Shown: piece after piece, positions 1-64,000 of the stretch
Layout: every line of letters starts with the position of its first letter
Numbering within the stretch: position 1 is the stretch's first letter
Origin: Myxococcota bacterium
Lineage (GTDB): Bacteria > Myxococcota_A > SURF-8
NCBI GenBank assembly: GCA_963674735.2
Contig: CAXXQS010000002.1
Span: 1,504,001 to 1,568,000, forward strand
Length of the DNA stretch: 64,000 nt
Reading direction: 5' to 3'
Made by a program: the position numbers and the translations under genes
The notes under the pieces: generated by a model
Database searches by the model: none
Told to the model about the DNA's origin: nothing
Seen by the model: the letters and a program-made list of their open reading frames with translations, nothing else

Positions 1-1
1 G

Positions 2-295
2 CTGCTGACGCCCGGCTTCCTCACCGATCTGCTTGGATTTTTATTGCTGCTCCCGCCGCTGCGCGCCGTGGTGCGGGTGTGGCTCAAGCACACCTTCAAA
101 GACCGGATCACCTTGCAAGGCATGGGCACGGGCGGCGCGGGCCCCTTCGGTCCGTTCTCCGGCGGCCCCAGGACATCCGGACCCAAGCCCGAGACGGATC
201 CCTTCTCCTCCTCGGATAACCGCAGCAAAACGCAACCGACCCAACGGCCGGACATCGTCATACCACCGAAAAACGACCCGCCGACCGATCGCTGA
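2..295 (+). CDS. fxsA: FxsA family membrane protein, 3' part (5' end outside window)
   Basis: Frame from base 2 reads LLTPGFLTDLLGFLLLLPPLR, the FxsA signature, followed by a Gly/Pro-rich tail. Confidence 0.8.
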   Translation: MLTPGFLTDLLGFLLLLPPLRAVVRVWLKHTFKDRITLQGMGTGGAGPFGPFSGGPRTSGPKPETDPFSSSDNRSKTQPTQRPDIVIPPKNDPPTDR

Positions 296-307
296 TCCGG
301 CCCGCCC

Positions 308-1090
308 TCAGCGGAAGTAGCCGGGCGGGACACCGGCCTTGCGCGCCTCCTCGCGGATCTTCGCGACTTCGGCGGCGGCGCGTGCCACATCGGCATTCAA
401 ACGCTTGAGACGGCGTTCGTACTTGACGCGGCAGTCGGGATCGTACTCGGCCGTCACCCCGGGAATGGCCTGATTGCCGCAATCCGGGGGCGCATCTCGC
501 ACATCGTCATGTATCCGCCTGGCCTTGGCCTCATTTTCGCGGGCCGCAAGCCAGCGCGTGCGCCACGCCTCATATTGCCGCTCCTGATTGGCCGCATCCG
601 CCCGAAAGGGCTCGGGATCGTAATCCTGCACCGACGATCCCCCCGCCGAAGCGGGTCGCTCGACACGCTCCACCTCCTCCACCTGGTCCCGATACGCAGG
701 CGGCACATCCTCGATATGCGAGGCGACGTGCGTCCGTCCCGTGATGTCGGTCCAACGGTAGAGAACGGTCGGGTCGCTTTCGAGCTTGGGGGGCTTATCC
801 TTCCGATTTTGACGGGCGTGCCGCCGCGCTTGATCGATCAATTCCTCAAGCGTCGTCCCCGACTCCTGAAGCGCCGGAGCCAACGGCGGCGGCTGCAGAT
901 CCGATTCCGGCACCTGCTCCGGTTCGGGCATGGGAGCAACCGGAAGCTTGGCCGCAGGCCGCTCCGAGGCGGCGGAAACATCCTTGGACGCCGCATCGGA
1001 CCCATTCGCCGATTCGTCATCGCAAGCCATGGCTCCCACTCCGATCAGTGCCAGCACCAGGATCCATTGCCAGACAGCCATGCGCGTCAT
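308..1090 (-). CDS. Lipoprotein with DUF4124-like domain
   Basis: Lipobox AMAC; YRWTDITGRTHV...VPPAYR motif; coiled-coil C-terminus ending ARKAGVPPGYFR. Confidence 0.65.
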   Translation of the reverse strand: MTRMAVWQWILVLALIGVGAMACDDESANGSDAASKDVSAASERPAAKLPVAPMPEPEQVPESDLQPPPLAPALQESGTTLEELIDQARRHARQNRKDKPPKLESDPTVLYRWTDITGRTHVASHIEDVPPAYRDQVEEVERVERPASAGGSSVQDYDPEPFRADAANQERQYEAWRTRWLAARENEAKARRIHDDVRDAPPDCGNQAIPGVTAEYDPDCRVKYERRLKRLNADVARAAAEVAKIREEARKAGVPPGYFR

Positions 1091-1271
1091 CGTTCATCCT
1101 TTCACCTAGACTTTCGGTAGTTTAAATGATAGCACGCCTCGGATCCCGCGGCAACCGCGACCCTGAAAATGCGGTCGGATTCCCTTGCGTCCGCCCGCAC
1201 TTCGCGTTAAAGTTAGCGATTGATGATTCGGACTCGCCGTCCATCTTTGAAGCATTCGGCAAGGAGCTCTA

Positions 1272-2915
1272 ATGATGCAGAAACATTCATTCACCCGCAG
1301 CCTGGGGTTATGGCTCGTGTTCTCTCTGCTGGCCATGATGTTGGCCGCACCGGCCGAAGCGGCCCTCAGCGATATTGCCGCGGTTTCCGATCCAAGCAAC
1401 ATGGTTCTCGGCAATCCCAAAGGGGGAGCCAGCACCATGATGGCGGCCGCCAACGCGTTTTACAATCAAGGCTTTGAAGACGAATTCGATTTCCTGTTCG
1501 TCTTTCTGGTCTACGCCCCCACCATCTTCGACGATGCCGTCTTCCCCGACTCCTACCCGGTTCAACAGGGGCCCAGTGGAACCGGCGCACCCGCGCCCGC
1601 CTATACGCCCGGCCAGTTCGGCTCGGCGGGGCGTCTGAAAGTCGTCGGCGATCTGTTTGCGGTATCCAACTTCACCTCCAATCCTTCCGACGCCTGGAAA
1701 GCCTCCTCGCTTTCAAGCGCCAGTGCCTTCTCGCAGAAGGCGATGCTGGGACGCGCCATGATGCGCTATTGGGGCGGCTACCTCAAGCTTCCGGGAAGCA
1801 ACGCCAACGGACTGCTGGGCGCTTCCGGTTATTGGTCCTACTTCTTTGCAAACGGAGGCTCGGTTCTCGGCGGCAATGCGATCCGCTCCCTGACCCCCGG
1901 CGAATTCATCGCCGATGGAACGGCGCGCCACATCACCGACATCGACCGCTACCTGATGGGCGTTTTGCCCAAAGAAGACGTCGAACCGATGTTCTGGGTC
2001 AACAATCCGAACTCCGAACACAGCGCCTCCGACCTGCCCGACCCCGGCGGCGATTATTTCGAAGGAAACCAAATCGAAGTCACCATCGACGATATCATCA
2101 GCGAAAACGGACAGGTTGCGGAGATTCAACCCACCGAACTCCGTTGCGCCTTCGTTCTGATCTCGCCCGGAGCCGCCAACACCACCGACCTCACCAAGCT
2201 CGATAATCTGCGTCAGAGCTTCCAGAGCTGGGTTGCCACGCAGACCAACAACAAGATCACCATGAACTGCCGCCTCAGCGACGATCCGGCCGATGGCGAC
2301 GCTCCCGATGGCGACGAACCGCAGGAATGCATTCCGGGTAATAAGCGCTGTAATATCAAATCGGTTGAAGAATGTATCGGCAACAACCAGTGGCAATTCG
2401 TGGAAGACTGCGGCATCCGTGACCTCTTCTGTCAGGACGGCGCATGCGTCAGCGAAATCACCGACGGCGACGACCCGAACGACTGCCAATCGGGGCAAAC
2501 TCGCTGCAACGGCGACATGGTCGAACGCTGCGAAGGCGGAAGCTGGATGTACGTGGAAAATTGCGCCGACTTCAGCCTGGTCTGCTCGACGTCCTCGGGC
2601 TTGGCCGAATGCGTCGATCCCGACACCGTCGACGGCGACAGCAACCCCACCGATGGCGATACGACCCAACCGACCGACGGCGACGCACCGACGGTCGAAT
2701 GCACCTTGCCGACCGACTGTCCCTTCAACAACCGCTGCACCTCGGCGGGGCTGTGCGAACCCTGCGAAAGCGGTACGGAACTGCGCGACAACATCTGCTT
2801 CGCGGCCAACGAGGAAGAAGGCGGCGGCGGCGGTTGCCAAACAACCGGACACGTGGCCGGGGCATTCGCGCTTCTACTGCTGCTGGCGTTCTTCGGGCTG
2901 CGCCGACGCGCCTGA
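1272..2915 (+). CDS. Secreted surface protein with metalloprotease-like N-terminal domain, Cys-rich repeats, DGD linkers and MYXO-CTERM-type anchor
   Basis: AAGGAG SD; signal peptide; C-terminus GGGGGC-x-hydrophobic-RRRA; two Cys-rich modules. Confidence 0.75.
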   Translation: MMQKHSFTRSLGLWLVFSLLAMMLAAPAEAALSDIAAVSDPSNMVLGNPKGGASTMMAAANAFYNQGFEDEFDFLFVFLVYAPTIFDDAVFPDSYPVQQGPSGTGAPAPAYTPGQFGSAGRLKVVGDLFAVSNFTSNPSDAWKASSLSSASAFSQKAMLGRAMMRYWGGYLKLPGSNANGLLGASGYWSYFFANGGSVLGGNAIRSLTPGEFIADGTARHITDIDRYLMGVLPKEDVEPMFWVNNPNSEHSASDLPDPGGDYFEGNQIEVTIDDIISENGQVAEIQPTELRCAFVLISPGAANTTDLTKLDNLRQSFQSWVATQTNNKITMNCRLSDDPADGDAPDGDEPQECIPGNKRCNIKSVEECIGNNQWQFVEDCGIRDLFCQDGACVSEITDGDDPNDCQSGQTRCNGDMVERCEGGSWMYVENCADFSLVCSTSSGLAECVDPDTVDGDSNPTDGDTTQPTDGDAPTVECTLPTDCPFNNRCTSAGLCEPCESGTELRDNICFAANEEEGGGGGCQTTGHVAGAFALLLLLAFFGLRRRA

Positions 2916-2945
2916 GCGCTCTCGATCCCACATCGCTGAAAAGCT

Positions 2946-2978
2946 CGGTCGACCCTTTGCGGGTCGGCCGTTTTTTTT
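2946..2978 (+). terminator. Rho-independent terminator
   Basis: CGGTCGACCC-TTTGC-GGGTCGGCCG hairpin followed by T8, just after the 2915 stop. Confidence 0.85.
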
Positions 2979-3044
2979 GGGTTCAACTCCCGTTTCCGGA
3001 GAAAGCGGCTCGGATGGCGAGCCACGTTTTTCGCCAGCCGAATC

Positions 3045-3362
3045 GTCACGCGGATGGGCTTTGTAGTGGTACGTCGACCGTTGCAGCTTCACCAGCGCGG
3101 CGCTCCGCCAGACGGGCAGACCACGGTGCTTTGCGTGATCCACCGCCTCTTTTCGATGCGCCGCCTTCACCCGTTTATTTCCAACAGCTCCTTGGCTACA
3201 TCGAGTTCCAGATCCCGCTCGGCCAAAAGCCGTTTCAGCCGGGCATTCTCTTTTTCAAGCTCCTTGAGGCGCTTCGTCTCCTATAACCGACAGGCCCCCG
3301 AATGTCTTACGCCAGCGGTAATACGTCTGCTCGCTTACCCCGATTTCCTTACAGGCCTGCGA
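3045..3362 (-). pseudogene. IS3-family transposase remnant (orfA plus start of orfB)
   Basis: Minus strand reads QACKEIGVSEQTYYRWRKTFGGL, then after a frameshift KRLKELEKENARLKRLLAERDL (OrfA), then REAV-like/RSTYHY OrfB start; no integrase core. Confidence 0.8.
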
Positions 3363-3429
3363 AACTGGACAAGCTTCGACGCTGCGTTTTACGGCGCGTC
3401 GGGAAACAGCTCGCTCAAGGCGTCCATCA

Positions 3430-4776
3430 TCAGCGTCCGGTCTGCGGGCCGACGCTCACCGTGCGTTCGTAGGCGTACAGCGGGTTCTGCCATTCTTCGG
3501 CGCTCATGATGTAGCCGATTTCATCATTGGCCAATCCCAGCAGCATTTTGTAGCGTCCCGGCATCCGATCCTTGATGCGGAAACCCAGCGTCGGGGAGAT
3601 TTCGCCGGGAACGCTCGCCAAGGTCAGTGCGCCCAGATCGACGCGCCACACTTCGCTGTAGAGCATGTTGTTTTTCATCGAGCGGGTGAAAATGCCCTTT
3701 TGGCCGAGATACGTGAACACATCGTTTTCCACCGGGAATTTCACGAGCCGCCGATCGATGCGGATCTGATCGAGGTCGAGTCGGACGGCGTTATCCAGGG
3801 CGCGGCCGGTGTAGCTGGCCAAGACGGCCCCCGCCCGAATGGCCGCGTCACGGCGCAGGCGCACGTTGTTTTCGGTGTGGCGCGGCATGGCCGGGACGAC
3901 GATCACGCCCAATGCGCCGTTCATAAACAGCGCGATGCCGCCCTCCCGTTGTTCCACTTCGCGGTAGAGATAGCCCGGAAAGTCGGGGTGCAGCTCGTCG
4001 TTGTTTTGCCCCAAAAATTCGGCATGACAGGCGTAATTGACCAAGGTTCCGATGCTGCGGCCTTCGCGGTCGCGCGCCTGCAGAACGGTCAGGGCGTCGT
4101 CTTTAAGGCCGGGAACATGCGCGTTTTCGCTGATACCGGGCGGAATCGTCACCTCGTTGGCGAACAGCTCGGCCGGACGCGCGTTGAGGGCCGCTTGCAC
4201 GATGGCGGCCGCCACATCGCGTTCCACCCGATCCATGTAGCGTTCATCGATGCCGCTTTCGACCGGCAGGGCGAAAAAGGCCCACGAGCCCCACATGCCC
4301 AGCGTGTCGGGACCGGCGTGGGTGTGGGTCGAGGCGATCAGGATGTCTTTGCCGTATGTTTTCGAGACGCGCCCGCGCATATCCCAGATGCGGTCGTTCA
4401 TCAGGCCGACGAAATCGAGGTTGACGAGCACCAGCGTGTTACGGCCGTCGTCCAGCAGCAACACGCGCCCCGTGATGGGCATGCCCACACCGGCTGCTTT
4501 TTTATTCGGCATGTAACCGGCGATGTAGGTGCCGTGCGGGTTGGCCGGGGTCAGATCCACCATGGCCGCACCGGCCACCAAGGACGGCGACGACGCGGCC
4601 AGACGGCGCGCTTTCCAGCGGTCGAAGGCGCTCGGACCTTGCGCTTTCACCGGCTTGACGTCGGGGATGGTTTCGGGCCAGGTGAAGTTGGGCGGGTCGC
4701 AGGCCGACAAAGCCACCACGCCCAGAAACACCAAGATCGCCGATATGAAAGCTACGTTGAAAAGACGCGCCTGCAT
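3430..4776 (-). CDS. Neutral/alkaline ceramidase-like lipoprotein
   Basis: Lipobox LSAC; STHTHAGPD, NYACH, PGEI and GLANDEIGY motifs; start at ATG 4776 after AAAGAGG. Confidence 0.7.
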   Translation of the reverse strand: MQARLFNVAFISAILVFLGVVALSACDPPNFTWPETIPDVKPVKAQGPSAFDRWKARRLAASSPSLVAGAAMVDLTPANPHGTYIAGYMPNKKAAGVGMPITGRVLLLDDGRNTLVLVNLDFVGLMNDRIWDMRGRVSKTYGKDILIASTHTHAGPDTLGMWGSWAFFALPVESGIDERYMDRVERDVAAAIVQAALNARPAELFANEVTIPPGISENAHVPGLKDDALTVLQARDREGRSIGTLVNYACHAEFLGQNNDELHPDFPGYLYREVEQREGGIALFMNGALGVIVVPAMPRHTENNVRLRRDAAIRAGAVLASYTGRALDNAVRLDLDQIRIDRRLVKFPVENDVFTYLGQKGIFTRSMKNNMLYSEVWRVDLGALTLASVPGEISPTLGFRIKDRMPGRYKMLLGLANDEIGYIMSAEEWQNPLYAYERTVSVGPQTGR

Positions 4777-5023
4777 GGGTGTAACCTCTTTGAATAAATG
4801 GATTAATCCAACTCGACCGTGCGGGATGCTACCACGACGAAGGAGGGGGGTCAAGGGTTCCGAGCGCCTATTAGGGCGTCGTGCAAAGGGCGGCTTGCGT
4901 TTGTGTATTGGGCCTGCGCGGCAGTTGTGCTACACTATGGGCTATTCCTCTATTCGCCGAACACGCTTCATTCGCGGGAGCGTTGGGCGTTTGTGACGGC
5001 GAAACGGATAGGAAGGAGGCCAG

Positions 5024-5563
5024 ATGCAGCGCTCCGTCGGCAAGCCGGTTCCCCCGGTCGCCCCCGATGTGGTCGTGCGGGGGGCGTTGCATTCGGATGT
5101 GGAGGCCGTGGCGGGTCTGTGGCGGCAATTGTTCAGTCTGCATGCCGAGTTGGACCCGGTGTTCACCCCGGCCGAGGACGGCCACGTGCATTATCGGCGC
5201 TGGGTGCGCTATCACCTCGACCGCCCCGATTCCATCGTGGTCGTCTCCGAGGTGGCGGAGGAGGTGGTCGGCTACGTGCTGGCCATTATCCAGACCCTGC
5301 CGCCGGTCTTGCGTTACCAGCGCATCGGGCTGATTTCCGATGCGGCGGTCGACGAACGGCATCGCAACCTCACCATCGGTCGCCAACTGGTGGCGGAGGT
5401 GGAACGCCGCCTGCAAGATCGGGGCGTACAGCGAATCGAACTCAAGTCCGCCAGCGCCAATTCGCAGGCCAACCACTTCTGGCAGGAGGTTTGCGGGTAT
5501 ATGGAGTTTGCCAAGGTGCGGGCGAAAATTTTCGATAACGGGAAGGATCATGAAAGCAGTTGA
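5024..5563 (+). CDS. GNAT family N-acetyltransferase
   Basis: VDERHRNLTIGRQL motif A, N..ANHFW motif B; GGAGG SD. Confidence 0.8.
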   Translation: MQRSVGKPVPPVAPDVVVRGALHSDVEAVAGLWRQLFSLHAELDPVFTPAEDGHVHYRRWVRYHLDRPDSIVVVSEVAEEVVGYVLAIIQTLPPVLRYQRIGLISDAAVDERHRNLTIGRQLVAEVERRLQDRGVQRIELKSASANSQANHFWQEVCGYMEFAKVRAKIFDNGKDHESS

Positions 5564-6080
5564 TAGAATGAAGCTGGTGCATGGCGACATCACCCGACAG
5601 CGGGTCGATGCGATCGTCAATGCCGCCAACAACGGGCTTCTGGGCGGCGGCGGAGTGGATGGCGCCATCCATCGGGCGGCGGGTCCGACCCTCCTGGAGG
5701 AATGTCGCCGTCTCAACGGTTGCGCCACCGGCGACGCCAAGGCGACCCAGGGCGGCCAGCTCATGGCGGGTTACGTGATCCATACGGTGGGGCCCGTGTA
5801 CAAAGGACGCGGCGACGAAGCCGCGCTGTTGGCCTCCTGCTATCGCCGCAGCTTGGAAGTGGCCGGTGAACTCCAAGCCGTGACCGTGGCGTTTCCCTCC
5901 ATTTCGACGGGCGTCTACGGCTACCCGATCGAGGAGGCCTGCCCGATCGTGCTCAAGACCGTCGCGGCTCAACTCGACATTCAAAAAGGAATACAGGAAG
6001 TTCGTTTTGTCTTATTCTCCAAAGAAAACCTCGATGTCTATCGCCACTATTTTCTCAAACTCTTCAGCCGCTCCGCTTAA
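5550..6080 (+). CDS. ymdB: Macrodomain O-acetyl-ADP-ribose deacetylase (YmdB-like)
   Basis: GDIT..VDAIVNAAN..LLGGGGVDGAIHRAAG, HTVGP, FPSISTGVYGYP. Confidence 0.9.
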   Translation: MKAVDRMKLVHGDITRQRVDAIVNAANNGLLGGGGVDGAIHRAAGPTLLEECRRLNGCATGDAKATQGGQLMAGYVIHTVGPVYKGRGDEAALLASCYRRSLEVAGELQAVTVAFPSISTGVYGYPIEEACPIVLKTVAAQLDIQKGIQEVRFVLFSKENLDVYRHYFLKLFSRSA

Positions 6081-7524
6081 GCGACGGACGTCGCGTGCGG
6101 GCTGGCTCGTGCGGCTGCTGGTGCTGGGTTGTCTGAGCCTGTGGGGGGCTGCGGCTCTGGCCGAGCAACCGCTCCCGGTCGCTTCGACCCCATCGGAGAC
6201 GCTGGCGTCCGCCGTTCCCGAATCGGCTCCCCCCGAACCGGCTGCGGTTTCGTCGTCCCCTGAAACATCGGCTGCATCCATGCCCGCTGCGGCTCCCGTG
6301 GCGGATCGACCCGCCGAGGCTGCCGAGATGTCTTCCGGTGCCGAGGATTACAAGCAGCTCATCCGGGACAACGACGTCTATCTCATGTCGCCCGAAATGT
6401 GGACGGCCTTTCAACGTTATACCGCCGGGGAGATCTACGATTTCGACGGCGAACTCGATCGGATTCTGGTGAAGCGCCCCTATCTCTTTTCGGCGCATTT
6501 CTGGTCGGGGCTGGTGAAAGTGCGCCGGGTGATGATCGCGCCGGGTCTGCATGAATACGACCAGGCGATTCAAGACCGATTCGGCACCTGCATCGAAAAG
6601 GCTCGGCGAGCCGGAAAAACCAAGCAGTTTCACACGGCCGGAATGTTTTACGAAATGATGTGCGAGGCGGGGCTGGGCATGTACAACGGCATCCGCGGCA
6701 ATTATTTGAAAGCGCATGGAAACGGGCGGCGCGGAATGGAGCTTCTGGACAAGGTGCTCAAGGCGCGTCCCAACCTGCACGCGGCGCTGCTGGTCAAGGG
6801 AATGTATAATTTCTACACCGGACGTTTCGGTGTCATGACCCGCTTGTTGATGCGCCTGATGGGCATGACGCCCGGCGACAAGGTCGAGGGCCTGCGCCAG
6901 ATCACCCGCGCCATTGAAGAAGACAGTCCGGTGCATTACTTCACCGGGATCTATGCCGTCTACGCCTTCGCGCCGCTCGCCAGCCAGCGCACGCGTGCGT
7001 TACGCGTCGCCGAAGAGATGGTCAAGCGCTATCCCAACAATTATTACCCCTATCTGCTGCGCGGGTACGTATACGAGAAAAAGGGGAAATTCAAGAAAGC
7101 GCGCACCAACTACCGGCAGGGCCGTCGGCTCTTGAAGGGTCCGCCCGAAGCCTACAAAGACATCATCCATGTTTCGGACATCTTCTTGCTGGACGTGCGC
7201 ATTCACTTCATTACGGCGCTTTACGATCGTGACGACGACTCGCTGCGCTGGCTGCAGCGCTGGGGCAACAACCGGCAGGCGCGTTACGCCGACGCGCCGC
7301 TGATCGCCAACATGTACCTCGGACATCTTTACAGCTATGCAAGGCTGGACGAGCAGTCGCTTAAGTTCTATAAGAAGATGCAGTCTTTTCCAGACGCGGA
7401 ATGGATGAAGGATCTCGGCAAGAAGTACGAAAAGCTGCCGATGCGCCGGCGGCGGCCGAAATCCAAGAAAATCACCGGCCCGCTTAAACCCTGGTTGCTC
7501 AAGCATCCGGAAATCAAGGCTTGA
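6007..7524 (+). CDS. Exported TPR-repeat protein (true start probably ~6108)
   Basis: Signal-like hydrophobic stretch, Ala/Pro/Ser linker, helical TPR-like repeats (YPNNYYPYLLRGYVYEKKG). Confidence 0.6.
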   Translation: MSYSPKKTSMSIATIFSNSSAAPLKRRTSRAGWLVRLLVLGCLSLWGAAALAEQPLPVASTPSETLASAVPESAPPEPAAVSSSPETSAASMPAAAPVADRPAEAAEMSSGAEDYKQLIRDNDVYLMSPEMWTAFQRYTAGEIYDFDGELDRILVKRPYLFSAHFWSGLVKVRRVMIAPGLHEYDQAIQDRFGTCIEKARRAGKTKQFHTAGMFYEMMCEAGLGMYNGIRGNYLKAHGNGRRGMELLDKVLKARPNLHAALLVKGMYNFYTGRFGVMTRLLMRLMGMTPGDKVEGLRQITRAIEEDSPVHYFTGIYAVYAFAPLASQRTRALRVAEEMVKRYPNNYYPYLLRGYVYEKKGKFKKARTNYRQGRRLLKGPPEAYKDIIHVSDIFLLDVRIHFITALYDRDDDSLRWLQRWGNNRQARYADAPLIANMYLGHLYSYARLDEQSLKFYKKMQSFPDAEWMKDLGKKYEKLPMRRRRPKSKKITGPLKPWLLKHPEIKA

Positions 7525-7537
7525 AGGAGAGCGCGTT

Positions 7538-10006
7538 ATGTCTTCCCGTTCGTTTGTCCCGGTTGCGTGGTTGATGCTGTTGATGGTGGGGGTGTGGGCC
7601 TGCTCCTCGGGGAACTCCGAGCCGCCCGCCGGGGATGAGGACTATGGGCCGTACTCCGAATACGAAATCGAGGAAGAAGATTTCGTCGACGGCGATCAGG
7701 ACGATGTCGAGTGGGATCGCTGGGAGCCGGGGACGATTTCCTATCCCAGTGTGGCCGATACGCCCTTCAAACAATGGCGCGCCCGTACCTTTTCGAGCGC
7801 CGACATGACCGACCCGCCGCAGAATGTCCGCCGGGTGTTGTCGTGGGTCGGCGGCGGCGCTTATATCGGCGCGGAAAACGGCTTGTACTACTGGGATACG
7901 GAGGCGGAGACGCTTACGAAGCTCGATCCGCCGGCGGGCGTGACCGATTTCCAGATCCTCGATCTGGAGCGCGGTTACGACAACACGCTGTATATTCTGG
8001 CCGTCAGCAACATCTCCTCCTACCTCTACAGCTTGCGTTATCAGAATCAGATCGAGATCGAAACGGATTGCCTGCTGGGTCACACTCCCACCTCTCTGAC
8101 TTCCAAGGGAACCTCCCACCTGCTGTACATCGGCACCACCGGCGGCGTTTACGAGTTCAACAACACCGAGTGCTTCCGCAAAGCCAACTATCCCGAAGGC
8201 TACGTGGTGGACTTCGTGGCCGATGAGGAGAACCGGGTGGCGGTGATGTCGCGCCTGGAAGGGCAAGGCGACACCCTGCACCTGTTCAACCAGAACCAGT
8301 GGTTTACCTTCGATAAAAGCTCCGGCCTGCTCGACGCGCGGCCGACGTCCCTGGCTTTCTACAGCGACGATGTTTCCGAGCGCGATGAATTGTGGATTGC
8401 CTACGATGACGGCTTGCAGGTGATGAACGTCCCGCGGCGCACGTTTACGAGTTATCGGGGCGCGCCCTGCGACGACGGCGGCTATGCCGAAGGCTGTGGA
8501 TTGCCCTGGAGCGATATCGGGCAGATTGCGGTTGCTCCCGATGGGGTGGTCTGGGCCTCGACCGAAAAGGCCGCGTTGCGCATCGCCAGCGACGGCGAGG
8601 TGGGACGCAAAGCTTTTTACAGCCACCGCTGGTTGCTCGACGATGCGGTGCTGAGCGTCGGTTTCGACAGTGCCGGAAGCGTGTGGCTCGGGCATGCGGA
8701 CGGACTGACGCAGCTGCGAACGGAGGACTGGACGCTGGCCGGTAAAGCGGCGCATTTCCGCTCGATTCTGACGGAACGGCACCTGCGGCCGGTGGGCGAC
8801 AGCAGCGGTGGATTTTCCGCCCGTTGCAGCTTGGCGAATCCCGGCGATACCTCCGCGTGTGACGTGTGGCGCGAAGCCGATGAATCCTTGTGGACCGGCA
8901 TGTACGCTTTGGCCGAACTGTTCCGGCTGGGAGCGTCGCAGGATCAGGACGTAAAGGAGGAATCCCGTCAGGCGGCTAAAGGCGCGGCGGCGCTTGTTCG
9001 CGAGTTGGAGCGGGCTACCCAGGTCGACGGGCTTCCGGCGCGTTCCATCGTTCCGCGCGATTACTGGACGCCGGGCGATCCGGAGGCGGAAGGCTGGAAT
9101 CGTTCCGATACGCATTGGTGGCTTGGCGATACCGGTTCCGATTCCATCGTGGGGCACGTGCTGCTTAGCGGCTTTTACTACGATATCATCTTCGACGAGG
9201 CCGAGAAGAGCGCCACGGCTGAAACTCTGGGACGCATCGCCGCCTATATTCAGGCCAACGGCTGGCGCTTGATCGATATCACCGGCGATCCCACCAGCTC
9301 GGGGCACTGGGAAGACGAGTGGGTGACCGGTACCAAGGGGATTGATGGCGGCGGCGGGCTTAGCGCCTTGCAGCTTCTGGCGCTGTTGCGGGTCGCCTAT
9401 CATGTTACCGGCGATGAAAACGTCTTCGAGGCCTACATCGAGCGGGCCCACGATGCCGAGTATGCCCAGATGACGCGCCATCAGAAAACGCTGACCAGTC
9501 AGCGCGAGAGCAATCATTCCGACGACCAGCTGGCCTTTTTGTCCTACCTGTCGCTGTTGCGCTATGCCGATATCGTGGACTTCCGCGACATATACATGGC
9601 GTCGCTGCAAGAGGCGTTCGCCGCCGACCGGCCCGAAAGCTCGGCGCTGTTCAATCTGATCACCGGCGTCTATACGTATGATGCTTTCGATCTGGAAGAA
9701 GCGGTGGCTCTGTTGCAGGATGCGCCCCTGGATTTGATCGATTGGCGCGTGGATACCTGCTGGCGCATGGATGTGACGGTGGATGCGCAGCCGGATCGCG
9801 AGGGCAAACGTCAACTGACCACCGTGCTGCCGCTGTCGGAACGCAAGCTGATGCGCTGGGACGCCAACCCCTACACCTGCGAATGGGCCGACAACACGGA
9901 CGATCCGCTGGGCGGCTGGTCGGAAGACGACGGGGTTTACTGGCTGCTTCCCTACTGGCTGGGGCGCTACTATCACATGATCGACGCCCCGGCGACGGTC
10001 GAATAG
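7538..10006 (+). CDS. Lipoprotein: beta-propeller plus C-terminal alpha/alpha-toroid (glycosidase-like) domain
   Basis: Lipobox VWAC; DGD acidic linker; propeller repeats (IAVAPDGVVWAST, GSVWLGHADGL); C-terminal WLLPYWLGRYY. Confidence 0.6.
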   Translation: MSSRSFVPVAWLMLLMVGVWACSSGNSEPPAGDEDYGPYSEYEIEEEDFVDGDQDDVEWDRWEPGTISYPSVADTPFKQWRARTFSSADMTDPPQNVRRVLSWVGGGAYIGAENGLYYWDTEAETLTKLDPPAGVTDFQILDLERGYDNTLYILAVSNISSYLYSLRYQNQIEIETDCLLGHTPTSLTSKGTSHLLYIGTTGGVYEFNNTECFRKANYPEGYVVDFVADEENRVAVMSRLEGQGDTLHLFNQNQWFTFDKSSGLLDARPTSLAFYSDDVSERDELWIAYDDGLQVMNVPRRTFTSYRGAPCDDGGYAEGCGLPWSDIGQIAVAPDGVVWASTEKAALRIASDGEVGRKAFYSHRWLLDDAVLSVGFDSAGSVWLGHADGLTQLRTEDWTLAGKAAHFRSILTERHLRPVGDSSGGFSARCSLANPGDTSACDVWREADESLWTGMYALAELFRLGASQDQDVKEESRQAAKGAAALVRELERATQVDGLPARSIVPRDYWTPGDPEAEGWNRSDTHWWLGDTGSDSIVGHVLLSGFYYDIIFDEAEKSATAETLGRIAAYIQANGWRLIDITGDPTSSGHWEDEWVTGTKGIDGGGGLSALQLLALLRVAYHVTGDENVFEAYIERAHDAEYAQMTRHQKTLTSQRESNHSDDQLAFLSYLSLLRYADIVDFRDIYMASLQEAFAADRPESSALFNLITGVYTYDAFDLEEAVALLQDAPLDLIDWRVDTCWRMDVTVDAQPDREGKRQLTTVLPLSERKLMRWDANPYTCEWADNTDDPLGGWSEDDGVYWLLPYWLGRYYHMIDAPATVE

Positions 10007-10015
10007 CGGAAAGAA

Positions 10016-10648
10016 TCAGACCGGATTTCGCTCCAGGCGGTCGATCAGCGGAATCAGCTGCGACAGATCGGCAATCTGTTCATCGCCCATGTCCGGGGTG
10101 GCGCGGTCGCCCACGATCACCGAGCGGCAGCCGATATTGGCCGCGGTTTCCACGTCCACATAACTATCGCCCACCAGAAGCGTTTCGTCTTTCGTAACCC
10201 CGAGTGTGTCGAAAATCGTCTGCATCACCTGCGGATGCGGCTTGCAATTCTCCAGGCTGAAGGCATGCAGGACGATTTCGAAGTAGCCGTCGAGCTTGAA
10301 GCGTTCGAGCACTTTCGGCGTGGTCCAGCCGCGATTGGTGGCCACGGCCAGCTTGAAGCGACCGTGCAGGGCCTCGATCGTCTCGGTGACGTAGGGCTTG
10401 AGCGTGATGAGACGGATGTGCTCGGTGGCATCCCATTCGTCGGCGAAGCGTTTGGCCTCGGCCAGCTTCTGCGGGTCGGGGATCAGGCGTTCCAGAAAGC
10501 CTTTCATGGGGGCCGTGTAAAACAGCTCCTGCTTATCCTCGGGAAAATCGATTTTCAGATGGGCGAAGAGTTTACGATGGTAATCGAGGATGGCTTCTTT
10601 CGAGCCGATCAGAGTCTCGTCGAGATCGAAGACGATGGCTTTGAGCAT
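10016..10648 (-). CDS. HAD-superfamily phosphatase (Gph-like)
   Basis: Motif I FDLDETL, ATN, KPHP, VGDS..D; start MLKAIV after GAAGGA. Confidence 0.85.
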   Translation of the reverse strand: MLKAIVFDLDETLIGSKEAILDYHRKLFAHLKIDFPEDKQELFYTAPMKGFLERLIPDPQKLAEAKRFADEWDATEHIRLITLKPYVTETIEALHGRFKLAVATNRGWTTPKVLERFKLDGYFEIVLHAFSLENCKPHPQVMQTIFDTLGVTKDETLLVGDSYVDVETAANIGCRSVIVGDRATPDMGDEQIADLSQLIPLIDRLERNPV

Positions 10649-10981
10649 CGCGTGTCCTTCCGCTTGCGTGTCGTGACTGTCCGATTCCCGGTCAAACCGG
10701 GTGGCCCAGTCATAACGGGACAGGGGAAGCTTGTCAAGTGGGGGTTCGGTTCTCATCGGGCGTTTCAATTCTGATTGAGTCTCGAATCATCTTCGATCGA
10801 TGATGGGTGGCACGGGCGAAACCGTCAGGTTTGCCCGTGAAAACAGCATGGGCAAGCCAAAGGCTTGGCCCATGGCACCCCGTAAACCGAATGATAGTGG
10901 GTGGAAAACAGTGACAAGCTTAGAAGTGAAACGCCGTGTCGGTTCTCACCGAATTTTAAATGGCGGCGGTCATTTTTTCGC

Positions 10982-11010
10982 TTGACTATTTTGCCAATAT
11001 GCCAAATACT
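10982..11010 (+). promoter_or_regulatory. Sigma70-type promoter with probable ArsR operator
   Basis: TTGACT-17 bp-AATACT; imperfect inverted repeat ATTTTGCCAATATGCCAAAT overlapping the spacer and -10. Confidence 0.55.
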
Positions 11011-11016
11011 GGCGGC

Positions 11017-11328
11017 ATGACATGTTGCGATTTGAAAAAGACGCGGGAAGATTTCAAACAACAGGCGCGGATTCACAAGGCGCTGGCCAACGAGGCGCGC
11101 CTGCTGATCGTCGATCGCCTGAAGGATTGCGAGTGCGCGGTCGGTGAACTGGCGGGCGCGGTGGGACTCGATATCTCGACCGTCTCCAAGCATCTGTCCG
11201 TTTTACTGAACGCCGGAATCGTTGAAAACCGCAAAAACGGCAATACGGTTTGGTATCGGTTGCTGACGCCTTGTGTTCTGGACATGTTCGCCTGCACCGA
11301 AAAGGTGCTGAAGGACCGCGCCGGATAG
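11017..11328 (+). CDS. arsR: ArsR/SmtB family transcriptional repressor
   Basis: KALANEARL, ECAVGEL, STVSKHLSVL..AGIV winged-HTH; N-terminal CC; heads the ars operon. Confidence 0.9.
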   Translation: MTCCDLKKTREDFKQQARIHKALANEARLLIVDRLKDCECAVGELAGAVGLDISTVSKHLSVLLNAGIVENRKNGNTVWYRLLTPCVLDMFACTEKVLKDRAG

Positions 11329-11352
11329 TCTTCCCTTCCTGGAGAAAACACC

Positions 11353-12441
11353 ATGACCGAACAACCAGGCGTTGTTGGACGGCTATCGTTTTTGGACCGC
11401 TACCTCACTCTGTGGATCTTCCTCGCCATGCTCGTCGGCGTGGGCGGCGGCTGGCTGTGGCCGGGTGTCGTGCCGTTTCTGAACAAATTCAACGTCGGCA
11501 CGACCAATCTTCCCATCGCCATCGGCCTGATTCTGATGATGTACCCGCCGTTGGCCAAGGTGAAATACGAAGAGCTTCCGCGCGTTTTCAAGAATTTCAA
11601 AGTACTGGGACTTTCTCTCGTGCAGAACTGGGTGATCGGACCCATCCTGATGTTTCTGTTGGCTATTATCTTTCTGCCCGACAAACCGGAATATATGGTT
11701 GGCCTGATCCTGATCGGGTTGGCACGCTGTATCGCGATGGTCATCGTCTGGAACGATCTGGCCAAAGGCGACACCGAATACTGCGCCGGGTTGGTCGCTT
11801 TCAACTCCATCTTCCAGGTGCTCTTCTTCTCCGTCTACGCCTATGTCTTCATCACGGTGCTGCCGGGCTGGTTTGGGCTTGAGGGCGTGGCGGTGGCCAT
11901 CACCATCGGCCAGATCGCCGAGAGCGTCTTCATCTACCTCGGTATTCCGTTCATTGCCGGTGTGCTGACGCGCTTTATTTTGATCCGGGTGAAGAACAAG
12001 GACTGGTATCACACGGTCTTCATCCCCAAAATCAGCCCCATCACCCTGATTGCGCTCTTATTCACCATCGTGGTGATGTTCAGCTTCAAGGGTGAGACGA
12101 TCATCCAGCTTCCGCTGGACGTGGTTCGCATCGCCATTCCGTTGCTTTTCTACTTTGTCATCATGTTCGTTGTCTCGTTCTTCCTCTCGAAAAAAGTGGG
12201 CGCGGACTATGGCCAGAGCACGACGCTCAGCTTCACCGCAGCCAGCAACAACTTTGAATTGGCCATCGCGGTGGCCGTCGCCACCTTCGGCATCGGCCAC
12301 GGCGCGGCCTTCGCGGCGGTGATCGGCCCGCTGGTGGAAGTGCCGGTGCTGATCGGGCTGGTCAACGTCGCCCTCTGGCTGGGTCGTAAGTACTGGCCGC
12401 AGCTGAAACACGCCCAAAGCTGCAAGGAGTCAACTCCATGA
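11353..12441 (+). CDS. acr3: Acr3 arsenite efflux transporter
   Basis: [48 protein letters not shown]. Confidence 0.95.
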
Positions 12442-13286
12442 GCGACAAAGACACGATCCGCAAACAGGTTTCCGAGTTTTACACCCGGAGCGTTGAAACG
12501 GGCTGCGGTTGCGGTCCGGGATGCTGTGGGCCGACCTTGCCCCAGGGTATCGCCGTCATTCAGGCCGGATACGGCACAGACGAAACCACCGGATTGCCCG
12601 AGGACGCCGTGAAAAATTCTTTCGGCTGCGGCAATCCGCTGGCCTTCAGCGAGGTGACCGAAGGACAAACCGTGCTCGACCTCGGCTCGGGAGCGGGCAT
12701 CGATCTGCTGATCGCGGCGAAGAAAGTCGGTCCCACAGGCAGAGTCATCGGCGTGGATATGACGGACGAGATGATCGCCCACGCCCGCAGGAACATCGCC
12801 GCCGCCGGAGTGGAGAACGTCGAGTTGCGCAAGGGCGTCATCGAGGAGTTGCCCGTTGAGGACGCCTCGATAGACTGGGTGATCTCAAACTGCGTCATCA
12901 ATCTCTCGCCCGACAAAGATGCTGTCTTCGCCGAAATCGCCCGTGTGCTCAAGCCGGGTGGCCGCATCAGTATTTCGGACATCGTGGCGGACGATTTGCC
13001 CGACTGGTTGCGCCAAAGCGCGGCGATGTACGGCGCTTGCGTGGCGGGGGCCGTTTCGGAAACCGCGTATGTGGACGGTCTGCGCCGAGCGGGCTTGACG
13101 GATGTGGAGGTGACGGAGCGGTTGGTCTATGACGCCGCGCAGATTCACGCCCTGGTGGCGTCCGAGGTTCCGACCGATGGCGGCGGATGCTGCGGCGAGT
13201 CGATTCCGCAGGATGTCGTGAAAAATGCGGCAGTCCAGGTTGCGGGCAAGGTCTGGAGCGCCAAGTTCGCCGGACGAAAAGGGTGA
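12438..13286 (+). CDS. arsM: Arsenite S-adenosylmethionine methyltransferase
   Basis: [37 protein letters not shown]. Confidence 0.92.
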
Positions 13287-13295
13287 GGTCACATC

Positions 13296-13754
13296 ATGAC
13301 TCATGAAACATGGATGGACGAAGCGCGCCAGGTCGCCGCGCTGAAACCGAAGAAACTGCTCTTCATGTGTGTGCAGAATTCGGCCCGCAGCCAGTTGGCC
13401 GAGGCCATCGCCCGCCATCTCGCCTCGCCCGGCGTGACGGTTTTATCGGCGGGCTCCGAACCGGCCTTTGTGCGTCCGCAGGCGGTGCAGGTATTGGAAG
13501 AAGCCGGGATTTCCACACAAGGGCTGGTTTCCAAAGCCGTAGACGACATTGACACGACGGGAGTGGAGGTGGTCGTGACGCTATGCGCCGACGAAGTCTG
13601 TCCCGCCTACCTGGGGACGGTCCAACGTTTGCACTGGGGACTGTCGGATCCGGCCAAGGTGGAACCGGCGGATAAAAAACGCGATGCGTTCCGCGCGGTT
13701 CGCGATGAATTGATCGAACGCCTCACGGTCATGCTGGCCTATACAGTGGAGTAG
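13296..13754 (+). CDS. arsC: Arsenate reductase (LMW-PTP fold)
   Basis: P-loop CVQNSARSQ, SAGS, TLCADEVCP, HWGLSDP. Confidence 0.9.
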   Translation: MTHETWMDEARQVAALKPKKLLFMCVQNSARSQLAEAIARHLASPGVTVLSAGSEPAFVRPQAVQVLEEAGISTQGLVSKAVDDIDTTGVEVVVTLCADEVCPAYLGTVQRLHWGLSDPAKVEPADKKRDAFRAVRDELIERLTVMLAYTVE

Positions 13755-13756
13755 CC

Positions 13757-14926
13757 ATGTCCGAACGGAAAGCTTTTGTTTTGTTTGCGGCTGTTTTCGC
13801 CGTCTTCTGGTTTCTGCCGCTCGATTCCGAGCGGGTCGCCGGGGCGCTCTTCGAAGCCTTCGCCCTCACCCAGTGGTACGCCCGCGAGCACGTCATTCTA
13901 TGCCTGATTCCGGCCTTTTTCATCGCCGGGGCCATCGCCACCTTCGTTTCGCAAAACGCGGTGATGAAATACTTGGGCGCCCAGGCGAAGCGCGGGGTGG
14001 CCTACGGGGTCGCAGCCAGTTCGGGAACGATTCTCGCCGTTTGCTCCTGTACGGTGCTGCCGCTGTTTGCCGGTATCTACGCGCGCGGTGCGGGACTGGG
14101 TCCGGCCACCACCTTTTTATATGCGGGTCCGGCCATCAACGTGCTGGCCATCATTCTCACGGCGCGTGTCCTCGGCCCCGAAATCGGAATCGCGCGGGCC
14201 GTCGGCGCAGTGGTCTTTTCGGTCGTCATCGGCCTGATCATGGCGTTTATCTTCCGTCGGGAAGAGGCCGAAAAGCGCGCCGCTTTACCCGCCATGCCGG
14301 AAGACGAAACGATGCGTTCGCCCGGTCAGGATATCGTGTATTTCGCGCTCATGATCGGCATTCTGGTTTTCGCCAACTGGGGAAAGCCGCAGGACGGCGA
14401 CGCAGGCCTGTGGGGCGTGATTTACGCCGCCAAGTGGTGGATCACGGGGGGACTCTCCGCCTTTTTGGCCGCCGTCATCTGGCGCTGGTTCAAGCGGGAG
14501 GAACTGAAAACCTGGGCCGCCTCCAGCTGGGAGTACGCCCGTTTGATTCTACCGCTGTTGTTCGCGGGCGTTCTGGTCGCCGGATTTTTATTGGGGCGTC
14601 CGGGGCATGCGGGCATCATCCCCAGCGACTGGGTCGCGAGCCTCGTGGGCGGAAACTCGTTATGGGCCAACCTCTTTGCCTCGGCGGTCGGCGCGTTCAT
14701 GTACTTCGCCACGCTCACCGAAGTCCCGATTTTGGAAGGGCTGATCGGCGCGGGGATGGGCAAGGGTCCGGCCTTGGCGCTCCTGTTGGCGGGTCCGGCG
14801 CTGTCGCTGCCGAACATGCTGGTGATCCGGGGCGTTTTGGGGACGAAGAAAACGGGGGTCTACATTCTGCTCGTCATTCTCATGGCGACTTTGAGTGGCT
14901 GGCTGTACGGCGCGTTGTTCGGCTGA
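13757..14926 (+). CDS. arsP: ArsP/DUF318 family permease
   Basis: AVCSCTVLPLF, FLYAGPAIN, MYFATLTEVP, AGPALSLP; ars context. Confidence 0.8.
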   Translation: MSERKAFVLFAAVFAVFWFLPLDSERVAGALFEAFALTQWYAREHVILCLIPAFFIAGAIATFVSQNAVMKYLGAQAKRGVAYGVAASSGTILAVCSCTVLPLFAGIYARGAGLGPATTFLYAGPAINVLAIILTARVLGPEIGIARAVGAVVFSVVIGLIMAFIFRREEAEKRAALPAMPEDETMRSPGQDIVYFALMIGILVFANWGKPQDGDAGLWGVIYAAKWWITGGLSAFLAAVIWRWFKREELKTWAASSWEYARLILPLLFAGVLVAGFLLGRPGHAGIIPSDWVASLVGGNSLWANLFASAVGAFMYFATLTEVPILEGLIGAGMGKGPALALLLAGPALSLPNMLVIRGVLGTKKTGVYILLVILMATLSGWLYGALFG

Positions 14927-15014
14927 CGATCCGAGCTCGGGGCTATTCGCGTTACGAGCGGTCGTTGTTCGTGGACCCCGATGGTGCAAATGAAATATTC
15001 GGGCGAGGAGACGC

Positions 15015-15515
15015 ATGAAAGACATTACCTTCACTCCCATCGGTATCGTTCACTCTCCCCTGACCGATCCGCGTGACGCGCCGATTCAGGCGGCCTACGC
15101 CGAGGCGGTCGAAGGACGGATCGAAATCGACGCGGCCTTCACAGACGGCCTGGATTCCCTCGCGGGATTCGATCGCATCTGGGTGCTGTATCACTGCCAC
15201 CGTTCAAGCGGTTACAAGCTGCGCGTCGTTCCCTACCTCGATACCGTCGAGCATGGGGTTTTCGCCACCCGCGCACCCCGCAGGCCCAACGCCATCGGGC
15301 TCTCCTGCCTGCGGCTTTTGTCCATCGACGGACCGATCCTGCGTGTGGCCGGGCTGGACATTCTGGACCGGACACCGGTGCTCGACATCAAACCCTACAT
15401 TCCCATGGCCGATCATTTCGAGGTTTCCCGCTGCGGCTGGCTGGATCAGGTTGCGGATATGGACCGGCGAGCGGATCGGCGCTTTCACAAAGACTCACCC
15501 GACGAGAAAGGTTGA
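15015..15515 (+). CDS. trmO: TrmO/TsaA-like SAM-binding methyltransferase (short form)
   Basis: PIGIVHSP, GVFATRAPRRPNAIGLS, LDILDRTPVLDIKPY. Confidence 0.85.
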   Translation: MKDITFTPIGIVHSPLTDPRDAPIQAAYAEAVEGRIEIDAAFTDGLDSLAGFDRIWVLYHCHRSSGYKLRVVPYLDTVEHGVFATRAPRRPNAIGLSCLRLLSIDGPILRVAGLDILDRTPVLDIKPYIPMADHFEVSRCGWLDQVADMDRRADRRFHKDSPDEKG

Positions 15516-15518
15516 CTC

Positions 15519-15752
15519 ATGAAGAAAATCGAGATCCTGGGCACCGGCTGCCCCAAATGCAAAAAGCTGTTCGAATTGACTCAAAAAGTGGTGGCGGATC
15601 ACGCGCTGGATGCCGAGGTGGTGAAAATCGAGGACATCCAGGAAATCGTCGCCAAGGGCATCATGATGACGCCGGGGCTGGTGGTGGATGGCGAGGTGAA
15701 GAGTGTCGGCAAGCTGCCGTCCGAGGCGGATCTGCTGAAATTGATCGGCTAA
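15519..15752 (+). CDS. Small thioredoxin-like redox-active disulfide protein (ArsE-like position)
   Basis: IEILGTGCPKC, IMMTPGLVVDG. Confidence 0.88.
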   Translation: MKKIEILGTGCPKCKKLFELTQKVVADHALDAEVVKIEDIQEIVAKGIMMTPGLVVDGEVKSVGKLPSEADLLKLIG

Positions 15753-15757
15753 CGATT

Positions 15758-16306
15758 ATGCGAAAGGTGCAATCGATGCATGCGAGACTGATAGGACTGT
15801 TATTCGTTGGGTTGTTTGCCTGGATTCTGCTTGCCTGCGAGGCGGCGGTCCCGCCCGCTCCGGCCACCCCGGTAGGGCAGGCCACGCAGGCCGCGCAGGC
15901 CACGCAGGCAAAAACCCCAGCCGAAACATCTGCCCAGGCCGTCGCCAAGACCCCGCCGGAGGTTCTTCCCGACAAAGTGGTGGTGTACTATTTCCACGGC
16001 GATGTCCGCTGTCACACCTGCACCACCCTGGAAGCCCTCGCCGATCAGGCGATCAAGCAGCACTTCGCCGACGAACTGGCCTCCGGTTTTTTGGAATGGA
16101 AGGTCGTGAACACCGACCGGGAAGCGAACCGGCATTTCGTCGACGACTATCAACTCTATACCAAATCGCTGGTCGTCTCGGCGTTGAAGGACGGTAAGCA
16201 GATCAAGTGGAAAAACTGCGCGAAAATCTGGGAGCTTGTCCGCACGCCGCCGGATTATGAACGCTATGTGGTGGCCGAAATCCGCGCTTACCTGGACGGC
16301 GTGTGA
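15758..16306 (+). CDS. arsF: ArsF-family thioredoxin-like lipoprotein
   Basis: Lipobox LLAC; VVVYYFHGDVRCHTC; Ala/Gln/Pro linker. Confidence 0.75.
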   Translation: MRKVQSMHARLIGLLFVGLFAWILLACEAAVPPAPATPVGQATQAAQATQAKTPAETSAQAVAKTPPEVLPDKVVVYYFHGDVRCHTCTTLEALADQAIKQHFADELASGFLEWKVVNTDREANRHFVDDYQLYTKSLVVSALKDGKQIKWKNCAKIWELVRTPPDYERYVVAEIRAYLDGV

Positions 16307-16989
16307 TGGATAGCTACGGAATCGGACTCGCCACCGCGATCTGGCTGGGGATCCTCACCTCCATCAGTCCCTGCCCGCTGGCGACCAACATCGCCGCCAT
16401 CAGCTACATCGGCAAACGGGTGGACCGGCCCCGGCTCGTACTTGTAAGTGGCCTGCTCTATACGCTGGGACGCATGCTCGCCTATTTCGCCGTGGCTTGG
16501 CTGGTGGTGGGGGGGCTGTCATCGATTCCGGAGGTCGCCAATTTTTTGCAGCGGCACATGAACCAGGCCATCGGTCCCATTCTGATTCTTGCCGGGCTGC
16601 TGCTTTTCGATTTTCTCCCGCTACCCTGGCGCGGATCGGGGGTGTCGGAGCGGGTGCGAAAATGGGCCGAGGCGCTGGGAATCTGGGGTGCGCTGCTCTT
16701 GGGAGTGGTGTTTGCACTGGCCTTCTGCCCGGTATCGGCGGCCCTGTTTTTCGGAAGCCTGATTCCGTTGGCGCTGCATCACGAGTCGAGCCTGGCCATG
16801 CCGTCGCTGTACGGCATCGGCAGCGCCTTGCCGGTGGCCGTCTTCGCCGTTATCCTGGCTTTCGCCGCCAATCGGCTGTCGAGCTTTTTCAACATCATGA
16901 CGGCGGCTGAAAAGTGGATGCGTCGGATCACGGCCACAATTTTCATCGGGGTCGGCGTCTATTACCTGATAAACTTCACGCTCGCTTAG
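16306..16989 (+). CDS. arsG: ArsG-family (CcdA-like) permease
   Basis: LGILTSISPCPLATNIAAISY, FALAFCPVSAALFFG; follows arsF. Confidence 0.78.
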   Translation: MDSYGIGLATAIWLGILTSISPCPLATNIAAISYIGKRVDRPRLVLVSGLLYTLGRMLAYFAVAWLVVGGLSSIPEVANFLQRHMNQAIGPILILAGLLLFDFLPLPWRGSGVSERVRKWAEALGIWGALLLGVVFALAFCPVSAALFFGSLIPLALHHESSLAMPSLYGIGSALPVAVFAVILAFAANRLSSFFNIMTAAEKWMRRITATIFIGVGVYYLINFTLA

Positions 16990-17175
16990 TTTCGTGATGC
17001 CACGTTTTGGGGGTTCGCGCCAAACATGCATTTGTGCTATAACCCGGGTGAATGGGTAACCGCTTTTCCGCTCACCTTTTTGGGTGTCCGTTCACCGTGC
17101 GCCTGCAGGCCGATAAATCGTGGGGCGTGCTGTTCAGACGGGTGAAGCCGGAGATCTTGACTGTGATGGATTGTC

Positions 17176-18498
17176 ATGAAAAAACTGCAAAAATTCGCGC
17201 TCATCTATTTACTTGCACTCGGATTCGCCGCTTGGGGTTATTCGATCGGTGAGTTTCACGTCTGGCCGTATTCGCTGCTCCAGGAAATTCACGATTTCGT
17301 CGAGGGCGACCCGGAAGAAAAGAAAACCACCCTGACCGAGAAAATCCTCAACGACAGTAATCTCCACCCCTCCCGCAGTCTGGTCAAATACGATCCGGGC
17401 AAGCGACGTCCGTACCGGGAGCTGACCATCCCCGGAAAAAGCGCAAGGCGGGATCAGGCGAAAATCTACACCAGCGAGCGGGCTCCGGCCGGGTATCGGC
17501 TCATTTACGGGTCCTTCGACTTTGAAGAAGGCCGTCATGGCGCCTTGCTGCTGGACAAAAACTGGCAGGTGGTTCACACCTGGATTTTGCACGAACGCGA
17601 TATGTCATTCAAGATGAAGAACCCGGAGGAGCGCAAGTTTCCGCATGGCTTCAAGATTCTGCCCGATGGCTCGGTTCTGTTCGCCTTCGACTTCGGCATT
17701 TCGATTCAACGTTTCGATTGGTGCGGAAACCGCCTGTGGGCGACCCGCTCCGGAATCGATCACAGTATCGAGCCGGACGGCGAAGGCACGGTCTGGTCGG
17801 TCGGCTATCCGGACTTCATCAGTCGATTCAATCTCGCAAGCGGCAAGCGGCTGCGCAATTTCAAGATTCACAAGTTCATGGGCGCAAATCCATCCATCGA
17901 CATTCTGGGCTTGCGGCAAAACGACTACAATAATCGCTGGACCTGGGCCAAGGGGAAGGGCGGTCCCTGGCATCCCAACGATGTCGAACCTCTGCTGCCC
18001 GAAATGGCGGACGCCTTTCCGCAATTTGAGGCGGGCGATCTGCTGATCAGTCTGCGTTCGATCAACCTGATTTACGTGGCGGATCCGAAAACCCTGAAAA
18101 TCAAATGGTGGCGCATGGGTTCCTGGCGGCGGCAACACGATCCGGACTGGCAACCCGACGGAACCATCACCGTTTACGACAACAACATGCATCGGGGTGT
18201 CAGCCGTATCGTGCAGATCGATCCGAAAGATTATAGCACCCGCATTCTGTTCGACGGCCGCCGGGAAAACTTTTACACCTGGATGCGCGGCAAACATCAG
18301 GTGCTCGAAAACGGCAACATTTTGATCACGAGCCCGCAGCAGGGCCGCGTGTTCGAAGTGACCCCGGGCGGCGAGGTGGTGTTCGAATTCCTGAATGTTT
18401 ACAACCAGGAGACGCACGAGATGCTGCTGGTTTCGGAGGCCGTTTATCTGCCGGAAGATTTCTTTTCCTTCGACAAACCTCCGGTTTGTTCCGAGTAA
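17176..18498 (+). CDS. Arylsulfotransferase-family (ASST-like) beta-propeller protein
   Basis: WHPNDVE, GDLLISLRSIN, RQHDPD, ITVYDNN, LENGNILIT; N-terminal TM. Confidence 0.8.
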   Translation: MKKLQKFALIYLLALGFAAWGYSIGEFHVWPYSLLQEIHDFVEGDPEEKKTTLTEKILNDSNLHPSRSLVKYDPGKRRPYRELTIPGKSARRDQAKIYTSERAPAGYRLIYGSFDFEEGRHGALLLDKNWQVVHTWILHERDMSFKMKNPEERKFPHGFKILPDGSVLFAFDFGISIQRFDWCGNRLWATRSGIDHSIEPDGEGTVWSVGYPDFISRFNLASGKRLRNFKIHKFMGANPSIDILGLRQNDYNNRWTWAKGKGGPWHPNDVEPLLPEMADAFPQFEAGDLLISLRSINLIYVADPKTLKIKWWRMGSWRRQHDPDWQPDGTITVYDNNMHRGVSRIVQIDPKDYSTRILFDGRRENFYTWMRGKHQVLENGNILITSPQQGRVFEVTPGGEVVFEFLNVYNQETHEMLLVSEAVYLPEDFFSFDKPPVCSE

Positions 18499-18752
18499 GA
18501 CTCGCGGGCGGCCGTGCTTGGTCGACAAGGAAACGCGTTTGCTTGGGGGAAAGTCTTTGCGGTGGGCAGGCCTAGGTTGATTCCCAGCACTCACGCATCT
18601 TTGCTTTCCATCCATTCAAGCACGACGTGTTTCATGCCGATGCATGACGCGCAGCCTGCGGCCGACGATGGCGTAAAAGATTGAATTTTCTCACGAACCG
18701 ATCGGAGCGCCCCCCTGTTTACGAGGTGTTTACGATCCGATTCTGTTTAATC

Positions 18753-18781
18753 TTGACAAGCGTGGGGCGAGTTGCTAAAAG
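18753..18781 (+). promoter_or_regulatory. Sigma70 promoter for tRNA-Thr
   Basis: TTGACA-17 bp-TAAAAG with TG extension, ~40 bp upstream of the tRNA. Confidence 0.55.
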
Positions 18782-18823
18782 AATTGGTCGCTGGATCGGT
18801 CTTCATCCCGTGTCCGGCGTTTG

Positions 18824-18899
18824 GCCAACGTAGCTCAGCTGGTAGAGCAGCTGATTCGTAATCAGCAGGTCAGGAGTTCGAATCTCCTCGTTGGCTCCA
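18824..18899 (+). tRNA. tRNA-Thr (anticodon CGT)
   Basis: 76 nt cloverleaf: GCCAACG/CGTTGGC acceptor, GCTGA-TTCGTAA-TCAGC anticodon arm, GTTCGAATC T-loop, encoded CCA. Confidence 0.97.
18855..18899 (+). repeat. att core, left copy (within tRNA)
   Basis: TTCGTAATCAGCAGGTCAGGAGTTCGAATCTCCTCGTTGGCTCCA, identical to 32391-32435. Confidence 0.95.
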
Positions 18900-18909
18900 T
18901 AGTCATTTC

Positions 18910-18951
18910 AAAGGGTTAGACGATTTGGAGTCGTCCGACCCTTTTCTTTTT
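18910..18951 (+). terminator. Terminator downstream of tRNA, supplied by the element
   Basis: AAAGGGTTAGACGA-loop-TCGTCCGACCCTTTT followed by a T-rich run. Confidence 0.6.
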
Positions 18952-19076
18952 GGTGCGCTATGGTGCAATGAGGGTGTTTTTAGTCCTTTTTCACCGGGTC
19001 TTCCTGGGATCGATTCAGTGCCCCCCCTGAAACAGATCAGGGGGTGCTAGTTTCGATTCGGAAGGAGGATCAGGCT

Positions 19077-20234
19077 ATGCAAGACAGGAAAGAAAAGACC
19101 CAGGAAAACACCAAAAAGCGAGTCACTCGTAATCGGACATCCGCTCCCCAGAGACGCGGTGACAAGTGGCGGATCCAGTGGACCGACCACACCGGCAAAC
19201 GACGATCGAAGACCTTCGACACCTTCGATGAAGCCAATCGTGAACTTGAACGTGTCAAAGGGGCCAGACGACTCGTTCAGGATGGATCCCTTCCCGCGCC
19301 CCCTGAACCGATCACCTTCAAGGAGTTCGTCAAGACCTACTACATCCCAAACCGGACGGAACAGACACGCTGTCCCCGAAACGATCACTCCATCTTCAAG
19401 AATCATCTGTACACGGCCTTCAACGACTTCAATTTGGTCGATATCGACCTGCGGGTGATCGAATCCTTCAAGGGGAAGAAGTTGTCCGGTGGGATGCATC
19501 CGAACACACTCCGCCACATCCTGACCCTTCTGAAATCCGTTCTTCGATACGCCCATTCGATGGAATTCTTGCTAAGGGTGCCCGCGTTCAAGATGCCGAA
19601 GATCCCGGAACGGCCATACAGCTACATCCGGACCGACGACGGTATCCGGGCCTTACTGAGGGAGGCCAAGAAAGAAACCGATGGGGTCTATGAACTGTAT
19701 GCGACCGCCATCTATACGGGAATGAGGGCCGGGGAACTGCTGGGGCTGATGTGGGACGATGTCGACTTCAACACCCGACTGATCCGCGTGGCCCGATCCC
19801 ACGATCAACCGACGAAATCCGGAAAAGTTCGACACGTCCCGATCCTGGACACCCTCTGGCCCATCCTTCGTGAATGGCGGTTGAAGAACGATTCCAAGTA
19901 TGTCTTCCCGACCGAAATCGGAACCCGGCAGGCCCGAAGTCCAAGGGCGACCAAAACGACCTTCAAAGACTGCCTGGAACGCGCAGGATTGGACGATATG
20001 CGCTTCCACGACCTTCGGCATACCTTTGCATCCCATTGGGCCATGAAAGGCGGTACACGCGAAAAATTACAGGAAATCCTGGGACACTCCGATCCGACCA
20101 TGACCCAACGGTATCGACACCTCGAACCCCAAATCTTTCAGGATGACCTGGGGATCTTCGGAAAGCCTGAAGATCATTCATCGGACAATGTTGTCCAGGT
20201 TGGGGAACATCAAGACGTGGCCGCCAATATGTGA
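19077..20234 (+). CDS. int: Tyrosine recombinase / integrase
   Basis: TGMRAGEL (R), TKSGK (K), FHDLRHT (HxxR), LGHS (H), TQRY (Y); N-terminal arm-binding-like WRIQWTD; AAGGAGG SD. Confidence 0.95.
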   Translation: MQDRKEKTQENTKKRVTRNRTSAPQRRGDKWRIQWTDHTGKRRSKTFDTFDEANRELERVKGARRLVQDGSLPAPPEPITFKEFVKTYYIPNRTEQTRCPRNDHSIFKNHLYTAFNDFNLVDIDLRVIESFKGKKLSGGMHPNTLRHILTLLKSVLRYAHSMEFLLRVPAFKMPKIPERPYSYIRTDDGIRALLREAKKETDGVYELYATAIYTGMRAGELLGLMWDDVDFNTRLIRVARSHDQPTKSGKVRHVPILDTLWPILREWRLKNDSKYVFPTEIGTRQARSPRATKTTFKDCLERAGLDDMRFHDLRHTFASHWAMKGGTREKLQEILGHSDPTMTQRYRHLEPQIFQDDLGIFGKPEDHSSDNVVQVGEHQDVAANM

Positions 20235-20248
20235 TCGTTTAGGGAGTG

Positions 20249-20284
20249 GAACCGGTCCGGGTAGGATTCATCCGGACCGGTTTC
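20249..20284. terminator. Hairpin between convergent int and vsr
   Basis: AACCGGTCCGG...CCGGACCGGTT inverted repeat. Confidence 0.6.
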
Positions 20285-20696
20285 ATTTCCGATCCAGTCC
20301 CTTTTCCAGTTTCCGGATCAGTTTGTCTTCGTTCTTCAATTCGCACTGCCAAACGACCATGACCTTCCATCCCAACTTCTTCAAGTCCTTCGCGTTTCGT
20401 TTGTCGCGTTCGACATTGGCCTTGAACTTGTCCTCCCAGAATTCGACGTTCGTCGCTGGCGTGGAAGCATATCTACATCGTGGGTGGCGGTGCCAGAAAC
20501 ATCCGTGGACGAAGATCACCGTTCGATACTTCGGAAGGACGATGTCGGGTTTCCCAGGAAGGTCTTTTCGGTGAAGACGGAATCGGTATCCCAGGCGGTG
20601 AAGGATGGATCGGACTTTGACTTCGGGTTTGGTATTCTTTCCTTTGACCGCCCCCATGATGCGGGAACGATCTTCTTTGGAAAAGACATCGGGCAT
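20283..20696 (-). CDS. vsr: Very short patch repair endonuclease
   Basis: RSRIM..VKGKNTKPE, LPGKPDIV, FVHGCFWH, VWQCE. Confidence 0.95.
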   Translation of the reverse strand: MPDVFSKEDRSRIMGAVKGKNTKPEVKVRSILHRLGYRFRLHRKDLPGKPDIVLPKYRTVIFVHGCFWHRHPRCRYASTPATNVEFWEDKFKANVERDKRNAKDLKKLGWKVMVVWQCELKNEDKLIRKLEKGLDRK

Positions 20697-20704
20697 CTTT
20701 GAAG

Positions 20705-22813
20705 TCAGTTTTCTTCGGGGTCCAGTTCCTTGAATTCAACATCCGTTGGACCTACACCCATTTTTCTCGGCTCTTTCCCTCTGTGGGCTGTCCCCAGGTC
20801 TAACATTCTTCGGGTTTGGGCGACCTCGGTAATTTTCCGATGGAACCAATTCCCGTCAACATTCCCGATTAGAACGTCCCTGTAATGTTCATAATGATTG
20901 CGTACTCTTTCAAAAACATCTTTCCATAGAAGAATGTCCAGATCTTTTCGTTCCTTCCAGGTCTGAAGGTCTTCCACTTCAAGCGCGGGTTCCTGTCCAC
21001 AAATGAAGACCATATGGAAGTCACCCCTTCTGGATTTCTTCAGCCGGGATTTATATTTTTCGAGTCTATGAAGTTCATCCAATTCGGCGATATGTCCAGA
21101 CCGTTTAATCTCGATAACGACATACTTCCCATCGCCTTCCAGGGCGAGGAAATCATATCGTAATTTTTCATTCGGATCGGAGACGTCTTCTGCGTTCCAT
21201 TCTTTGAGTTGTTTTGTTAAGGATTTTTCTTCGGATAGTACCTGCCATTCAGGATTCAGAAGCCAAGGATACCATGCCAGAAGATCGTGAAGATTGTCGT
21301 CCGTCAATGAAGATGGTGTTTCGGGGGCATCATTGACCAACATGTCGTCGAACTTTTCGATGATATTCAATCGGCCTTGAACGATTTCAAGGATCGCCCG
21401 ACTTTCCAACACTTGCCAACTCCCAAGTTTTTCAAGAAATTCGGCAAGTTTCTCCGGCTCGTCTTCACTCGCGACTTCGTTGATGTCGTCAATCAGATCG
21501 TGAAACTGCCTGAACTCGAAGGCCCGAATCAACGAATCTGCCAAATCGCGGGTTTTTTCCTTTTTCCTGTCCGATTTGCTCAGGATCTTCAGGAAACTTT
21601 CCACTTGTTTATGAGAAGTGGAATCCATCCGATTCATACGCGAAATAAAGTCTTCATCGTTCAAAAGGTAGTATTCGGTGTCACGTCCAACCAAATCGGC
21701 ACACCACCGAATCGCAGCACGGCTAGTACGTTGCCCCCACACTTTGAAATCATCTAACCGATCCTCTTCCCACTTCAACGATTGACGGTCGGTGGATATC
21801 AAATCGCCATCATCGGTATCATCGGAATCGACGAAGTCCGCATGTATTTCTCCTGAAAGATACCTGGTTCCGAATTGGCCCGAAGCCGTAGCTTCTACTT
21901 CGAAAAAGAAATCCGGAGACTGAACCATCTTCCCATTCGCATATATTATGAATCCACGGTATTCTTTGTTTTTCAGTGGACTATCGGCACATCCGTAGCG
22001 GTAAAGTATTTTTTCGCCACTCGGTAATTCATGGGACAAGTATAAAAACTCTCGGCCATCGGTGACTTCCACTTTCTCTGTTACTTCATTTTCCTCGGAA
22101 GGCACTTCTTCCAGGAACGATAATTCGGGTTCCTTTACTTCATTGCCGTTGACGTAGATTTTCATTTGGCCCCGAACTCTTCGACCGAACATCCGAGCCA
22201 ATGCCACACTCAGCGTTTCTTCGTCCAACGGTGTTTTGTGCTTCAACGACTTCAATGTCACTATGGTTCCGTTCGACCCCAATCCTTCAGCATCTTTTTC
22301 AATTCCTCCGATCGGAACTTGGGTGACATCTTCCTCGCCTTCACCACCGTATAGTTTACTTTTGTCCCAGTCGAACTCGATAACCTTTCCATTCTTCCAG
22401 GTCTTAATCGCCATCGCATCGGCGATTCCGAATCCACCAAGTTTCCCTAGTCCTTTTCGACCAATAACCGGCCTTTCGGGATTACCACTGTCTTGTCCTT
22501 CTGCGCGTCTGTTTCTGCCGACAACCAGATATTGGTCCTGGACAGCACCCTCGTTCATGCCGCAACCATCATCCTTGATGATGATTTCCGACTTTTCCAC
22601 ATTCAGTATTCTCTTTGATGGATCATTCGGATCATCCATGAATGAGTTTTTCAATTCGATCTCGACAATGTTTGCACCGGCATCCCATGAGTTCGATACG
22701 AGTTCGGCAATCGCCATATCGCGACGCTTGTACAACTGCACCCCTAGATGATGGAGGGTCTTCCCAAGGACTCTTAAATGGAATTCGACTTTTCGTTCGG
22801 AACGATCAGACAT
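20705..22813 (-). CDS. GHKL (MORC/MutL-like) ATPase fused to C-terminal PD-(D/E)XK nuclease
   Basis: ELVSNSWDA, DDGCGM, GRKGLGKLGGFG, GTIVTL; C-terminal YDFLAL...VVIEIKR. Confidence 0.82.
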   Translation of the reverse strand: MSDRSERKVEFHLRVLGKTLHHLGVQLYKRRDMAIAELVSNSWDAGANIVEIELKNSFMDDPNDPSKRILNVEKSEIIIKDDGCGMNEGAVQDQYLVVGRNRRAEGQDSGNPERPVIGRKGLGKLGGFGIADAMAIKTWKNGKVIEFDWDKSKLYGGEGEEDVTQVPIGGIEKDAEGLGSNGTIVTLKSLKHKTPLDEETLSVALARMFGRRVRGQMKIYVNGNEVKEPELSFLEEVPSEENEVTEKVEVTDGREFLYLSHELPSGEKILYRYGCADSPLKNKEYRGFIIYANGKMVQSPDFFFEVEATASGQFGTRYLSGEIHADFVDSDDTDDGDLISTDRQSLKWEEDRLDDFKVWGQRTSRAAIRWCADLVGRDTEYYLLNDEDFISRMNRMDSTSHKQVESFLKILSKSDRKKEKTRDLADSLIRAFEFRQFHDLIDDINEVASEDEPEKLAEFLEKLGSWQVLESRAILEIVQGRLNIIEKFDDMLVNDAPETPSSLTDDNLHDLLAWYPWLLNPEWQVLSEEKSLTKQLKEWNAEDVSDPNEKLRYDFLALEGDGKYVVIEIKRSGHIAELDELHRLEKYKSRLKKSRRGDFHMVFICGQEPALEVEDLQTWKERKDLDILLWKDVFERVRNHYEHYRDVLIGNVDGNWFHRKITEVAQTRRMLDLGTAHRGKEPRKMGVGPTDVEFKELDPEEN

Positions 22814-22823
22814 TCATTTGTCC

Positions 22824-23861
22824 TTAAAATGTAAGATGTTTTCTAATCTGGTTGGCCTGTCGTCGAATGAACTCCGGTGGAAGAGCGTTGCCGATCATTT
22901 GGCCGGCTCCGGTCTTTCCCTTGGCCAACGAAAAATAGTAGTTCCTGGGAAACGTCTGTAAGAGAGCCGCTTCCCGTAGGGAGATCGCACGATCTTCTTC
23001 TGGATGAAGGAAACGCCCCTTTGAGGGATTGAAGCACCCACTGGTTATCGTCGACGACACACGGTCCCACCACAGTCGCCCATAGACATCTTTGAACCCA
23101 GGGCATTTCTTGTGGCATTCCAGTTGCCATTCTTCGGGAAGATCCATTCGACTACCACCATCCTTCGGAACCAATCGGATCAGTTGACGGGTCTTCTCCG
23201 TCCTTTTTTCGCCGATGTCATGAAGGGGATCTTCACTTTCGCCGACAGGGGGAAGTCCCTCTATCGCTTGGCGGACCGTGAAGGTTTTAGAGGATTTTCT
23301 GGCGAATCGAATCTTTCCTGTTTTCGATGCCAGAAGGATCAATCGCTTCCTTCTTTGTGGGACGCCGAAATTGGAGGCGTCGAACACCTTCCTTCTGACC
23401 GAATAACCGATGCCTTCAAGGTCGGCCATGAATTTGTCAAGACGTTCATCCGTTGCGAGTCCGGGGACGTTCTCCATCATGACTGCTTCGGGCTGCATCG
23501 TTTCGATGAACCTGAAGAAATCGAACACCAGATCGTTCCTGGGATCGTCCACCGATCCGGGTCTGTTCAGGGTTCTCATGGATGAAAACCCCTGACAAGG
23601 TGGACACCCCGCGAGTAACGACAATTCACCCTGTTTCAGACCCAAATCGTTCATGACCGCTTCGGGATCAAGTTTGGTGATATCTTCTTTCCAAACCTTC
23701 ACTTCAGGATGATTCACTCTATAAGTGTCGACTGCGAGGGGTTCGATTTCGATCGCCCCTTTTACATCGAATCCGGCCTGTTTCAGGCCAAGGGTCAACC
23801 CGCCCGCCCCGCAGAACAGGTCGACCGCACACAACTTCGTTTTTTTCTTTCTTCTACCCAT
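22824..23861 (-). CDS. dcm: DNA (cytosine-5)-methyltransferase
   Basis: DLFCGAGG, GCPPCQGFS, MENVPG, VPQRRKR, REAALLQTFP, IGNALPP. Confidence 0.95.
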   Translation of the reverse strand: MGRRKKKTKLCAVDLFCGAGGLTLGLKQAGFDVKGAIEIEPLAVDTYRVNHPEVKVWKEDITKLDPEAVMNDLGLKQGELSLLAGCPPCQGFSSMRTLNRPGSVDDPRNDLVFDFFRFIETMQPEAVMMENVPGLATDERLDKFMADLEGIGYSVRRKVFDASNFGVPQRRKRLILLASKTGKIRFARKSSKTFTVRQAIEGLPPVGESEDPLHDIGEKRTEKTRQLIRLVPKDGGSRMDLPEEWQLECHKKCPGFKDVYGRLWWDRVSSTITSGCFNPSKGRFLHPEEDRAISLREAALLQTFPRNYYFSLAKGKTGAGQMIGNALPPEFIRRQANQIRKHLTF

Positions 23862-24022
23862 TCGCGTCTCGGAATCATAGATAACAGTGCGATAATTCTA
23901 CCAATTTGACGCTTTCAACGCAAGAGAAAGCGTTTTCCCACGTCGGGATTCATCCCTTATACCGGAATCGGTGCCGATTCTCAAAGAAATCACCCAAATC
24001 CCCCGCACAGGGTGAAAGGAAA

Positions 24023-24424
24023 CTAGGGTTTCTTCTTTTTGAATTTGGCGGAACCATGACCGATGTGATCAGTCAATTTTTCATCGACATCACGAAGGAC
24101 TTCTCCTGTCTCCTGATCGACAACCAATTCACGATATCGGTTACCATCCTTGTCGGTAATCCTGGTCTTATCCACCCACTTGTCCTTGTCGATCCTCTTT
24201 TCTTCCCCTATGATTTGTTCATGCCGAATCTTCTTTTTCGAGGGCTTGGAATCGTCTTTCAGTCTTGTGCGAGTCCATTCACGGGGTTTGGGAATCGTTT
24301 CCTCAAAGAATGTCTGAATTTTCAGTTTAGAACTGCCACAATATGGACATTGTTCTGGCGGATTACTTAACGGACCATCAAGTTCCTTTTCACATTCCCT
24401 GCAAAACATTTTGAATTCACTCAT
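24023..24424 (-). CDS. Zn-ribbon hypothetical protein
   Basis: CREC...CPYCG; C-terminal LTDHIGHGSAK; start overlaps the upstream gene stop. Confidence 0.7.
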   Translation of the reverse strand: MSEFKMFCRECEKELDGPLSNPPEQCPYCGSSKLKIQTFFEETIPKPREWTRTRLKDDSKPSKKKIRHEQIIGEEKRIDKDKWVDKTRITDKDGNRYRELVVDQETGEVLRDVDEKLTDHIGHGSAKFKKKKP

Positions 24425-25499
24425 AATATCCTCCGAGCTTCTTTATCGTCGAATCGTATCGCCGCTTGATCCCGACCGTCGGGTCAAGATCCAGGGCAGA
24501 CTTCCACAAGCCGACCGCCGTTTCCAGGTCGCCTTCGGCGTGGGCGATCTCCCCCTTGAACCGAAGGAAACGGGCCTTCCAGTTCGGCTCGAACGTTTCC
24601 ACATCCCCTTCCACCGAAGCCAAACGTTCTTTCGCTTCGTCGATCTTCGGTGGCTTCTGTTTCAGGGCATCCCATGCCCCATCGATGAATTTGACGTACG
24701 GGGGAATATGAAGGACATGTTCGTTCCAGGCGTCTTCGAATCCCGGTGGGAGTTCCCCTTTGGGACCGAACGGGAATAAAAGTCGTTCTCCATCGTCCTT
24801 CCGAATCACGGCGCATATCCGGTCTTCGTCGAAATCGATCCTGTCCCAGAAGTCCGCCTTCCAAATCTGTTTGCCGGTACTCGCTTCCAGATAGAAAGTC
24901 TTCCCCGAATGCGGTTCATGGTCGCTGTTGGCCGTACACACGAACACCCTGGACGAATCCGGCGAAAACCCAGACGTGTAGATATTGGCCTTGTAGTGCT
25001 TCGCCCACAGTCGATTCCCTTCCTTGTCGAAGGCCAACAGCGCCCCGGACAGGTTTTCATCTTTCCAGTCTTCCACGATCACCATACCGTCGTCGGTGAC
25101 ATGGGCATTGTTCGCCCGATTGATGGTCTTGACGAACAGCGGTCGATTCGATCCCGATTCGAAAAGGGCGCACTTGCCCTTGATACGTCGGTCGTTTTCA
25201 TAGTGATGATCCGACGATCCGACGATGAAGCGACCGTTCGGTGAAACGTGATCCTTCATCACGAACCCGTCGCGGGAAATGGACAGAAAGTCTTCACCAA
25301 AATCGGAACCGGGATCGGATGTCGGAACCCTTCGATCGGAAGTCGAAGGTGACGGTATTCCCCGCGCCTGGGACTGTGACTCCATCGATCGCTTCAACAT
25401 ACCGTAAATGGCGATCGGGAAAAATACGATGAACAGAACGACCAACAACAGGTCGTTGTCGTACCATTTTCTAGTTTCTGGTTGAATCGTCATCTTCAT
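24417..25499 (-). CDS. Membrane-anchored beta-propeller + TPR protein
   Basis: N-terminal TM (LLLVVLFIVFFPIAIYGML); SPNGRF, DKEGNRLW, STGKQIW repeats; C-terminal TPR (GEIAHAEGD...ALDLDP). Confidence 0.65.
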   Translation of the reverse strand: MKMTIQPETRKWYDNDLLLVVLFIVFFPIAIYGMLKRSMESQSQARGIPSPSTSDRRVPTSDPGSDFGEDFLSISRDGFVMKDHVSPNGRFIVGSSDHHYENDRRIKGKCALFESGSNRPLFVKTINRANNAHVTDDGMVIVEDWKDENLSGALLAFDKEGNRLWAKHYKANIYTSGFSPDSSRVFVCTANSDHEPHSGKTFYLEASTGKQIWKADFWDRIDFDEDRICAVIRKDDGERLLFPFGPKGELPPGFEDAWNEHVLHIPPYVKFIDGAWDALKQKPPKIDEAKERLASVEGDVETFEPNWKARFLRFKGEIAHAEGDLETAVGLWKSALDLDPTVGIKRRYDSTIKKLGGYYE

Positions 25500-25550
25500 C
25501 CAATCGCTGGCAAAGAATTCAAGATTTCTTCTTCTCCTATCTCAAACCGT

Positions 25551-26213
25551 CTATCTTCTTCTCCACGGAGATTTGTATCTTCCATTATTGGTCTGGTGGT
25601 ATTCTGCAAGATGGTCGGCAAGGTAATTGTCAACTATTACTATGATTTTCTCGATATCATCGCGATAGGAAATCAGATCGGGAATCTTGACATAGTTTGC
25701 TCCAGAACCTTGGTGGGCAATATCCCCCCTGACACCAACAAATTCATCCAGATCGGGATAAGTCCCATCCCACGAATCAGAAATACTTTCAATACCCAAA
25801 AATCTCTTGAATAGCTTATCAAGGTGTTCTTTTTTTGGCGTATTCAACTTGTCTACTTGATATTGGGCGACTTCTTGTAGAAGATTAACCCACCCATCCC
25901 CCGCAAGCTCAAAAGGTTTCAGTTCATGTTTACTTTCTTTAACGTAGGTGGACAAGTATCTCTTTACAGGAACAGGAATGTTGTCGGGGCTGGAAGTGGA
26001 ATCGATCATTTTCTTAAGACTTTCGAGCAAAACACTTTCCATGTACTGTTCCCAGGCAGCACAAAGCATAACGACCCCGCTACGGGTGATATGTCCCAGT
26101 CCTCGTCTTCCTCTTCCACTATCGCTTAGGAAGGAATGGGTATTGATTAGCTTGTCAACATCAACTACTAGGGTCTTCTCAAAAGTCGAGAGAGCTTCCG
26201 ATGGCATCTCCAC
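25551..26213 (-). CDS. HEPN domain protein (RiboL-PSP-HEPN-like)
   Basis: RSGVVMLCAAWEQYME N-terminal motif; RGDIAH (RxxxxH) RNase motif. Confidence 0.8.
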   Translation of the reverse strand: MEMPSEALSTFEKTLVVDVDKLINTHSFLSDSGRGRRGLGHITRSGVVMLCAAWEQYMESVLLESLKKMIDSTSSPDNIPVPVKRYLSTYVKESKHELKPFELAGDGWVNLLQEVAQYQVDKLNTPKKEHLDKLFKRFLGIESISDSWDGTYPDLDEFVGVRGDIAHQGSGANYVKIPDLISYRDDIEKIIVIVDNYLADHLAEYHQTNNGRYKSPWRRR

Positions 26214-26356
26214 CCCCTGGTGATGAATGGAACGATTCCTCGCTCAGAGTCTAAATTCATTTTTGCGCCAAGTGTAAACGGTCGATGACCGGAGCATACC
26301 GAATTCAAGTGTGTCCGTCAAAACAATCGCATTCACAAAAAATAGAGTATGAATAA

Positions 26357-28816
26357 TCACCGCACACACCTGATCCCGGCGACTTCGGTCTTTGTCTTGT
26401 CCACGGTCTGTCCCGTCTCGAAGTCGACCGCCTTCGCGTATCGTGGTTCGTAGGGGTCGGATGTCGACGACCAGAACACTTCCGACGGCATGGACGGGAA
26501 GGTGGACGCCGGATCGTATTCGTTGAACTTCACGATGGACCATAGTTCCTTGACGTTCGGAAGTCGCCAGTCGGTGTAACCGCCGATCGTCGCCGACTCG
26601 CAATAGGACAGGGTGTCTTCCCACGAATAGTCGGTCGGATCGATCGATGGCCATCGCTGCCAGTGAAGACCAGTTCCCAAGTCGAAGATCACGGAACTTT
26701 GATAGACATACCGGGACTCGAAACCGGCTTCCGACCACGACGGATGGTTTCGGACACATCGGACATTGAACCCTGTGTCACGATCGGACCACCCCAACGC
26801 GCCCGATCCTGTGTTCACGAACCACCCATAGCCTTCGTACCAGGACGAATCGACCACGGTCGACGTCCAGAAAACACCACCCGAATCCGGGAACGCCACC
26901 GGGTCCAAACTCTTTGATCCGCCGAATTCCAGAAGGGTGATCCATTCGTGGGCGGTCGGAAGTTTCCAGTCCGAATATCCGGCATAAGTCAGACCGCTAC
27001 AGAACGAAACGGCGTCCGACCTGGACATGGTCGACGTCGCCGAAATCTGCGTCCAGACGAATCCGGTCACGCTTTCGACCACCACCGGGTCGCCCATCAC
27101 GGTTTCCACATAGATCGCCCGTGGAATGTCCTGATACTGCCCGTCCTGGCCGCAATATTGGGTAATGCTACAGGCCGACCCACCGGCCTCGCCCGGACAG
27201 GGAATCCGATACCATTCGCCATAACAGGCGGTCTGACCGGTCGGCGTCACCGGCCACAGACCTTCGGACCGTTCCGTCGCCTCGAATCCGCCACAGTTCG
27301 GATAGACACCCGGTGCGCCTTCCTCGCACTGTCCACAGTCCGATCCCGTGAAGTTGTCCAGACAGTCGCATCCCCCGGTGTCCGGAAGACAGACCCCGTG
27401 CCCCTCGCAACCGACCGCCCAAGTTCGCTCACAGGAACCGTCCAGACACACGTTCGGACCGGTACACAGACCGTCGTTTCCGCACGGTGTGTCGTCCGGG
27501 GAATCGACGACCGAACATCCCCCTTCGCCGTCGCACTCGCTCGATTCCTGGCATTCCGCAGGGGCGCAGGAATAGGGGATCGCCCCCTGACACACACCTT
27601 CCGAATCGCAATAGTCCGCCTTCGTGCAGGGATTTCCGTCGTCGCACTCCGAATACGTTTCCTTCGGAACCCATTCGTTCGAAGCCGAATCGCACTTTTG
27701 ACACGAATCATCGGGGTTCCATTGTCCATCGGCGAAACAGGTGTCGCCGATCAAACACATCGTTTCGATCCGATCGTGAAGACAAATTCCCGATCCGTCG
27801 CAGTGGTCGTCGGTACAGTCCTTTCCGTCCGATTCGCATGAAGTCGCGTTGTCCGGGAAGGCGACCACACAGGTATTCGATCCGTCACAACTCCGATCGG
27901 CTCCGCATATCCCCGGACCATCTTCACAAACGATCGGTGTTCCGCCACAGGTTCCACCATCGCAATGATCGCCATAAGTACAGGGATCGGAGTCGTTGCA
28001 GGTTTCCGATTCGGGCTTCGAGGCCCATCCATTCGTTTCCGAATCGCACCATCGGCATTCGTTGTCCGGATGGTTTTCATGATGGACATAACAGGTTCCG
28101 CCGATCAGGCAGAATCCATCCTGGATCGGATGGACGCAATCGTGGTCCGCATCGCACACATCATCGGTACAAGAGAAATCGTCCGTTTCTTGAAGACAGT
28201 CCGATCCGACCGACAACCATTCTCCTTCCGAACAACATGGTCCACCCTCGCATTCGGGTGGATCGGTTTCTTCTGGATCTTGGTCTTCGTCGACGGATTC
28301 TTCCGACTCCGTGTCCGGTTCCGGGTCTGGATCGACGTCTGGATCGGCTTCGATCTCGGAATCTTCTTCCCGCTCCGGGTCCGGATCGCTATCGACCCGA
28401 TCCGTGTCCCCTTCATCCGACTCCGAATCCAGATCACCATCGGGGGAAGAATCTTCATCGTTCTCAAAACCCCCGTTTTCGGAATCCCCTTCAAGATCGC
28501 CGTCGGTATCGTTGACATCGTCAAGATCCGACTCCGACAATTCCACTTCATCGAATTCGCCTTCTGACGATCGATCGTCGTCAGGGGTATCCAGATCCCC
28601 GTCCAAACCCGGATCGTCGCTCACACAGGCATTCTGACGGCATTTCAGGCCATCGACGCACGTTCCGTCGTCGTAACAAGGACACCCTTCCGTTCCGGCT
28701 GGACACGACTCGTCAAGATCGCCGTCTGAAGACGGACTACCGACCTGCGAAGACCCGGAACATGAATACATTCCGAGAAGAATCAATAGGGATAGGATCG
28801 AAAGGTATTTCGTCAT
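26357..28816 (-). CDS. Cys-rich lipoprotein with acidic DGD linker and two DUF1566 (Lcl C-terminal) domains
   Basis: Lipobox MYSC; CDDGNPCT-type repeats; TGQTACY..GQDGQY; WKLPT/WRLPN, FWTST/FWSST and VRCVR/IRCVR duplicated. Confidence 0.85.
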   Translation of the reverse strand: MTKYLSILSLLILLGMYSCSGSSQVGSPSSDGDLDESCPAGTEGCPCYDDGTCVDGLKCRQNACVSDDPGLDGDLDTPDDDRSSEGEFDEVELSESDLDDVNDTDGDLEGDSENGGFENDEDSSPDGDLDSESDEGDTDRVDSDPDPEREEDSEIEADPDVDPDPEPDTESEESVDEDQDPEETDPPECEGGPCCSEGEWLSVGSDCLQETDDFSCTDDVCDADHDCVHPIQDGFCLIGGTCYVHHENHPDNECRWCDSETNGWASKPESETCNDSDPCTYGDHCDGGTCGGTPIVCEDGPGICGADRSCDGSNTCVVAFPDNATSCESDGKDCTDDHCDGSGICLHDRIETMCLIGDTCFADGQWNPDDSCQKCDSASNEWVPKETYSECDDGNPCTKADYCDSEGVCQGAIPYSCAPAECQESSECDGEGGCSVVDSPDDTPCGNDGLCTGPNVCLDGSCERTWAVGCEGHGVCLPDTGGCDCLDNFTGSDCGQCEEGAPGVYPNCGGFEATERSEGLWPVTPTGQTACYGEWYRIPCPGEAGGSACSITQYCGQDGQYQDIPRAIYVETVMGDPVVVESVTGFVWTQISATSTMSRSDAVSFCSGLTYAGYSDWKLPTAHEWITLLEFGGSKSLDPVAFPDSGGVFWTSTVVDSSWYEGYGWFVNTGSGALGWSDRDTGFNVRCVRNHPSWSEAGFESRYVYQSSVIFDLGTGLHWQRWPSIDPTDYSWEDTLSYCESATIGGYTDWRLPNVKELWSIVKFNEYDPASTFPSMPSEVFWSSTSDPYEPRYAKAVDFETGQTVDKTKTEVAGIRCVR

Positions 28817-28842
28817 GGGCGCACCTGCCAGAATTCAGAGTT

Positions 28843-29073
28843 AAAAAAAGGGCGACGTGCAGCCAGGCGAGCCCACCACACGCGCCCCCCTGAAGAGCGC
28901 GCGCGGGTGCCACCCACGCACGGTACAGGTGCGCTGTGACTCGCCTGTTTGTCTGTCCGATCGGATTCGATCCTTCCCGATCACGGTTGGCTAGACCGCC
29001 GGTCCCTTCAGGGACAGGGAAGAAACGGATTCGACGAACATTTGGAGTATATCAGGGAAGGTATGGAAGGCAA
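28843..29073 (-). promoter_or_regulatory. Promoter plus structured 5' leader with terminator/antiterminator upstream of the DUF1566 gene
   Basis: TTGCCT-16 bp-TATACT with TG extension (29073-29046); hairpin 28887-28850 followed by U7; competing strand CAGGCGAGUCAC at 28947-28936. Confidence 0.6.
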
Positions 29074-29117
29074 ACGGAAATCTGGAACAATACAAACGGT
29101 CCCTATCGTTTGAGATT

Positions 29118-29405
29118 TTAGATGGGATTTTCGTCTTGGTGAAGGTGATAAGGAGTCAACACCAAAGAGTACTTGTACCGAGTTGCACCGGCTCTCTCGG
29201 CGGATGAAACAATGGCCTTTTTGCAGTATTCGAGCACATCATCGTATTCCTGGCCAAGACCGGGACTATAGGCGTATGCCATTGATTTGTCAGCACAACG
29301 GTTCAGACCCGAATGAGCCATTATGTTGTCAAATTCTTTTTCAATATAGTTCCCATCAAGGTCAATCACTATCAGAACGGTTAGATCATCTTGTGACGGC
29401 ATCAT
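29118..29405 (-). CDS. Hypothetical protein
   Basis: AAGGAG SD; 95-aa ORF co-oriented with its neighbours. Confidence 0.55.
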   Translation of the reverse strand: MMPSQDDLTVLIVIDLDGNYIEKEFDNIMAHSGLNRCADKSMAYAYSPGLGQEYDDVLEYCKKAIVSSAERAGATRYKYSLVLTPYHLHQDENPI

Positions 29406-29457
29406 TCTACTCCTTGAATTTCTAATTCTATGTAGTCTGAATTATCTCATACCATGT

Positions 29458-29712
29458 TCAATACATCAACTCGAAACCACCTCCTTCTTCTTCCTGCCAT
29501 TGTTCGGCGACCGACTTCGCCTCTTTCAAAGTCGGGATCACTGCGGACTTATGGATCTTCGTATCTCCATCGTCGGCCATGAACATCTTCATGATTCCAT
29601 ATCCGCGACCGGATTCGTACCGACCCTTTTTCGTTCCCAGAACGATGCTCAGAGTTCCCCCCGAAACATCTTTCCGAAAGATCTTCAAGTCCGGGTCTGG
29701 CATGGAAGTCAT
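29458..29712 (-). CDS. Hypothetical protein
   Basis: AAAGGA SD; 84-aa ORF co-oriented with its neighbours. Confidence 0.55.
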   Translation of the reverse strand: MTSMPDPDLKIFRKDVSGGTLSIVLGTKKGRYESGRGYGIMKMFMADDGDTKIHKSAVIPTLKEAKSVAEQWQEEEGGGFELMY

Positions 29713-29770
29713 CGATAGATCCTTTCCGAAAACAGGTCATGAAATCATGGTTCGATCGTATCCGCAGAAA

Positions 29771-30000
29771 CCGAGTTCGGCAACGCGAAAGGCGAAAGCG
29801 AGCTTGGAATTGACGCTACACACGTTCACCACAAGTGGTATATGTAGAGTCCGATCGACCTTACACGTTCCCCACACGTGCGGTATACCCTCTGATCGAT
29901 TTACGTTGCACGAACGTTGCACGAACGGTACACCCCTTTTCCGGTTTTTCCTTGCACAAGCATTGCACATGTTCACCACACCCCATCCTTGACTATATCC
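29771..30000. repeat. Degenerate direct repeats and hairpin next to rep (candidate origin)
   Basis: ACACGTTC..CCACA..GGTATA..GATCGA units at ~29819 and ~29863; tandem CGTTGCACGAA x2; GTTCACCACA x2; hairpin CCGAGTTCG/CGAGCTTGG. Confidence 0.5.
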
Positions 30001-30039
30001 CAGCAAATATCTGTAATCATTGGTATATTCACGATATTG

Positions 30040-30741
30040 TCATTCCTGGCCGATCAGTCGTCCCGTTCCCCAGGCGATCAGAAGTTTTCGGTGTTTGATC
30101 GCCATGATTATTTCATTCAATTTCCGAAGGGAATCGGGGGTCGGCTCCGTGGGTGTCGGACACCATGTTTCTTTCTTCGTGATGTAATCCGCCAGTTGTT
30201 TTAATCTTCGAAGGTCGACCTGGGGATCGGTGTGGTATTCGAATCGACCTGTCCAGTTCGTCCCCGAAATCCGTGTATACTTCCCCCATGACTCTTTCAA
30301 GAAATCCGTATCGATTCCCTGATCGTCCAGGATCAGATGTGCATGTACGAGCCAAAATCCCGTCGTTTCATCATACTTCACTTCCAGGGCCGATACTCCA
30401 CCTGGGACGTGGGACTTGAACTCGACACGATGACGGATCTTCAACAATGAATCTCGGAACAGGGTGATCGCCCTCGCCAAGTCATACATCTTCGAAACGG
30501 AAACGAGGAAGGCGACCGAGTTGTCGAACTGTCTTATCGCCATCTGAACGTGGGCCGAGTTCCTTTCCGCGATGATTCCAGCACAGGTTGGACACATTCT
30601 TTGTTTACACAGCGTCGTGTGAGGATATCCGAGATAAAAGTTTTTCGTTCCACAGTTCAGGATTCTTCCGGCCAATTCCCTATAACCGAGTTCTTCCAGT
30701 TCTTTCGATCTTGCCTCTTGCAGGTCTGGATTGAATATCAT
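30040..30741 (-). CDS. rep: Rolling-circle replication initiator (Rep_1-like HUH endonuclease)
   Basis: CKQRMCPTC Zn motif, GGVSALEV, HUH VHAHLIL, catalytic YITK. Confidence 0.75.
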   Translation of the reverse strand: MIFNPDLQEARSKELEELGYRELAGRILNCGTKNFYLGYPHTTLCKQRMCPTCAGIIAERNSAHVQMAIRQFDNSVAFLVSVSKMYDLARAITLFRDSLLKIRHRVEFKSHVPGGVSALEVKYDETTGFWLVHAHLILDDQGIDTDFLKESWGKYTRISGTNWTGRFEYHTDPQVDLRRLKQLADYITKKETWCPTPTEPTPDSLRKLNEIIMAIKHRKLLIAWGTGRLIGQE

Positions 30742-30797
30742 GTCAGGAACTTTCTTTTTATGGTGGTCAATGATCTAAGGGTGAACGAGATCCGATC

Positions 30798-31001
30798 CTA
30801 CTCGGAGTCGGAGTCTTCCGCGTTCTGTGGCATGACATGTCGTTGTTTGATCCAGTCTTCGAGTTCTTCCAGATCGAAACGAACGGTTCGACTGTTCAAT
30901 CGGTAGTGGGGAATCTGTTTCTTACAGACCATAGAATACAGGGTAGGCTTTTTGAATCCGAAGATTTGGGTCACTTCGTCATAGGTCGCATATTTCTTCA
31001 T
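30798..31001 (-). CDS. AlpA/excisionase-like HTH protein
   Basis: EVTQIFGFKKPTLYSMV...IPHYRL...VRFDLEELEDWI; AAAGGAG SD. Confidence 0.85.
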   Translation of the reverse strand: MKKYATYDEVTQIFGFKKPTLYSMVCKKQIPHYRLNSRTVRFDLEELEDWIKQRHVMPQNAEDSDSE

Positions 31002-31097
31002 GGGATCTCCTTTCCACGTGATGGCTGGACAAGGTCCAGAAAACTAATCGTGTTAGGAGTAGATCATGAAGGAGAGGATTACAGGAGGGTCACTGAA

Positions 31098-32330
31098 TCA
31101 CCATTTACTTCTTTTATTGCGTTTCTTACGACATTTCTCTGAACATATTGTGGACGGACTGGCACTGTCGGGATCATTAGATCTCTGAAAAACGGGGGTT
31201 CCACATACCTGGCATAGAGTGGGAATTTGAGGATCGGTGAATCGAGGAACATAATTGAACTTTCCACCGAATTCGTTCGGGTCATCTTTTGAAGGCCAAC
31301 GAGTGACAGGATCTTGTTTATCCAATAAATCAGCCAGGGTCAATTTGCCTTCCTTGTAAAGTCTCCGAATTCTTTCTTCTTCAGGATACTCAAACCCAGG
31401 ATCCGATTCATCCTTCATAAGCCAGTTCCAGAGACGAGCTATATTCTCGATGAAGTTATGGAACAATCTGTATCTTTGGGCCTCCCATCGGCCTGTGATT
31501 TTACCAAATAGGATCAGTTCGATCCTGGTTGGATCTCCAGAACGGACCACCATATCAGAAAGGATCAAGCTCCTTTCCTCTTCTTCGGTCAACCCTCTTA
31601 CTTGGGCATATAGATGGAAACAGTCGAGAACCAGTGGGATCAATCGAGATGCCACACCTGCGGCTATGTCCATGTCCTTCGATCCATCGACTATGGGTGA
31701 TCTGCGATCACGAAGAGACAATTCCCGGATCTGTGATCGCAGCGAAGCCCTAAGATAGTGATCTCGGATAAACTCCTTTTTCGGTATGTATGGCTCATAC
31801 CCTGTGTGTAAATTGTCTTTGAAGTCGATTTCGTGATCGGACACCACTGGTTCGAAAGGATGTTCACCTTCTTCTAGTTTCGACCTCGTTCCATCGATTG
31901 ACTTTTTCAATCCACAGTACGCCAAGAACTCTCTTACGATTACACTTCCGGCATCGACGATGGATCCTCGTTCGTCTTTCATCGATATTTTCGGGTTGGA
32001 TGGAATCCTCGGATCTTTCCGTTTAGGACCGGACCGAACGTAATCACCCAAGTATTCGCAATCCGACTCCCACACTTCGTCTTCGGACATATCATCGGTC
32101 AGACGGGAAAGACTTTCCCTTTTTCGTTTCGTGTATTCCGCCCTCAAACGAGGATCGGTCAAATCTTCATCTTCCGGTCCCCAATCGAGGTCTTCGGAAG
32201 GTTCGTCACATAACTCGGAAGGGTTTTCCTTATTAGGTTTCTTTGGATTCATCGCCATCTTTTCTTCGGTGCATTCGGGTGCAACAACATGGGCAAGTCT
32301 ATCGAAATGAGACAAACTTGACAAGAACAA
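31098..32330 (-). CDS. Hypothetical protein with C-terminal CxxC...CSxxC zinc finger (start probably ~32258)
   Basis: Long ORF; acidic N-terminus; CQVCG...CSEKCRKKR. Confidence 0.65.
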   Translation of the reverse strand: MFLSSLSHFDRLAHVVAPECTEEKMAMNPKKPNKENPSELCDEPSEDLDWGPEDEDLTDPRLRAEYTKRKRESLSRLTDDMSEDEVWESDCEYLGDYVRSGPKRKDPRIPSNPKISMKDERGSIVDAGSVIVREFLAYCGLKKSIDGTRSKLEEGEHPFEPVVSDHEIDFKDNLHTGYEPYIPKKEFIRDHYLRASLRSQIRELSLRDRRSPIVDGSKDMDIAAGVASRLIPLVLDCFHLYAQVRGLTEEEERSLILSDMVVRSGDPTRIELILFGKITGRWEAQRYRLFHNFIENIARLWNWLMKDESDPGFEYPEEERIRRLYKEGKLTLADLLDKQDPVTRWPSKDDPNEFGGKFNYVPRFTDPQIPTLCQVCGTPVFQRSNDPDSASPSTICSEKCRKKRNKRSKW

Positions 32331-32390
32331 CGAAATGGATTAATCAAAGAAGAACAAGGAACTTTGAAATAATCAAGATTCCAGGGAGAC

Positions 32391-32435
32391 TTCGTAATCA
32401 GCAGGTCAGGAGTTCGAATCTCCTCGTTGGCTCCA
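32391..32435 (+). repeat. att core, right copy (tRNA-Thr 3' fragment)
   Basis: Identical to 18855-18899; lacks the tRNA 5' half. Confidence 0.95.
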
Positions 32436-32443
32436 GTAATTAC

Positions 32444-32477
32444 AGCCACTTAGAAATATTCTAGGTGGCTTTTTTTG
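32444..32477 (+). terminator. Terminator after attR
   Basis: AGCCACTTAGA-AATAT-TCTAGGTGGCT followed by a T-run. Confidence 0.75.
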
Positions 32478-32554
32478 TGCCTCGTTGACAAATATTGACA
32501 AAGTTGCAGGGGGATTCTTTTAACAACGATCTGCGTAAGAGGCATCATGGATCA

Positions 32555-33187
32555 CTACTTTGAGAGGACTTTTGAATTCTCAACATTCGAAGATCGGGAT
32601 TTGAATAATCTTTTAGAAATCTTATAGACCAAGATTGAAATACCTGCCGCAATTCCAAAAGACAATGAAAGCATCAAGAGGTCTGAACCAAACCTAAGCC
32701 TAAAAACCTTATCAACCAAAATCACTATCAATATAGAAGCTGGAATATAAGAAACAAGACCTGCGATAAAATAAGATGATCCAGATTTGCGGGCTATGAT
32801 GGTAGCCAACCATATGCCGAGAGTAAAAAGGCATACGCCAATGACACCCCACATGATATAGGATACGACTGTTACTTTATTTGTAAAGAATACAATAAAA
32901 GATATGTTTATACCAATGATTATTACAGCAACTATACTTCCAATACTCCATTTGTTACGAACCGTAATGATAATCAAAGCTAAGCCAATAGGTGGCATGA
33001 CCAACATCAATACAAAAGGAAGGTCGTGGAAAGCTAGTAGCGTAACAATAGTGCCAATCAAGACTACGGAAAATACAAAGCCTACCATTCTCTTTGAAAG
33101 TTTCACATAGGGATCGGAGTCAAAACCAAGCTCGTTTTCCTTATCACTGTGGTTTGCATCTATTTTTTCTGTCATCGCCCCCCCCAC
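32555..33187 (-). CDS. Multi-pass membrane hypothetical protein
   Basis: About six hydrophobic segments; AT-rich. Confidence 0.6.
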   Translation of the reverse strand: MGGAMTEKIDANHSDKENELGFDSDPYVKLSKRMVGFVFSVVLIGTIVTLLAFHDLPFVLMLVMPPIGLALIIITVRNKWSIGSIVAVIIIGINISFIVFFTNKVTVVSYIMWGVIGVCLFTLGIWLATIIARKSGSSYFIAGLVSYIPASILIVILVDKVFRLRFGSDLLMLSLSFGIAAGISILVYKISKRLFKSRSSNVENSKVLSK

Positions 33188-33880
33188 TTAGTCTCTACGA
33201 ACGCACGGAGAGCAGCCATTGTGGTTGCTACCCCACTTAGCTTCGTTCTTTCGCTCTGCTTCATAAAACGCTTCGTGCATATCACTAGCCCGAATTTCAT
33301 ATGTCATATTAAAAAGTAAGGCAGCCGGCCAAATACCACGGAGGTGCTCACAATTGCAATGATAAGTTCGAAGTGCGTTCATGGCACGTCTCGTCTCTTC
33401 TTTAGCTGCCATCTCTTCCCTGATTCGTATAATTTCCTTTTTCAGTTCTATTTCCCTTTGTTCCGCTTTTTGTGCGGCTTGGAGTTGTCTTTCAGAATTT
33501 TTGTGAGATTCATGTATCATCAAACCGGAACCAATAACCAGAACGCATAGAATTGCTGCTGTAGCCTTGTATATTGGGTTGATCATGAACAAACCGGTTA
33601 CGGGCATCGCGAAACCGAATGTGGCATAGGTTACCCAACGAGTAAATAAGGCCGATTCAGTGATCTTTGGTTGAACTTTAAGAGTCCAGACTCTTCCTAG
33701 TAAAACCAGTATTCCGAAAACAATCGCAATGCAAATAGCACCGAATATTAGAATAAGCTCGACCGTATGATCTCTAGTAAATACAGCTAGAATTATAGAT
33801 GCAAAGCAAATCAGGCAGGTCACCCCAATCAACATGGGGGCAAAAGCAAAACCGAATTTCCTTGATCTTTCAGTGTCCAT
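33188..33880 (-). CDS. Membrane protein with coiled coil and Cys-containing C-terminus
   Basis: Four TMs, coiled coil, CNC...CSPC. Confidence 0.6.
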   Translation of the reverse strand: MDTERSRKFGFAFAPMLIGVTCLICFASIILAVFTRDHTVELILIFGAICIAIVFGILVLLGRVWTLKVQPKITESALFTRWVTYATFGFAMPVTGLFMINPIYKATAAILCVLVIGSGLMIHESHKNSERQLQAAQKAEQREIELKKEIIRIREEMAAKEETRRAMNALRTYHCNCEHLRGIWPAALLFNMTYEIRASDMHEAFYEAERKNEAKWGSNHNGCSPCVRRD

Positions 33881-34277
33881 TTCTTTCCATTGCGAATTTA
33901 GGTATGATGTGCATTTGTAAACTTCATGGATTGTTCAGATACTAGCTAATGGCAGATTATTTTTCAAGGTATTTGTGTTATCTTCATCACCTACAGATCA
34001 CCATTCCCCATCCTTTTACATAACCCGAGTACCGACCGGGCGAATTCAGTCACGGCGGGATCTTCGTGGGAGATGAAAGCAACGAAATAAACAGAAGTCC
34101 TAAAACAACAAATGATGTTGAATTTTCCATTTTACCTCTAATCAAAAAACAAAGATAACCGTGTTTGTGACAGCCTCACCACTCTACCATAGCCTGCCAA
34201 CAATCTTTTTGGTTTACAAGATACATTCAACTTTGTCTTGATTAGCGCAGTATAATAGGTGTTGCCTAGCCAATGGC

Positions 34278-35489
34278 TCATTTTTCCAACCGAGTAAACG
34301 GGTTCCCACCCATCAGGTAGACATACGTGGTCGCCCAGTTGGCCAGAACGGCCACCACGCCGAACAGCACCGTACCGAGACTCATCAAGGCCCAGCCGCT
34401 CATGATGTTGCCCACCACGCACCCTTTGGCCAGTGCCGCGCCCGTGCCGACCAGGAAACCGCCAAGCAAGGCAATCAGCACCTGATCGGGTGGTTTGGGC
34501 AGAAGTTTTGCTTGTCCGGACAAACGCGCTGAAGTATGTGAACCCAGTACAAGCGCCGCCACTGATAGCACTAGCCACCAGACCACCTTTTTCTGTGGTT
34601 TGGGAGATGTTGGCTTGGCATCCGATACCACCGGTTTGGAATCGGGTTTCTCGTAAACATGTTGGATGGCGGAGTCTGTGACCAGCACCTGCGTGAACAG
34701 CACGCCGTGGGTGACGCCGAGCGGATAGTTGCGTCCGCTGGCTGCGGACGACAGATAGGCGACAATGGCGAGCAAGCCGATGGCCATCCCCGCCTGCCAG
34801 GGTTTCCATGGATGGGTCAACCAGCCGCGCATCCCTTTTGCTACTCTCTGTTGAGGTTTAGCGTCGGCGTGCTTTCGGTTTCGTAAGACAAGAACGATGA
34901 TCGTCGCCACGGCGAAAAAGATTGCCAGCGTCCAGTAAGAGACACCGAGAAGAGCGAAAAGGCTCAGTGGGCCGCCGTCCGGCGCGGTCGTTGTCACGGA
35001 TTTCATGCCGTTGTAGATTCCCTTCAGCGGGCCGTACTCCACCAGTGAGACGCCCAACGGAATACCGACCAGCGCCACGATGGAGTTTAGATTGCCCGCT
35101 CCCGCTTTGTACAGGCAACCCGACACGCAGCCGCCTGCCAGCACCATGCCGACGCCGAAGATGGCACCGCCGATCAGGTAGTTCAGCCACCACATCGGCT
35201 TGACGGCAAGGCTGATGAGATCCAGCCCGTTCAGCAAGGCGAAGCCGAGCATGGAGACGACGATCACCGTCCAAATGCCGAAGATCTTGGACCAGGACTT
35301 CATCAGCAGCACTTCGCTGAAGGCGCTTGAGCCGCACAGGTCGCCTTTTTGCAAAAAGAACCCGAACAGAAAGCCAACCGGCAAGGCGGTCAGTACCCAG
35401 AGCTTGGTTACAAACGCCGTCGCCAGCGTGGCGACGAGAAACAGAAAGCCAAAAAGCGCCCATCCCTTCCATGAATGATTATTGGACAT
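34278..35489 (-). CDS. YeeE/YedE family thiosulfate-type transporter
   Basis: GFLFGFFLQKGDLC, GGAIFGVGMVLAGGCVSG, GAALAKGCVVG; GAGGTG SD before MSNN. Confidence 0.88.
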   Translation of the reverse strand: MSNNHSWKGWALFGFLFLVATLATAFVTKLWVLTALPVGFLFGFFLQKGDLCGSSAFSEVLLMKSWSKIFGIWTVIVVSMLGFALLNGLDLISLAVKPMWWLNYLIGGAIFGVGMVLAGGCVSGCLYKAGAGNLNSIVALVGIPLGVSLVEYGPLKGIYNGMKSVTTTAPDGGPLSLFALLGVSYWTLAIFFAVATIIVLVLRNRKHADAKPQQRVAKGMRGWLTHPWKPWQAGMAIGLLAIVAYLSSAASGRNYPLGVTHGVLFTQVLVTDSAIQHVYEKPDSKPVVSDAKPTSPKPQKKVVWWLVLSVAALVLGSHTSARLSGQAKLLPKPPDQVLIALLGGFLVGTGAALAKGCVVGNIMSGWALMSLGTVLFGVVAVLANWATTYVYLMGGNPFTRLEK

Positions 35490-35518
35490 TCGACACCTCT
35501 TTGGTTTGGTCACTCATC

Positions 35519-35596
35519 TCACGATCCTTCCTTGCAGGTTTGCGCGTGTTTCAGTTGCGGCCAGTATTTGCGTCCCAGCCACAAGGTAACGTTCAT
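35519..35596 (-). pseudogene. acr3 3'-end remnant
   Basis: Translates [24 protein letters not shown] versus [24 protein letters not shown] at the end of acr3 (12364-12441). Confidence 0.85.
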
Positions 35597-36200
35597 TCCC
35601 GATATAATCAAATGCTACTTGCCGCCGCCGAGGTGGGGGCAATACCACTCTTCGCTTTTCCCTAAGGATATCAACGAAATTACCTCATAGATCATTGCAT
35701 AGCTGCGCCGTGACCCATCGACGCGACACATTTGCACCCGAGCTTCGCACCAGGCGGGCAGGCGTCCGGTGACCGATGGTTACTGCTCGATGATCACGCG
35801 GTCGTAATAGGTGTAGTATGGGGTGATATAACAGAAAACTCAGAGTCGTTTTGGGGGGCAGGTCAGCTGTCAAAAATAATCAAGTAATATCAGACTAGAT
35901 CGACTTCCTTAGATCTGCAATATTCCACACACAATCCCTCAGTTTATTCGAAGAATATCAGCGAAACTTCCTAATAGATTATATATCGAATAAAAAGCTA
36001 TAGTTATGTTGGGAGATAGGTGGAGAACCTTTACACCAAATTGCTCAAACAGCTGAGCCAAAGTAAATATTATATGAGTTTTCTTTCATTTGAAGTAGCA
36101 ATGGTCGGGTTTAGCATTCTGGCACTGTTGGTTTTTCGGCCTCATATTCTCAACCGGTATGAACGCGACTTGGTGTTCAGTATACGATAGGAGAGTAAAA

Positions 36201-36407
36201 ATGATCAGAATAAATTGGTCTCTCGTAGCCATTTTAATCCTGCTATGGGGAGTTGGGATGGCCACCGATGTAACTTTTGGCGGCGGACTCCACCTAGTTG
36301 GTGTTGCCGCGATTGTGTTTACAATCATGTTGCTCCTCAGTGGGCGCTCAACGAACTCGGATTCCAAAGCAGCAAAAGCAGCCCGAGACAAAGCCTTTAG
36401 AAGATAG
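36201..36407 (+). CDS. Small membrane protein (lmo0937/DUF5670-like)
   Basis: WSLVAILILLWGVG..TFGGGLHLV pattern; AGGAG SD. Confidence 0.6.
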   Translation: MIRINWSLVAILILLWGVGMATDVTFGGGLHLVGVAAIVFTIMLLLSGRSTNSDSKAAKAARDKAFRR

Positions 36408-36510
36408 TGAGAATTGAAAACCAAGCTGATGCGCTTTGGTAGAGAGACAAGTAATGATTATTTGTAAACGGCACATCTTCAGCGAAACTGGGAAAGAATG
36501 AGGTGTTTTC

Positions 36511-36745
36511 CTAAGGGAGATCTTGATCCGTTTGAGTTGCGTTACGGTCCCGGTGATTTCGGTTCATGATCTTTCGGTTTTCAAAGGTTCTGCGTCTCAA
36601 TTCGGCTCGTGTTCGTAATATCTCCACCTTCCTGCCGAAGTATATGTCATCCGGCGTGACACGTGACGTTGCCAAGCGCTTCGTGGTAGCGGCGGCTGTT
36701 GTGCCAATCCACGAAGGCCCGGATCTCGTCCTGGATCTGGATCGG
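36511..36745 (-). pseudogene. IS3/IS481-type transposase C-terminal remnant
   Basis: FVDWHNSRRYHEALGNVT / PDDIYFGR, split by a 7-bp GTCACG-containing duplication near 36655-36668. Confidence 0.75.
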
Positions 36746-36975
36746 CATCTCGTGGACGTTGAGGTTGTCGGATGACGTACATCCTGCCATTATACAAATG
36801 ATCGACATGGCGAAAAGCGCTGTGAGATGAAACATATTCCTTACGCTCGGATAACGAGGTTTTCTAAGGCTGGTATCGGGAATCCCATCTACGCATTAAC
36901 CCCGTGTCCAGCTTTCGCAGACGGCAAGTATAACTCGGTGCTTATGGTATAGGGACACGCGAAGAGCGGAACCGA

Positions 36976-37779
36976 TCACAAATACTGCTTCCTCTCTTCG
37001 CCCCGAACGTAGGCGTAAAGTCCGATATACTGTCTTAAAGGACTGGAATTGATCTTGGCCATCAGAACTTCCTCAACCTGGAAAAGACCTACTGAGCTGT
37101 TCATCTCGACATTGATTCTCAAAGGCCGTTTCTCGCCCGGCTGAAAGGAAACCCGGTCGATGGCGTCGGCGGAGTATTTGTGGATGTCACCCACGCGCGA
37201 TTCCTTGTTGAACAGCATTGGAATGCGGGCCCGGCCTTTCTCCATGTCGCAGCCGTCTCCCACCAGCAAAACCCCTGCTTCCAGTGAAAAAACCGGGTTG
37301 GTGGCCATGTGGCCGCTTATGCACTCCAGAACCAGCGAGCGCAGAATCACCTGCATCTTCCGGTCGCCTGCATAGATCTTCGAAAGAATCCGCTCGATAA
37401 TCGGCATGCTTAAGAAAATACCTGAATTCTCGTGTCCGGACCGGGAGACAGTCATTCCAATGTCGTGAAGAAAGGCCGCCATGATCACGGCTATGGTCGA
37501 ATCCTCGAAAGTCCCGATTCCTTCCGTCTGTAGGTTCAGTGCGATGCCCTGATCATTGAGAATGTTCATGATTTCGATGCAGTTTTTCGCTACGGTGCGC
37601 ATGTGCACCGGGCCGTGGTCGTTGTATCCAAGGCGTTTGATGGAAACCGTGTTAGCGTAGTCCTGCAGATGCTGGATTTCCTCGTCGCCGATCAGCAGTT
37701 CCAGCGTCAGCCGAGCTTTTCCAACAAGCCTGTTGAGCAGTTTCTTTTCCAGGGAGATCTGTTTACCGGATTTCTTCAT
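36976..37779 (-). CDS. HD-domain phosphohydrolase
   Basis: RLGYNDHGPVH, FLHDIG, GDGCDMEKGRARIP, DIH. Confidence 0.85.
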   Translation of the reverse strand: MKKSGKQISLEKKLLNRLVGKARLTLELLIGDEEIQHLQDYANTVSIKRLGYNDHGPVHMRTVAKNCIEIMNILNDQGIALNLQTEGIGTFEDSTIAVIMAAFLHDIGMTVSRSGHENSGIFLSMPIIERILSKIYAGDRKMQVILRSLVLECISGHMATNPVFSLEAGVLLVGDGCDMEKGRARIPMLFNKESRVGDIHKYSADAIDRVSFQPGEKRPLRINVEMNSSVGLFQVEEVLMAKINSSPLRQYIGLYAYVRGEERKQYL

Positions 37780-37998
37780 ATATCACTGTTCCTCGATAGA
37801 GAATGTGAGCGTAGATAAACCGACATCACTGTACACGCCTTACAAACAATTTTCCAATGATTGGATCTCCTTTCCAGGACGGCAAGTTGGTCCGTACCGG
37901 ATGCACAACCCGCCGCAGAAACGCCGTTTACACTCAAACCCAAATTCAGGGCGTGCGGCTCTGTTTGGTGTGGAGGGGTGGATCAAGTCCGTCCCAAC

Positions 37999-39429
37999 TT
38001 ACAAGACGACTTTTCCCGTATCACCGTTGCGGTAGCCGCACTCCTCACCGTTCCAGCAGTAGAGGCATAGTTTTTCCCTTGGAAGCCCAATTGCCTCAAT
38101 CATGTCGTCCATTCGTTGGTAGCGGATCGAGTCTACCTTCAGGTAATCGGTGATCCACGCCACCAGTTTTTCGTAACCCGCGGAATCCTCCTCCATGTAC
38201 TGGTCCAAATTCTTCGAGGGGTCACCTTCTATGGAGCGTATTGCTTTTCGTACGACCAATTCTTCTAGCGACCGCGTAGACAATGCGTATTTGCAAGGAA
38301 ACATCAAAGGCGGGCAGGCGGCACGAAGATGCACTTCCTTGGCTCCGGCGTCGCGCAGCTTCTGAATGGTGTAGTTTTTCAGCTGCGTACCGCGTACGAT
38401 CGAATCCTCACACAACACGATCCGGTTGCCGTTGATAACCTGAGGGACTGGGATGAGCTTCATTTTGGCCACCTGATCGCGAACGAACTGGTTCGGTGGA
38501 ATGTAGCTGCGTCCATAGCCGGGCGTGTACTTGACCAGCACTCGGCGATACGGAATGTGGGATTCCATAGCATAGCCAATGCCGTGTCCAACTCCCGAGT
38601 CCGGAACGCCGGTGACCAGATCGGCTTCTACCGAATCCCGCCTAGCCAGTATTCCACCACTGCGCTCCCGAACCTCTTCCACACTGATTCCTTCGTAGGT
38701 CGAAGCCGGGTACCCGGTGTAAATCCATAAAAACGAGCAGATTTTCATCTCCTCACAGGGGGATTTCAGCACCTGGTAGCCGTCTTCGTTGATGCGCACT
38801 ATTTCCCCAGGCCCGATTTCCTTGATCTGCTTGAAGCCTAGGTTAACAAACGCACTGGATTCGGACGCTACCATGAAGTCTCCGTCATCTTCGCCGATGG
38901 CCAACGGCGTGCGGCCGAGCTTGTCCCTGGCGGCATAAATGCCGTCTTCTGTCAGAATCAGCAGCGAGGCTGAACCTTCGATTACGCTGTAGATCAACGA
39001 AATGCCTTCGGTGAGATCTTTTCCCTTATCGAGGATCTTGGCTAGGACTTCAACTGAATTGATGTCCTGATTGCTGGTTTCGGTGAAGACGGACCCGCGC
39101 TCGAACAGTGCATGGGTGATCGCCTTTCGGTTCTGCACCAGGCCAGCACTGGCGACGGCGTACGTTCCAAAACGCGAATGCACCAGAAGCGGCTGGGCGT
39201 CGCGATCGCTTATAACGCCGATGCCCATGTTGCCTTCCATCTCCGCCATTAGTTCGCCGAACTTCGACTTGAACTGGCCTTGGGATATATCATGAATTTT
39301 TTTACGGAATCCATTACCGTACATAGCCAATCCCGCCAGCTGGCTACCGAGATGGGAATGGTAGTCGGTGCCATAGAATAATTTCTGCCCACACCCGTTT
39401 TTGCTGACTACGCCACACAGTCCGCTCAT
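37999..39429 (-). CDS. purF: Amidophosphoribosyltransferase (PurF-like, no N-terminal Cys)
   Basis: RDKLGRTPL, CSFLWIY, GVPDSG, EDSIVRGT, CPPLMFPC, LCLYCW. Confidence 0.85.
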   Translation of the reverse strand: MSGLCGVVSKNGCGQKLFYGTDYHSHLGSQLAGLAMYGNGFRKKIHDISQGQFKSKFGELMAEMEGNMGIGVISDRDAQPLLVHSRFGTYAVASAGLVQNRKAITHALFERGSVFTETSNQDINSVEVLAKILDKGKDLTEGISLIYSVIEGSASLLILTEDGIYAARDKLGRTPLAIGEDDGDFMVASESSAFVNLGFKQIKEIGPGEIVRINEDGYQVLKSPCEEMKICSFLWIYTGYPASTYEGISVEEVRERSGGILARRDSVEADLVTGVPDSGVGHGIGYAMESHIPYRRVLVKYTPGYGRSYIPPNQFVRDQVAKMKLIPVPQVINGNRIVLCEDSIVRGTQLKNYTIQKLRDAGAKEVHLRAACPPLMFPCKYALSTRSLEELVVRKAIRSIEGDPSKNLDQYMEEDSAGYEKLVAWITDYLKVDSIRYQRMDDMIEAIGLPREKLCLYCWNGEECGYRNGDTGKVVL

Positions 39430-40418
39430 GAATGCTCCTTATTCCTTTTGGGTCTATTCCAGAATATCACATTTGAAAAAGCCTAGAGTGTAACGGGGCA
39501 AAATGCAACTATTGAATTATGGAATTATCAGTCCGGCATCGGATTTTCCTGATACGTCTTTAGGGAGGTTCTGGCCCGGACTACAGCGGCGATGTCCCAA
39601 ACGCCTGGGCAAGCGCCCTCGGATTGGGGTTTGACCTAATTTTTTCTCATGCATAATGGCACTGAAATGGGGAGCACTCCAGTTGCTTGTCGTTAGTCAT
39701 CATCCAGGTTATGAATCCTACAAGCTTTTATCAGATTGTCCACATTCGAGACATGTTTGATGAAGCGTAACCCAGCGGCTTGTGGCCTCGGTATGAAGGA
39801 AAAGCTTGATACTCTGAGTAGCTTGAACGACGGCAACAACACATGAATAGGACAGCACCGCACCGTGCGCGCCACCGCTCCACCAAAGGGATGCTGCCGC
39901 GCCAATATCGTGCAGATCCAAACGAATCGGCATCGACGAATCGGAAAACGTTTGTCGATTGGAAGCGATGTGGTCTTGGTAAAGAAGAAGGACATGTCTT
40001 CTTCCGCCATAGAAGGGTTGCGGCATGTAGGATTGTTGGCGGGTTGGTTGGTGGGATTACAATCAGTTCGTTTTCTTCTTCAGTCGTTTGGCCGTCTTAT
40101 CGAACAGCTTACCGGTCAAGATTGCCATGGCCTGCACCACGGCAGCTGTCAAAATACGAGTGACGGTCGGGACAATTCTATCCGACGTCCCGAAAGGGGC
40201 TTTTGTTGATCCTTTTCTTGGGCGGTTCCCGAGTTTTCGGACCCACGGCCATGCAGCTCGGATCGTTCCGGAAAAGCTGAGCTTTCGGGACATCTTCACC
40301 TCGCGGGAGCTGCCTGCTCATCTGGCTGTTGATCCAGCGCGAAAAGTTGATTCGAAAGGGCGAGTCGTGTACGCTAACAACAGCTCGTTGGGAAGCATCC
40401 AAAAAGCGAGAGTTCACA

Positions 40419-40787
40419 ATGACTGACAGGAAAACGGTTCTTCTGGTGGATGATGAAAAGGAATTTGCCGATGCTCTTGCCAAAAGGCTTGAACGTCGGA
40501 ATTTCTGCGTCAAAATTGCGTATTCAGCTTCGGAGGTGCTGCGCTTAGCCCAAAATGACGTGATATCCGCCACGATTCCGGACGTGAACCTGCCTGCCGG
40601 CAATGGCCATGCACTGCTCGATGACATCTCGTCCATTCACCCTGAAATCAAAGCAATCATACTGACAGGATATGGCAACATACTAAAAGCTTTTCACCTT
40701 GTAAAAATGGGACTTTGCGCCTATTTCAGTAAACCTTGCGACACCGAAGAGTTGACGATGGCGCTATCCAACGCTTTGGAAGAATAG
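40419..40787 (+). CDS. Single-domain response regulator
   Basis: LLVDDE, DVNLP, ILTGYG, SKP. Confidence 0.75.
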   Translation: MTDRKTVLLVDDEKEFADALAKRLERRNFCVKIAYSASEVLRLAQNDVISATIPDVNLPAGNGHALLDDISSIHPEIKAIILTGYGNILKAFHLVKMGLCAYFSKPCDTEELTMALSNALEE

Positions 40788-40790
40788 CGG

Positions 40791-42548
40791 ATGCAGACAA
40801 AGGGCAGGCAAAGGCAGGTGTCGTTACGCCAAATGCTCGCATTCTGGCTGGGAGTGATGATCATCTTGCCGGTGCTTCCACTGGCAATCTTCTCATGGCA
40901 AGGGTATCGAACCGAGACGCAGCAGTTGGAGGATCAACTTCAGGAAACAAATCGGCAGTTTACGGTTCTTGCCACTGCGTTGTTGAATAGTACGCTTCAA
41001 GAAGTAGCCCGGTATCTGGAAAACGGTGAATTGAAGCGGGATCAAATTTCTGAATCCCCATTCGATTATAGTGAGTTAGTCTCCTCAAACGGAAAAATTG
41101 TTGAATCGAATATTTCCCCACAGCGTATCGGTAAGTGGATGTCTGATGGATTGCATTGGACCACCATCAGACGGCCCGGCGGCCACTCTTTTGACGTCTC
41201 GGAGGTAACTTACATCCCACAAATAGGAGAACGGCGGGTTCTCGTTCGTGCTCGTGTATTGACCCAACCTGAGCGCTATCATATCGGCTATCTCGATCCT
41301 ATTTATTTACACAATCATCTGACCTCACGTTTCGATTCATTGATTAACAGGCATATCTATGCAGTCGGCAGAAGCGGCTTCCCCATTTTCTACAGCCAGC
41401 CAGAACTTGCCAATCAACCCGAATTGTTCGTTCAGAATAAACCGGTGATGTTGTTTATGGAAGGCAAAGCTGGACCTGTAAAATACATAAGTTCCATCTC
41501 CAACCGCGCCCGAATCGGGTATGTATCAGAGATGTCAGAAACCGGATGGGGTATTGTGGTCAGCGCGGATATTGTGGACAGCATGATTAATATCCGGGAC
41601 CGCTTCGTCTGGCTGGTGTTCGCCGTTCTGCTTACCGGTGCTATCGCTCTGCTGACATTCTTTCTATTCAGCTACCGCCTGGTTTTCCCCCTGTCCGAAT
41701 TGACTCGCGATATTCGCAGCAGAGATCGGAATCTCTACTCGCCGGTCGTTCCTCCTGCTTCGATTCGGCGCATACGTGAATTGTCCCAACTTGTTGAAGA
41801 TCTCAACGTTTACATCGATCATTGCATTGCTGCGGAGAAGAAGACGATCCAGGCTGAAAAGCTTACAACTCTGGGAGAATTAACCACGGGCTTGGCTCAC
41901 GAACTTGGAACGCCCTTGAATGTTATGCGAGGTAGCGCACAATTGGTGAAGAGGAAATATCCCGATGATCAGGCGAGCCAGCGCACACTGGATCGGATCA
42001 TCAATCAAACCGAACGCATAACCGATCTCATTCGCAGCCTGTTGGATATAGCCAGGCTCGAACAGGTCAGATGCGAAAGACTCGATCTGAGCAAGTTGTT
42101 CGTGAGAACCTGGGAAACGGTCTCGGTAATGTACCCGATGGTCCATCATGAGTTTCATTTTCCTGAATCGGACGTAACTATTTTTGTTCGTCGGCGGGCG
42201 ATGGAACATGCCTTGCTGAACCTGTTTATCAATGCTTGCCAGGCGATGAATGGTGAAGGAAATATCACCGTTCGTATCATGAGCGCTGAAAACAACAACG
42301 TTGATAAATGGGTCATCGCGATAGAAGACACGGGACCAGGAATCGATTCACAACATATTGAGCATATCTTTAAACCTTTTTACAGCACGAAAAATGCCGG
42401 CCAGGGTTCCGGACTCGGACTGGCGCTGGTGGAACGCGTAATCCGCGAGCACGATGGGAACATTACCTTAAAGATTGAAGCAGACAGAGGAGCGATTTTT
42501 AAGATAATGCTTCCGATGGGTGAAATGGACAGCACCGAGGAGATGTGA
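40791..42548 (+). CDS. Sensor histidine kinase (Cache-like periplasmic domain)
   Basis: Two TMs; LAHELGTPL, NACQA, DTGPGI, GSGLGL. Confidence 0.92.
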   Translation: MQTKGRQRQVSLRQMLAFWLGVMIILPVLPLAIFSWQGYRTETQQLEDQLQETNRQFTVLATALLNSTLQEVARYLENGELKRDQISESPFDYSELVSSNGKIVESNISPQRIGKWMSDGLHWTTIRRPGGHSFDVSEVTYIPQIGERRVLVRARVLTQPERYHIGYLDPIYLHNHLTSRFDSLINRHIYAVGRSGFPIFYSQPELANQPELFVQNKPVMLFMEGKAGPVKYISSISNRARIGYVSEMSETGWGIVVSADIVDSMINIRDRFVWLVFAVLLTGAIALLTFFLFSYRLVFPLSELTRDIRSRDRNLYSPVVPPASIRRIRELSQLVEDLNVYIDHCIAAEKKTIQAEKLTTLGELTTGLAHELGTPLNVMRGSAQLVKRKYPDDQASQRTLDRIINQTERITDLIRSLLDIARLEQVRCERLDLSKLFVRTWETVSVMYPMVHHEFHFPESDVTIFVRRRAMEHALLNLFINACQAMNGEGNITVRIMSAENNNVDKWVIAIEDTGPGIDSQHIEHIFKPFYSTKNAGQGSGLGLALVERVIREHDGNITLKIEADRGAIFKIMLPMGEMDSTEEM

Positions 42549-43933
42549 TGAACATGTCCACCAATGCAAACATACAAATAAGAATATTGGTTGCTGACGA
42601 CGATGCCGACATGCGGGACTTTCTCGTTCAGGCACTCTCGGAGGAAGGATATTCGACCCTATGCGCCAAGGACGGGAATGAAGCGCTTGAATTATTAAAA
42701 GCGGGCAATTTTGACATCGTGCTTACGGATCTCAAGATGCCCGGAGCCACCGGAATGGATGTGCTGCGCTCTGCACAGGCAAATTCACTCCATCAGCCGA
42801 CCATCTTAATGACCGCTTTCGGCACCATTGATTCGGCCGTAGAATCAATGAAACGTGGAGCCTATTCCTACATCACTAAACCTTTCGACCTCGATGATCT
42901 TCTCCACTTGCTTCGAGAATTGGCTGAACAGATCGTTCCGCAAATAGAAATAGAGAATACAACGCTTCGTGATGGCGATGAATCTTCCTTTCCCATTATT
43001 TATCGCAGCCAAGCCTTCAAGTCATTGATGGCAAAAGTGCACACTGTTTCGGACAGTACAGCAAGCGTTCTACTCATGAGCGAAACCGGCACCGGTAAGG
43101 AATTGATCGCAAAGGAAATTCACCGATGCAGCAAGCGCAGTCATGGCGCGTTTGTTCCTGTAAGCGTCAACATGATTTCGGACAGCCTCCTGGAAAGCGA
43201 GTTATTCGGACATAGAAAAGGATCGTTTACCGGAGCGGACCGGGACAAGCCAGGTCTTGTCGAACATGCGGACGGCGGAACTCTTTTCCTCGATGAAATA
43301 GGCGAAATGAATCCAACCGTTCAGGCCAAACTGCTGCGTTTCTTGCAGGATCATTCGTTTAGACGAGTCGGCGATACCCAGGAACGGCGCGTCGATGTTC
43401 GCGTCATCACAGCAACGAACCGGGATCTCCGGGACATGGTGACCAAAGGCGAGTTCAGGGAAGATCTTTTCTACCGACTGGCCGTTATCACGCTTGTAAT
43501 TCCACCGCTCCGAGATAGGCGAGCGGACATTCCGGCACTCGCCTATCATTTCTTGCGAAAGTACAACCGCAATTACAATGCTACTGGTTTCAGACCTGAA
43601 ATTATCGACATGCTGACGGATTACGCTTGGCCAGGCAATGTCCGGCAATTGGAAGGGGCCATCGAACATGCGGTCATTCTTCGAAAGTCCGGTCTGATTC
43701 ATAAGCGAGATTTACCCGAATGGTTTTTGAGGGCAACCGATGGAAACATTGGGGATTCGAGAAAACTTGAAACGGTTGAACGGGAGCACATTCTGCAACT
43801 GCTCCAGGAATGCGATGGCAATCGCAGTCGTACAGCGCGCATCTTAGGTATCAACCGCCGGACCCTGACGCGCAAACTCCAATCGTATGGAATCCAAGAT
43901 GAGAATGGGCTAGATGAGCACGAGAGCGACTGA
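42548..43933 (+). CDS. Sigma54-dependent NtrC-family response regulator
   Basis: REC domain; ETGTGKE, ESELFGH, GSFTGA, FLDEIGE, WPGNVR, Fis HTH. Confidence 0.93.
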   Translation: MNMSTNANIQIRILVADDDADMRDFLVQALSEEGYSTLCAKDGNEALELLKAGNFDIVLTDLKMPGATGMDVLRSAQANSLHQPTILMTAFGTIDSAVESMKRGAYSYITKPFDLDDLLHLLRELAEQIVPQIEIENTTLRDGDESSFPIIYRSQAFKSLMAKVHTVSDSTASVLLMSETGTGKELIAKEIHRCSKRSHGAFVPVSVNMISDSLLESELFGHRKGSFTGADRDKPGLVEHADGGTLFLDEIGEMNPTVQAKLLRFLQDHSFRRVGDTQERRVDVRVITATNRDLRDMVTKGEFREDLFYRLAVITLVIPPLRDRRADIPALAYHFLRKYNRNYNATGFRPEIIDMLTDYAWPGNVRQLEGAIEHAVILRKSGLIHKRDLPEWFLRATDGNIGDSRKLETVEREHILQLLQECDGNRSRTARILGINRRTLTRKLQSYGIQDENGLDEHESD

Positions 43934-44067
43934 CGCCCACCCTGCCGCAACCAGATAATCCTATGTAATATCATATACATATGCGATCTTGCTATGGTGC
44001 CTAGTAAAAACTGGGGCGAAATGCCTCGCCCTGGAGTTCTTCATATTCCCGCCGAACCCTCCTATCT

Positions 44068-44109
44068 GTTTGTAATTACAAACGTAATTGTTTTGGCTCG
44101 CTATTTGCT
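44068..44109 (+). promoter_or_regulatory. Sigma54 -24/-12 promoter with adjacent perfect palindrome
   Basis: TGGCTCG-CTAT-TTGCT at 44094-44109; GTTTGTAATTACAAAC at 44068-44083. Confidence 0.75.
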
Positions 44110-44159
44110 CCTACTGTTTCTGTGCGCTGAAACCTCACACTTAAAAAGGAGGAACAGCG

Positions 44160-44375
44160 ATGAGTTTGAATCAAAAAACATTTTCTGGAGGGAGCGAGAA
44201 AGATCAACTCGGAGTTCTTGTGGAGTTTTTGAAAAAAGTTGTCATCTGCTTGGGACTGCTGATTTTGTCCATTGTTATTGTGCTTATGGTCAAATCAGCC
44301 ACGTTGTGGGTTACCCAGAAGATCACTCAGGGTTTTGCGCAAGCGATTCCAGACTTCATTTTTATGAGCTTCTGA
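44160..44375 (+). CDS. Small single-TM protein
   Basis: AAAGGAGG SD; first ORF after the sigma54 promoter. Confidence 0.6.
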   Translation: MSLNQKTFSGGSEKDQLGVLVEFLKKVVICLGLLILSIVIVLMVKSATLWVTQKITQGFAQAIPDFIFMSF

Positions 44376-44431
44376 TCGAATCGCCGACATAAGGGGAGTT
44401 CTTATAAAACGTTTAGTGGGAGTGTTTGGAT

Positions 44432-46150
44432 ATGGGTAATGCCGACAAGAGTCAGGTTTCGAATATTTTACCATCAATGTCACGTGGCTACCTTTTAAAG
44501 CTGCAAAATCGGTTCATCCTTCTACTCGCTCTTTCGTCTCTCATCCCGTTAATCGTCATTGCCTTGGGCGCGGGAGTTATCTATCGCAACATCATTTTCG
44601 ACAAGTCGGTGAACCATCTGCAAAGCAGCATTCAAACGCACGCCAACACGATTGAGTTGTTTCTCGCCGAACGGTTGAAGGTGCTTACATTGATGGCGTC
44701 GGCTTATAGGCTTGAAGACATGCAGAACGCAGGTGAACTGAAACAGTTTTTATCACTACTGAACGATACGTATGAAAACTCATTTACGGACCTTGGTGTA
44801 ATCGACAGCGTAGGTAATCATCTTGCCTACGAAGGCCCCTACGATCTTTTAAAGAGAAATTACAGCAAAGAAGCCTGGTTTGAGCGAACGGTTAAAGAAG
44901 GCACTTTTATCTCCGATATGTTTCTAGGTTTTCGTAACGAACCTCACTTCATTTTGGCCGTTAGAAACGGAGAAGGTCCAGAGTTCTGGATACTGAGAGC
45001 TTCGATAAACTCGGAAGTATTTGAGAGGCTTGTTCGCGCAGGCCGTACGAGTGTAGGAAGTGATTGCTTTCTGGTTGACCATAAAGGGAAATATCAGACC
45101 CATCCCAAAACCAATGAAGCATTGTTGGTAAAAAGCGGAATCACATTTCAACAATATTTTTCCGATATTCGAACCGAAACGATAGTAACCGCCCAAAACA
45201 GAAAGATTTTGCGGACAACGAAATGGATCATCAATAACAAATGGCTTCTTGTCGTCCAGCAAGATGAGAGCGAATTCATGGCCGAAGTCGATAAAGCGGT
45301 TTCCAAAGGCTTTGTCGTTCTCGCTTTCGGCATTCTGATCATCATCGCTACGGCCGTTTTTTCGACTCGCTATCTGGTTAAACTTGTTCGCCTGTCTCTC
45401 GACGAGCGGGATAAAGCGAATCAACAGTTCATGCAGGCCAGCAAGATGGCGGCTATCGGCGAATTGTCAACTGGTCTGGCGCACGAAATAAACAATCCAC
45501 TTGCTGTCATATTATCGGAACAGACGAACATTGGTGACCTGCTCGGCGAAATTGATATTGATGAAGCACACGATCGTGAACTGTCGGATAGTGTCGCACT
45601 TGTCAAGAAGCAGGTGCTTCGATGTCGCTCCATAACACAAAAAATGTTGAAGTTCGGACGTCATGGAACGGCACAATCTGAATGCATTCATCCGGATATC
45701 CATCTTGCCGAGATCGTCGGTCTTTTAAAAAAGCAGGCTACAGTAAACAATGTCGATCTTCAGTTGGACATTGAAAAGGTTTTGCCTGAAATTCAGATTG
45801 ATTCCAGCGAATTCGAACAGATCGTCACCAACCTGATTACGAACGCACTCCAGGCCGTTGGCTCGGATGGCGTCGTCCTGACAAGCGCCGTCATGGAAGG
45901 CGATACCATCCATTTCACCATCGAGGATACGGGACCGGGAATTTCTCCGGAGTATCTGGACAGAATTTTCACACCGTTCTTCACGACAAAACCCGTTGGT
46001 TTGGGCACTGGCCTGGGCCTTTCGGTCTGTTACGGCATTGTAACGCAATGGAACGGCAAGATATGGGCCGAATCTGATTTCGGCAAAGGTGCCATTTTCC
46101 ATCTCACGTTTCCAATAGCTACCAAGGCTGAATCCCGCATCAAGAATTAA
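44432..46150 (+). CDS. Sensor histidine kinase (dCache)
   Basis: [31 protein letters not shown]. Confidence 0.92.
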
Positions 46151-46160
46151 GGAGCTTGAT

Positions 46161-47018
46161 ATGATTGAAAATCCTACCGGTATCCGGGTTCTGTTGGTTG
46201 ACGATGAGCTTGATTTTCTAGAAAGCACAGCCAAGGCATTGAGACGACGGGGGTTCGATGTAACCACCGCTTCGAATGGACTTGGCGCATTGCAGATGTG
46301 CAGGTCTGGAAAACTGGATGTAGCGCTTCTGGACGTCAAAATGCCCGACATGGACGGACATCGTTTGTACTATGAACTTCACAAAGAAGTTCCGGATATG
46401 CAAATCATCATGCTGACCGGACACGGCAATCTTCAGAAGGCGTTTGAACTGGGCAAGAACGGCTTGTTTACGTATCTGGCCAAGCCTATCGAAATCGACG
46501 ATCTCGTAAAAGCCCTCACGGATGCACACAATCAGAAGGCTGAAAGCTCTTCATCCGACTGTCGGAAATGGGCTGAATCAGAAGATGCACGTTCTGTCCG
46601 GGTGCTTCTTGTTGATGACGAGGTGGAGTTTCTAAGCTCGATGGAAAAAGTACTTGCCCGACGCGGTATGGAAGTATTTACCGCAGGCAGTGGTCGAAAG
46701 GCACTCGACCTGCTTGCCCAAAAGCGTGTTGATGTTGTGATTGTGGATGTAAAAATGCCAGGCATCGACGGCATGGACCTCCTCAACCAAATCAAACTGG
46801 ACGACCCCGCCATTGAAGTCGTTTTACTGACCGGACACGGCAATGTTTCCCTTGCGGTGCGAGGTATGAAGCAAGGCGCGTTCGATTATCTGACCAAGCC
46901 TCAGGAAACGGATGAATTTGTTCGGATCATTCGAGCCGCTCACAAGAAAAAGAAAGAAACTGAGGTTGAACGCCGAAGTGCGCAGATCAAAAAACTGATT
47001 GAGAAGACCCCCTCCTGA
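46161..47018 (+). CDS. Tandem receiver-domain response regulator
   Basis: Two VLLVDDE...DVKMP...LTGHG...KP units. Confidence 0.9.
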   Translation: MIENPTGIRVLLVDDELDFLESTAKALRRRGFDVTTASNGLGALQMCRSGKLDVALLDVKMPDMDGHRLYYELHKEVPDMQIIMLTGHGNLQKAFELGKNGLFTYLAKPIEIDDLVKALTDAHNQKAESSSSDCRKWAESEDARSVRVLLVDDEVEFLSSMEKVLARRGMEVFTAGSGRKALDLLAQKRVDVVIVDVKMPGIDGMDLLNQIKLDDPAIEVVLLTGHGNVSLAVRGMKQGAFDYLTKPQETDEFVRIIRAAHKKKKETEVERRSAQIKKLIEKTPS

Positions 47019-47062
47019 TGTAGGCAAACGCTGGTTCCCCAAACAGATAGAAGGAGCAGAAT

Positions 47063-48919
47063 ATGTTGAAAAGCGGGCCTCAGAAAAAGAAAATAACCGG
47101 CTACGATAAATATGTCGAGCCGAAAAAGCTTGCGATAGCCATCGCAGCTTTCATAATCGTGTTGATGATTCCCATACCAAATTCCATGCTGGATGTCGCT
47201 GTCGAATATACGGCAGGCGAAACCCACGTTCTCGATTTCTTCAGTCAGCAACTGTTCGAGAAGTCCTTTGAGGATTGCGAACAGTGGGAAGCGATGACGG
47301 GCCGTGTTCTTGAACTTAGCATGGTCCAGGGTGCCCTTAGTAAGAAACGGGCGGTGAAAAAGGACGCAAAATGGATTGTGAAGGCCGGTTTTCCAAGCCG
47401 GGATTCGTATGTGGAAAAATACCAAGCGAAAATTTCCGAAATTCCGGATGCCGAGTTCCTCGCGATGATGAAAAGTGCACAGGAATTGCGGCTGGTGAGA
47501 TTGAAATATACCGATCTGAACGATGCAGAGAAGAAAACGGCTGACAGGGCAGCCAGAAATATCAAGGTTGTAGTCGCCATGATGGTTTTCGTAATACTCT
47601 GCTTTCTCACGGAAGCCATGCCACTTCCCGGTGTGGCATTCTGCATCGGCTTAATCCTTGTGTTTGCCGGAATCGTGACTCGCAAGGAAGTGGCATCGAT
47701 GTTCTGGGACGACGCAGTTTGGTTCATTATGGGAAGTCTGATGTTTGCAGCAGCCTTCGTCAAGACAGGGGTTGATAAGCGCGTCTGCCTTATCATATTC
47801 AAGTTTCTCGCCAAGCCGAAAATCAGCGTTATCACCGGCATCATGATTCTGGTCATTTCCCCGGCTGCGGCGTTTATCTCCGATCACGCACTGGCGGCCA
47901 TGTTTCTGCCGATCGGAATGATCCTTTACTCCAACAGCTTGAACAAGAAAATCCCCGTCGATCCGGAATTGGCAAAGATGCTGTTCATTACCATTGCCAT
48001 GGCCTGCAACATCGGAGGATTCGGCTCGCCGTCGGGTGGAGCGCGCAATGTCATCATGATGACCTATCTGGAAGACATGTTCGGCATCAACATCGGTTAC
48101 GGTGAATGGATCGTGTACGCTTTTCCTTTCGTGTTGATTATGATGGTTTTCCTCTGGTTGATGGTCAACTGGCGTTTCAAACCACAGATTCGCGATCTGT
48201 CACCCGCATTGAAGATACTTCGCGAAGACATTTCACGAAGCGGGGGTTGGAACCGAAAACAGATCATCGCCATTGTCATATTTTTGCTGATGCTGTGCGG
48301 CTGGATCACCGAAAAGAGTTTGATTCTGCAACTCACCGGCATTCGGTTGGGTATCGGTGTCATAGCGGTAGCCGGGGCCGTCGCCTACTTGCTGACGGGG
48401 GTGGTCAACTGGCGTGATTACCAGGAGAAGGTGGATTGGGGTGTCGTCTGGCTGTATGCTGGTGCGATCATCTTCGGAAAAATCATGGCGGATTCCGGGG
48501 CGGCCTACTGGATGGCGCGTTCCATCATCGAGATCGTCGAACCATTAGGATTGGCTACCGGCAAGGGTCTGCTCGCTATTGGAGCAATAGTAACTGCGGG
48601 TATGACGCAATTGATGGCGGATGGTCCGGCGGCGGCGTCGGTGGGGCCGATAACGCTAAACATGGCAGCGGTTTCAAATCCCGGCACGGTGATTGTTCCT
48701 TTCATGGCGCTGGCTACGGCAGCGGCCAGTTCGATGGCGTATCTGCTTATTATCGGGACACCACCCAACGCAATCGTCTACGCCAGTGGGCATTTGGAAA
48801 TGAAAGACTATTTCCGGGTCGGTGTTCCCTGTGTACTATTCGGTTTGGTCCTTTTAATTATTTTGTCGGCAACCTATTGGATTTGGGTAGGCTTCCAGGG
48901 CCTTCCGTTGCCACAGTAA
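47063..48919 (+). CDS. SLC13/DASS family anion:sodium symporter
   Basis: FISDHALAAMFLPI, GGFGSPSGGARN, GTPPNAIVY. Confidence 0.9.
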   Translation: MLKSGPQKKKITGYDKYVEPKKLAIAIAAFIIVLMIPIPNSMLDVAVEYTAGETHVLDFFSQQLFEKSFEDCEQWEAMTGRVLELSMVQGALSKKRAVKKDAKWIVKAGFPSRDSYVEKYQAKISEIPDAEFLAMMKSAQELRLVRLKYTDLNDAEKKTADRAARNIKVVVAMMVFVILCFLTEAMPLPGVAFCIGLILVFAGIVTRKEVASMFWDDAVWFIMGSLMFAAAFVKTGVDKRVCLIIFKFLAKPKISVITGIMILVISPAAAFISDHALAAMFLPIGMILYSNSLNKKIPVDPELAKMLFITIAMACNIGGFGSPSGGARNVIMMTYLEDMFGINIGYGEWIVYAFPFVLIMMVFLWLMVNWRFKPQIRDLSPALKILREDISRSGGWNRKQIIAIVIFLLMLCGWITEKSLILQLTGIRLGIGVIAVAGAVAYLLTGVVNWRDYQEKVDWGVVWLYAGAIIFGKIMADSGAAYWMARSIIEIVEPLGLATGKGLLAIGAIVTAGMTQLMADGPAAASVGPITLNMAAVSNPGTVIVPFMALATAAASSMAYLLIIGTPPNAIVYASGHLEMKDYFRVGVPCVLFGLVLLIILSATYWIWVGFQGLPLPQ

Positions 48920-48942
48920 CGAACTCGAACGAGGAGAACACC

Positions 48943-49827
48943 ATGTTGAAGATAAAGATACTACTGATTGACGATGAGAAAGATTTTCGCGAAAGTACGG
49001 TCCGGACCCTGTCGAGGCGTGGCTTCGAAGTGGACGATGTTGGAAGTGGTCAGGAAGGACTCGACTATCTGACGACCGCTACACCGGATCTGATCATTCT
49101 CGACCTGAAAATGGCGGAAATGGACGGCATCACCACATTGAAGAACATCCGCAATGAACACGGCGATCTGCCGGTTATCATCCTGACCGGCCATGGCGAC
49201 TTCGACAGCGCTCTGACGGGTATCAAACTGGAGATTGTCGACTTTCTCCAGAAACCGGTCGATATCGATCACCTCGCCTATAAAATCAGGCATCTTCTGA
49301 ATGCGAAATATGCAAAACCGCTTCTTGAACGGTCAATACCGGACCTGATGGTCGATATCGACAGTTACCGCAAGATCTATATCGACCAGACCATAACGGA
49401 GGCGCTAAGTGAGCTGAGAGACAGCCTTGATTCTCCCGTTTCCGGAAAAATCACCGAAACCGGTCATCGATCTATCCTGGTTTTGGACCGTAGTGAGCAC
49501 ATCGTCGGACTTCTGCGTATGGTCGATGTGCTAGGCATGGCTGTGCCACAATGGATGGTTGGCGATCCTTATCGTTCGTTTTACACCGGCATATTCCTGG
49601 CGCAGTGCAAAGTCCTGGGCGATCGAGTCGTGGGAGATTATATCCACAAGGAGGATCTGATCGCCATCGATGAACAAACATCCTTGATAGAAGCGACCGT
49701 TTTGATGGCCGAAAACAGTCTCATCAATCTGCCAGTCATACGTAACGGACAGATTGTCGGTATTCTTAGGGATAAGGATATATTCCTCGAAATTCTACAT
49801 ATTGCCGTCGATGATTGGACGCCATGA
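48943..49827 (+). CDS. Receiver + CBS-pair protein
   Basis: LLIDDE..LDLKM..LTGHG..KP followed by two CBS-like units (GLLRMVDV, GILRDKDI). Confidence 0.85.
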   Translation: MLKIKILLIDDEKDFRESTVRTLSRRGFEVDDVGSGQEGLDYLTTATPDLIILDLKMAEMDGITTLKNIRNEHGDLPVIILTGHGDFDSALTGIKLEIVDFLQKPVDIDHLAYKIRHLLNAKYAKPLLERSIPDLMVDIDSYRKIYIDQTITEALSELRDSLDSPVSGKITETGHRSILVLDRSEHIVGLLRMVDVLGMAVPQWMVGDPYRSFYTGIFLAQCKVLGDRVVGDYIHKEDLIAIDEQTSLIEATVLMAENSLINLPVIRNGQIVGILRDKDIFLEILHIAVDDWTP

Positions 49828-50207
49828 GAAAGAATATCCTGCTCATGACGGTCGATGAGGAGTGGGAACGTTTCATGACCGATGAACTCGCGAAACGCGG
49901 ATTCCGCTCCATCATGACGTATGGTAAATGTGTAGAGAATATAAACCCCGATTCTGTACTGCTGGACGTTTCGGATTACGACGAAAACATGGACTCGCAG
50001 GTTCGTTTCATCCTCGAAAAATATCCGCTATGCGAGTGGCTTTTGTTTTTTTCCGGACATGCGCGCTGGGGGGATGTCAGCGTTATTTCGCGGAGAGCTT
50101 ACGAGATCGTTTCGAAATCGGCAAACATGGATCGGGTGGCAATATATATCCTCGCGGCATGCATGAAGAAGATACGTGCTGAGGAAAGACTGAAATCCCT
50201 TGAATAA
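49824..50207 (+). CDS. Degenerate receiver-like protein
   Basis: ILLMTVDEE, VLLDV, FSGH; overlaps the upstream stop. Confidence 0.55.
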   Translation: MRKNILLMTVDEEWERFMTDELAKRGFRSIMTYGKCVENINPDSVLLDVSDYDENMDSQVRFILEKYPLCEWLLFFSGHARWGDVSVISRRAYEIVSKSANMDRVAIYILAACMKKIRAEERLKSLE

Positions 50208-50281
50208 AAGAATCTGAAAACCTGAAAAAGCGCTGATGAAATAAGCCTGCATATCGCTCTCGATTGGGGAAGGAGACACGG

Positions 50282-51613
50282 ATGTTTTGGAAACAAGCGG
50301 TTGTCGTAATGGCGATTCTTTTTCATGCTTCGTTTCTTTATGCAAATCCAAACGAGGCGGGAGACATCCCGTCTGGGAAATCCAATACCCGGCTCGACAG
50401 TGCCTCGGTAAAAGCGGAAAGTGGAGGAATTGCCTGGCCTGATAAAATCGGACCTTTCGAATGGGTTAGCAAAGACCGGCAACACTCCTTACGTGTCGGT
50501 TTGGCGGTACAGTTGCTGTTCCGTGTCGACAACAAGGACATGGGAGCGAATACGGACAGGGACAACATCGTATATGCAGAGGCACGGCGAATTCGCCCAA
50601 ACCTTAGAGGCTCATTAATGGATGGGATGTTCGAGTTCTATCTGCACTTGAATACAAGCCCAAACACGCTAGACCTGCTGGATTACTACATCAATTACAA
50701 GCCGCATCCATATGCCCAGATTCGGATTGGTCAATGGAAAATACCGTTCACCCGCTATCGCATTCAGAGCTACAAACGCCTGACGCTTGTGGATTGGGCG
50801 AATACAAGCAAATGTTTCGGGGCCGAGCGCCAAATTGGCCTAGCAGTTCACAGCGGTTTGGAGAACCCACAGAAGATCGATTACGCATTCGGCGTGTTCA
50901 GCGGTACAAATGCCCGTTCCAGTCAGGCATTGGGCATCGCCACGCTTTACGGTGAAGAAATAATCAGTTCGTCGAATCTGGCAAAGCCCGGTCCGAAAAT
51001 GGAATTTCACCCGGAGCTGGCCGCACGCATCGGATACAATCACAATGGTATTGATTTGCGCAGAGATACGGATTTTGAGGGTGGACCATTCCGTTTTCAT
51101 CTGGGAGTCTCGGCTACGTATGACCTTAATGCCGACAAGGAAATCGATTTTACGGCCCGTTTTGCTCCCGAATTTCTTATGAAGGTGCACGGGGTCTCGC
51201 TATCGCTCGTTTACTATGTCGGTTGGGGCGACCGTGTGATGGCAAATGAAATTCCCGAAATCGCCATGATGGGAGGACTGGTTCAGGCAAGCTACGTATT
51301 CATCAAACGGGTGGAATTGGCCGCTCGATATTCAGTGGTCCACGGTATGACCGATTTTCGCAAGGATGCCAGATTGCGGGCCGATGCCATTGTCACCGCT
51401 GCGACAGATCAGACAGAAACGGACGAGTTAACCGACCAATATAAAAAGATGGGAACGGTCATTAAGGAGCATGAGGCCACATTTGGAATCAATATATACT
51501 TAATCGGCGAGTGTCTGAAATGGCAAAATGACATCTCCTATCTGCACTACGAACTTGTAGGGAGGGACAAGAGGGATGTCCGTTTTCGTTCGCAACTGCA
51601 ATTGGCTTTTTAG
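50282..51613 (+). CDS. Outer-membrane porin (OprO/OprP-like)
   Basis: Signal peptide; ARRIR, LLDYY, GQWKIPF; C-terminal QLQLAF. Confidence 0.8.
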   Translation: MFWKQAVVVMAILFHASFLYANPNEAGDIPSGKSNTRLDSASVKAESGGIAWPDKIGPFEWVSKDRQHSLRVGLAVQLLFRVDNKDMGANTDRDNIVYAEARRIRPNLRGSLMDGMFEFYLHLNTSPNTLDLLDYYINYKPHPYAQIRIGQWKIPFTRYRIQSYKRLTLVDWANTSKCFGAERQIGLAVHSGLENPQKIDYAFGVFSGTNARSSQALGIATLYGEEIISSSNLAKPGPKMEFHPELAARIGYNHNGIDLRRDTDFEGGPFRFHLGVSATYDLNADKEIDFTARFAPEFLMKVHGVSLSLVYYVGWGDRVMANEIPEIAMMGGLVQASYVFIKRVELAARYSVVHGMTDFRKDARLRADAIVTAATDQTETDELTDQYKKMGTVIKEHEATFGINIYLIGECLKWQNDISYLHYELVGRDKRDVRFRSQLQLAF

Positions 51614-51805
51614 CTTGGATTGAACAGGAAATCAATAATTGGGACTATGAGGGAATACGAGATACAATGGGTGATTCATCATCCGTCTCCTGCTCATTGT
51701 CATCCAGAGGTGACTCGAACTCTTGAGGGTCTAAGTCAAATTCGTTTTCTGTCTGGTCCAAGTCGCCGTCGCCGGACAGGTCCGGAGCGGTCGGCGCACC
51801 ATCGT

Positions 51806-52576
51806 TTACCGATACCGTTCTACCGGATCCTGCTTATAAAAGTTTTTAAGCTGTTCGTAGAGCTCCGGGTGACAGCGGGAAAGCTTTTCAGGCTGCTCGA
51901 AAAACACTTCCGTTACCACGGCGAAGAATTCCGGAGGGTTCTTGGTGGCGTAAGGACGAATGAACGCCGGGCAGCGACCCTCGATGCGCAAGGTGAGCTT
52001 CTTGTATTCCTCGCCCAAAACCCTGGCCCAGGCAATGTAATGCGAGCGCTTATCAAGTTTAGGCGCACCGTCGTCCACGCCGTCCTCGCCGTCCAACTGG
52101 TGGGCAAACTCATGGAACACGAGATTTTGTCCGTCCCGCACATCTGCCGCGCCCTTTTTGACGTCGTCCCAGGACAGCACCACCTGGCCCCTGCGCCAGC
52201 TCTCACCGAGCCGCAACTCCTGCCTCTCCTCAAGCAGGCCGGCGGGTCCGCTCCTTTTCACAGTTGCTATGTAGGCTTGGGGGTAGACGATGATCGTGTC
52301 CAGTCCCGGGTAGTAGTCCGTTTTTCGGTTTAGCAGCAGGATGCATGCCTGGGCAGCGATGGTCACGCGGATCTCGTCCGTGATCTCCACCCCATGCACA
52401 CCCTCAAAGCGCTTTTCCGAAAGAAAGACCTGGATGTGACCTTTGAGCTCGGTCTGTTCCTCGGGCCGTAGCATCTTGTAATAAGGCATGTTCCGTTCGA
52501 TATGGGCGCACCATTCCTGTGGGAAGGTGATTTGGCGTATCTTTTTGCGCGCCCTGTTTTTGAACCAGCTAAACAT
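51806..52576 (-). CDS. mtfA: MtfA-family (M90) zinc metallopeptidase
   Basis: IAAQAC, GESW, NLVFHEFAHQLD, YATKNPPEFFAV.TE.FFE. Confidence 0.9.
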   Translation of the reverse strand: MFSWFKNRARKKIRQITFPQEWCAHIERNMPYYKMLRPEEQTELKGHIQVFLSEKRFEGVHGVEITDEIRVTIAAQACILLLNRKTDYYPGLDTIIVYPQAYIATVKRSGPAGLLEERQELRLGESWRRGQVVLSWDDVKKGAADVRDGQNLVFHEFAHQLDGEDGVDDGAPKLDKRSHYIAWARVLGEEYKKLTLRIEGRCPAFIRPYATKNPPEFFAVVTEVFFEQPEKLSRCHPELYEQLKNFYKQDPVERYR

Positions 52577-52917
52577 GGGCAGGGATTATAGCATAAAATG
52601 AAAGTGATTCCAAAGTCTTGAAGCAAGACACGGTGTACGGTAATCAAGGCTTTCGCTACGTGTGTGCCCCGAGTGAGAAGAGATAGGTTGTTTTCGCCCG
52701 CTAAAAGAAGAAGCGCGATGCTTCTTCTCCACCGGATTGCCCGGTTTGGGGATGTTGGGTGGGTCGATGGGCGTTTCACCTTTACGCTATTACGCTATTT
52801 TCCTAGGGGAACTGCGTCAACGAAAAAGATTGCTGGAGTTGATGGCATATCTTTTCTTTTTAGAGTGTGTTCCATGTGCTATCATTCGTGAATGTTTTTC
52901 GAGGCTGGAGAAGGTGC

Positions 52918-55020
52918 ATGCTGCGAGTCGGTTGGTCCTTAGCGTTCTTGGTTCTGTTGCTGATGCTGGCCTGTTCGAGCGATTCGGGGGTCTATTCGGA
53001 TGGAGATCATCCCGTTGACGGGGATGGCGATAGCGATGGCGACGGGGAGGAGGGAGACGTCGACCCCGATTCGGATCGCGAAGCGGAAGCTCGGCCGTCG
53101 ATCGATACGGGTCTCACCCCGGAAGATCTTGTTCTCCAAGCCCTTCCCGATCCACCTTCCCCTCCCTTACCGCAAGGAGTCACCATACGGGTGATGAGTT
53201 ACAACATTTTCGACACCCGATATGCTTCGGCCGAGGCAATCGGTGCGATGATCCGGACGTACGAACCCGACCTCGTCGGTCTGCAGGAATGCGACGACAG
53301 CTATCTGCCGCAGATCGCCGAGGCAGCGGGAATGGAATACTATGACGGTTACGAGGTTGCGCAGCTTTCGAAAACACCTCTGGAAGGATTCACACAAGGC
53401 GCGCCGGACAACGGCGGCCACTTTACCCGATCCGAAACGGTCATCGATGGGGTGCGCTTCGTCTTCTACAATGCACATTTGGATTGGAATGTCTCGGGAA
53501 ACCTGGAGTTTCGCCAGTTCACCGACGAGGTCATTGAACCCGAAACGGTCAAGCACCTCGTGCTGACCGGCGACTTCAACGATGAGCACTACAGCACGCA
53601 AAATACGATGTTGGAAGAGGTCGCAACGGATGTTTTCACCACCCTGGGCTACTATCCCGGGGAACGGATCTCATGGCCGTCCATTGGTTTCGACGACACC
53701 GAGGGCTCCCAATTGATCGATCTGATCTGGTGGCGCAACGACTACCCCGCCATCGCGCTGAGCGCGGATGTGCTGAACCTCGCTCCCGTGCTTTCGGATC
53801 ATAAACCGGTGATCGCGGATCTGCTTTATCCTATCGAAGGCGGCGAGGCGTTTGCTGAAGATCCCTTCGCTCCGTATCGGGCAATTGACAGGGATTTTCC
53901 GTCCGAGGATGAACGCCCGCCGAATCTGCTGCGTAATCCCGGTGCGGAAGAAGGTCTTGAAGGCTGGACGATTCTCAACGATGCTCGTGCCGAAAACGAG
54001 CGTGAACATCAGCTGCCGCGTTCAGGGCAGATGCTGTTTACAGGCTGGCTGGAGCAGCCCGCCGACGCATCGAAGTTATCGTCGGGTACGCAAACGGTCG
54101 ATCTCTCCGAGCAGGCCGAAATCATCGATCGAGGACAGGGACGCCTGCTGTTATCCGGGTGGTTGGCAACCGGCTACCAAACGGATGAGAAAGACGGGAT
54201 CGTTTCCAACAAACCGCTGCCCACGGATGAGGGCGAAATGGTTCTGGAAATGCTGGATGAAACCGGCAAAGTCCTGACTCGCTGGAGTTCCAAACGGCGC
54301 GACACCTTGGCCTGGCATCCCGTGTATGCCATCCTAGACATTCCCCCGGAAGTGCGGGCCTCCCGGGTCGCGTGGATCTCTCACCACAAGTCGCAAAACG
54401 GTCGAGGAAACGACGTCGTATTCGACGATCTTTACCTGGGCTTTGAAGCGTTGGAAACAGCGCACCGAACGCTGGGCGGCAACCTGCTGCAAAACACGGG
54501 CGCTGAAACGGATATGGAAAACTGGGACGCCTATGGCTGGCGACGTCTGGAAGACGGTGAGGTGGCCGGATTGACCGTGTTTCATCCATGCTCTTTTTCG
54601 GGCGAAGGGCTGTTTTTCGGCGGCGGCATGCTTGATTTGAACGCCGGGGAGCCGGGAGTCTCGACCTTGTCACAACGCCTCGACCTGCAACCGTATTTCG
54701 ACTTGATCGACCGGGGAGACTTCGCCTTGCGTTGGGGCGGGTGGTTGCGCACGTGGGCGGCCAGAACCACGGTTAATATGGCTCTGGAGATCATCGATGC
54801 CGAGGGAAGCGTGTGGGCTGAAGTGCCGGGAGCCGAAACGCACAACCCCGAGTGGACCTCGATGGAATTCTTGACCCGGATTCCTCCCGGGGCTTCCGCC
54901 GTGCGTTTGATGATACGATCCGATGTGGAACAGGTGGGCACGGGCGTCTTTGCAGATAGTCTGTTTGTGCGACCTGAACGCATTGAAAGCCCGTCCACCG
55001 AAAGCGCGACAGATTTTTAA
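52918..55020 (+). CDS. Endonuclease/exonuclease/phosphatase-family lipoprotein with two C-terminal jelly-roll (FBA/CBM-like) domains
   Basis: Lipobox MLAC; DGD linker; MSYNI, GLQE, GDFN, IDLI, SDHKP; duplicated NLL.N.GAE. Confidence 0.8.
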   Translation: MLRVGWSLAFLVLLLMLACSSDSGVYSDGDHPVDGDGDSDGDGEEGDVDPDSDREAEARPSIDTGLTPEDLVLQALPDPPSPPLPQGVTIRVMSYNIFDTRYASAEAIGAMIRTYEPDLVGLQECDDSYLPQIAEAAGMEYYDGYEVAQLSKTPLEGFTQGAPDNGGHFTRSETVIDGVRFVFYNAHLDWNVSGNLEFRQFTDEVIEPETVKHLVLTGDFNDEHYSTQNTMLEEVATDVFTTLGYYPGERISWPSIGFDDTEGSQLIDLIWWRNDYPAIALSADVLNLAPVLSDHKPVIADLLYPIEGGEAFAEDPFAPYRAIDRDFPSEDERPPNLLRNPGAEEGLEGWTILNDARAENEREHQLPRSGQMLFTGWLEQPADASKLSSGTQTVDLSEQAEIIDRGQGRLLLSGWLATGYQTDEKDGIVSNKPLPTDEGEMVLEMLDETGKVLTRWSSKRRDTLAWHPVYAILDIPPEVRASRVAWISHHKSQNGRGNDVVFDDLYLGFEALETAHRTLGGNLLQNTGAETDMENWDAYGWRRLEDGEVAGLTVFHPCSFSGEGLFFGGGMLDLNAGEPGVSTLSQRLDLQPYFDLIDRGDFALRWGGWLRTWAARTTVNMALEIIDAEGSVWAEVPGAETHNPEWTSMEFLTRIPPGASAVRLMIRSDVEQVGTGVFADSLFVRPERIESPSTESATDF

Positions 55021-55521
55021 GAAACACTGCGTTTACAACGATTGACAGATGTACCAAGCGTAGAATACGTCAAACGCGGTCGATTCGTATAATGATTCCG
55101 TTCCCTTATGGGGCCGCAGTCGCTAGAGGTGAACCCCTGGCAGAGTGTTCCCTTTCCCGCTTGTGGTCGGGTGGGTTCGCTTGTCATCCGGACCACCCTC
55201 AAACCCATTCCAAACACAATCGACGCCCTGAACCGAGTCCCCTCATAGACTTTTGCAAACCCGGGGATGGGTCAGAGAACGGAGGGTGATACTGGCTTCA
55301 TTTAGCGATGTCAGCAGCCCGCATTGGGAACTAGCTCCTTGAAGAACAGCAACCGTTTTCTCTACAAGATCTGAAACAGAATTAAAAAGCCCTGCCGGAA
55401 AACAAGACGTCATTGCATTTTGCGCCCGATTTGTCTATGATATCGGCGAATTTACACGTTGGCGATCGTTGCAGCATCCGGCCTTACAACAGGTGGCCGT
55501 TTAAGTGTGCCGAGGGTGAAT

Positions 55522-56478
55522 ATGTCCAAAAAAATCCAGGTTGTGATTGTGGTGGCGGTTATCGTAACCTCTATCCTGATTGCCGATATCCTTCTGCGAA
55601 GCCAAGGTGATGTCGAGAACGGGGTGTCTCAAGAGACCGTGAAAGACGAGGCGCCTGCTCCGCCCGGATCGATGAAAGCCCCGGAACGCAAACAACCGGC
55701 CAATGAGGGTTCCGATTCGAAAAATACGGGCTATGAAACCGTCGCCTTGCGGATGCCCGAAAAAACATGCAAGGAATTGGGAGATGAGCTGTTCGATCGG
55801 CCTGCCGTCAAGCTGGACCCCGAAAAGCTGAAGTTGATCGAAGCGGAAGATGATGAAATCATTTCAACATTCTGGGGTGTCTTGGAACCGTACCTGTATT
55901 GCGAATCCGTTGAAGAATCGAATTTCGATATTTGCCGCCATCATCAGTATATTCTCGGTATCCAACACGGGATTGCCGTATCGGAAGACATGAACGACCT
56001 GCGCTCCCCGCCGAACCTGGATGCGCCGCCCCTGCACTGCGCAATCAGTATCGGCCTGAAAACACTGATTATGCACGGCATTCAAAATCCGCTGCCCAGA
56101 GAACGCTTTCAGGTTTTGCTGGCCGATTTCCCTTCTCTGGTTCAGAAGTACATGCTGATTCTGTACGACGCCTTTCACGCCACCGATTCGACGCTTTGCA
56201 AGAAAATCGGGAAACCTTATGAATTGCGATATATCTGCGAAGTCACGAGCAACCCGGACATGCCCGTGCCGGGCGAGCCCATGGGCGTTCAATTTTACAG
56301 CATCACCCGAGCCATCAGCAACCAGATGAGCCCGGAAGAATTCAAAAAAGTCGCCACGCCTTTCGTGGCACGGCTCTATGATCTTTACATGGGAAAAACC
56401 AACATCTGCAAATCGTATCATCGGCCGAAATGGGATTATCTGTGCGAACAGAAATTCGACCTGCTCAACTCGTATTAA
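55522..56478 (+). CDS. Membrane-anchored Cys-containing hypothetical protein
   Basis: N-terminal TM; several spaced Cys. Confidence 0.6.
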   Translation: MSKKIQVVIVVAVIVTSILIADILLRSQGDVENGVSQETVKDEAPAPPGSMKAPERKQPANEGSDSKNTGYETVALRMPEKTCKELGDELFDRPAVKLDPEKLKLIEAEDDEIISTFWGVLEPYLYCESVEESNFDICRHHQYILGIQHGIAVSEDMNDLRSPPNLDAPPLHCAISIGLKTLIMHGIQNPLPRERFQVLLADFPSLVQKYMLILYDAFHATDSTLCKKIGKPYELRYICEVTSNPDMPVPGEPMGVQFYSITRAISNQMSPEEFKKVATPFVARLYDLYMGKTNICKSYHRPKWDYLCEQKFDLLNSY

Positions 56479-56495
56479 GCTTCATCTTCGAGAGA

Positions 56496-58712
56496 ATGCG
56501 GCGACGTCAACCGGGATCTCGTTTGTGCTGCCTGCTGCCGCTGTTTCTGTTTCTGCTTGTTTCTTTCGTCGATCTGCACGCCGAGCCGATCCTGCCGCAG
56601 ATTCCCGAGGCGCGTCTTCGCGATCTGCTGATGCCGTCCGACCCGCTGGCCGCGGGTTTCGATGTCGACTCGGTTTCGGTCGGTCAGCATGAGATTTCCA
56701 TTACGGTCCAGCCTTTCGGCGGGGCGGCCGCGACCGACGGGACGACCTTTCAACTGCAGGTTCACCCCTCCGAAAAACCATCTGAAGCCTGCCGCCGACT
56801 GGGTCAGAGTGCGGTGATTCTTTGCGCAAGGGATGGGAACGCCGCTCGGATGCGCGGGTGCGAGGCCTGGTTGAAGTGGGTGGAAAGCACGAATCGGACG
56901 GACGCCATCGAAGCCCTGTGGCGAGAAAGTCCGGATGCGCCTCCGCTGCCGTCTCCCGACGATATCGCTCTCCCCGTGAAAGCCTCTCCCTTGCCTCCGG
57001 CTGCGCTTGTGGCGGATGAACCGCCGATCCATCGCTATCGGCCACTTGGTGCCAGCCACCGCCGACATGTCCCGCTCGCCGCGATTTTGACTCTTTTTGT
57101 CACGTTGATGCTGGTACGCCCCGTTCGACCCGACCGCCGTCTGATGTGGTCGTTCGGTCTGCTGTGTCTGGCCAGTGTGGCGACACGCTTTCTGCTGCCT
57201 TACGCCCTGATTCATCCCCAGGGAGACGATTTGCTGATCTATGCCGCGGCGCGCGGGAGCGGTATGCTGGAATCGACGCAGCATTCGGATGCGGTGGTGG
57301 CCCTGTACCGATTGGCGATTTTTTTATGGGGAGACAACCTGGAGACGATTTTCCTCCCGTGCCGAATGGCCGGATCGTTGCTACCGCCTCTGGCCTTTCT
57401 GATTGCATGGGAGTATTACGGTCGTCTGCAAACGGCCGCTCTCGCGGGAGTGCTGTTGCTGATCTGCCCCGTTTCCTGGATACAATCCGCGTCCATTTCC
57501 GCCGAGATGATCGCCGCGGCCGCGTATTTTCTGGCTTTGTATCTTGCGTTGGTCGGTTTGCGATCGGGGAGTGGCCTGCGATTTGCGCTCATTGTTTTCA
57601 CCTGCGGCGCACTCAGCCTGGCCTGCATACTCAAACCCGGTTTTGCCGTTCTGGCGGTCCTTTTTCCCCTTACCGTTTTTTTCAAGGATGGATCGCCCGA
57701 TAACCGGTCCTCGCGCCTTGCCCGCTGGCTCAGTGCATTCGTCCCGGCCCTGGCGGCAGCCGCCACGCTCGCTTTCCTAAACGAATTTCATATCTCCTGG
57801 CAGGACATCGTCCGGGGGAAACTCCACGAACAACAATTTCCCTATCCCTTGCACCTGTTGGTTTATCTGTTCTTCACCTTGATTCAGAATCCGCCGTTTC
57901 TGCCGTATAAGCTGGCCTTTCTGGCCTCGCTTCGGCGTCCGGAACTGAAAGCGTTGCGCCCGCTGCACCTGCACGTGCTGGTCATCTTGGCTGTGTTTTC
58001 GGTTGCCATCAACCTGCGCGGAACCAACCAATGGCGGTATGCGCTGTTTACTCTTCTGCCGACCTACGTTCTGGCGGCCCCTGTTGTTCTGCGATGGGTG
58101 TCGTTTCCGAAACGCCACCGCGTGATGTGCTTGATTTTGGCCGTCTATACCGTCATCGGCTACGGCATGGCCATCGATTTTTTCAACGGTCCGCGCGCGA
58201 AGACGCTGGCGCTCCTTCATGCGCTTCCGCAGAGTGCGCAGACCTTGGTGTTGAAAATGGGGAAGACGACGGAGATGGACGCCCTGGTGTTTTTCATGGT
58301 GACCGGCCGCAGCGACGTTCTTCTGGTCGAGGATTTGTATCCTCCCGCCTGCCCGATCGGTGCAGACCTCGCGATATTGGAGCACCAAAACATCTCGCGG
58401 CCTCCTCCGGCTCGCCGTTTGGATACCGCCCGGTGTGCGCAACAGGCCGCCCGGATGAAGTCGACGCTGTCGAGTTACGACCGCATCTATTTTCTGTTGG
58501 ATCCGATGTTGACGGACGCGGCCGGCAATTCGATGATGCTGTACGTCGATCAGCGTCCATGTCTGCCGCTGCTGTCCACGTTGCTTCATTTCGATGGCTC
58601 CGTGGACACCCGGCAACCGAGGCTGGTGCCCGTTCGATCCATCGCGTCCCCCGTCTCCTCCGATGCGACCTCGGCGCATACGGCGGCTCCGTTGTGGGAA
58701 GCGCCTCGCTGA
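56496..58712 (+). CDS. Multi-pass membrane protein, GT-C-fold glycosyltransferase-like
   Basis: About 10-12 TMs; DD after a TM; RY motif in a late loop; soluble N- and C-terminal domains. Confidence 0.5.
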   Translation: MRRRQPGSRLCCLLPLFLFLLVSFVDLHAEPILPQIPEARLRDLLMPSDPLAAGFDVDSVSVGQHEISITVQPFGGAAATDGTTFQLQVHPSEKPSEACRRLGQSAVILCARDGNAARMRGCEAWLKWVESTNRTDAIEALWRESPDAPPLPSPDDIALPVKASPLPPAALVADEPPIHRYRPLGASHRRHVPLAAILTLFVTLMLVRPVRPDRRLMWSFGLLCLASVATRFLLPYALIHPQGDDLLIYAAARGSGMLESTQHSDAVVALYRLAIFLWGDNLETIFLPCRMAGSLLPPLAFLIAWEYYGRLQTAALAGVLLLICPVSWIQSASISAEMIAAAAYFLALYLALVGLRSGSGLRFALIVFTCGALSLACILKPGFAVLAVLFPLTVFFKDGSPDNRSSRLARWLSAFVPALAAAATLAFLNEFHISWQDIVRGKLHEQQFPYPLHLLVYLFFTLIQNPPFLPYKLAFLASLRRPELKALRPLHLHVLVILAVFSVAINLRGTNQWRYALFTLLPTYVLAAPVVLRWVSFPKRHRVMCLILAVYTVIGYGMAIDFFNGPRAKTLALLHALPQSAQTLVLKMGKTTEMDALVFFMVTGRSDVLLVEDLYPPACPIGADLAILEHQNISRPPPARRLDTARCAQQAARMKSTLSSYDRIYFLLDPMLTDAAGNSMMLYVDQRPCLPLLSTLLHFDGSVDTRQPRLVPVRSIASPVSSDATSAHTAAPLWEAPR

Positions 58713-58972
58713 TGCTCCCGTCAAACGGTGTGCAAGCGCCGAGAATCCATCGGCTGGATTCTCCCGCTAGAGAAAGCGGGGCTTTCCTTCGGTCTGTCGC
58801 GCGTGGCCGTTCGGATGCTGCTGGAACCGCATTTCGTCGTGTCTTTCACGAAAGGAATGAGAAGGTTGAACAATCGACGAGAGACCGGCAATCGCAATTG
58901 ACAAAGCCGTGCGTATCCGTTTTAATAACCGCCTGTTATCGATCATGTATGGAAGAATAAAGGTTTCGCGGT

Positions 58973-59959
58973 ATGCGGCGTTCGACTCAGCTGGCCTCCG
59001 GGCTTCGGATTCTCACTGCCAGACTGGCTGGCAAGCGCGTCCCCGTGGCCGTCCGCTGGAATCTGCTTCACCGTTGCGCCTTCCGCTGCGAATACTGCAA
59101 TCTCTGGAAAACGCCGATCGAAGAATTGGCGACCGACACGATCATCTCCGGGCTCGAACAGCTGGCGCGACTCGGTGCGACCCGGATCTCGTTTTCCGGC
59201 GGCGAGCCCCTGCTACGCGACGACATCGGAACGCTCGTATCCGCCGCTGCGCGACTCGGCATCTCGCCCAGCCTCAACAGCAGCGGTTTCATGCTGGATA
59301 AGCGCATCGACGAATTGGGCGATCTCGATTTGCTGAAAATCAGCCTCGATGGTCCGCGTGACATCCACAATGCCTCTCGCGGGCAGCCCTTTGCCTTCGA
59401 TACGGCCATCGCGGCTGCGGATCTGGCCCACCGCCGTCTGCGTAAGTTCACCTTCGCCGCCACCATCACCCGCCGGAACGTGCAGCACATCGAGGACTTG
59501 ATGGACATCGCCCGTTCGTATGGCACCGTGATTGCGTTTCAGCCGGTTAAAGCGCTCTATCACGGCGTCGAGACCGTCGATCGGATCGCGCCCGATCCGG
59601 CCGCTATGCGCCGGGTCATTGCGAAGCTGATCGACGAAAAACGACGCGGAAATCCGCACATTCGCAACTCCATGGCCGAGCTGAATCATATTCGCAACTG
59701 GCCGAACTATCCCGCGTTGACCTGCGGCGCGGGACGGATTTTCGTCATGCTCAATCCGGATGGAACCGTGATGCCCTGCGACCGGGTTTCCTATACCGGA
59801 GAACTGCCGACCTTTCCCGAAGTCGGGCTGGCGGAGGCCATCTCCAAGCTTCCCGAGGTACACTGTAGCGGCTGCGGTTTTTGCGGGTCTCTAAGCTTGA
59901 ATTTATTATATTCACTTAACCCCCGCCCGATTCTGGACATCCTGCGACTGGTCAACTGA
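58973..59959 (+). CDS. Radical SAM protein with Twitch/SPASM-like C-terminus
   Basis: CAFRCEYC, SGGEPLL, SLDG, C..G....PDG.V.PC, CSGC. Confidence 0.9.
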   Translation: MRRSTQLASGLRILTARLAGKRVPVAVRWNLLHRCAFRCEYCNLWKTPIEELATDTIISGLEQLARLGATRISFSGGEPLLRDDIGTLVSAAARLGISPSLNSSGFMLDKRIDELGDLDLLKISLDGPRDIHNASRGQPFAFDTAIAAADLAHRRLRKFTFAATITRRNVQHIEDLMDIARSYGTVIAFQPVKALYHGVETVDRIAPDPAAMRRVIAKLIDEKRRGNPHIRNSMAELNHIRNWPNYPALTCGAGRIFVMLNPDGTVMPCDRVSYTGELPTFPEVGLAEAISKLPEVHCSGCGFCGSLSLNLLYSLNPRPILDILRLVN

Positions 59960-59964
59960 TAATC

Positions 59965-61383
59965 ATGGCTCGTATTGCTTTCATATTCGCTCCATACCGG
60001 CACAAGCGCTTTGCCGAAAACCTCGAAGTGGTCGATGAAGATTTCGGTGTTTTCCCTCCGATCAACCTCGCCTATGCCGCCGCCGTGGCGGAAGAAGCGG
60101 GCCATGCGGTCACGATCATCGATGCGAATGCGCTCAAAATCGGCATCGACGAAACGATTCGGCGTGTACGCGCGTTCGCCCCGGATTATGCCGGATTCTA
60201 TTTTTCCACTTATATGTTTCACGACACGCTGGCCTGGGCGAAAGCCGTCAAAGAGGCGCTTGGTATTCCGATTCTGGCCGGCGGCATCAACCTGGGGCTT
60301 TACCCGCGCGAAACGATGAGTCATCGGACGATCGATTTCGGTATCCAAGGCGATGCGCTTCATGCCTTGCCCGCCTTGCTCGATGCGTTGGAGGCGGATG
60401 CGGAGCCGAGTGGCATCGACGGTGTCTGCTACCGCCGGGGTGACGAGATCATCCTGCGGCCGCCGTCCGACTCGCTGCCGGATTTCGACGATTATCCGTT
60501 TCCCGCCCGGCATCTGCTGCCCAACGACCGCTATTACTCGATCACCTCGCAGAAGCGCAACTTCACGATCATGATGACCAGCATGGGCTGTCCGTTCAAT
60601 TGCAGCTATTGCGCCATCGCGCATATTCCGCATCGCAAACGTTCGGCGGAGAATGTGCTTCTGGAACTGGAAACCTGTATCCGGCGTTACGGCGTGCGCG
60701 AGGTCGATTTTTTCGATGCCGATTTCCCCGTCGATAATTCGCGTCTGACCGCCATTTGCGAAGGCATTCTGGAACGCAACCTCTCCTTCGAGTGGTCCTG
60801 CCGGTCACGCGTTACGTCGGTTAACGAACCGCTGCTGGCGCTCATGGCCAAGGCCGGTTGCCAGAAGATCTATTACGGCATCGAAACCCCGAACACCTCT
60901 TCGCTGTCCATCATGAGAAAAAACATCACGCCGGACGACGTGCGGGCCTGCCTCGACGCCACCAGCCGCTGCGGGATCCGCTCGCTGGGGTTCTTCATGA
61001 CCGGTGTGCCGGGCGAGACCCGTTCGAGCCTGCTTCAAACGATTCAGTACGCGACGCAATTGAATGTCGATTACGCCCAGTTCTCCCGCACCATCGCCAA
61101 ACCCTGCACGGACCTGGATTCGGAATTGATCCGCCGGACCGGCAAGGATTTCTGGCGTGATTACGTCCTGGGCAAGCAGCCGGAAACCCGCATGCCCAAT
61201 CCCTGGACCGGCTTGGGTGAAATGGAGATCGAGGCCTGGACGAAACTGGCCTACTACCTTTACTACTATCGGCCGTCCTACATCGTCAAAGCGCTCAAGC
61301 GCATCCGCAGCGGCGACGAACTGCGTCGCAGCGTCCGCACGGCGGCACGCATGTTGTTCAAAGGGCTGTTTTTCGATAAGTAG
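59965..61383 (+). CDS. Cobalamin-binding radical SAM protein
   Basis: PPINLAY..A, N-terminal B12 domain, GCPFNCSYC, YGIE, GVPGET. Confidence 0.9.
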   Translation: MARIAFIFAPYRHKRFAENLEVVDEDFGVFPPINLAYAAAVAEEAGHAVTIIDANALKIGIDETIRRVRAFAPDYAGFYFSTYMFHDTLAWAKAVKEALGIPILAGGINLGLYPRETMSHRTIDFGIQGDALHALPALLDALEADAEPSGIDGVCYRRGDEIILRPPSDSLPDFDDYPFPARHLLPNDRYYSITSQKRNFTIMMTSMGCPFNCSYCAIAHIPHRKRSAENVLLELETCIRRYGVREVDFFDADFPVDNSRLTAICEGILERNLSFEWSCRSRVTSVNEPLLALMAKAGCQKIYYGIETPNTSSLSIMRKNITPDDVRACLDATSRCGIRSLGFFMTGVPGETRSSLLQTIQYATQLNVDYAQFSRTIAKPCTDLDSELIRRTGKDFWRDYVLGKQPETRMPNPWTGLGEMEIEAWTKLAYYLYYYRPSYIVKALKRIRSGDELRRSVRTAARMLFKGLFFDK

Positions 61384-61396
61384 CGCGGGTTCGCTT

Positions 61397-62626
61397 TCAG
61401 GGTAGCGCGGCAACCGCTCGCGCGATCCGCAGAACCTCGTCCTCGCCGAGATCGTCATACCAGGGCAGCATGATGAGGGTTTCGTCCAGCTTGCGGCCGA
61501 TGCGGACTTCTTCCTCGCGGGCATCCGGGAAATCCCAATACATACTGGACGGCCGCACCGCCCCGATCCCGGCGCGATTGAGCCGCGCGATGTCCCTGTC
61601 GCGGTCGTTTGATTTGATGTAGAGATATTGGCAGGCCGACTCGCCGCCCGGGTCCGAAATGAACAGGCGTCGGGCGGCCTGGTTGCGGGGAAAAGCCAAC
61701 TGGAACTGGGCCATCTGCTGCCGTCGGCGCTTCAGCGCTGCCGGGAAGCGGTCGAGCGCACGCAGGGCGGATTCGACCGCCGCAGGATGCGGCATACGCG
61801 GTGTTTCGCTATCCGCGCCTTTTTTCAGAAACGGTCGGATGTACGTTTTATAGGCGGCCAGGCCGTTCGAAGATTCGAACAGCCGTTGCCACAAAAACGC
61901 GCCCACCCAGTCGTAAACGGGTGCCGATGTCCCCAGCCGCAGGACGGCTTGCGAACCCGTCTTGAGAAGGTGACGGGGAAAGGGCTCCGGTTCAAACCGC
62001 TGCTGGCGCTCGCGGGCGGCGTCTGCCAGATCCGGGTCGTCGGTGATCAACGCACCGCCGCCGTTCATGCTGATCGGCTTGAACGAGGCGAAGCTGACGA
62101 TTCCCGCCCGACCGAACGTTCCGATTTTCCGGCCTTTGAATTGCGTTCCGATGGCGTGGGCGCAGTCCTCGATGAGGCAAACGTCGTGTGCATCGGCCCA
62201 TGGCCCGATAGCCTCCAGCGGAGCCGGATTTCCCAGAATATGCGTGGCCAGAATGGCGGAGGGCCGATGGCGGTCGAGCAGGTGGAGCTTGTGCGGGTCG
62301 ATCGTGCCGTCGCTTTCGCGCACGTCGATGGGAACCGGTCGGTATCCGGCGCGTTGCAGTTGCAGCGGAACGCTCGTGCAGGTCAGCGTCGGTACGGCAA
62401 TCGTCGCACCCGGACGAATCCCCAGGCCGGAAAGGGCGGCATGCAGAGCGGCATTCGCTCTGGGAAACAGAATACAGTCGCCAACGCCCGCGAGTTCGGC
62501 AAAGCGGGCTTCAAACTCCCGGTAGCCGGTCAAAGGGTCGGAGCGGTGGCGGTCGAGCGACTTTCTCAGGCCGACGAGCGTTTGTCCGGCGCTGTCGGGG
62601 CGAATGATCGGGAGTTTACGTCTCAT
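61397..62626 (-). CDS. DegT/DnrJ/EryC1/StrS PLP aminotransferase
   Basis: IEDCAHAIG, SFASFK (PLP Lys), GGGAL. Confidence 0.85.
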   Translation of the reverse strand: MRRKLPIIRPDSAGQTLVGLRKSLDRHRSDPLTGYREFEARFAELAGVGDCILFPRANAALHAALSGLGIRPGATIAVPTLTCTSVPLQLQRAGYRPVPIDVRESDGTIDPHKLHLLDRHRPSAILATHILGNPAPLEAIGPWADAHDVCLIEDCAHAIGTQFKGRKIGTFGRAGIVSFASFKPISMNGGGALITDDPDLADAARERQQRFEPEPFPRHLLKTGSQAVLRLGTSAPVYDWVGAFLWQRLFESSNGLAAYKTYIRPFLKKGADSETPRMPHPAAVESALRALDRFPAALKRRRQQMAQFQLAFPRNQAARRLFISDPGGESACQYLYIKSNDRDRDIARLNRAGIGAVRPSSMYWDFPDAREEEVRIGRKLDETLIMLPWYDDLGEDEVLRIARAVAALP

Positions 62627-63647
62627 GGGATGTCTCTGGTTGCCGGTCCGCCAGAGCGGAACGAACGAAGAGGATGCCGGGCAACGCCGGGGCGAAACGG
62701 ATCATGACGGTGGTAAGGAAAGCCGCTATGCAAATGGCGCGGGGATCGCCTGTATGGCTGAACAGCACGACGGCCCCGGCTTCTCGGCTTCCGAAACCGC
62801 CGAACGATAGCGGCAGCGAGGCGAAGGCATTGAGCAGCACGAGGTCCAAAGGGGACAGGGCGCTCATGGAGCAGCCGGTCGCCAGGGACAACGTGATGCC
62901 GAAACACGCAATCTCGGCCGCTTCATGGCCGATCGTGGCCAAAGCGAGATGAACGCGGCGGCTGTAGGAATAGGCCTTCAACCCGCCGACTCCGCGAAAT
63001 CCGGCAAATAGATTTCGGCCGATGCGTGCAAGCAAGCCCTTCCGGTTAGGCGGCGAATCGGTGGGGGTGTCGTTGCTCGGCCGACCGATGAGCAGCAGCA
63101 AAACCCCGGCTGCGAGGAGGGTCACCCCCCCCGCGCTCCACCCGGGCATCCACATCATGAGCAGTGCCCCGAAAAGCAGAACGGCTTCGGCCAACACACC
63201 CAGGCTCTTGTCGGTGATCCAGAGGGCCGACACCTGCGAGAATGACATCCGCCATTTGCGTGTGACCAACGACATCGCCAGCGGCTCGGCCCAGAAAAAC
63301 GGCAGCATCCATTTGGAGGCCAGCAGAATCGAGCGATCCTTCAGGGACTGGATATAGGTGGGAACGAGGCCGAAGCGGCCGAGTAGAGAGTGATATTTCC
63401 AGGGTCGCAGCAGCATGTTGATCAGAACGGATGCGATCACCGGAACCAGCAAGGCGGCCGTAGGAAAGCGAAACGCTTCGCTTAACGTCTCCGAACTGTT
63501 CACCATCCACGCGATGCAGAATGCATAAAAAGCAAGGCTCAGCAAAATGGAGAAAGCCGACAGAAGGCGCGCTCGACGCTGATTATCCATAGAAGCTGAT
63601 GGGGCCATCATTTGCATCCATTGCCGATTGAAACGCGGGACACGCAA
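62616..63647 (-). CDS. Lysylphosphatidylglycerol synthase TM / flippase-like membrane protein (start probably ~63590)
   Basis: LR.WKY, DK, LPLSFGGFGSREAG motifs. Confidence 0.7.
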   Translation of the reverse strand: MRVPRFNRQWMQMMAPSASMDNQRRARLLSAFSILLSLAFYAFCIAWMVNSSETLSEAFRFPTAALLVPVIASVLINMLLRPWKYHSLLGRFGLVPTYIQSLKDRSILLASKWMLPFFWAEPLAMSLVTRKWRMSFSQVSALWITDKSLGVLAEAVLLFGALLMMWMPGWSAGGVTLLAAGVLLLLIGRPSNDTPTDSPPNRKGLLARIGRNLFAGFRGVGGLKAYSYSRRVHLALATIGHEAAEIACFGITLSLATGCSMSALSPLDLVLLNAFASLPLSFGGFGSREAGAVVLFSHTGDPRAICIAAFLTTVMIRFAPALPGILFVRSALADRQPETSHET

Positions 63648-63678
63648 TCATCATACCGGATTTTGCGAGAAATTCAAT

Positions 63679-64000
63679 TCAGGTCGACCGGGCATTCCAG
63701 GCCGCCACGGGCGACGGCGCGAGAATCATATTCAACTCCAGTCGCGCCGATACCCAGCAGCCGGGACAGCTTTCGCGGCGTTCAAGCCGTTTGAAGGCCT
63801 CGCTAAAGGGCATCTGCGTGCAGTCGGGGCCGTCGGCCTGATCGGGCATGCGCGGGCAGCCCTTCATGATGCCATCGGGGGTCAAGCGGCAGGCGATTCG
63901 CGACGCATAGCAGCGCATCGGCGCCAGCTCGGGAAAGCGGCGCAAATAGCGCAGACCGGCGAGCGAATTTCCGATATGCGGATTTCCGCGCCGCTTCTCG
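63679..64000 (-). CDS. Radical SAM protein, C-terminal part (5' end outside window)
   Basis: EKRRGNPHIGNS...CYASR...PDG.MKGC...CPGC, paralogous to 58973-59959. Confidence 0.8.
   Translation of the reverse strand, partial: EKRRGNPHIGNSLAGLRYLRRFPELAPMRCYASRIACRLTPDGIMKGCPRMPDQADGPDCTQMPFSEAFKRLERRESCPGCWVSARLELNMILAPSPVAAWNARST

Follow-up and report, generated by a model that had tools for sequence, protein, structure and literature searches.

The window analysed here, a stretch of 64,000 nucleotides of Myxococcota DNA, contains a compact element of 13,536 bp integrated at a tRNA-Thr(CGT) gene. This element is probably (with a probability of roughly 0.6) an integrative, non-conjugative rolling-circle replicon, which resembles an AICE without Tra. 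The evidence comes from its boundaries and gene content, from the assignment of its Rep protein to the HUH initiators, and from relatives in which the same gene modules are conserved.

Insertion site and gene content

The element is enclosed by two exact 45-nt repeats. As these copies start at 18855 and 32391, the insert is 13,536 bp long, and tRNA-Thr stays intact because the element provides the 3' 45 nt of the tRNA. A search with the repeat gave two matches at up to three mismatches, and any match was obtained in 0 of 100 shuffles. In genome G003, the tRNA-Thr gene is uninterrupted and is directly followed by a terminator hairpin homologous to the one found here 3' of attR. The boundaries of the 13.5-kb element are established. 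Its features are the following:

18824..18899, plus strand: tRNA-Thr(CGT), the integration target (ARAGORN; sole tRNA of the 64-kb window)
18855..18899, plus strand: attL core, left 45-bp repeat, spanning the tRNA from anticodon loop to 3' end
19044..20234, plus strand: tyrosine integrase, 396 aa (Phage_integrase E 3.5e-33; phrog_1 2.6e-63)
20283..20696, minus strand: Vsr very-short-patch repair endonuclease (Vsr 1.4e-31; TIGR00632 156.6 bits, above cut-off)
20705..22813, minus strand: BbrUII/HgiDII-related type II restriction endonuclease containing a GHKL ATPase-like domain
22824..23861, minus strand: C-5 cytosine DNA methyltransferase (DNA_methylase 1.4e-59; PADLOC MTase_II 3.1e-88)
24023..24424, minus strand: zinc-ribbon protein, 133 aa (weak sub-threshold matches only)
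24417..25499, minus strand: 360-aa protein whose N-terminus contains a hydrophobic stretch (translation), with a weak beta-propeller-like match
25551..26213, minus strand: HEPN protein, RiboL-PSP type (PF18735 4.7e-19, 69.5 bits, cut-off 28.4)
26357..28816, minus strand: 819-aa Cys-rich secreted/lipoprotein-like protein with two Lcl_C (DUF1566) domains (Lcl_C 2.2e-45)
29118..29405, minus strand: 95-aa ORF (no family match; no tblastn match in other loci)
29458..29712, minus strand: 84-aa ORF (no family match; no usable Atlas match)
29820..29984, minus strand: iteron-like repeats within a 327-bp non-coding stretch downstream of rep (repeat analysis)
30040..30741, minus strand: Rep, 233 aa, Rep_1-lineage initiator of rolling-circle replication, HUH type (profiles, alignment, AlphaFold model)
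30798..31001, minus strand: excisionase-like HTH_17 protein, 67 aa (HTH_17 1.8e-10)
31098..32330, minus strand: p410, a backbone protein with a C-terminal CxxC...C...C motif and two relatives
32296..32380, minus strand: conserved non-coding block flanked by p410 and the attR core (alignment with contig L047)
32391..32435, plus strand: attR core, right copy of the 45-bp repeat, an exact direct repeat
32444..32470, plus strand: native tRNA terminator, displaced beyond attR and outside the element (terminator scan)

All 13 ORFs of the element are open, and the integrase is the only one on the plus strand. Its translation contains the motifs MRAGE, TKSGKVRHVPI, HDLRH, LGHSD and QRYRHL, which, by reading, we assign to the tyrosine-recombinase catalytic set R-K-HxxR-H-Y. 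With regard to the cargo, the type II restriction-modification set is accompanied by Vsr. The endonuclease matches NF050001 at 3.6e-65, yet its 220.8 bits are below the cut-off of 550; it also matches HATPase_c_3 (2.3e-16) and PADLOC REase_II (2.6e-27). The HEPN protein, which matched no PADLOC system, is a candidate RNase or defence cargo. The hydrophobic stretch of the 360-aa protein is likely a membrane anchor, and the PQQ_2 score of this protein (24.6 bits) is under the cut-off of 27.6. Its weak match to phrog_74 (E 0.0025, residues 307-354) was not credited as a terminase small subunit. This match aside, capsid, portal, tail, T4SS and FtsK families are absent from the 13 ORFs according to Pfam, PHROGs and NCBIfam. 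The Lcl_C protein exhibits 32-35% identity over more than 600 aa to an Lcl_C protein adjoining the Rep of genome G009. This gene content is established, and it bears out the original prediction of a compact tRNA-Thr-integrated element with exact 45-bp att repeats, an integrase with all catalytic motifs, defence cargo entirely on the minus strand, and no capsid or conjugation genes.

The predicted AlpA/Xis gene upstream of rep holds in part. The 67-aa protein scores 36.1 bits against TIGR01764 'excise' (cut-off 28.8) and 20.1 bits against Phage_AlpA, under the cut-off of 21; judged by these profiles, it is an excisionase-type HTH protein and not strictly AlpA. The pairing itself is conserved, with an xis-like gene directly upstream of rep in six of the 11 Rep loci examined.

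Rep and the candidate control regions

Rep exhibits an N-terminal Cys4 motif (C30, C45, C50, C53), the HUH residues H133 and H135, and a catalytic Y186-x-x-K189; the motifs CKQRMCPTC, HAH and YITK, which had been claimed earlier, are all found in the translation. The profile comparison suggested for 30040-30741 gave a divided answer: the window Rep itself is below the gathering score of Pfam Rep_1 (28.9 against 33.2 bits), whereas Rep_1 is matched by 58 of its 83 aligned relatives. Among 1.84 billion representatives, 640 relatives of Rep were found at E<=1e-3, 102 at <=1e-10 and 7 at <=1e-30. In the family alignment, which comprises 83 of 150 listed relatives, six residues never vary (C45, C50, C53, H133, H135 and Y186), and at least 90% of the sequences retain C30, E120 and K189. 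Using hhalign, the family was aligned with a plasmid Rep from Staphylococcus simulans (NZ_CP095106.1, 4,050 bp) at 98.5% probability (E 2.3e-15) over 181 columns, which include the Cys motif, the HUH and the Tyr.

The AlphaFold model of Rep (pLDDT 96.7, pTM 0.91) shows an HUH-type fold. This model gave 96 matches in BFVD at E<=1e-3 (best 6.7e-11), and those with a name among the 50 listed comprise HRPV1 protein 1 and replication initiators of microviruses. With VIA-align, the best PDB rows are HUH Reps, namely SIRV1 ORF119 and geminivirus Rep (Z 6.0), followed by AAV5 Rep (5.5), Helitron (5.4) and RepB (4.7), although the tool describes Z values in this range (5-6) as common, and ACT/ferredoxin folds rank in between these rows. 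Foldseek against PDB returned no match at E<=1e-3. Rep is a divergent but true HUH initiator of the Rep_1 lineage, as predicted, and its family and catalytic residues are established.

Among 5.8 billion proteins, just two relatives of p410 were found. One exhibits 98% nucleotide identity over 885 bp and lies in G006, a genome of a third family, within an IS-ridden remnant at the corresponding tRNA-Thr site; the other, on the metagenome contig L047, exhibits 28% protein identity, and the p410-xis-rep order is preserved there. Translation of p410 more likely starts at the ATG near 32258 than at the TTG (32330). A promoter-like TTGTCA-17-TAGACT (promoter scan) lies in the conserved block adjoining attR, with AATCTTGAT, TCAAAG and CTTTGAT motifs upstream of it. 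Its local alignment score with L047 is 37, against 15.1 +/- 2.2 for shuffles, and was reached by 0 of 1000 shuffles and by 0 of 74 other windows of L047. This block may combine the operon promoter with attP arm sites or a nick region; a candidate hairpin within it is weak and no better than shuffles. The iteron-like region comprises an 18-nt unit present three times and GTGCAA present four times, as two tandem pairs. It could be a Rep-binding or origin region, and its ssDNA fold is not significant. CTTGAT occurs once in the 1,521 nt of non-coding DNA (about 0.7 expected). The element showed no recognisable single-strand origin, SSB gene or copy-control gene.

Relatives and similarity to known elements

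In the 11 Rep loci examined, the Rep homologues sit in small elements and not in large prophages or ICEs, and three loci are bounded by exact repeats. Besides the window element, these are L003 of the same genome (12,638 bp, 69-bp repeats, serine recombinase, tRNA-Glu) and L057 of genome G174, which belongs to another family (12,357 bp, 45-bp repeats, tRNA-Met, int-xis-rep). A decayed sibling of the window element lies at tRNA-Thr in G006. Homologues of xis are found immediately upstream of rep in L010, L011, L013, L047 and L018/L057. In L010 and L013 the int, xis and rep genes adjoin one another; in L057, xis and rep are separated by a 172-aa ORF. The integrases adjoining xis-rep are 49% (L018/L057), 36% (L010) and 35% (L013) identical to that of the window. 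The conservation of the int-xis-rep and p410-xis-rep modules in relatives is established, as is the recent horizontal movement of the element between families.

The AICEs of the pSAM2 type are described (PMC2440964, PMC3218068) as integrating in tRNA genes with a rep-xis-int module and requiring rolling-circle replication for transfer. They are approximately 10-20 kb long, with a tyrosine or serine recombinase, an HUH rolling-circle Rep and variable cargo, and their excision precedes replication (same sources). The element shares their size class, tRNA site, int-xis-rep module with an HUH Rep and variable cargo. In contrast, it exhibits neither an FtsK/SpoIIIE Tra gene nor Pra/Kor regulators, its host is of a Myxococcota lineage and not an actinomycete, and its Rep, which has an N-terminal Cys4 motif, belongs to the Rep_1 (PF01446) lineage. 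With regard to Rep_1 plasmids of the pC194/pUB110 type, the homology of Rep extends across the entire catalytic core (CxxxxCPxC, motif I, HUH, Y-x-x-K), with an identity of just about 21-25% to the S. simulans plasmid Rep. Those plasmids are free and 2-5 kb long, whereas this Rep is located on an integrated 13.5-kb chromosomal element with integrase and excisionase, and the exact CTTGATA origin motif was not found near rep.

Alternative readings and proposed mode of replication

The 94%-complete host genome was searched for four families, and no large terminase (Terminase_6C), HK97 capsid, Zot or VirB4 (PF03135, the sole T4SS family searched) was found. These results bear on several other readings of the element. 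It could be an integrative mobilisable element, in which Rep would act mainly as a relaxase nicking an oriT, a helper pore would move the circle and replication would be secondary. Rep_1 (PF01446) plasmid initiators are described as doubling in replication and ICEBs1 mobilisation, and RCR-type relaxases as common in streptococcal IMEs (PMC5357655). In addition, the element moved between families yet carries no transfer gene of its own. Firmicute IMEs with such relaxases (Rep_trans/MobT and others) are likewise small, with their own recombinase, an HUH/RCR nickase and no mating pore (PMC5357655). However, they use other HUH families, usually accompanied by a TcpA coupling protein, and neither TcpA nor VirD4 was found in the element. 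No T4SS or FtsK gene was found among the scanned ORFs of the 11 Rep loci and no VirB4 in the host, and this reading appears unlikely.

Slightly less probable is a phage satellite, excised on infection by a helper phage, amplified by Rep and packaged in helper virions. In its size, its tRNA site, its defence cargo and its pairing of an integrase with a small xis-like HTH gene, the element is similar to PICI or P4-like satellites, and the corresponding tRNA-Thr site in G009 is occupied by a 16.7-kb island with a D5_N/DUF5906 primase-helicase. The sole hint of a satellite lifestyle among relatives is the G174 sibling, which has a large terminase (Terminase_6N/6C; phrog_2 1.7e-32) and no recognised capsid or portal gene. 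This terminase, which adjoins an IS (rve transposase), could have been left behind by recombination. The replicon of the element is an HUH Rep and not a primase-helicase, no terminase, packaging, capsid-remodelling or capsid-redirecting gene was found in it, the host genome lacks matches to Terminase_6C and HK97 capsid, and the queries used returned no relatives in the phage collection or IMG/VR. The 'satellite-like' label given originally is unsupported by the element itself.

Doubtful to a similar, marginally greater, extent is a fixed or decaying island with a relic or co-opted Rep. The assembled contigs of runs with the element end at the att repeats and contain neither attB nor attP, the G006 sibling is clearly decayed through IS insertions, and only one copy was found among 401 sampled genomes of the phylum. 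Against this, the 45-bp repeats are still exact, every ORF is open, all invariant residues are kept in integrase and Rep, and the promoter block is conserved. A defective integrated ssDNA phage (Pf-like inovirus or microvirus) that has lost its virion genes is very improbable: Pf prophages share the tRNA site, integrase, HTH_17 excisionase (which also regulates the replication initiator) and a size of about 12 kb (PMC7549136), and microvirus initiators are among the structural matches of Rep, but coat, G3P-like and Zot/pI morphogenesis genes are missing from the element and Zot from the genome, neither small ORF exhibits a hydrophobic coat-protein-like segment in its translation, the phage collection gave no match, and Rep belongs to the plasmid Rep_1 type.

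Several results count against the rolling-circle replicon that we favour: the Rep_1 score under the Pfam threshold, the Foldseek search of PDB that returned nothing at its cut-off, the VIA-align Z values, contigs that end at the repeats and show neither an excision junction nor a circle or ssDNA intermediate, motif and fold searches that located no origin, the lack of a recognisable single-strand origin, SSB or copy-control gene, and a length of 13.5 kb, above that of typical Rep_1 plasmids. For this non-conjugative replicon, the following course can be proposed. Insertion by the tyrosine integrase would have taken place through recombination across the 45-bp identity, within the 3' part of tRNA-Thr(CGT). 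The conserved promoter just inside attR would drive a p410-xis-rep operon, and Xis and Int would release the element as a circle. Rep would then nick the double-strand origin of the circle, located either in the conserved block adjoining attR or in the iterons downstream of rep, and prime rolling-circle replication by host enzymes, which would maintain or amplify the excised form. An outside helper could also exploit the nick for transfer. The cargo comprises the restriction-modification/Vsr set together with the Lcl_C surface protein and the HEPN protein. A literature search found no published description of such an architecture in this lineage, in agreement with the earlier view that it is poorly described, and the family to which the element belongs is small and unannotated.

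Insertion site and gene content

The only tRNA gene of the window, tRNA-Thr(CGT) (18824-18899), has its last 45 nt (18855-18899) exactly repeated at 32391-32435. These two copies, attL and attR, delimit an insert of 13,536 bp. No further copy of the repeat with up to three mismatches is observed in the window, and none of 100 shuffled sequences produced a match. In G003, a genome of the same family, the tRNA-Thr gene is uninterrupted and is directly followed on its 3' side by a terminator hairpin, which is homologous to the terminator at 32444-32470, just right of attR. The element is thus inserted between the tRNA and the tRNA's own terminator, as is expected of site-specific insertion. The GC content is 0.45-0.60 within the element versus 0.54-0.62 to its left. 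Directly right of attR, at 32555-33880, it falls to approximately 0.41 across ORFs of 210 and 230 aa, the translations of which are rich in hydrophobic stretches; this region may be the remains of another insertion.

The element sequence is present in sequencing runs of one study, with all sampled words found in X1 and X2 and 29% of them in X3. The contigs assembled from these three runs stop at the att repeats (approximately 18857-18890 and 32406-32435), which is neutral on excision. The joins 18899-32436 (attB, the empty site) and 32390-18900 (attP, the circle junction) occur in none of these contigs, all of which break at the repeats. An integrase variant, or else a related strain or element, occurs in the X2 sample too, as a second contig across part of the integrase gene (19239-19613) shows 29 differences in 375 nt, at a depth of 2.7 versus 7.9.

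Genes of the element (window positions, strand, product)
19044-20234, plus, tyrosine integrase (Int), adjoining the tRNA
20283-20696, minus, Vsr
20705-22813, minus, type II restriction enzyme related to BbrUII/HgiDII
22824-23861, minus, cytosine-5 methyltransferase
24023-24424, minus, zinc-ribbon protein of 133 aa
24417-25499, minus, 360-aa protein with an N-terminal hydrophobic stretch
25551-26213, minus, RiboL-PSP HEPN protein
26357-28816, minus, Cys-rich 819-aa protein with two Lcl_C domains
29118-29405, minus, orphan ORF of 95 aa
29458-29712, minus, orphan ORF of 84 aa (p84)
30040-30741, minus, Rep, 233 aa
30798-31001, minus, HTH_17 excisionase-type protein (Xis), 67 aa
31098-32330, minus, orphan protein p410, 410 aa

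Searches of the 13 ORFs against Pfam, PHROGs and NCBIfam gave no credited match to a capsid, portal, tail, terminase, T4SS, coupling protein or FtsK, and no match to a primase, D5_N or helicase. No FtsK_SpoIIIE match was obtained among them at E <= 0.01, no DUF3631 or Prim-Pol match was found in the element, and no gene redirecting helper packaging or capsid assembly was recognised in it. The match of the 360-aa protein to a small terminase (phrog_74, E 0.0025) is weak and was not credited. The Atlas scores of p84 do not exceed 0.84.

Rep and the Rep_1 lineage

Rep proves to be a true HUH initiator from a divergent part of the Rep_1 lineage and has a Cys4 motif in its N-terminal region. A HMMER search of 1.84 billion representatives returned 640 relatives at E <= 1e-3, 102 at E <= 1e-10 and 7 at E <= 1e-30. 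We aligned 83 of the 150 listed relatives, all near full-length single matches; the other 67, which were left out, are fragments, fusions or partial matches. C45, C50, C53, H133, H135 and Y186 are invariant across the 83 aligned sequences, and C30, E120 and K189 are retained in at least 90% of them. The profile of the Rep family (A1) aligned by hhalign with the Rep annotated on the 4,050-bp plasmid NZ_CP095106.1 of Staphylococcus simulans over 181 columns, with a probability of 98.5% and an E value of 2.3e-15, pairing CKQRMCPTC with CKNRFCPVC, HAH with HFH, and DYITK with KYSGK. This alignment, together with the invariance of H133, H135 and Y186, bears out the HUH homology of the original prediction.

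The profile search that had been proposed as a check of the Rep_1-like assignment matched most relatives to Rep_1 and placed Rep itself below the threshold. Rep scores 28.9 bits against Rep_1 (PF01446), its residues 42-138 matching positions 7-113 of the 253 profile positions, and thus remains under the gathering cut-off of 33.2 bits. Yet the Rep paralogue of the host genome reaches 47.0 bits, the Reps of loci L008, L010 and L013 reach 34.6-35.6 bits, and Rep_1 is matched by 58 of the 83 aligned relatives at E <= 1e-3. On the strength of these scores, we therefore file Rep as a divergent branch of the Rep_1 lineage rather than as a Pfam-defined member. Zn_Tnp_IS91, the zinc domain of IS91 transposases, is matched by 7 of the 83 relatives; an IS91-type transposase was nevertheless rejected, as there is one invariant tyrosine and the ends of the element are integrase att sites.

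The AlphaFold model of Rep reached a pLDDT of 96.7 and a pTM of 0.91 with the alignment, versus a pLDDT of 38.7 with the single sequence only. It gave 96 matches in BFVD at E <= 1e-3, and the named ones among the 50 listed are microvirus initiators and HRPV1 protein 1. In a VIA-align comparison with 48,161 PDB chains, HUH Reps lead with Z scores of 6.0-4.7, a modest and common range in which ferredoxin-like folds are interleaved; SIRV1 ORF119 and geminivirus Rep come first (Z 6.0), followed by AAV5, B19, Helitron, RepB and TnpA-REP. Foldseek found nothing in the PDB at E <= 1e-3 with this model, and phmmer found nothing among PDB sequences with the Rep sequence. The family profile retrieved only a chance ribosomal match (E 1.4) from the same sequences, and a word-indexed protein search returned only the query itself. 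Nine of the ten closest Rep clusters are singletons, and the three bearing a name are called 'hypothetical protein'.

Rep loci, p410 and the tRNA-Thr hot spot

The Rep family is sparse. The protein query detected it in 3 of 61 related genomes, and the profile (E <= 1e-5) in 10 of the 401 genomes sampled from the phylum, only four of which are below 1e-50. No close relative is found in PLSDB, where seven records, all from Staphylococcus, show approximately 25% identity, and none in the phage collection or, with the pattern used, in IMG/VR. We examined 11 Rep loci.

Loci with Rep relatives
L003, host genome, approximately 128 kb from the element (G000:C2:1650597-1663303; L003 597-13303): exact 69-bp repeats, 12,638 bp apart
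L057, another family, tRNA-Met (G174:C40:3253-15654): exact 45-bp repeats, 12,357 bp apart
L010, genome G004, tRNA-Arg: adjoining int, xis and rep, with a second recombinase, an Eco57I-like methylase and an Lcl_C protein
L009, genome G004, tRNA-Glu: rep with a large serine recombinase
L013: int, xis, rep, then HTH_3, ArdC-N and a resolvase
L011: two HTH_17 genes, rep, a ParB_N protein and a tyrosine recombinase
L008/L012, genome G009: rep, a reverse transcriptase and an Lcl_C protein 32-35% identical to that of the window
L014: rep 1.9 kb from tRNA-Leu, no neighbour identified
L047, a 2.6-kb metagenome contig: p410 (28% identity), xis (53%) and rep (43%), in the order of the window
L048, 1.6 kb: rep, then a weak ParB_N-like ORF

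The repeats of L003 begin in the last 8 nt of a tRNA-Glu gene and enclose a large serine recombinase, the 3' end of which lies within the repeat, a Rep paralogue (33% identity) and, as cargo, a multi-PAS hybrid sensor kinase of 2,478 aa. In L057, an integrase 49% identical to that of the window is followed by xis, a 172-aa ORF and rep, and then by a resolvase, regulators, an IS and a large terminase (Terminase_6N/6C; phrog_2 at 1.7e-32), which is preceded by a 173-aa HTH_24 protein; no capsid or portal was recognised in this locus. Att repeats were not found for L010, L009 and L014, the sole match being 12 nt in L009 (E 0.19), and the 9,159-bp contig L011 has no terminal overlap of the kind expected from a free circle. 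Since no T4SS, FtsK or capsid gene is present among the scanned ORFs of the 11 loci, the Rep homologues are not confined to large prophages or ICEs, in line with the compact element first proposed.

Six of the 11 loci have a xis-like HTH_17 gene just 5' of rep, namely the five in which a tyrosine integrase is visible and the short contig L047, in which no recombinase is seen; neither of the two large-serine-recombinase elements has such a gene. Over this small number of loci, such a distribution is consistent with a factor that sets the directionality of the tyrosine integrase.

Two further gene types recur downstream of rep. Cys-rich Lcl_C (DUF1566) surface proteins are encoded 3' of rep, on the same strand and in the order of the window, in 3 of the 11 loci (window 26357-28816, L008 15425-17668 and L010 18071-19162); the 5.26-Mb host genome has only 19 Lcl_C domain matches, grouped into approximately 14 ORFs. 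These proteins may represent a recurrent cargo or a backbone function. A ParB_N-like gene follows rep in two of the closest Rep relatives, L011 (2639-4063; 31 bits, over the cut-off) and L048 (1151-1612; 20.7 bits, under the cut-off), and there is none in the window element.

The backbone protein p410, encoded beside attR, has only two relatives among 5.8 billion proteins, one in L047 and one in G006, which belongs to a different family; an alignment-based search retrieved only these two already aligned sequences. It has no Pfam match, no credible match in PHROGs, NCBIfam or PADLOC, and no usable Atlas match. In G006, an 885-bp stretch is 98% identical to the window, and identity is 87-90% in the adjoining DNA on the attR side. 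Such near-identity between families points to a recent horizontal transfer of this type of element.

The G006 sequences belong to an island array at tRNA-Thr(CGT) (G006:C1:2280414-2344545, loci L030-L033; tRNA at C1:2344470-2344545), in which two partial 3' copies of the tRNA gene lie 58 kb and 64 kb from the full one. In the outermost 5.6-kb segment, transposase genes of the IS3 and IS4/5 types come after the p410 homologue, and this distal unit is an IS-disrupted, decayed sibling in a tandem array. In G009, the tRNA-Thr gene carries an unrelated 16.7-kb island (G009:C59:23989-40752, L046) with a D5_N/DUF5906 primase-helicase, a HTH_3 repressor-like gene, a truncated integrase and no Rep, and in G004 a partial tRNA-Thr copy lies 93 kb away from the tRNA. 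Unrelated islands share the tRNA-Thr(CGT) site, which is a hot spot.

Candidate origins and proposed mode of propagation

Two regions of the element could be the replication origin. The first comprises approximately 85 nt between the attR core and p410, which align with the start of contig L047 with a local score of 37; 1000 shuffles gave 15.1 +/- 2.2, none reaching 37, and the maximum of 74 other windows was 20. The proteins of the window element and of L047 are just 28-53% identical. This conserved block includes a promoter-like TTGTCA-17-TAGACT (TATACT in L047), preceded on its 5' side by AATCTTGAT, TCAAAG and CTTTGAT, and a weak 6-bp hairpin. It also includes, at 32372 on the minus strand, the sequence CTTGAT, which is given as the nick motif of the pC194 family in PMC2440964. 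As approximately 0.7 copies are expected by chance in the 1,521 nt of non-coding DNA of the element, the single copy observed there is not significant alone; exact CTTGATA occurs in the element only inside cargo genes. The second candidate is the 327-bp non-coding stretch 3' of rep, which contains iterons (29820-29984), with an 18-nt unit present three times and GTGCAA four times. Folding of this region as ssDNA gave no significant fold (z = 0.16 and 0.10), and a simple motif comparison of the rep-downstream regions of five loci revealed nothing shared.

The best-supported reading, to which we give a probability of about 0.6, is that the element is an integrative rolling-circle replicon. Int and Xis would generate an excised circle, and Rep would then nick the origin and drive rolling-circle replication (RCR) of this circle. 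The same scheme operates in pSAM2-type AICEs, where RCR is required for transfer according to PMC2440964 and PMC3218068. The element resembles AICEs in having a recombinase with att sites in a tRNA gene. The initiator adjoining xis is of the RepSA, RepAM or Prim-Pol type in AICEs; here, an RCR Rep of the Rep_1 lineage lies beside xis. The element has no FtsK/SpoIIIE-type Tra for the transfer of double-stranded DNA. Lacking Tra and residing outside the actinomycetes, it does not qualify as an AICE.

The element also resembles IMEs, with its own recombinase and att sites and no mating pore. In IMEs, an oriT and a relaxase are used by a helper T4SS, and Rep could serve as the relaxase, a role possible for Rep_1 proteins according to PMC5357655. 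Such a mobilisable element is nonetheless unlikely, since no coupling protein is seen in it and a search of the host genome gave no VirB4 (PF03135). A phage satellite, for which the terminase of the G174 sibling (L057) is the sole support, appears rather improbable: the host genome has no terminase, HK97 capsid or Zot match. PICIs and P4-like satellites, moreover, have a primase or helicase module where the element has a HUH Rep, and they carry packaging or capsid-redirecting genes, none of which is found in the element, the large terminase being in its relative. We consider it improbable, too, that the element is a fixed relic; no junctions were seen, in contigs that end at the repeats, yet the two repeat copies are identical and every ORF is open. 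A defective ssDNA prophage is very improbable, as Pf-like integrative inoviruses have a Zot/pI ATPase and coat proteins, whereas Zot (PF05707) was found neither in the element nor in the host genome and no coat-like genes were found.

The integrative rolling-circle replicon could, more speculatively, represent in Myxococcota a broad and so far undescribed class of small replicons that integrate in tRNA genes and spread by hijacking something else, although we regard this as doubtful. This class may combine a recombinase with a Xis-like protein, a HUH initiator of the Rep_1 type and defence cargo, and would have no pore. Its members would possibly be rolling-circle-replicating satellites of unknown helpers, a possibility raised by the terminase of the G174 sibling, by the orphan p410 with the conserved cis block near attP, and by the Cys-rich Lcl_C proteins of 3 of the 11 loci. 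If this is true, Rep would make multimeric DNA for packaging by a terminase, or p410 and the surface protein would serve a new transfer route.

The literature covered, in the parts available, describes AICEs, Firmicute IMEs and Pf prophages, and no Rep_1-type integrative replicon was found there for Myxococcota. Integrative RCR elements are well described only in actinomycetes, as AICEs, and in Firmicutes, as mobilisable elements. Very few native plasmids are known from myxobacteria, so an int-xis-rep cassette that is self-contained and has a defined attP could, provided that it replicates, be of use as a genetic tool. The element further illustrates how genes for restriction-modification and HEPN defence are spread within this lineage.

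Follow-up and report, generated by a model that had tools for sequence, protein, structure and literature searches.

The 64,000-nt stretch of Myxococcota DNA analysed here (the window) carries, ahead of a lipoprotein gene, a leader that is, as judged from conservation and covariation, one copy of an undescribed family of structured RNAs of ~200 nt. With a probability of roughly 0.6, we read this leader as the 5′ end of the lipoprotein mRNA and as a riboswitch-like transcription-attenuation switch, a reading that draws on compensatory changes and on predicted folding energies. The RNA and its surroundings comprise the following features, from upstream to downstream on the minus strand.

29093..29112, minus strand: terminator-like hairpin (consensus match only), closing an upstream 95-aa ORF (29118-29405)
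29046..29073, minus strand: sigma-70-type promoter, with the -35 box TTGCCT at 29073-29068, a 16-nt spacer and TATACT at 29051-29046
29054-29046, minus strand: extended -10, TG-n-TATACT, with the TG at 29054-29053
near 29040, minus strand: predicted transcription start
28841..29045, minus strand: whole RNA by the family covariance model (leader, terminator and U-tract)
28954..29041, minus strand: 5′ domain, a three-way junction of P1, P2 and P3
29041-29017 with 28978-28954, minus strand: P1 arm, ~20 bp of variable sequence, closing the three-way junction
29015-29012 with 29005-29002, minus strand: P2 hairpin (GUCCC-UGAA-GGGAC, about 29015-29002)
28999-28996 with 28986-28983, minus strand: P3 hairpin (about 28999-28983), 4 bp, family register GCGG-N9-CCGU
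28988..28991, minus strand: kissing-loop strand 1, GCCA in the P3 loop, pairing with UGGC at 28912-28909
28948..28954, minus strand: single-stranded linker AGACAAA between the two domains (consensus of 30 intact copies)
28864..28947, minus strand: 3′ domain, a four-way junction of P4, P5, P6 and P7
28947-28939 with 28872-28864, minus strand: P4
28934-28931 with 28922-28920, minus strand: P5
28918-28915 with 28907-28904, minus strand: P6
28909..28912, minus strand: kissing-loop strand 2, UGGC in the P6 loop
28902-28896 with 28888-28882, minus strand: P7
28843..28888, minus strand: intrinsic terminator T, 28888-28875 with 28863-28849, 14 bp with a bulged U at 28855 and an 11-nt loop that contains the P4 3′ strand
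28849-28843, minus strand: U7 after the T stem
26357..28816, minus strand: downstream gene, an 819-aa lipoprotein with an acidic linker, Cys-rich modules and two Lcl_C (DUF1566) domains

Distribution of the RNA family

We collected 32 distinct full-length copies, which are mutually related and include gene-plus-leader pairs that are recent duplicates (L012/L020, L016/L029 and L011/L019), so that the counts given throughout overstate the number of independent events. Sixteen copies come from 7 of 10 genomes of the window's Myxococcota class and 9 from 6 of 17 genomes of a second lineage, each carrier genome holding 1–4 copies. Metagenome contigs were searched by exact-motif scans: a first scan with a strict 3′-domain motif returned no copies, while among 60 stretches retrieved with a P3 motif 10 were true copies, 9 of them distinct. 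A loose motif scan of genome contigs gave 119 chance matches; 80 of these, unrelated GC-rich loci totalling 591 kb, were tested as a specificity control, and none fitted the family model. As collected here, the family is confined to a few poorly known uncultured bacterial lineages.

The family covariance model R2 had a single significant match in the window (29045-28841, minus strand; 121.9 bits, E 6.9e-34); model R1 scored the window copy at 189.1 bits. In a search of window positions 27500-30500 at E up to 10, no Rfam 15 model (4227 models, including those for cobalamin, lysine, T-box, c-di-GMP, 6S and C4 antisense RNA) matched any part of the leader, and at E up to 1 none matched any of 18 homologous loci. 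The original prediction, made from the window's letters, had recognised no known riboswitch class in the leader and had named an Rfam covariance-model search as a check; the search agrees with it on this point, and gives no support, in the window or in the 18 loci, to its suggestion of a c4/P4 CI-like antisense RNA as the trigger. A literature search on Myxococcota and Deltaproteobacteria leader RNAs and on lipoprotein or DUF1566 riboswitches did not find the motif, which the supplementary motif lists of large RNA-discovery papers could hold.

The promoter named in the original prediction, TTGCCT-16-TATACT with an extended -10, is present on the minus strand at 29073-29046 and has 9/12 consensus matches plus the TG in a promoter scan; such a match is not by itself above chance, with 14 promoter-like sites in 7 kb vs 7.8 ± 2.5 in shuffled sequence. 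Across the family, a -10 box lies at an equal distance from the RNA in 27 of 28 copies, TGnTAnnnT occurs in 16 of the 28, and in the window the hairpin at 29093..29112 separates the upstream 95-aa ORF from this promoter. The window leader is predicted to fold with a minimum free energy (MFE) of -104.5 kcal/mol over 229 nt, vs -87.8 ± 5.05 for shuffled sequences (z = -3.30), none of 200 shuffles being as stable. Decisive for judging the leader to be more than chance is the conservation and covariation displayed by the 31 other copies.

Architecture of the folded state

The comparison of homologous leaders that the original prediction had proposed revealed compensatory change. Over 32 sequences, 95.7% of cells in the folded state are paired vs 82.7% in shuffles, and 23 of 38 pairs have changed on both sides, a result reached by none of 500 shuffles; controls with slid strands were 30–50% paired. 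Among individual helices, P4 has both-side changes at 9/9 pairs (96.9% of cells paired), P2 and P6 at 3/4 each and P3 at 3/4 with 100% pairing. P7, whose sequence is conserved, accordingly has none (0/7), and its support consists of that conservation and of 94.9% pairing. The model alignment does not align P1 in register, and this arm was therefore left out of the covariance models and judged instead by duplex energies, which average -20.2 kcal/mol for cognate strands vs -10.6 for non-cognate ones. A three-way junction of the same architecture also appears in single-sequence folds of 13 copies. Both of the small 5′ hairpins noted in the original prediction are thus present, not as separate elements but as P2 and P3 of this junction.

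The two domains appear to be linked by a kissing interaction between the P3 and P6 loops. This helix (family columns 59-64:153-158) shows both-side changes at 4 of its 6 pairs and ranked third by covariation in an unbiased helix scan; in the window and in L019 its register is one column off that of the family. Conserved G-U pairs (such as U:G at 170:200 in 29/32 copies and at 212:232 in 27/32) fit an RNA read from this strand only. Two other candidate helices were rejected. One was a long-range pairing of P3 GGCGG with a 3′ GUCGCC, seen in a 4-sequence consensus fold, which varies through wobble only, more sequences showing GGCGG paired locally in P3. The other was an extended P7 that would consume the P6 3′ strand; its pairs are less well kept, each in 20–28 of 30 copies, and do not track the changes in T.

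A terminator overlapping the folded state

The GC-rich hairpin with its U7, which the original prediction had placed shortly before the start codon, is present as T, the U-tract ending 26 nt from the lipoprotein ATG at 28816; its absence from the terminator scan output is due to its loop being longer than 8 nt. T was not part of the model that built the alignment, which was therefore not fitted to it, and 8 of its 14 pairs have changed on both sides, with 93.6% of cells paired and a covariation score of 0.379 vs 0.203 in shuffles (reached by 0/500). At least five T residues occur in the 9 columns after the stem in all 30 intact copies, and at least six in 27. Against a riboswitch-like reading, the sequence of T is unusually conserved for an expression platform, every intact copy using the same one; riboswitch families usually vary their expression platforms.

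T shares strands with the folded state. Its 5′ strand is the 3′ strand of P7, and the 3′ strand of P4 lies in its loop, 0–1 nt before the T 3′ strand. The original prediction had pointed to an upstream strand complementary to the hairpin interior, and this pairing, of CAGGCGAGU (28947-28939) with GCUCGCCUG (28872-28864), is P4. From the pseudoknot geometry that their coexistence would entail, P4 and T should, on paper, be mutually exclusive. With P4 covarying at 9/9 pairs and T at 8/14, covariation has left a record of each of the two alternative folds, an uncommon situation. Predicted energies, which ignore the kissing loop and folding kinetics, place the two close together: forced folds of the folded state and of T differ by a mean gap of 1.9 kcal/mol, T being the more stable in 9 of 24 copies, and P4 is part of the MFE structure in 30/30 copies when the RNA is cut before the T 3′ strand and in 21/30 at full length, where T is in 6/30. 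The compensatory changes in both helices and the balanced predicted energies support the terminator/antiterminator switch originally proposed for this leader.

Genes downstream of the RNA

Twenty-eight intact copies have 500 nt or more of sequence beyond them, and in every one the next ORF runs in the direction of the RNA and begins no more than 325 nt away. The start codon lies 11–51 nt past the model end in at least 15 of these 28, which leaves no room for another promoter, and 101–323 nt away in six (L011, L019, L213, L023, L166 and L021), where the gene could have a promoter of its own. Eighteen of the 28 downstream genes encode lipoproteins (14 by lipobox regular expression and 4 by eye), a further 5 have an N-terminal signal or membrane segment by eye, and 5, including an HSDR_N/RAMA gene and a TPR gene, are not obviously exported. 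Their domains belong to at least seven mutually unrelated families: Laminin_G_3 (six genes), Lcl_C (three, with a Pfam E-value of 2.2e-45 in the window), beta-propeller, FGE-sulfatase and FG-GAP (two each), VWA and Bor. The element, first suggested to control the island's DUF1566 lipoprotein, is thus not peculiar to that gene and elsewhere precedes lipoprotein genes of several other domain families. Most downstream units consist of a single gene followed by a convergent one. We found no metabolic or transport genes among the downstream genes that would point to a ligand, and no conserved partner gene adjoining the copies.

Around the window copy lies an integrative island whose genes include an integrase as well as Rep_1-like and AlpA-like genes, and the presence of at least one copy on such an island is a hint that the regulatory module may be portable. 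Diversity-generating retroelements typically target Lcl_C and FGE-sulfatase domains. As such a target the window's lipoprotein gene was rejected: its last 301 nt match only themselves in the genome, no template repeat was found, and the two RVT_1 genes of the genome are on another contig than the lipoprotein gene.

Discussion

In the attenuation mechanism that we favour, transcription would start from the RNA's own extended -10 promoter, and the nascent RNA would fold into two junction domains, P1–P3 and P4–P7, docked through the kissing interaction of the P3 and P6 loops. Once emerged, the last 15 nt could pair with the P7 3′ strand and the adjoining 8 nt to give the 14-bp T ahead of the U-tract. 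Because the P4 3′ strand forms the T loop and abuts the T 3′ strand, formation of T would require P7 to open and P4 to melt. Stabilisation of the two-domain fold by an effector would thus block T and let polymerase read into the lipoprotein gene, making the leader an 'ON' switch by direct competition between the two folds; without effector, T would form and an RNA of ~200 nt would be released. What the comparison shows is the family, its helices, kissing loop and terminator, the exclusion of the two folds on paper and the association with downstream genes; from this arrangement we infer that termination and read-through alternate, in which direction the switch works and that there is an effector.

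Several known leaders offer parallels. The pbuE/ydhL adenine riboswitch is a transcriptional 'ON' riboswitch whose aptamer competes directly with a terminator. The present leader likewise sits behind its own promoter, with two folds balanced in predicted energy, and the 3′ strands of its conserved fold constitute the 5′ half and the loop of the terminator, so that stabilising the fold should give read-through. Unlike pbuE/ydhL, which is about a third of its size, it has two junction domains plus a kissing loop, precedes surface-lipoprotein rather than metabolic or transport genes, and keeps the sequence of its terminator stem throughout the family. The cobalamin (L5-L13) and lysine (L2-L3) riboswitches are large multi-junction aptamers that use loop-loop contacts, and resemble this RNA in its length of ~200 nt, its core of multi-helix junctions and its covarying kissing loop tying distant hairpins. 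Their Rfam models, however, matched neither the window (E up to 10) nor the 18 loci (E up to 1), their gene contexts differ, and the kissing loop here joins two junction domains rather than an aptamer and an expression platform. Finally, the T-box, PyrR, TRAP and BglG/SacY RAT leaders are attenuators bound by protein or tRNA. Terminator/antiterminator logic is common to these and to the present leader, and the lack of metabolic genes here would be in keeping with an effector that is not a small molecule. In contrast to them, this RNA has no Rfam match and no conserved partner gene adjoining its copies, and protein-binding sites are typically much simpler than its fold.

Among other explanations, the least improbable, though still unlikely, is a free-standing, possibly bistable small RNA gene whose ~200-nt product acts in trans, perhaps through contacts with a protein or with other RNAs, with the lipoprotein genes as neighbours travelling along in mobile or duplicated cassettes. 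In its favour are the conserved promoters (-10 box in 27/28 copies), the strong U-tracts (27/30), the sequence conservation of the terminator stem and the 1–4 copies per genome, together with the six copies 101–323 nt from the next gene, those beside the unrelated HSDR_N/RAMA and TPR genes, and the position of the window copy inside an integrative island. Yet an RNA acting in trans has no obvious need for a terminator that reuses the P7 strand and encloses the P4 strand, and both alternative folds are kept by covariation and nearly isoenergetic. In all 28 copies, moreover, the next gene points the same way as the RNA, in at least 15 its start codon comes 11–51 nt after the RNA's end, and the association extends over at least seven unrelated domain families, which argues against co-duplication alone.

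It is improbable that the leader is instead a cis-acting processive-antitermination RNA, comparable to phage HK022 put or the Bacillus EAR element, and not a two-state switch. By this analogy, RNA polymerase, once modified by the folded RNA, would pass through the leader's own and later terminators, and a large conserved fold between promoter and terminator, heading long exported-protein genes, resembles such elements. The overlap of the terminator with P7 and P4 and the energy balance would then be left unexplained, none of these families had an Rfam match in the leader or the 18 homologous loci, and there would be little call for processivity where, as in most downstream units, one gene is followed by a convergent one.

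That the element works as DNA, for instance as a recombination or attachment site or an island cassette palindrome, is very improbable. P1, whose sequence varies, does form a long imperfect palindrome, and the window's island does encode an integrase and the Rep_1-like and AlpA-like proteins, but many of the conserved pairs are G-U and would be C-A mismatches on the other strand, and promoter, terminator and U-tract all lie on one strand, always co-directional with the next gene. tRNA genes had been suspected by eye beside some copies and were adjacent in none of 26 loci, and most copies are without an integrase in the 6.7-kb stretches examined (by ORF lists, with Pfam applied to some downstream genes only). 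Ribosome-mediated attenuation through a leader peptide, the trigger suggested by the 47-codon GTG ORF that ends at the U-run (28984..28841, minus strand), can be dismissed with near certainty, for the ORF exists in the window but one of at least 20 codons ending at the U-run is found in only 1 of 28 copies, ORFs from the same GTG elsewhere end at different columns or run on, and the region evolves by paired compensatory changes rather than by codon-wise conservation.

For the attenuation switch itself, a small molecule or an ion is a plausible if tentative choice of effector, and a protein or other factor a rather less plausible one. More specifically, and with reservation, the family may represent a new riboswitch class, a two-domain kissing-loop aptamer of ~190 nt that would sense an intracellular signal, turn on a repertoire of lectin- or adhesin-type surface lipoproteins and be borne between lineages on islands. 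Candidate signals for such a class are cyclic-nucleotide second messengers and divalent cations, Ca2+ among them; cations come into consideration because many of the controlled domains are of commonly metal-dependent kinds: LamG, C-type-lectin-like, FG-GAP and VWA domains and poly-Asp linkers. If the switch is real, the cis-regulatory RNAs known so far would gain an orphan class of elaborate structure, and RNA sensing would be connected not with metabolism or transport but with the display of surface lipoproteins whose domains are lectin-, adhesin- and integrin-like.

A structured leader upstream of the lipoprotein gene

The 301-nt minus-strand gap upstream of the 819-aa lipoprotein gene contains the leader and the elements of the original prediction, namely a promoter, two small hairpins, a GC-rich hairpin with a U7 run ending 26 nt 5' of the ATG, and a competing upstream strand of 9 nt complementary to the loop of that hairpin.

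29118-29405: 95-aa ORF bounding the gap
29073-29046, minus strand: extended -10 promoter TTGCCT-16-TGaTATACT (promoter scan)
29045-28841, minus strand: leader RNA
26357-28816, minus strand: 819-aa Lcl_C (DUF1566) lipoprotein gene

By itself the promoter-like match was not significant (14 sites vs. 7.8 ± 2.5 in shuffles), but the 229-nt leader folded far better than its shuffles (z = −3.30; 0/200 equal it). Searching the leader against Rfam 15, a check suggested with the original prediction, returned no family at E up to 10.

The locus lies in a low-GC island that starts at a tRNA-Thr. This integrative island spans 18824-33200, its far end being provisional, and includes the following Pfam-matched genes.

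18824-18899: tRNA-Thr, island start
19044-20234: integrase
20705-22813: HATPase_c_3 protein
22824-23861: C5 DNA methylase
25551-26213: HEPN RiboL-PSP gene
30040-30741: Rep_1-like gene
30798-31001: AlpA/HTH_17 gene

A strong terminator-like hairpin (32444-32470, plus strand; 12 pairs, then T7) sits at the edge of a 410-aa gene region. Elsewhere in the same genome are two RVT_1 reverse-transcriptase genes (G000:C1:524366-524965 and G000:C1:600352-600729; reading frames 966 and 798 aa long), neither linked to the leader locus.

An RNA family in two lineages

Among 60 relatives, a BLAST search with the leader returned three genuine matches at 69-72% identity, all upstream of a lipoprotein gene. 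A covariance model built on these four sequences (R1) recovered 16 full-length copies (E ≤ 1.7e-15) in 7/10 genomes of the order to which the window belongs and which makes up its whole class, including a second copy within the window's own genome. Among 141 further genomes drawn from the phylum, neither R1 nor a later 32-sequence model (R2) found a copy. Of 60 metagenome stretches picked out by exact-motif scans, 10 proved to be true copies. The scans also led to three further genomes outside the class, which belong to a second lineage with 9 copies in 6/17 genomes (G151-G167; loci L259-L261, L283-L286), treated as a separate phylum by the genome tool. Checked for specificity, R2 had no match in 80 unrelated GC-rich loci sharing a loose 3' motif, and it scored the window copy as the most divergent intact member (121.9 bits vs. 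≥137.9 for other intact copies scored). Eighteen homologous loci likewise had no Rfam match (E up to 1), and literature listings held nothing on this motif.

The final alignment (A6) comprised 32 distinct sequences, with L193, L257, and L258 left out as duplicates of L166, L174, and L207. Two members, L024 (G009:C53:181528-181739) and L183:617-803, keep the 5' two-thirds (P1 to P6) with unrelated sequence in place of P7 and the terminator, the exact break in L024 coinciding with the end of a convergent 500-aa ORF. Decay or rearrangement is the likely origin of both. These two enter the pair counts and are excluded from tallies of intact copies. Three metagenomic copies (L174, L178, L203) share a conserved stretch ~40-60 nt upstream of the RNA, beyond the promoter, so that conservation extends past the RNA in this subgroup; the stretch contained no recognisable tRNA gene.

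Two domains joined by a kissing loop

Single-sequence folds of the 5' half concur on a long arm, P1, with apical hairpins P2 and P3. P1 is formed by the 5' end of the RNA and the stretch after P3, and is nearly free to vary in sequence while pairing is always kept (duplex energy −20.2 ± 4.6 kcal/mol for cognate vs. −10.6 ± 4.2 for non-cognate strands). When helices from an unbiased scan for runs of compatible columns were ranked by covariation, the upper terminator stem came first, P4 second, and a helix between the P3 and P6 loops third. Across P2-P7 and this kissing loop, 95.7% of A6 cells were paired, vs. 82.7% in shuffles and 30-50% with slid partners. Covariation in homologues, the test put forward originally, was evident as 23/38 pairs changed on both sides, a value reached by 0/500 shuffles, although the shuffle counts are not probabilities since the copies are mutually related.

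Pairs changed on both sides in A6. The alignment used R1, whose structure already held P4 and P7, so counts for these two lean towards the model; R1 did not include the kissing loop, the terminator, or pairing within P3.
P4: 9/9
Kissing loop: 4/6 (understates the window copy, which sits one column off the family register)
P2: 3/4
P3: 3/4
P6: 3/4
P5: 1/4
P7: 0/7 (sequence conserved, 94.9% paired)

The energy model preferred a longer version of P7, which was rejected, being less well conserved than P6 or the terminator. The many conserved G-U pairs establish the minus-strand RNA as the functional strand.

In the window, the kissing pairs join GCCA (28991-28988) to UGGC (28912-28909). Paralogues within one genome have differing kissing-loop sequences, each matched inside its own RNA: the window's genome also holds GACUA/UAGUC (L022), and the four copies of G004 (L012, L020, L026, L029) have GACUA/UAGUC and GGUUA/UAACC. 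These differences might keep paralogues from cross-pairing.

A predicted terminator that would compete with the fold

The RNA closes with a 14-bp, singly bulged hairpin (T), after which all 30 intact copies have a U-rich tract. T changes on both sides at 8/14 pairs, with a covariation score of 0.379 vs. 0.203 for shuffles (0/500 reach it) and ≤0.145 for slid partners. The 3' strand of P7 forms the first seven nucleotides of T. The T loop, 11 nt long in the window copy, consists almost entirely of the 3' strand of P4, and 0-1 nt connect that strand to the 3' strand of T. In H-type pseudoknot geometry, such a connector cannot span a 9-bp helix, so full P4 and full T should be unable to coexist, in keeping with the mutually exclusive folds proposed originally. 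Energies of the forced folds are nearly equal (mean difference 1.9 kcal/mol in about −80; T more stable in 9/24 copies). When the RNA is cut just before the 3' strand of T, the minimum free energy structure has P4 in 30/30 copies and P7 in 18/30; at full length, it has P4 in 21/30 and T in 6/30. Predicted folds of this kind, mutually exclusive, balanced, and kept by compensation, are what a transcription-attenuation switch requires.

Most downstream genes encode predicted surface proteins

Of the intact copies, 28 have ≥500 nt of sequence on their 3' side (L174 and L203 were left out, their contigs ending too soon), and each of these precedes a co-directional ORF, with the start codon 11-51 nt beyond the model end in at least 15. 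Predicted lipoproteins account for 18 of the 28 genes, 14 by lipobox regex and four by eye (L011, L012, window, L285; unusual −2/−3 residues), and most have long acidic linkers. Five more have a predicted N-terminal signal or membrane segment (by eye), and the remaining five have neither.

Pfam matches of downstream proteins, by number of copies.
Laminin_G_3: 6
Lcl_C: 3
PQQ-like beta-propeller: 2
FGE-sulfatase: 2
FG-GAP: 2
VWA, Bor, HSDR_N/RAMA, TPR: 1 each
No match: 9

Some gene-plus-leader pairs are recent duplicates, but the unrelated protein families and two lineages mean that co-duplication alone does not explain the surface-protein link. Most downstream units are a single gene followed by a convergent gene. 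Some downstream proteins (L021/L268, L274) have an N-terminal zinc ribbon instead of a lipobox, and in one of them an FGE-sulfatase domain comes after it; judging by sequence, this is a different anchoring of a similar outer domain. A DGR connection, prompted by the Lcl_C and FGE-sulfatase domains, was rejected as no template repeat for the window's lipoprotein gene was found in its genome.

Possible modes of action

We favour, at a probability of about 60%, a terminator/antiterminator leader in which an effector would stabilise the two-domain fold and prevent T from forming. The main rival, a free-standing small RNA, is rated less likely: it would suit the strong promoters and U-tracts, the sequence conservation of the terminator, and the six copies distant from the next gene, but it accounts neither for the overlap of T with P7 and P4 nor for the tight, always co-directional spacing to the next gene. 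Processive antitermination and a DNA-level site are minor candidates, the latter disfavoured by the G-U pairs and the confinement of signals to a single strand. The 47-codon GTG ORF noted originally does end at the U-run; its role as a leader peptide was rejected, such an ORF occurring in 1/28 copies.

For the terminator/antiterminator leader, we infer termination, switch direction, and trigger; it would resemble those 'ON' riboswitches that are in direct competition with their own terminator. In the window, leader and lipoprotein gene are cargo of the low-GC island, and the patchy spread of the family across lineages may stem from horizontal transfer.
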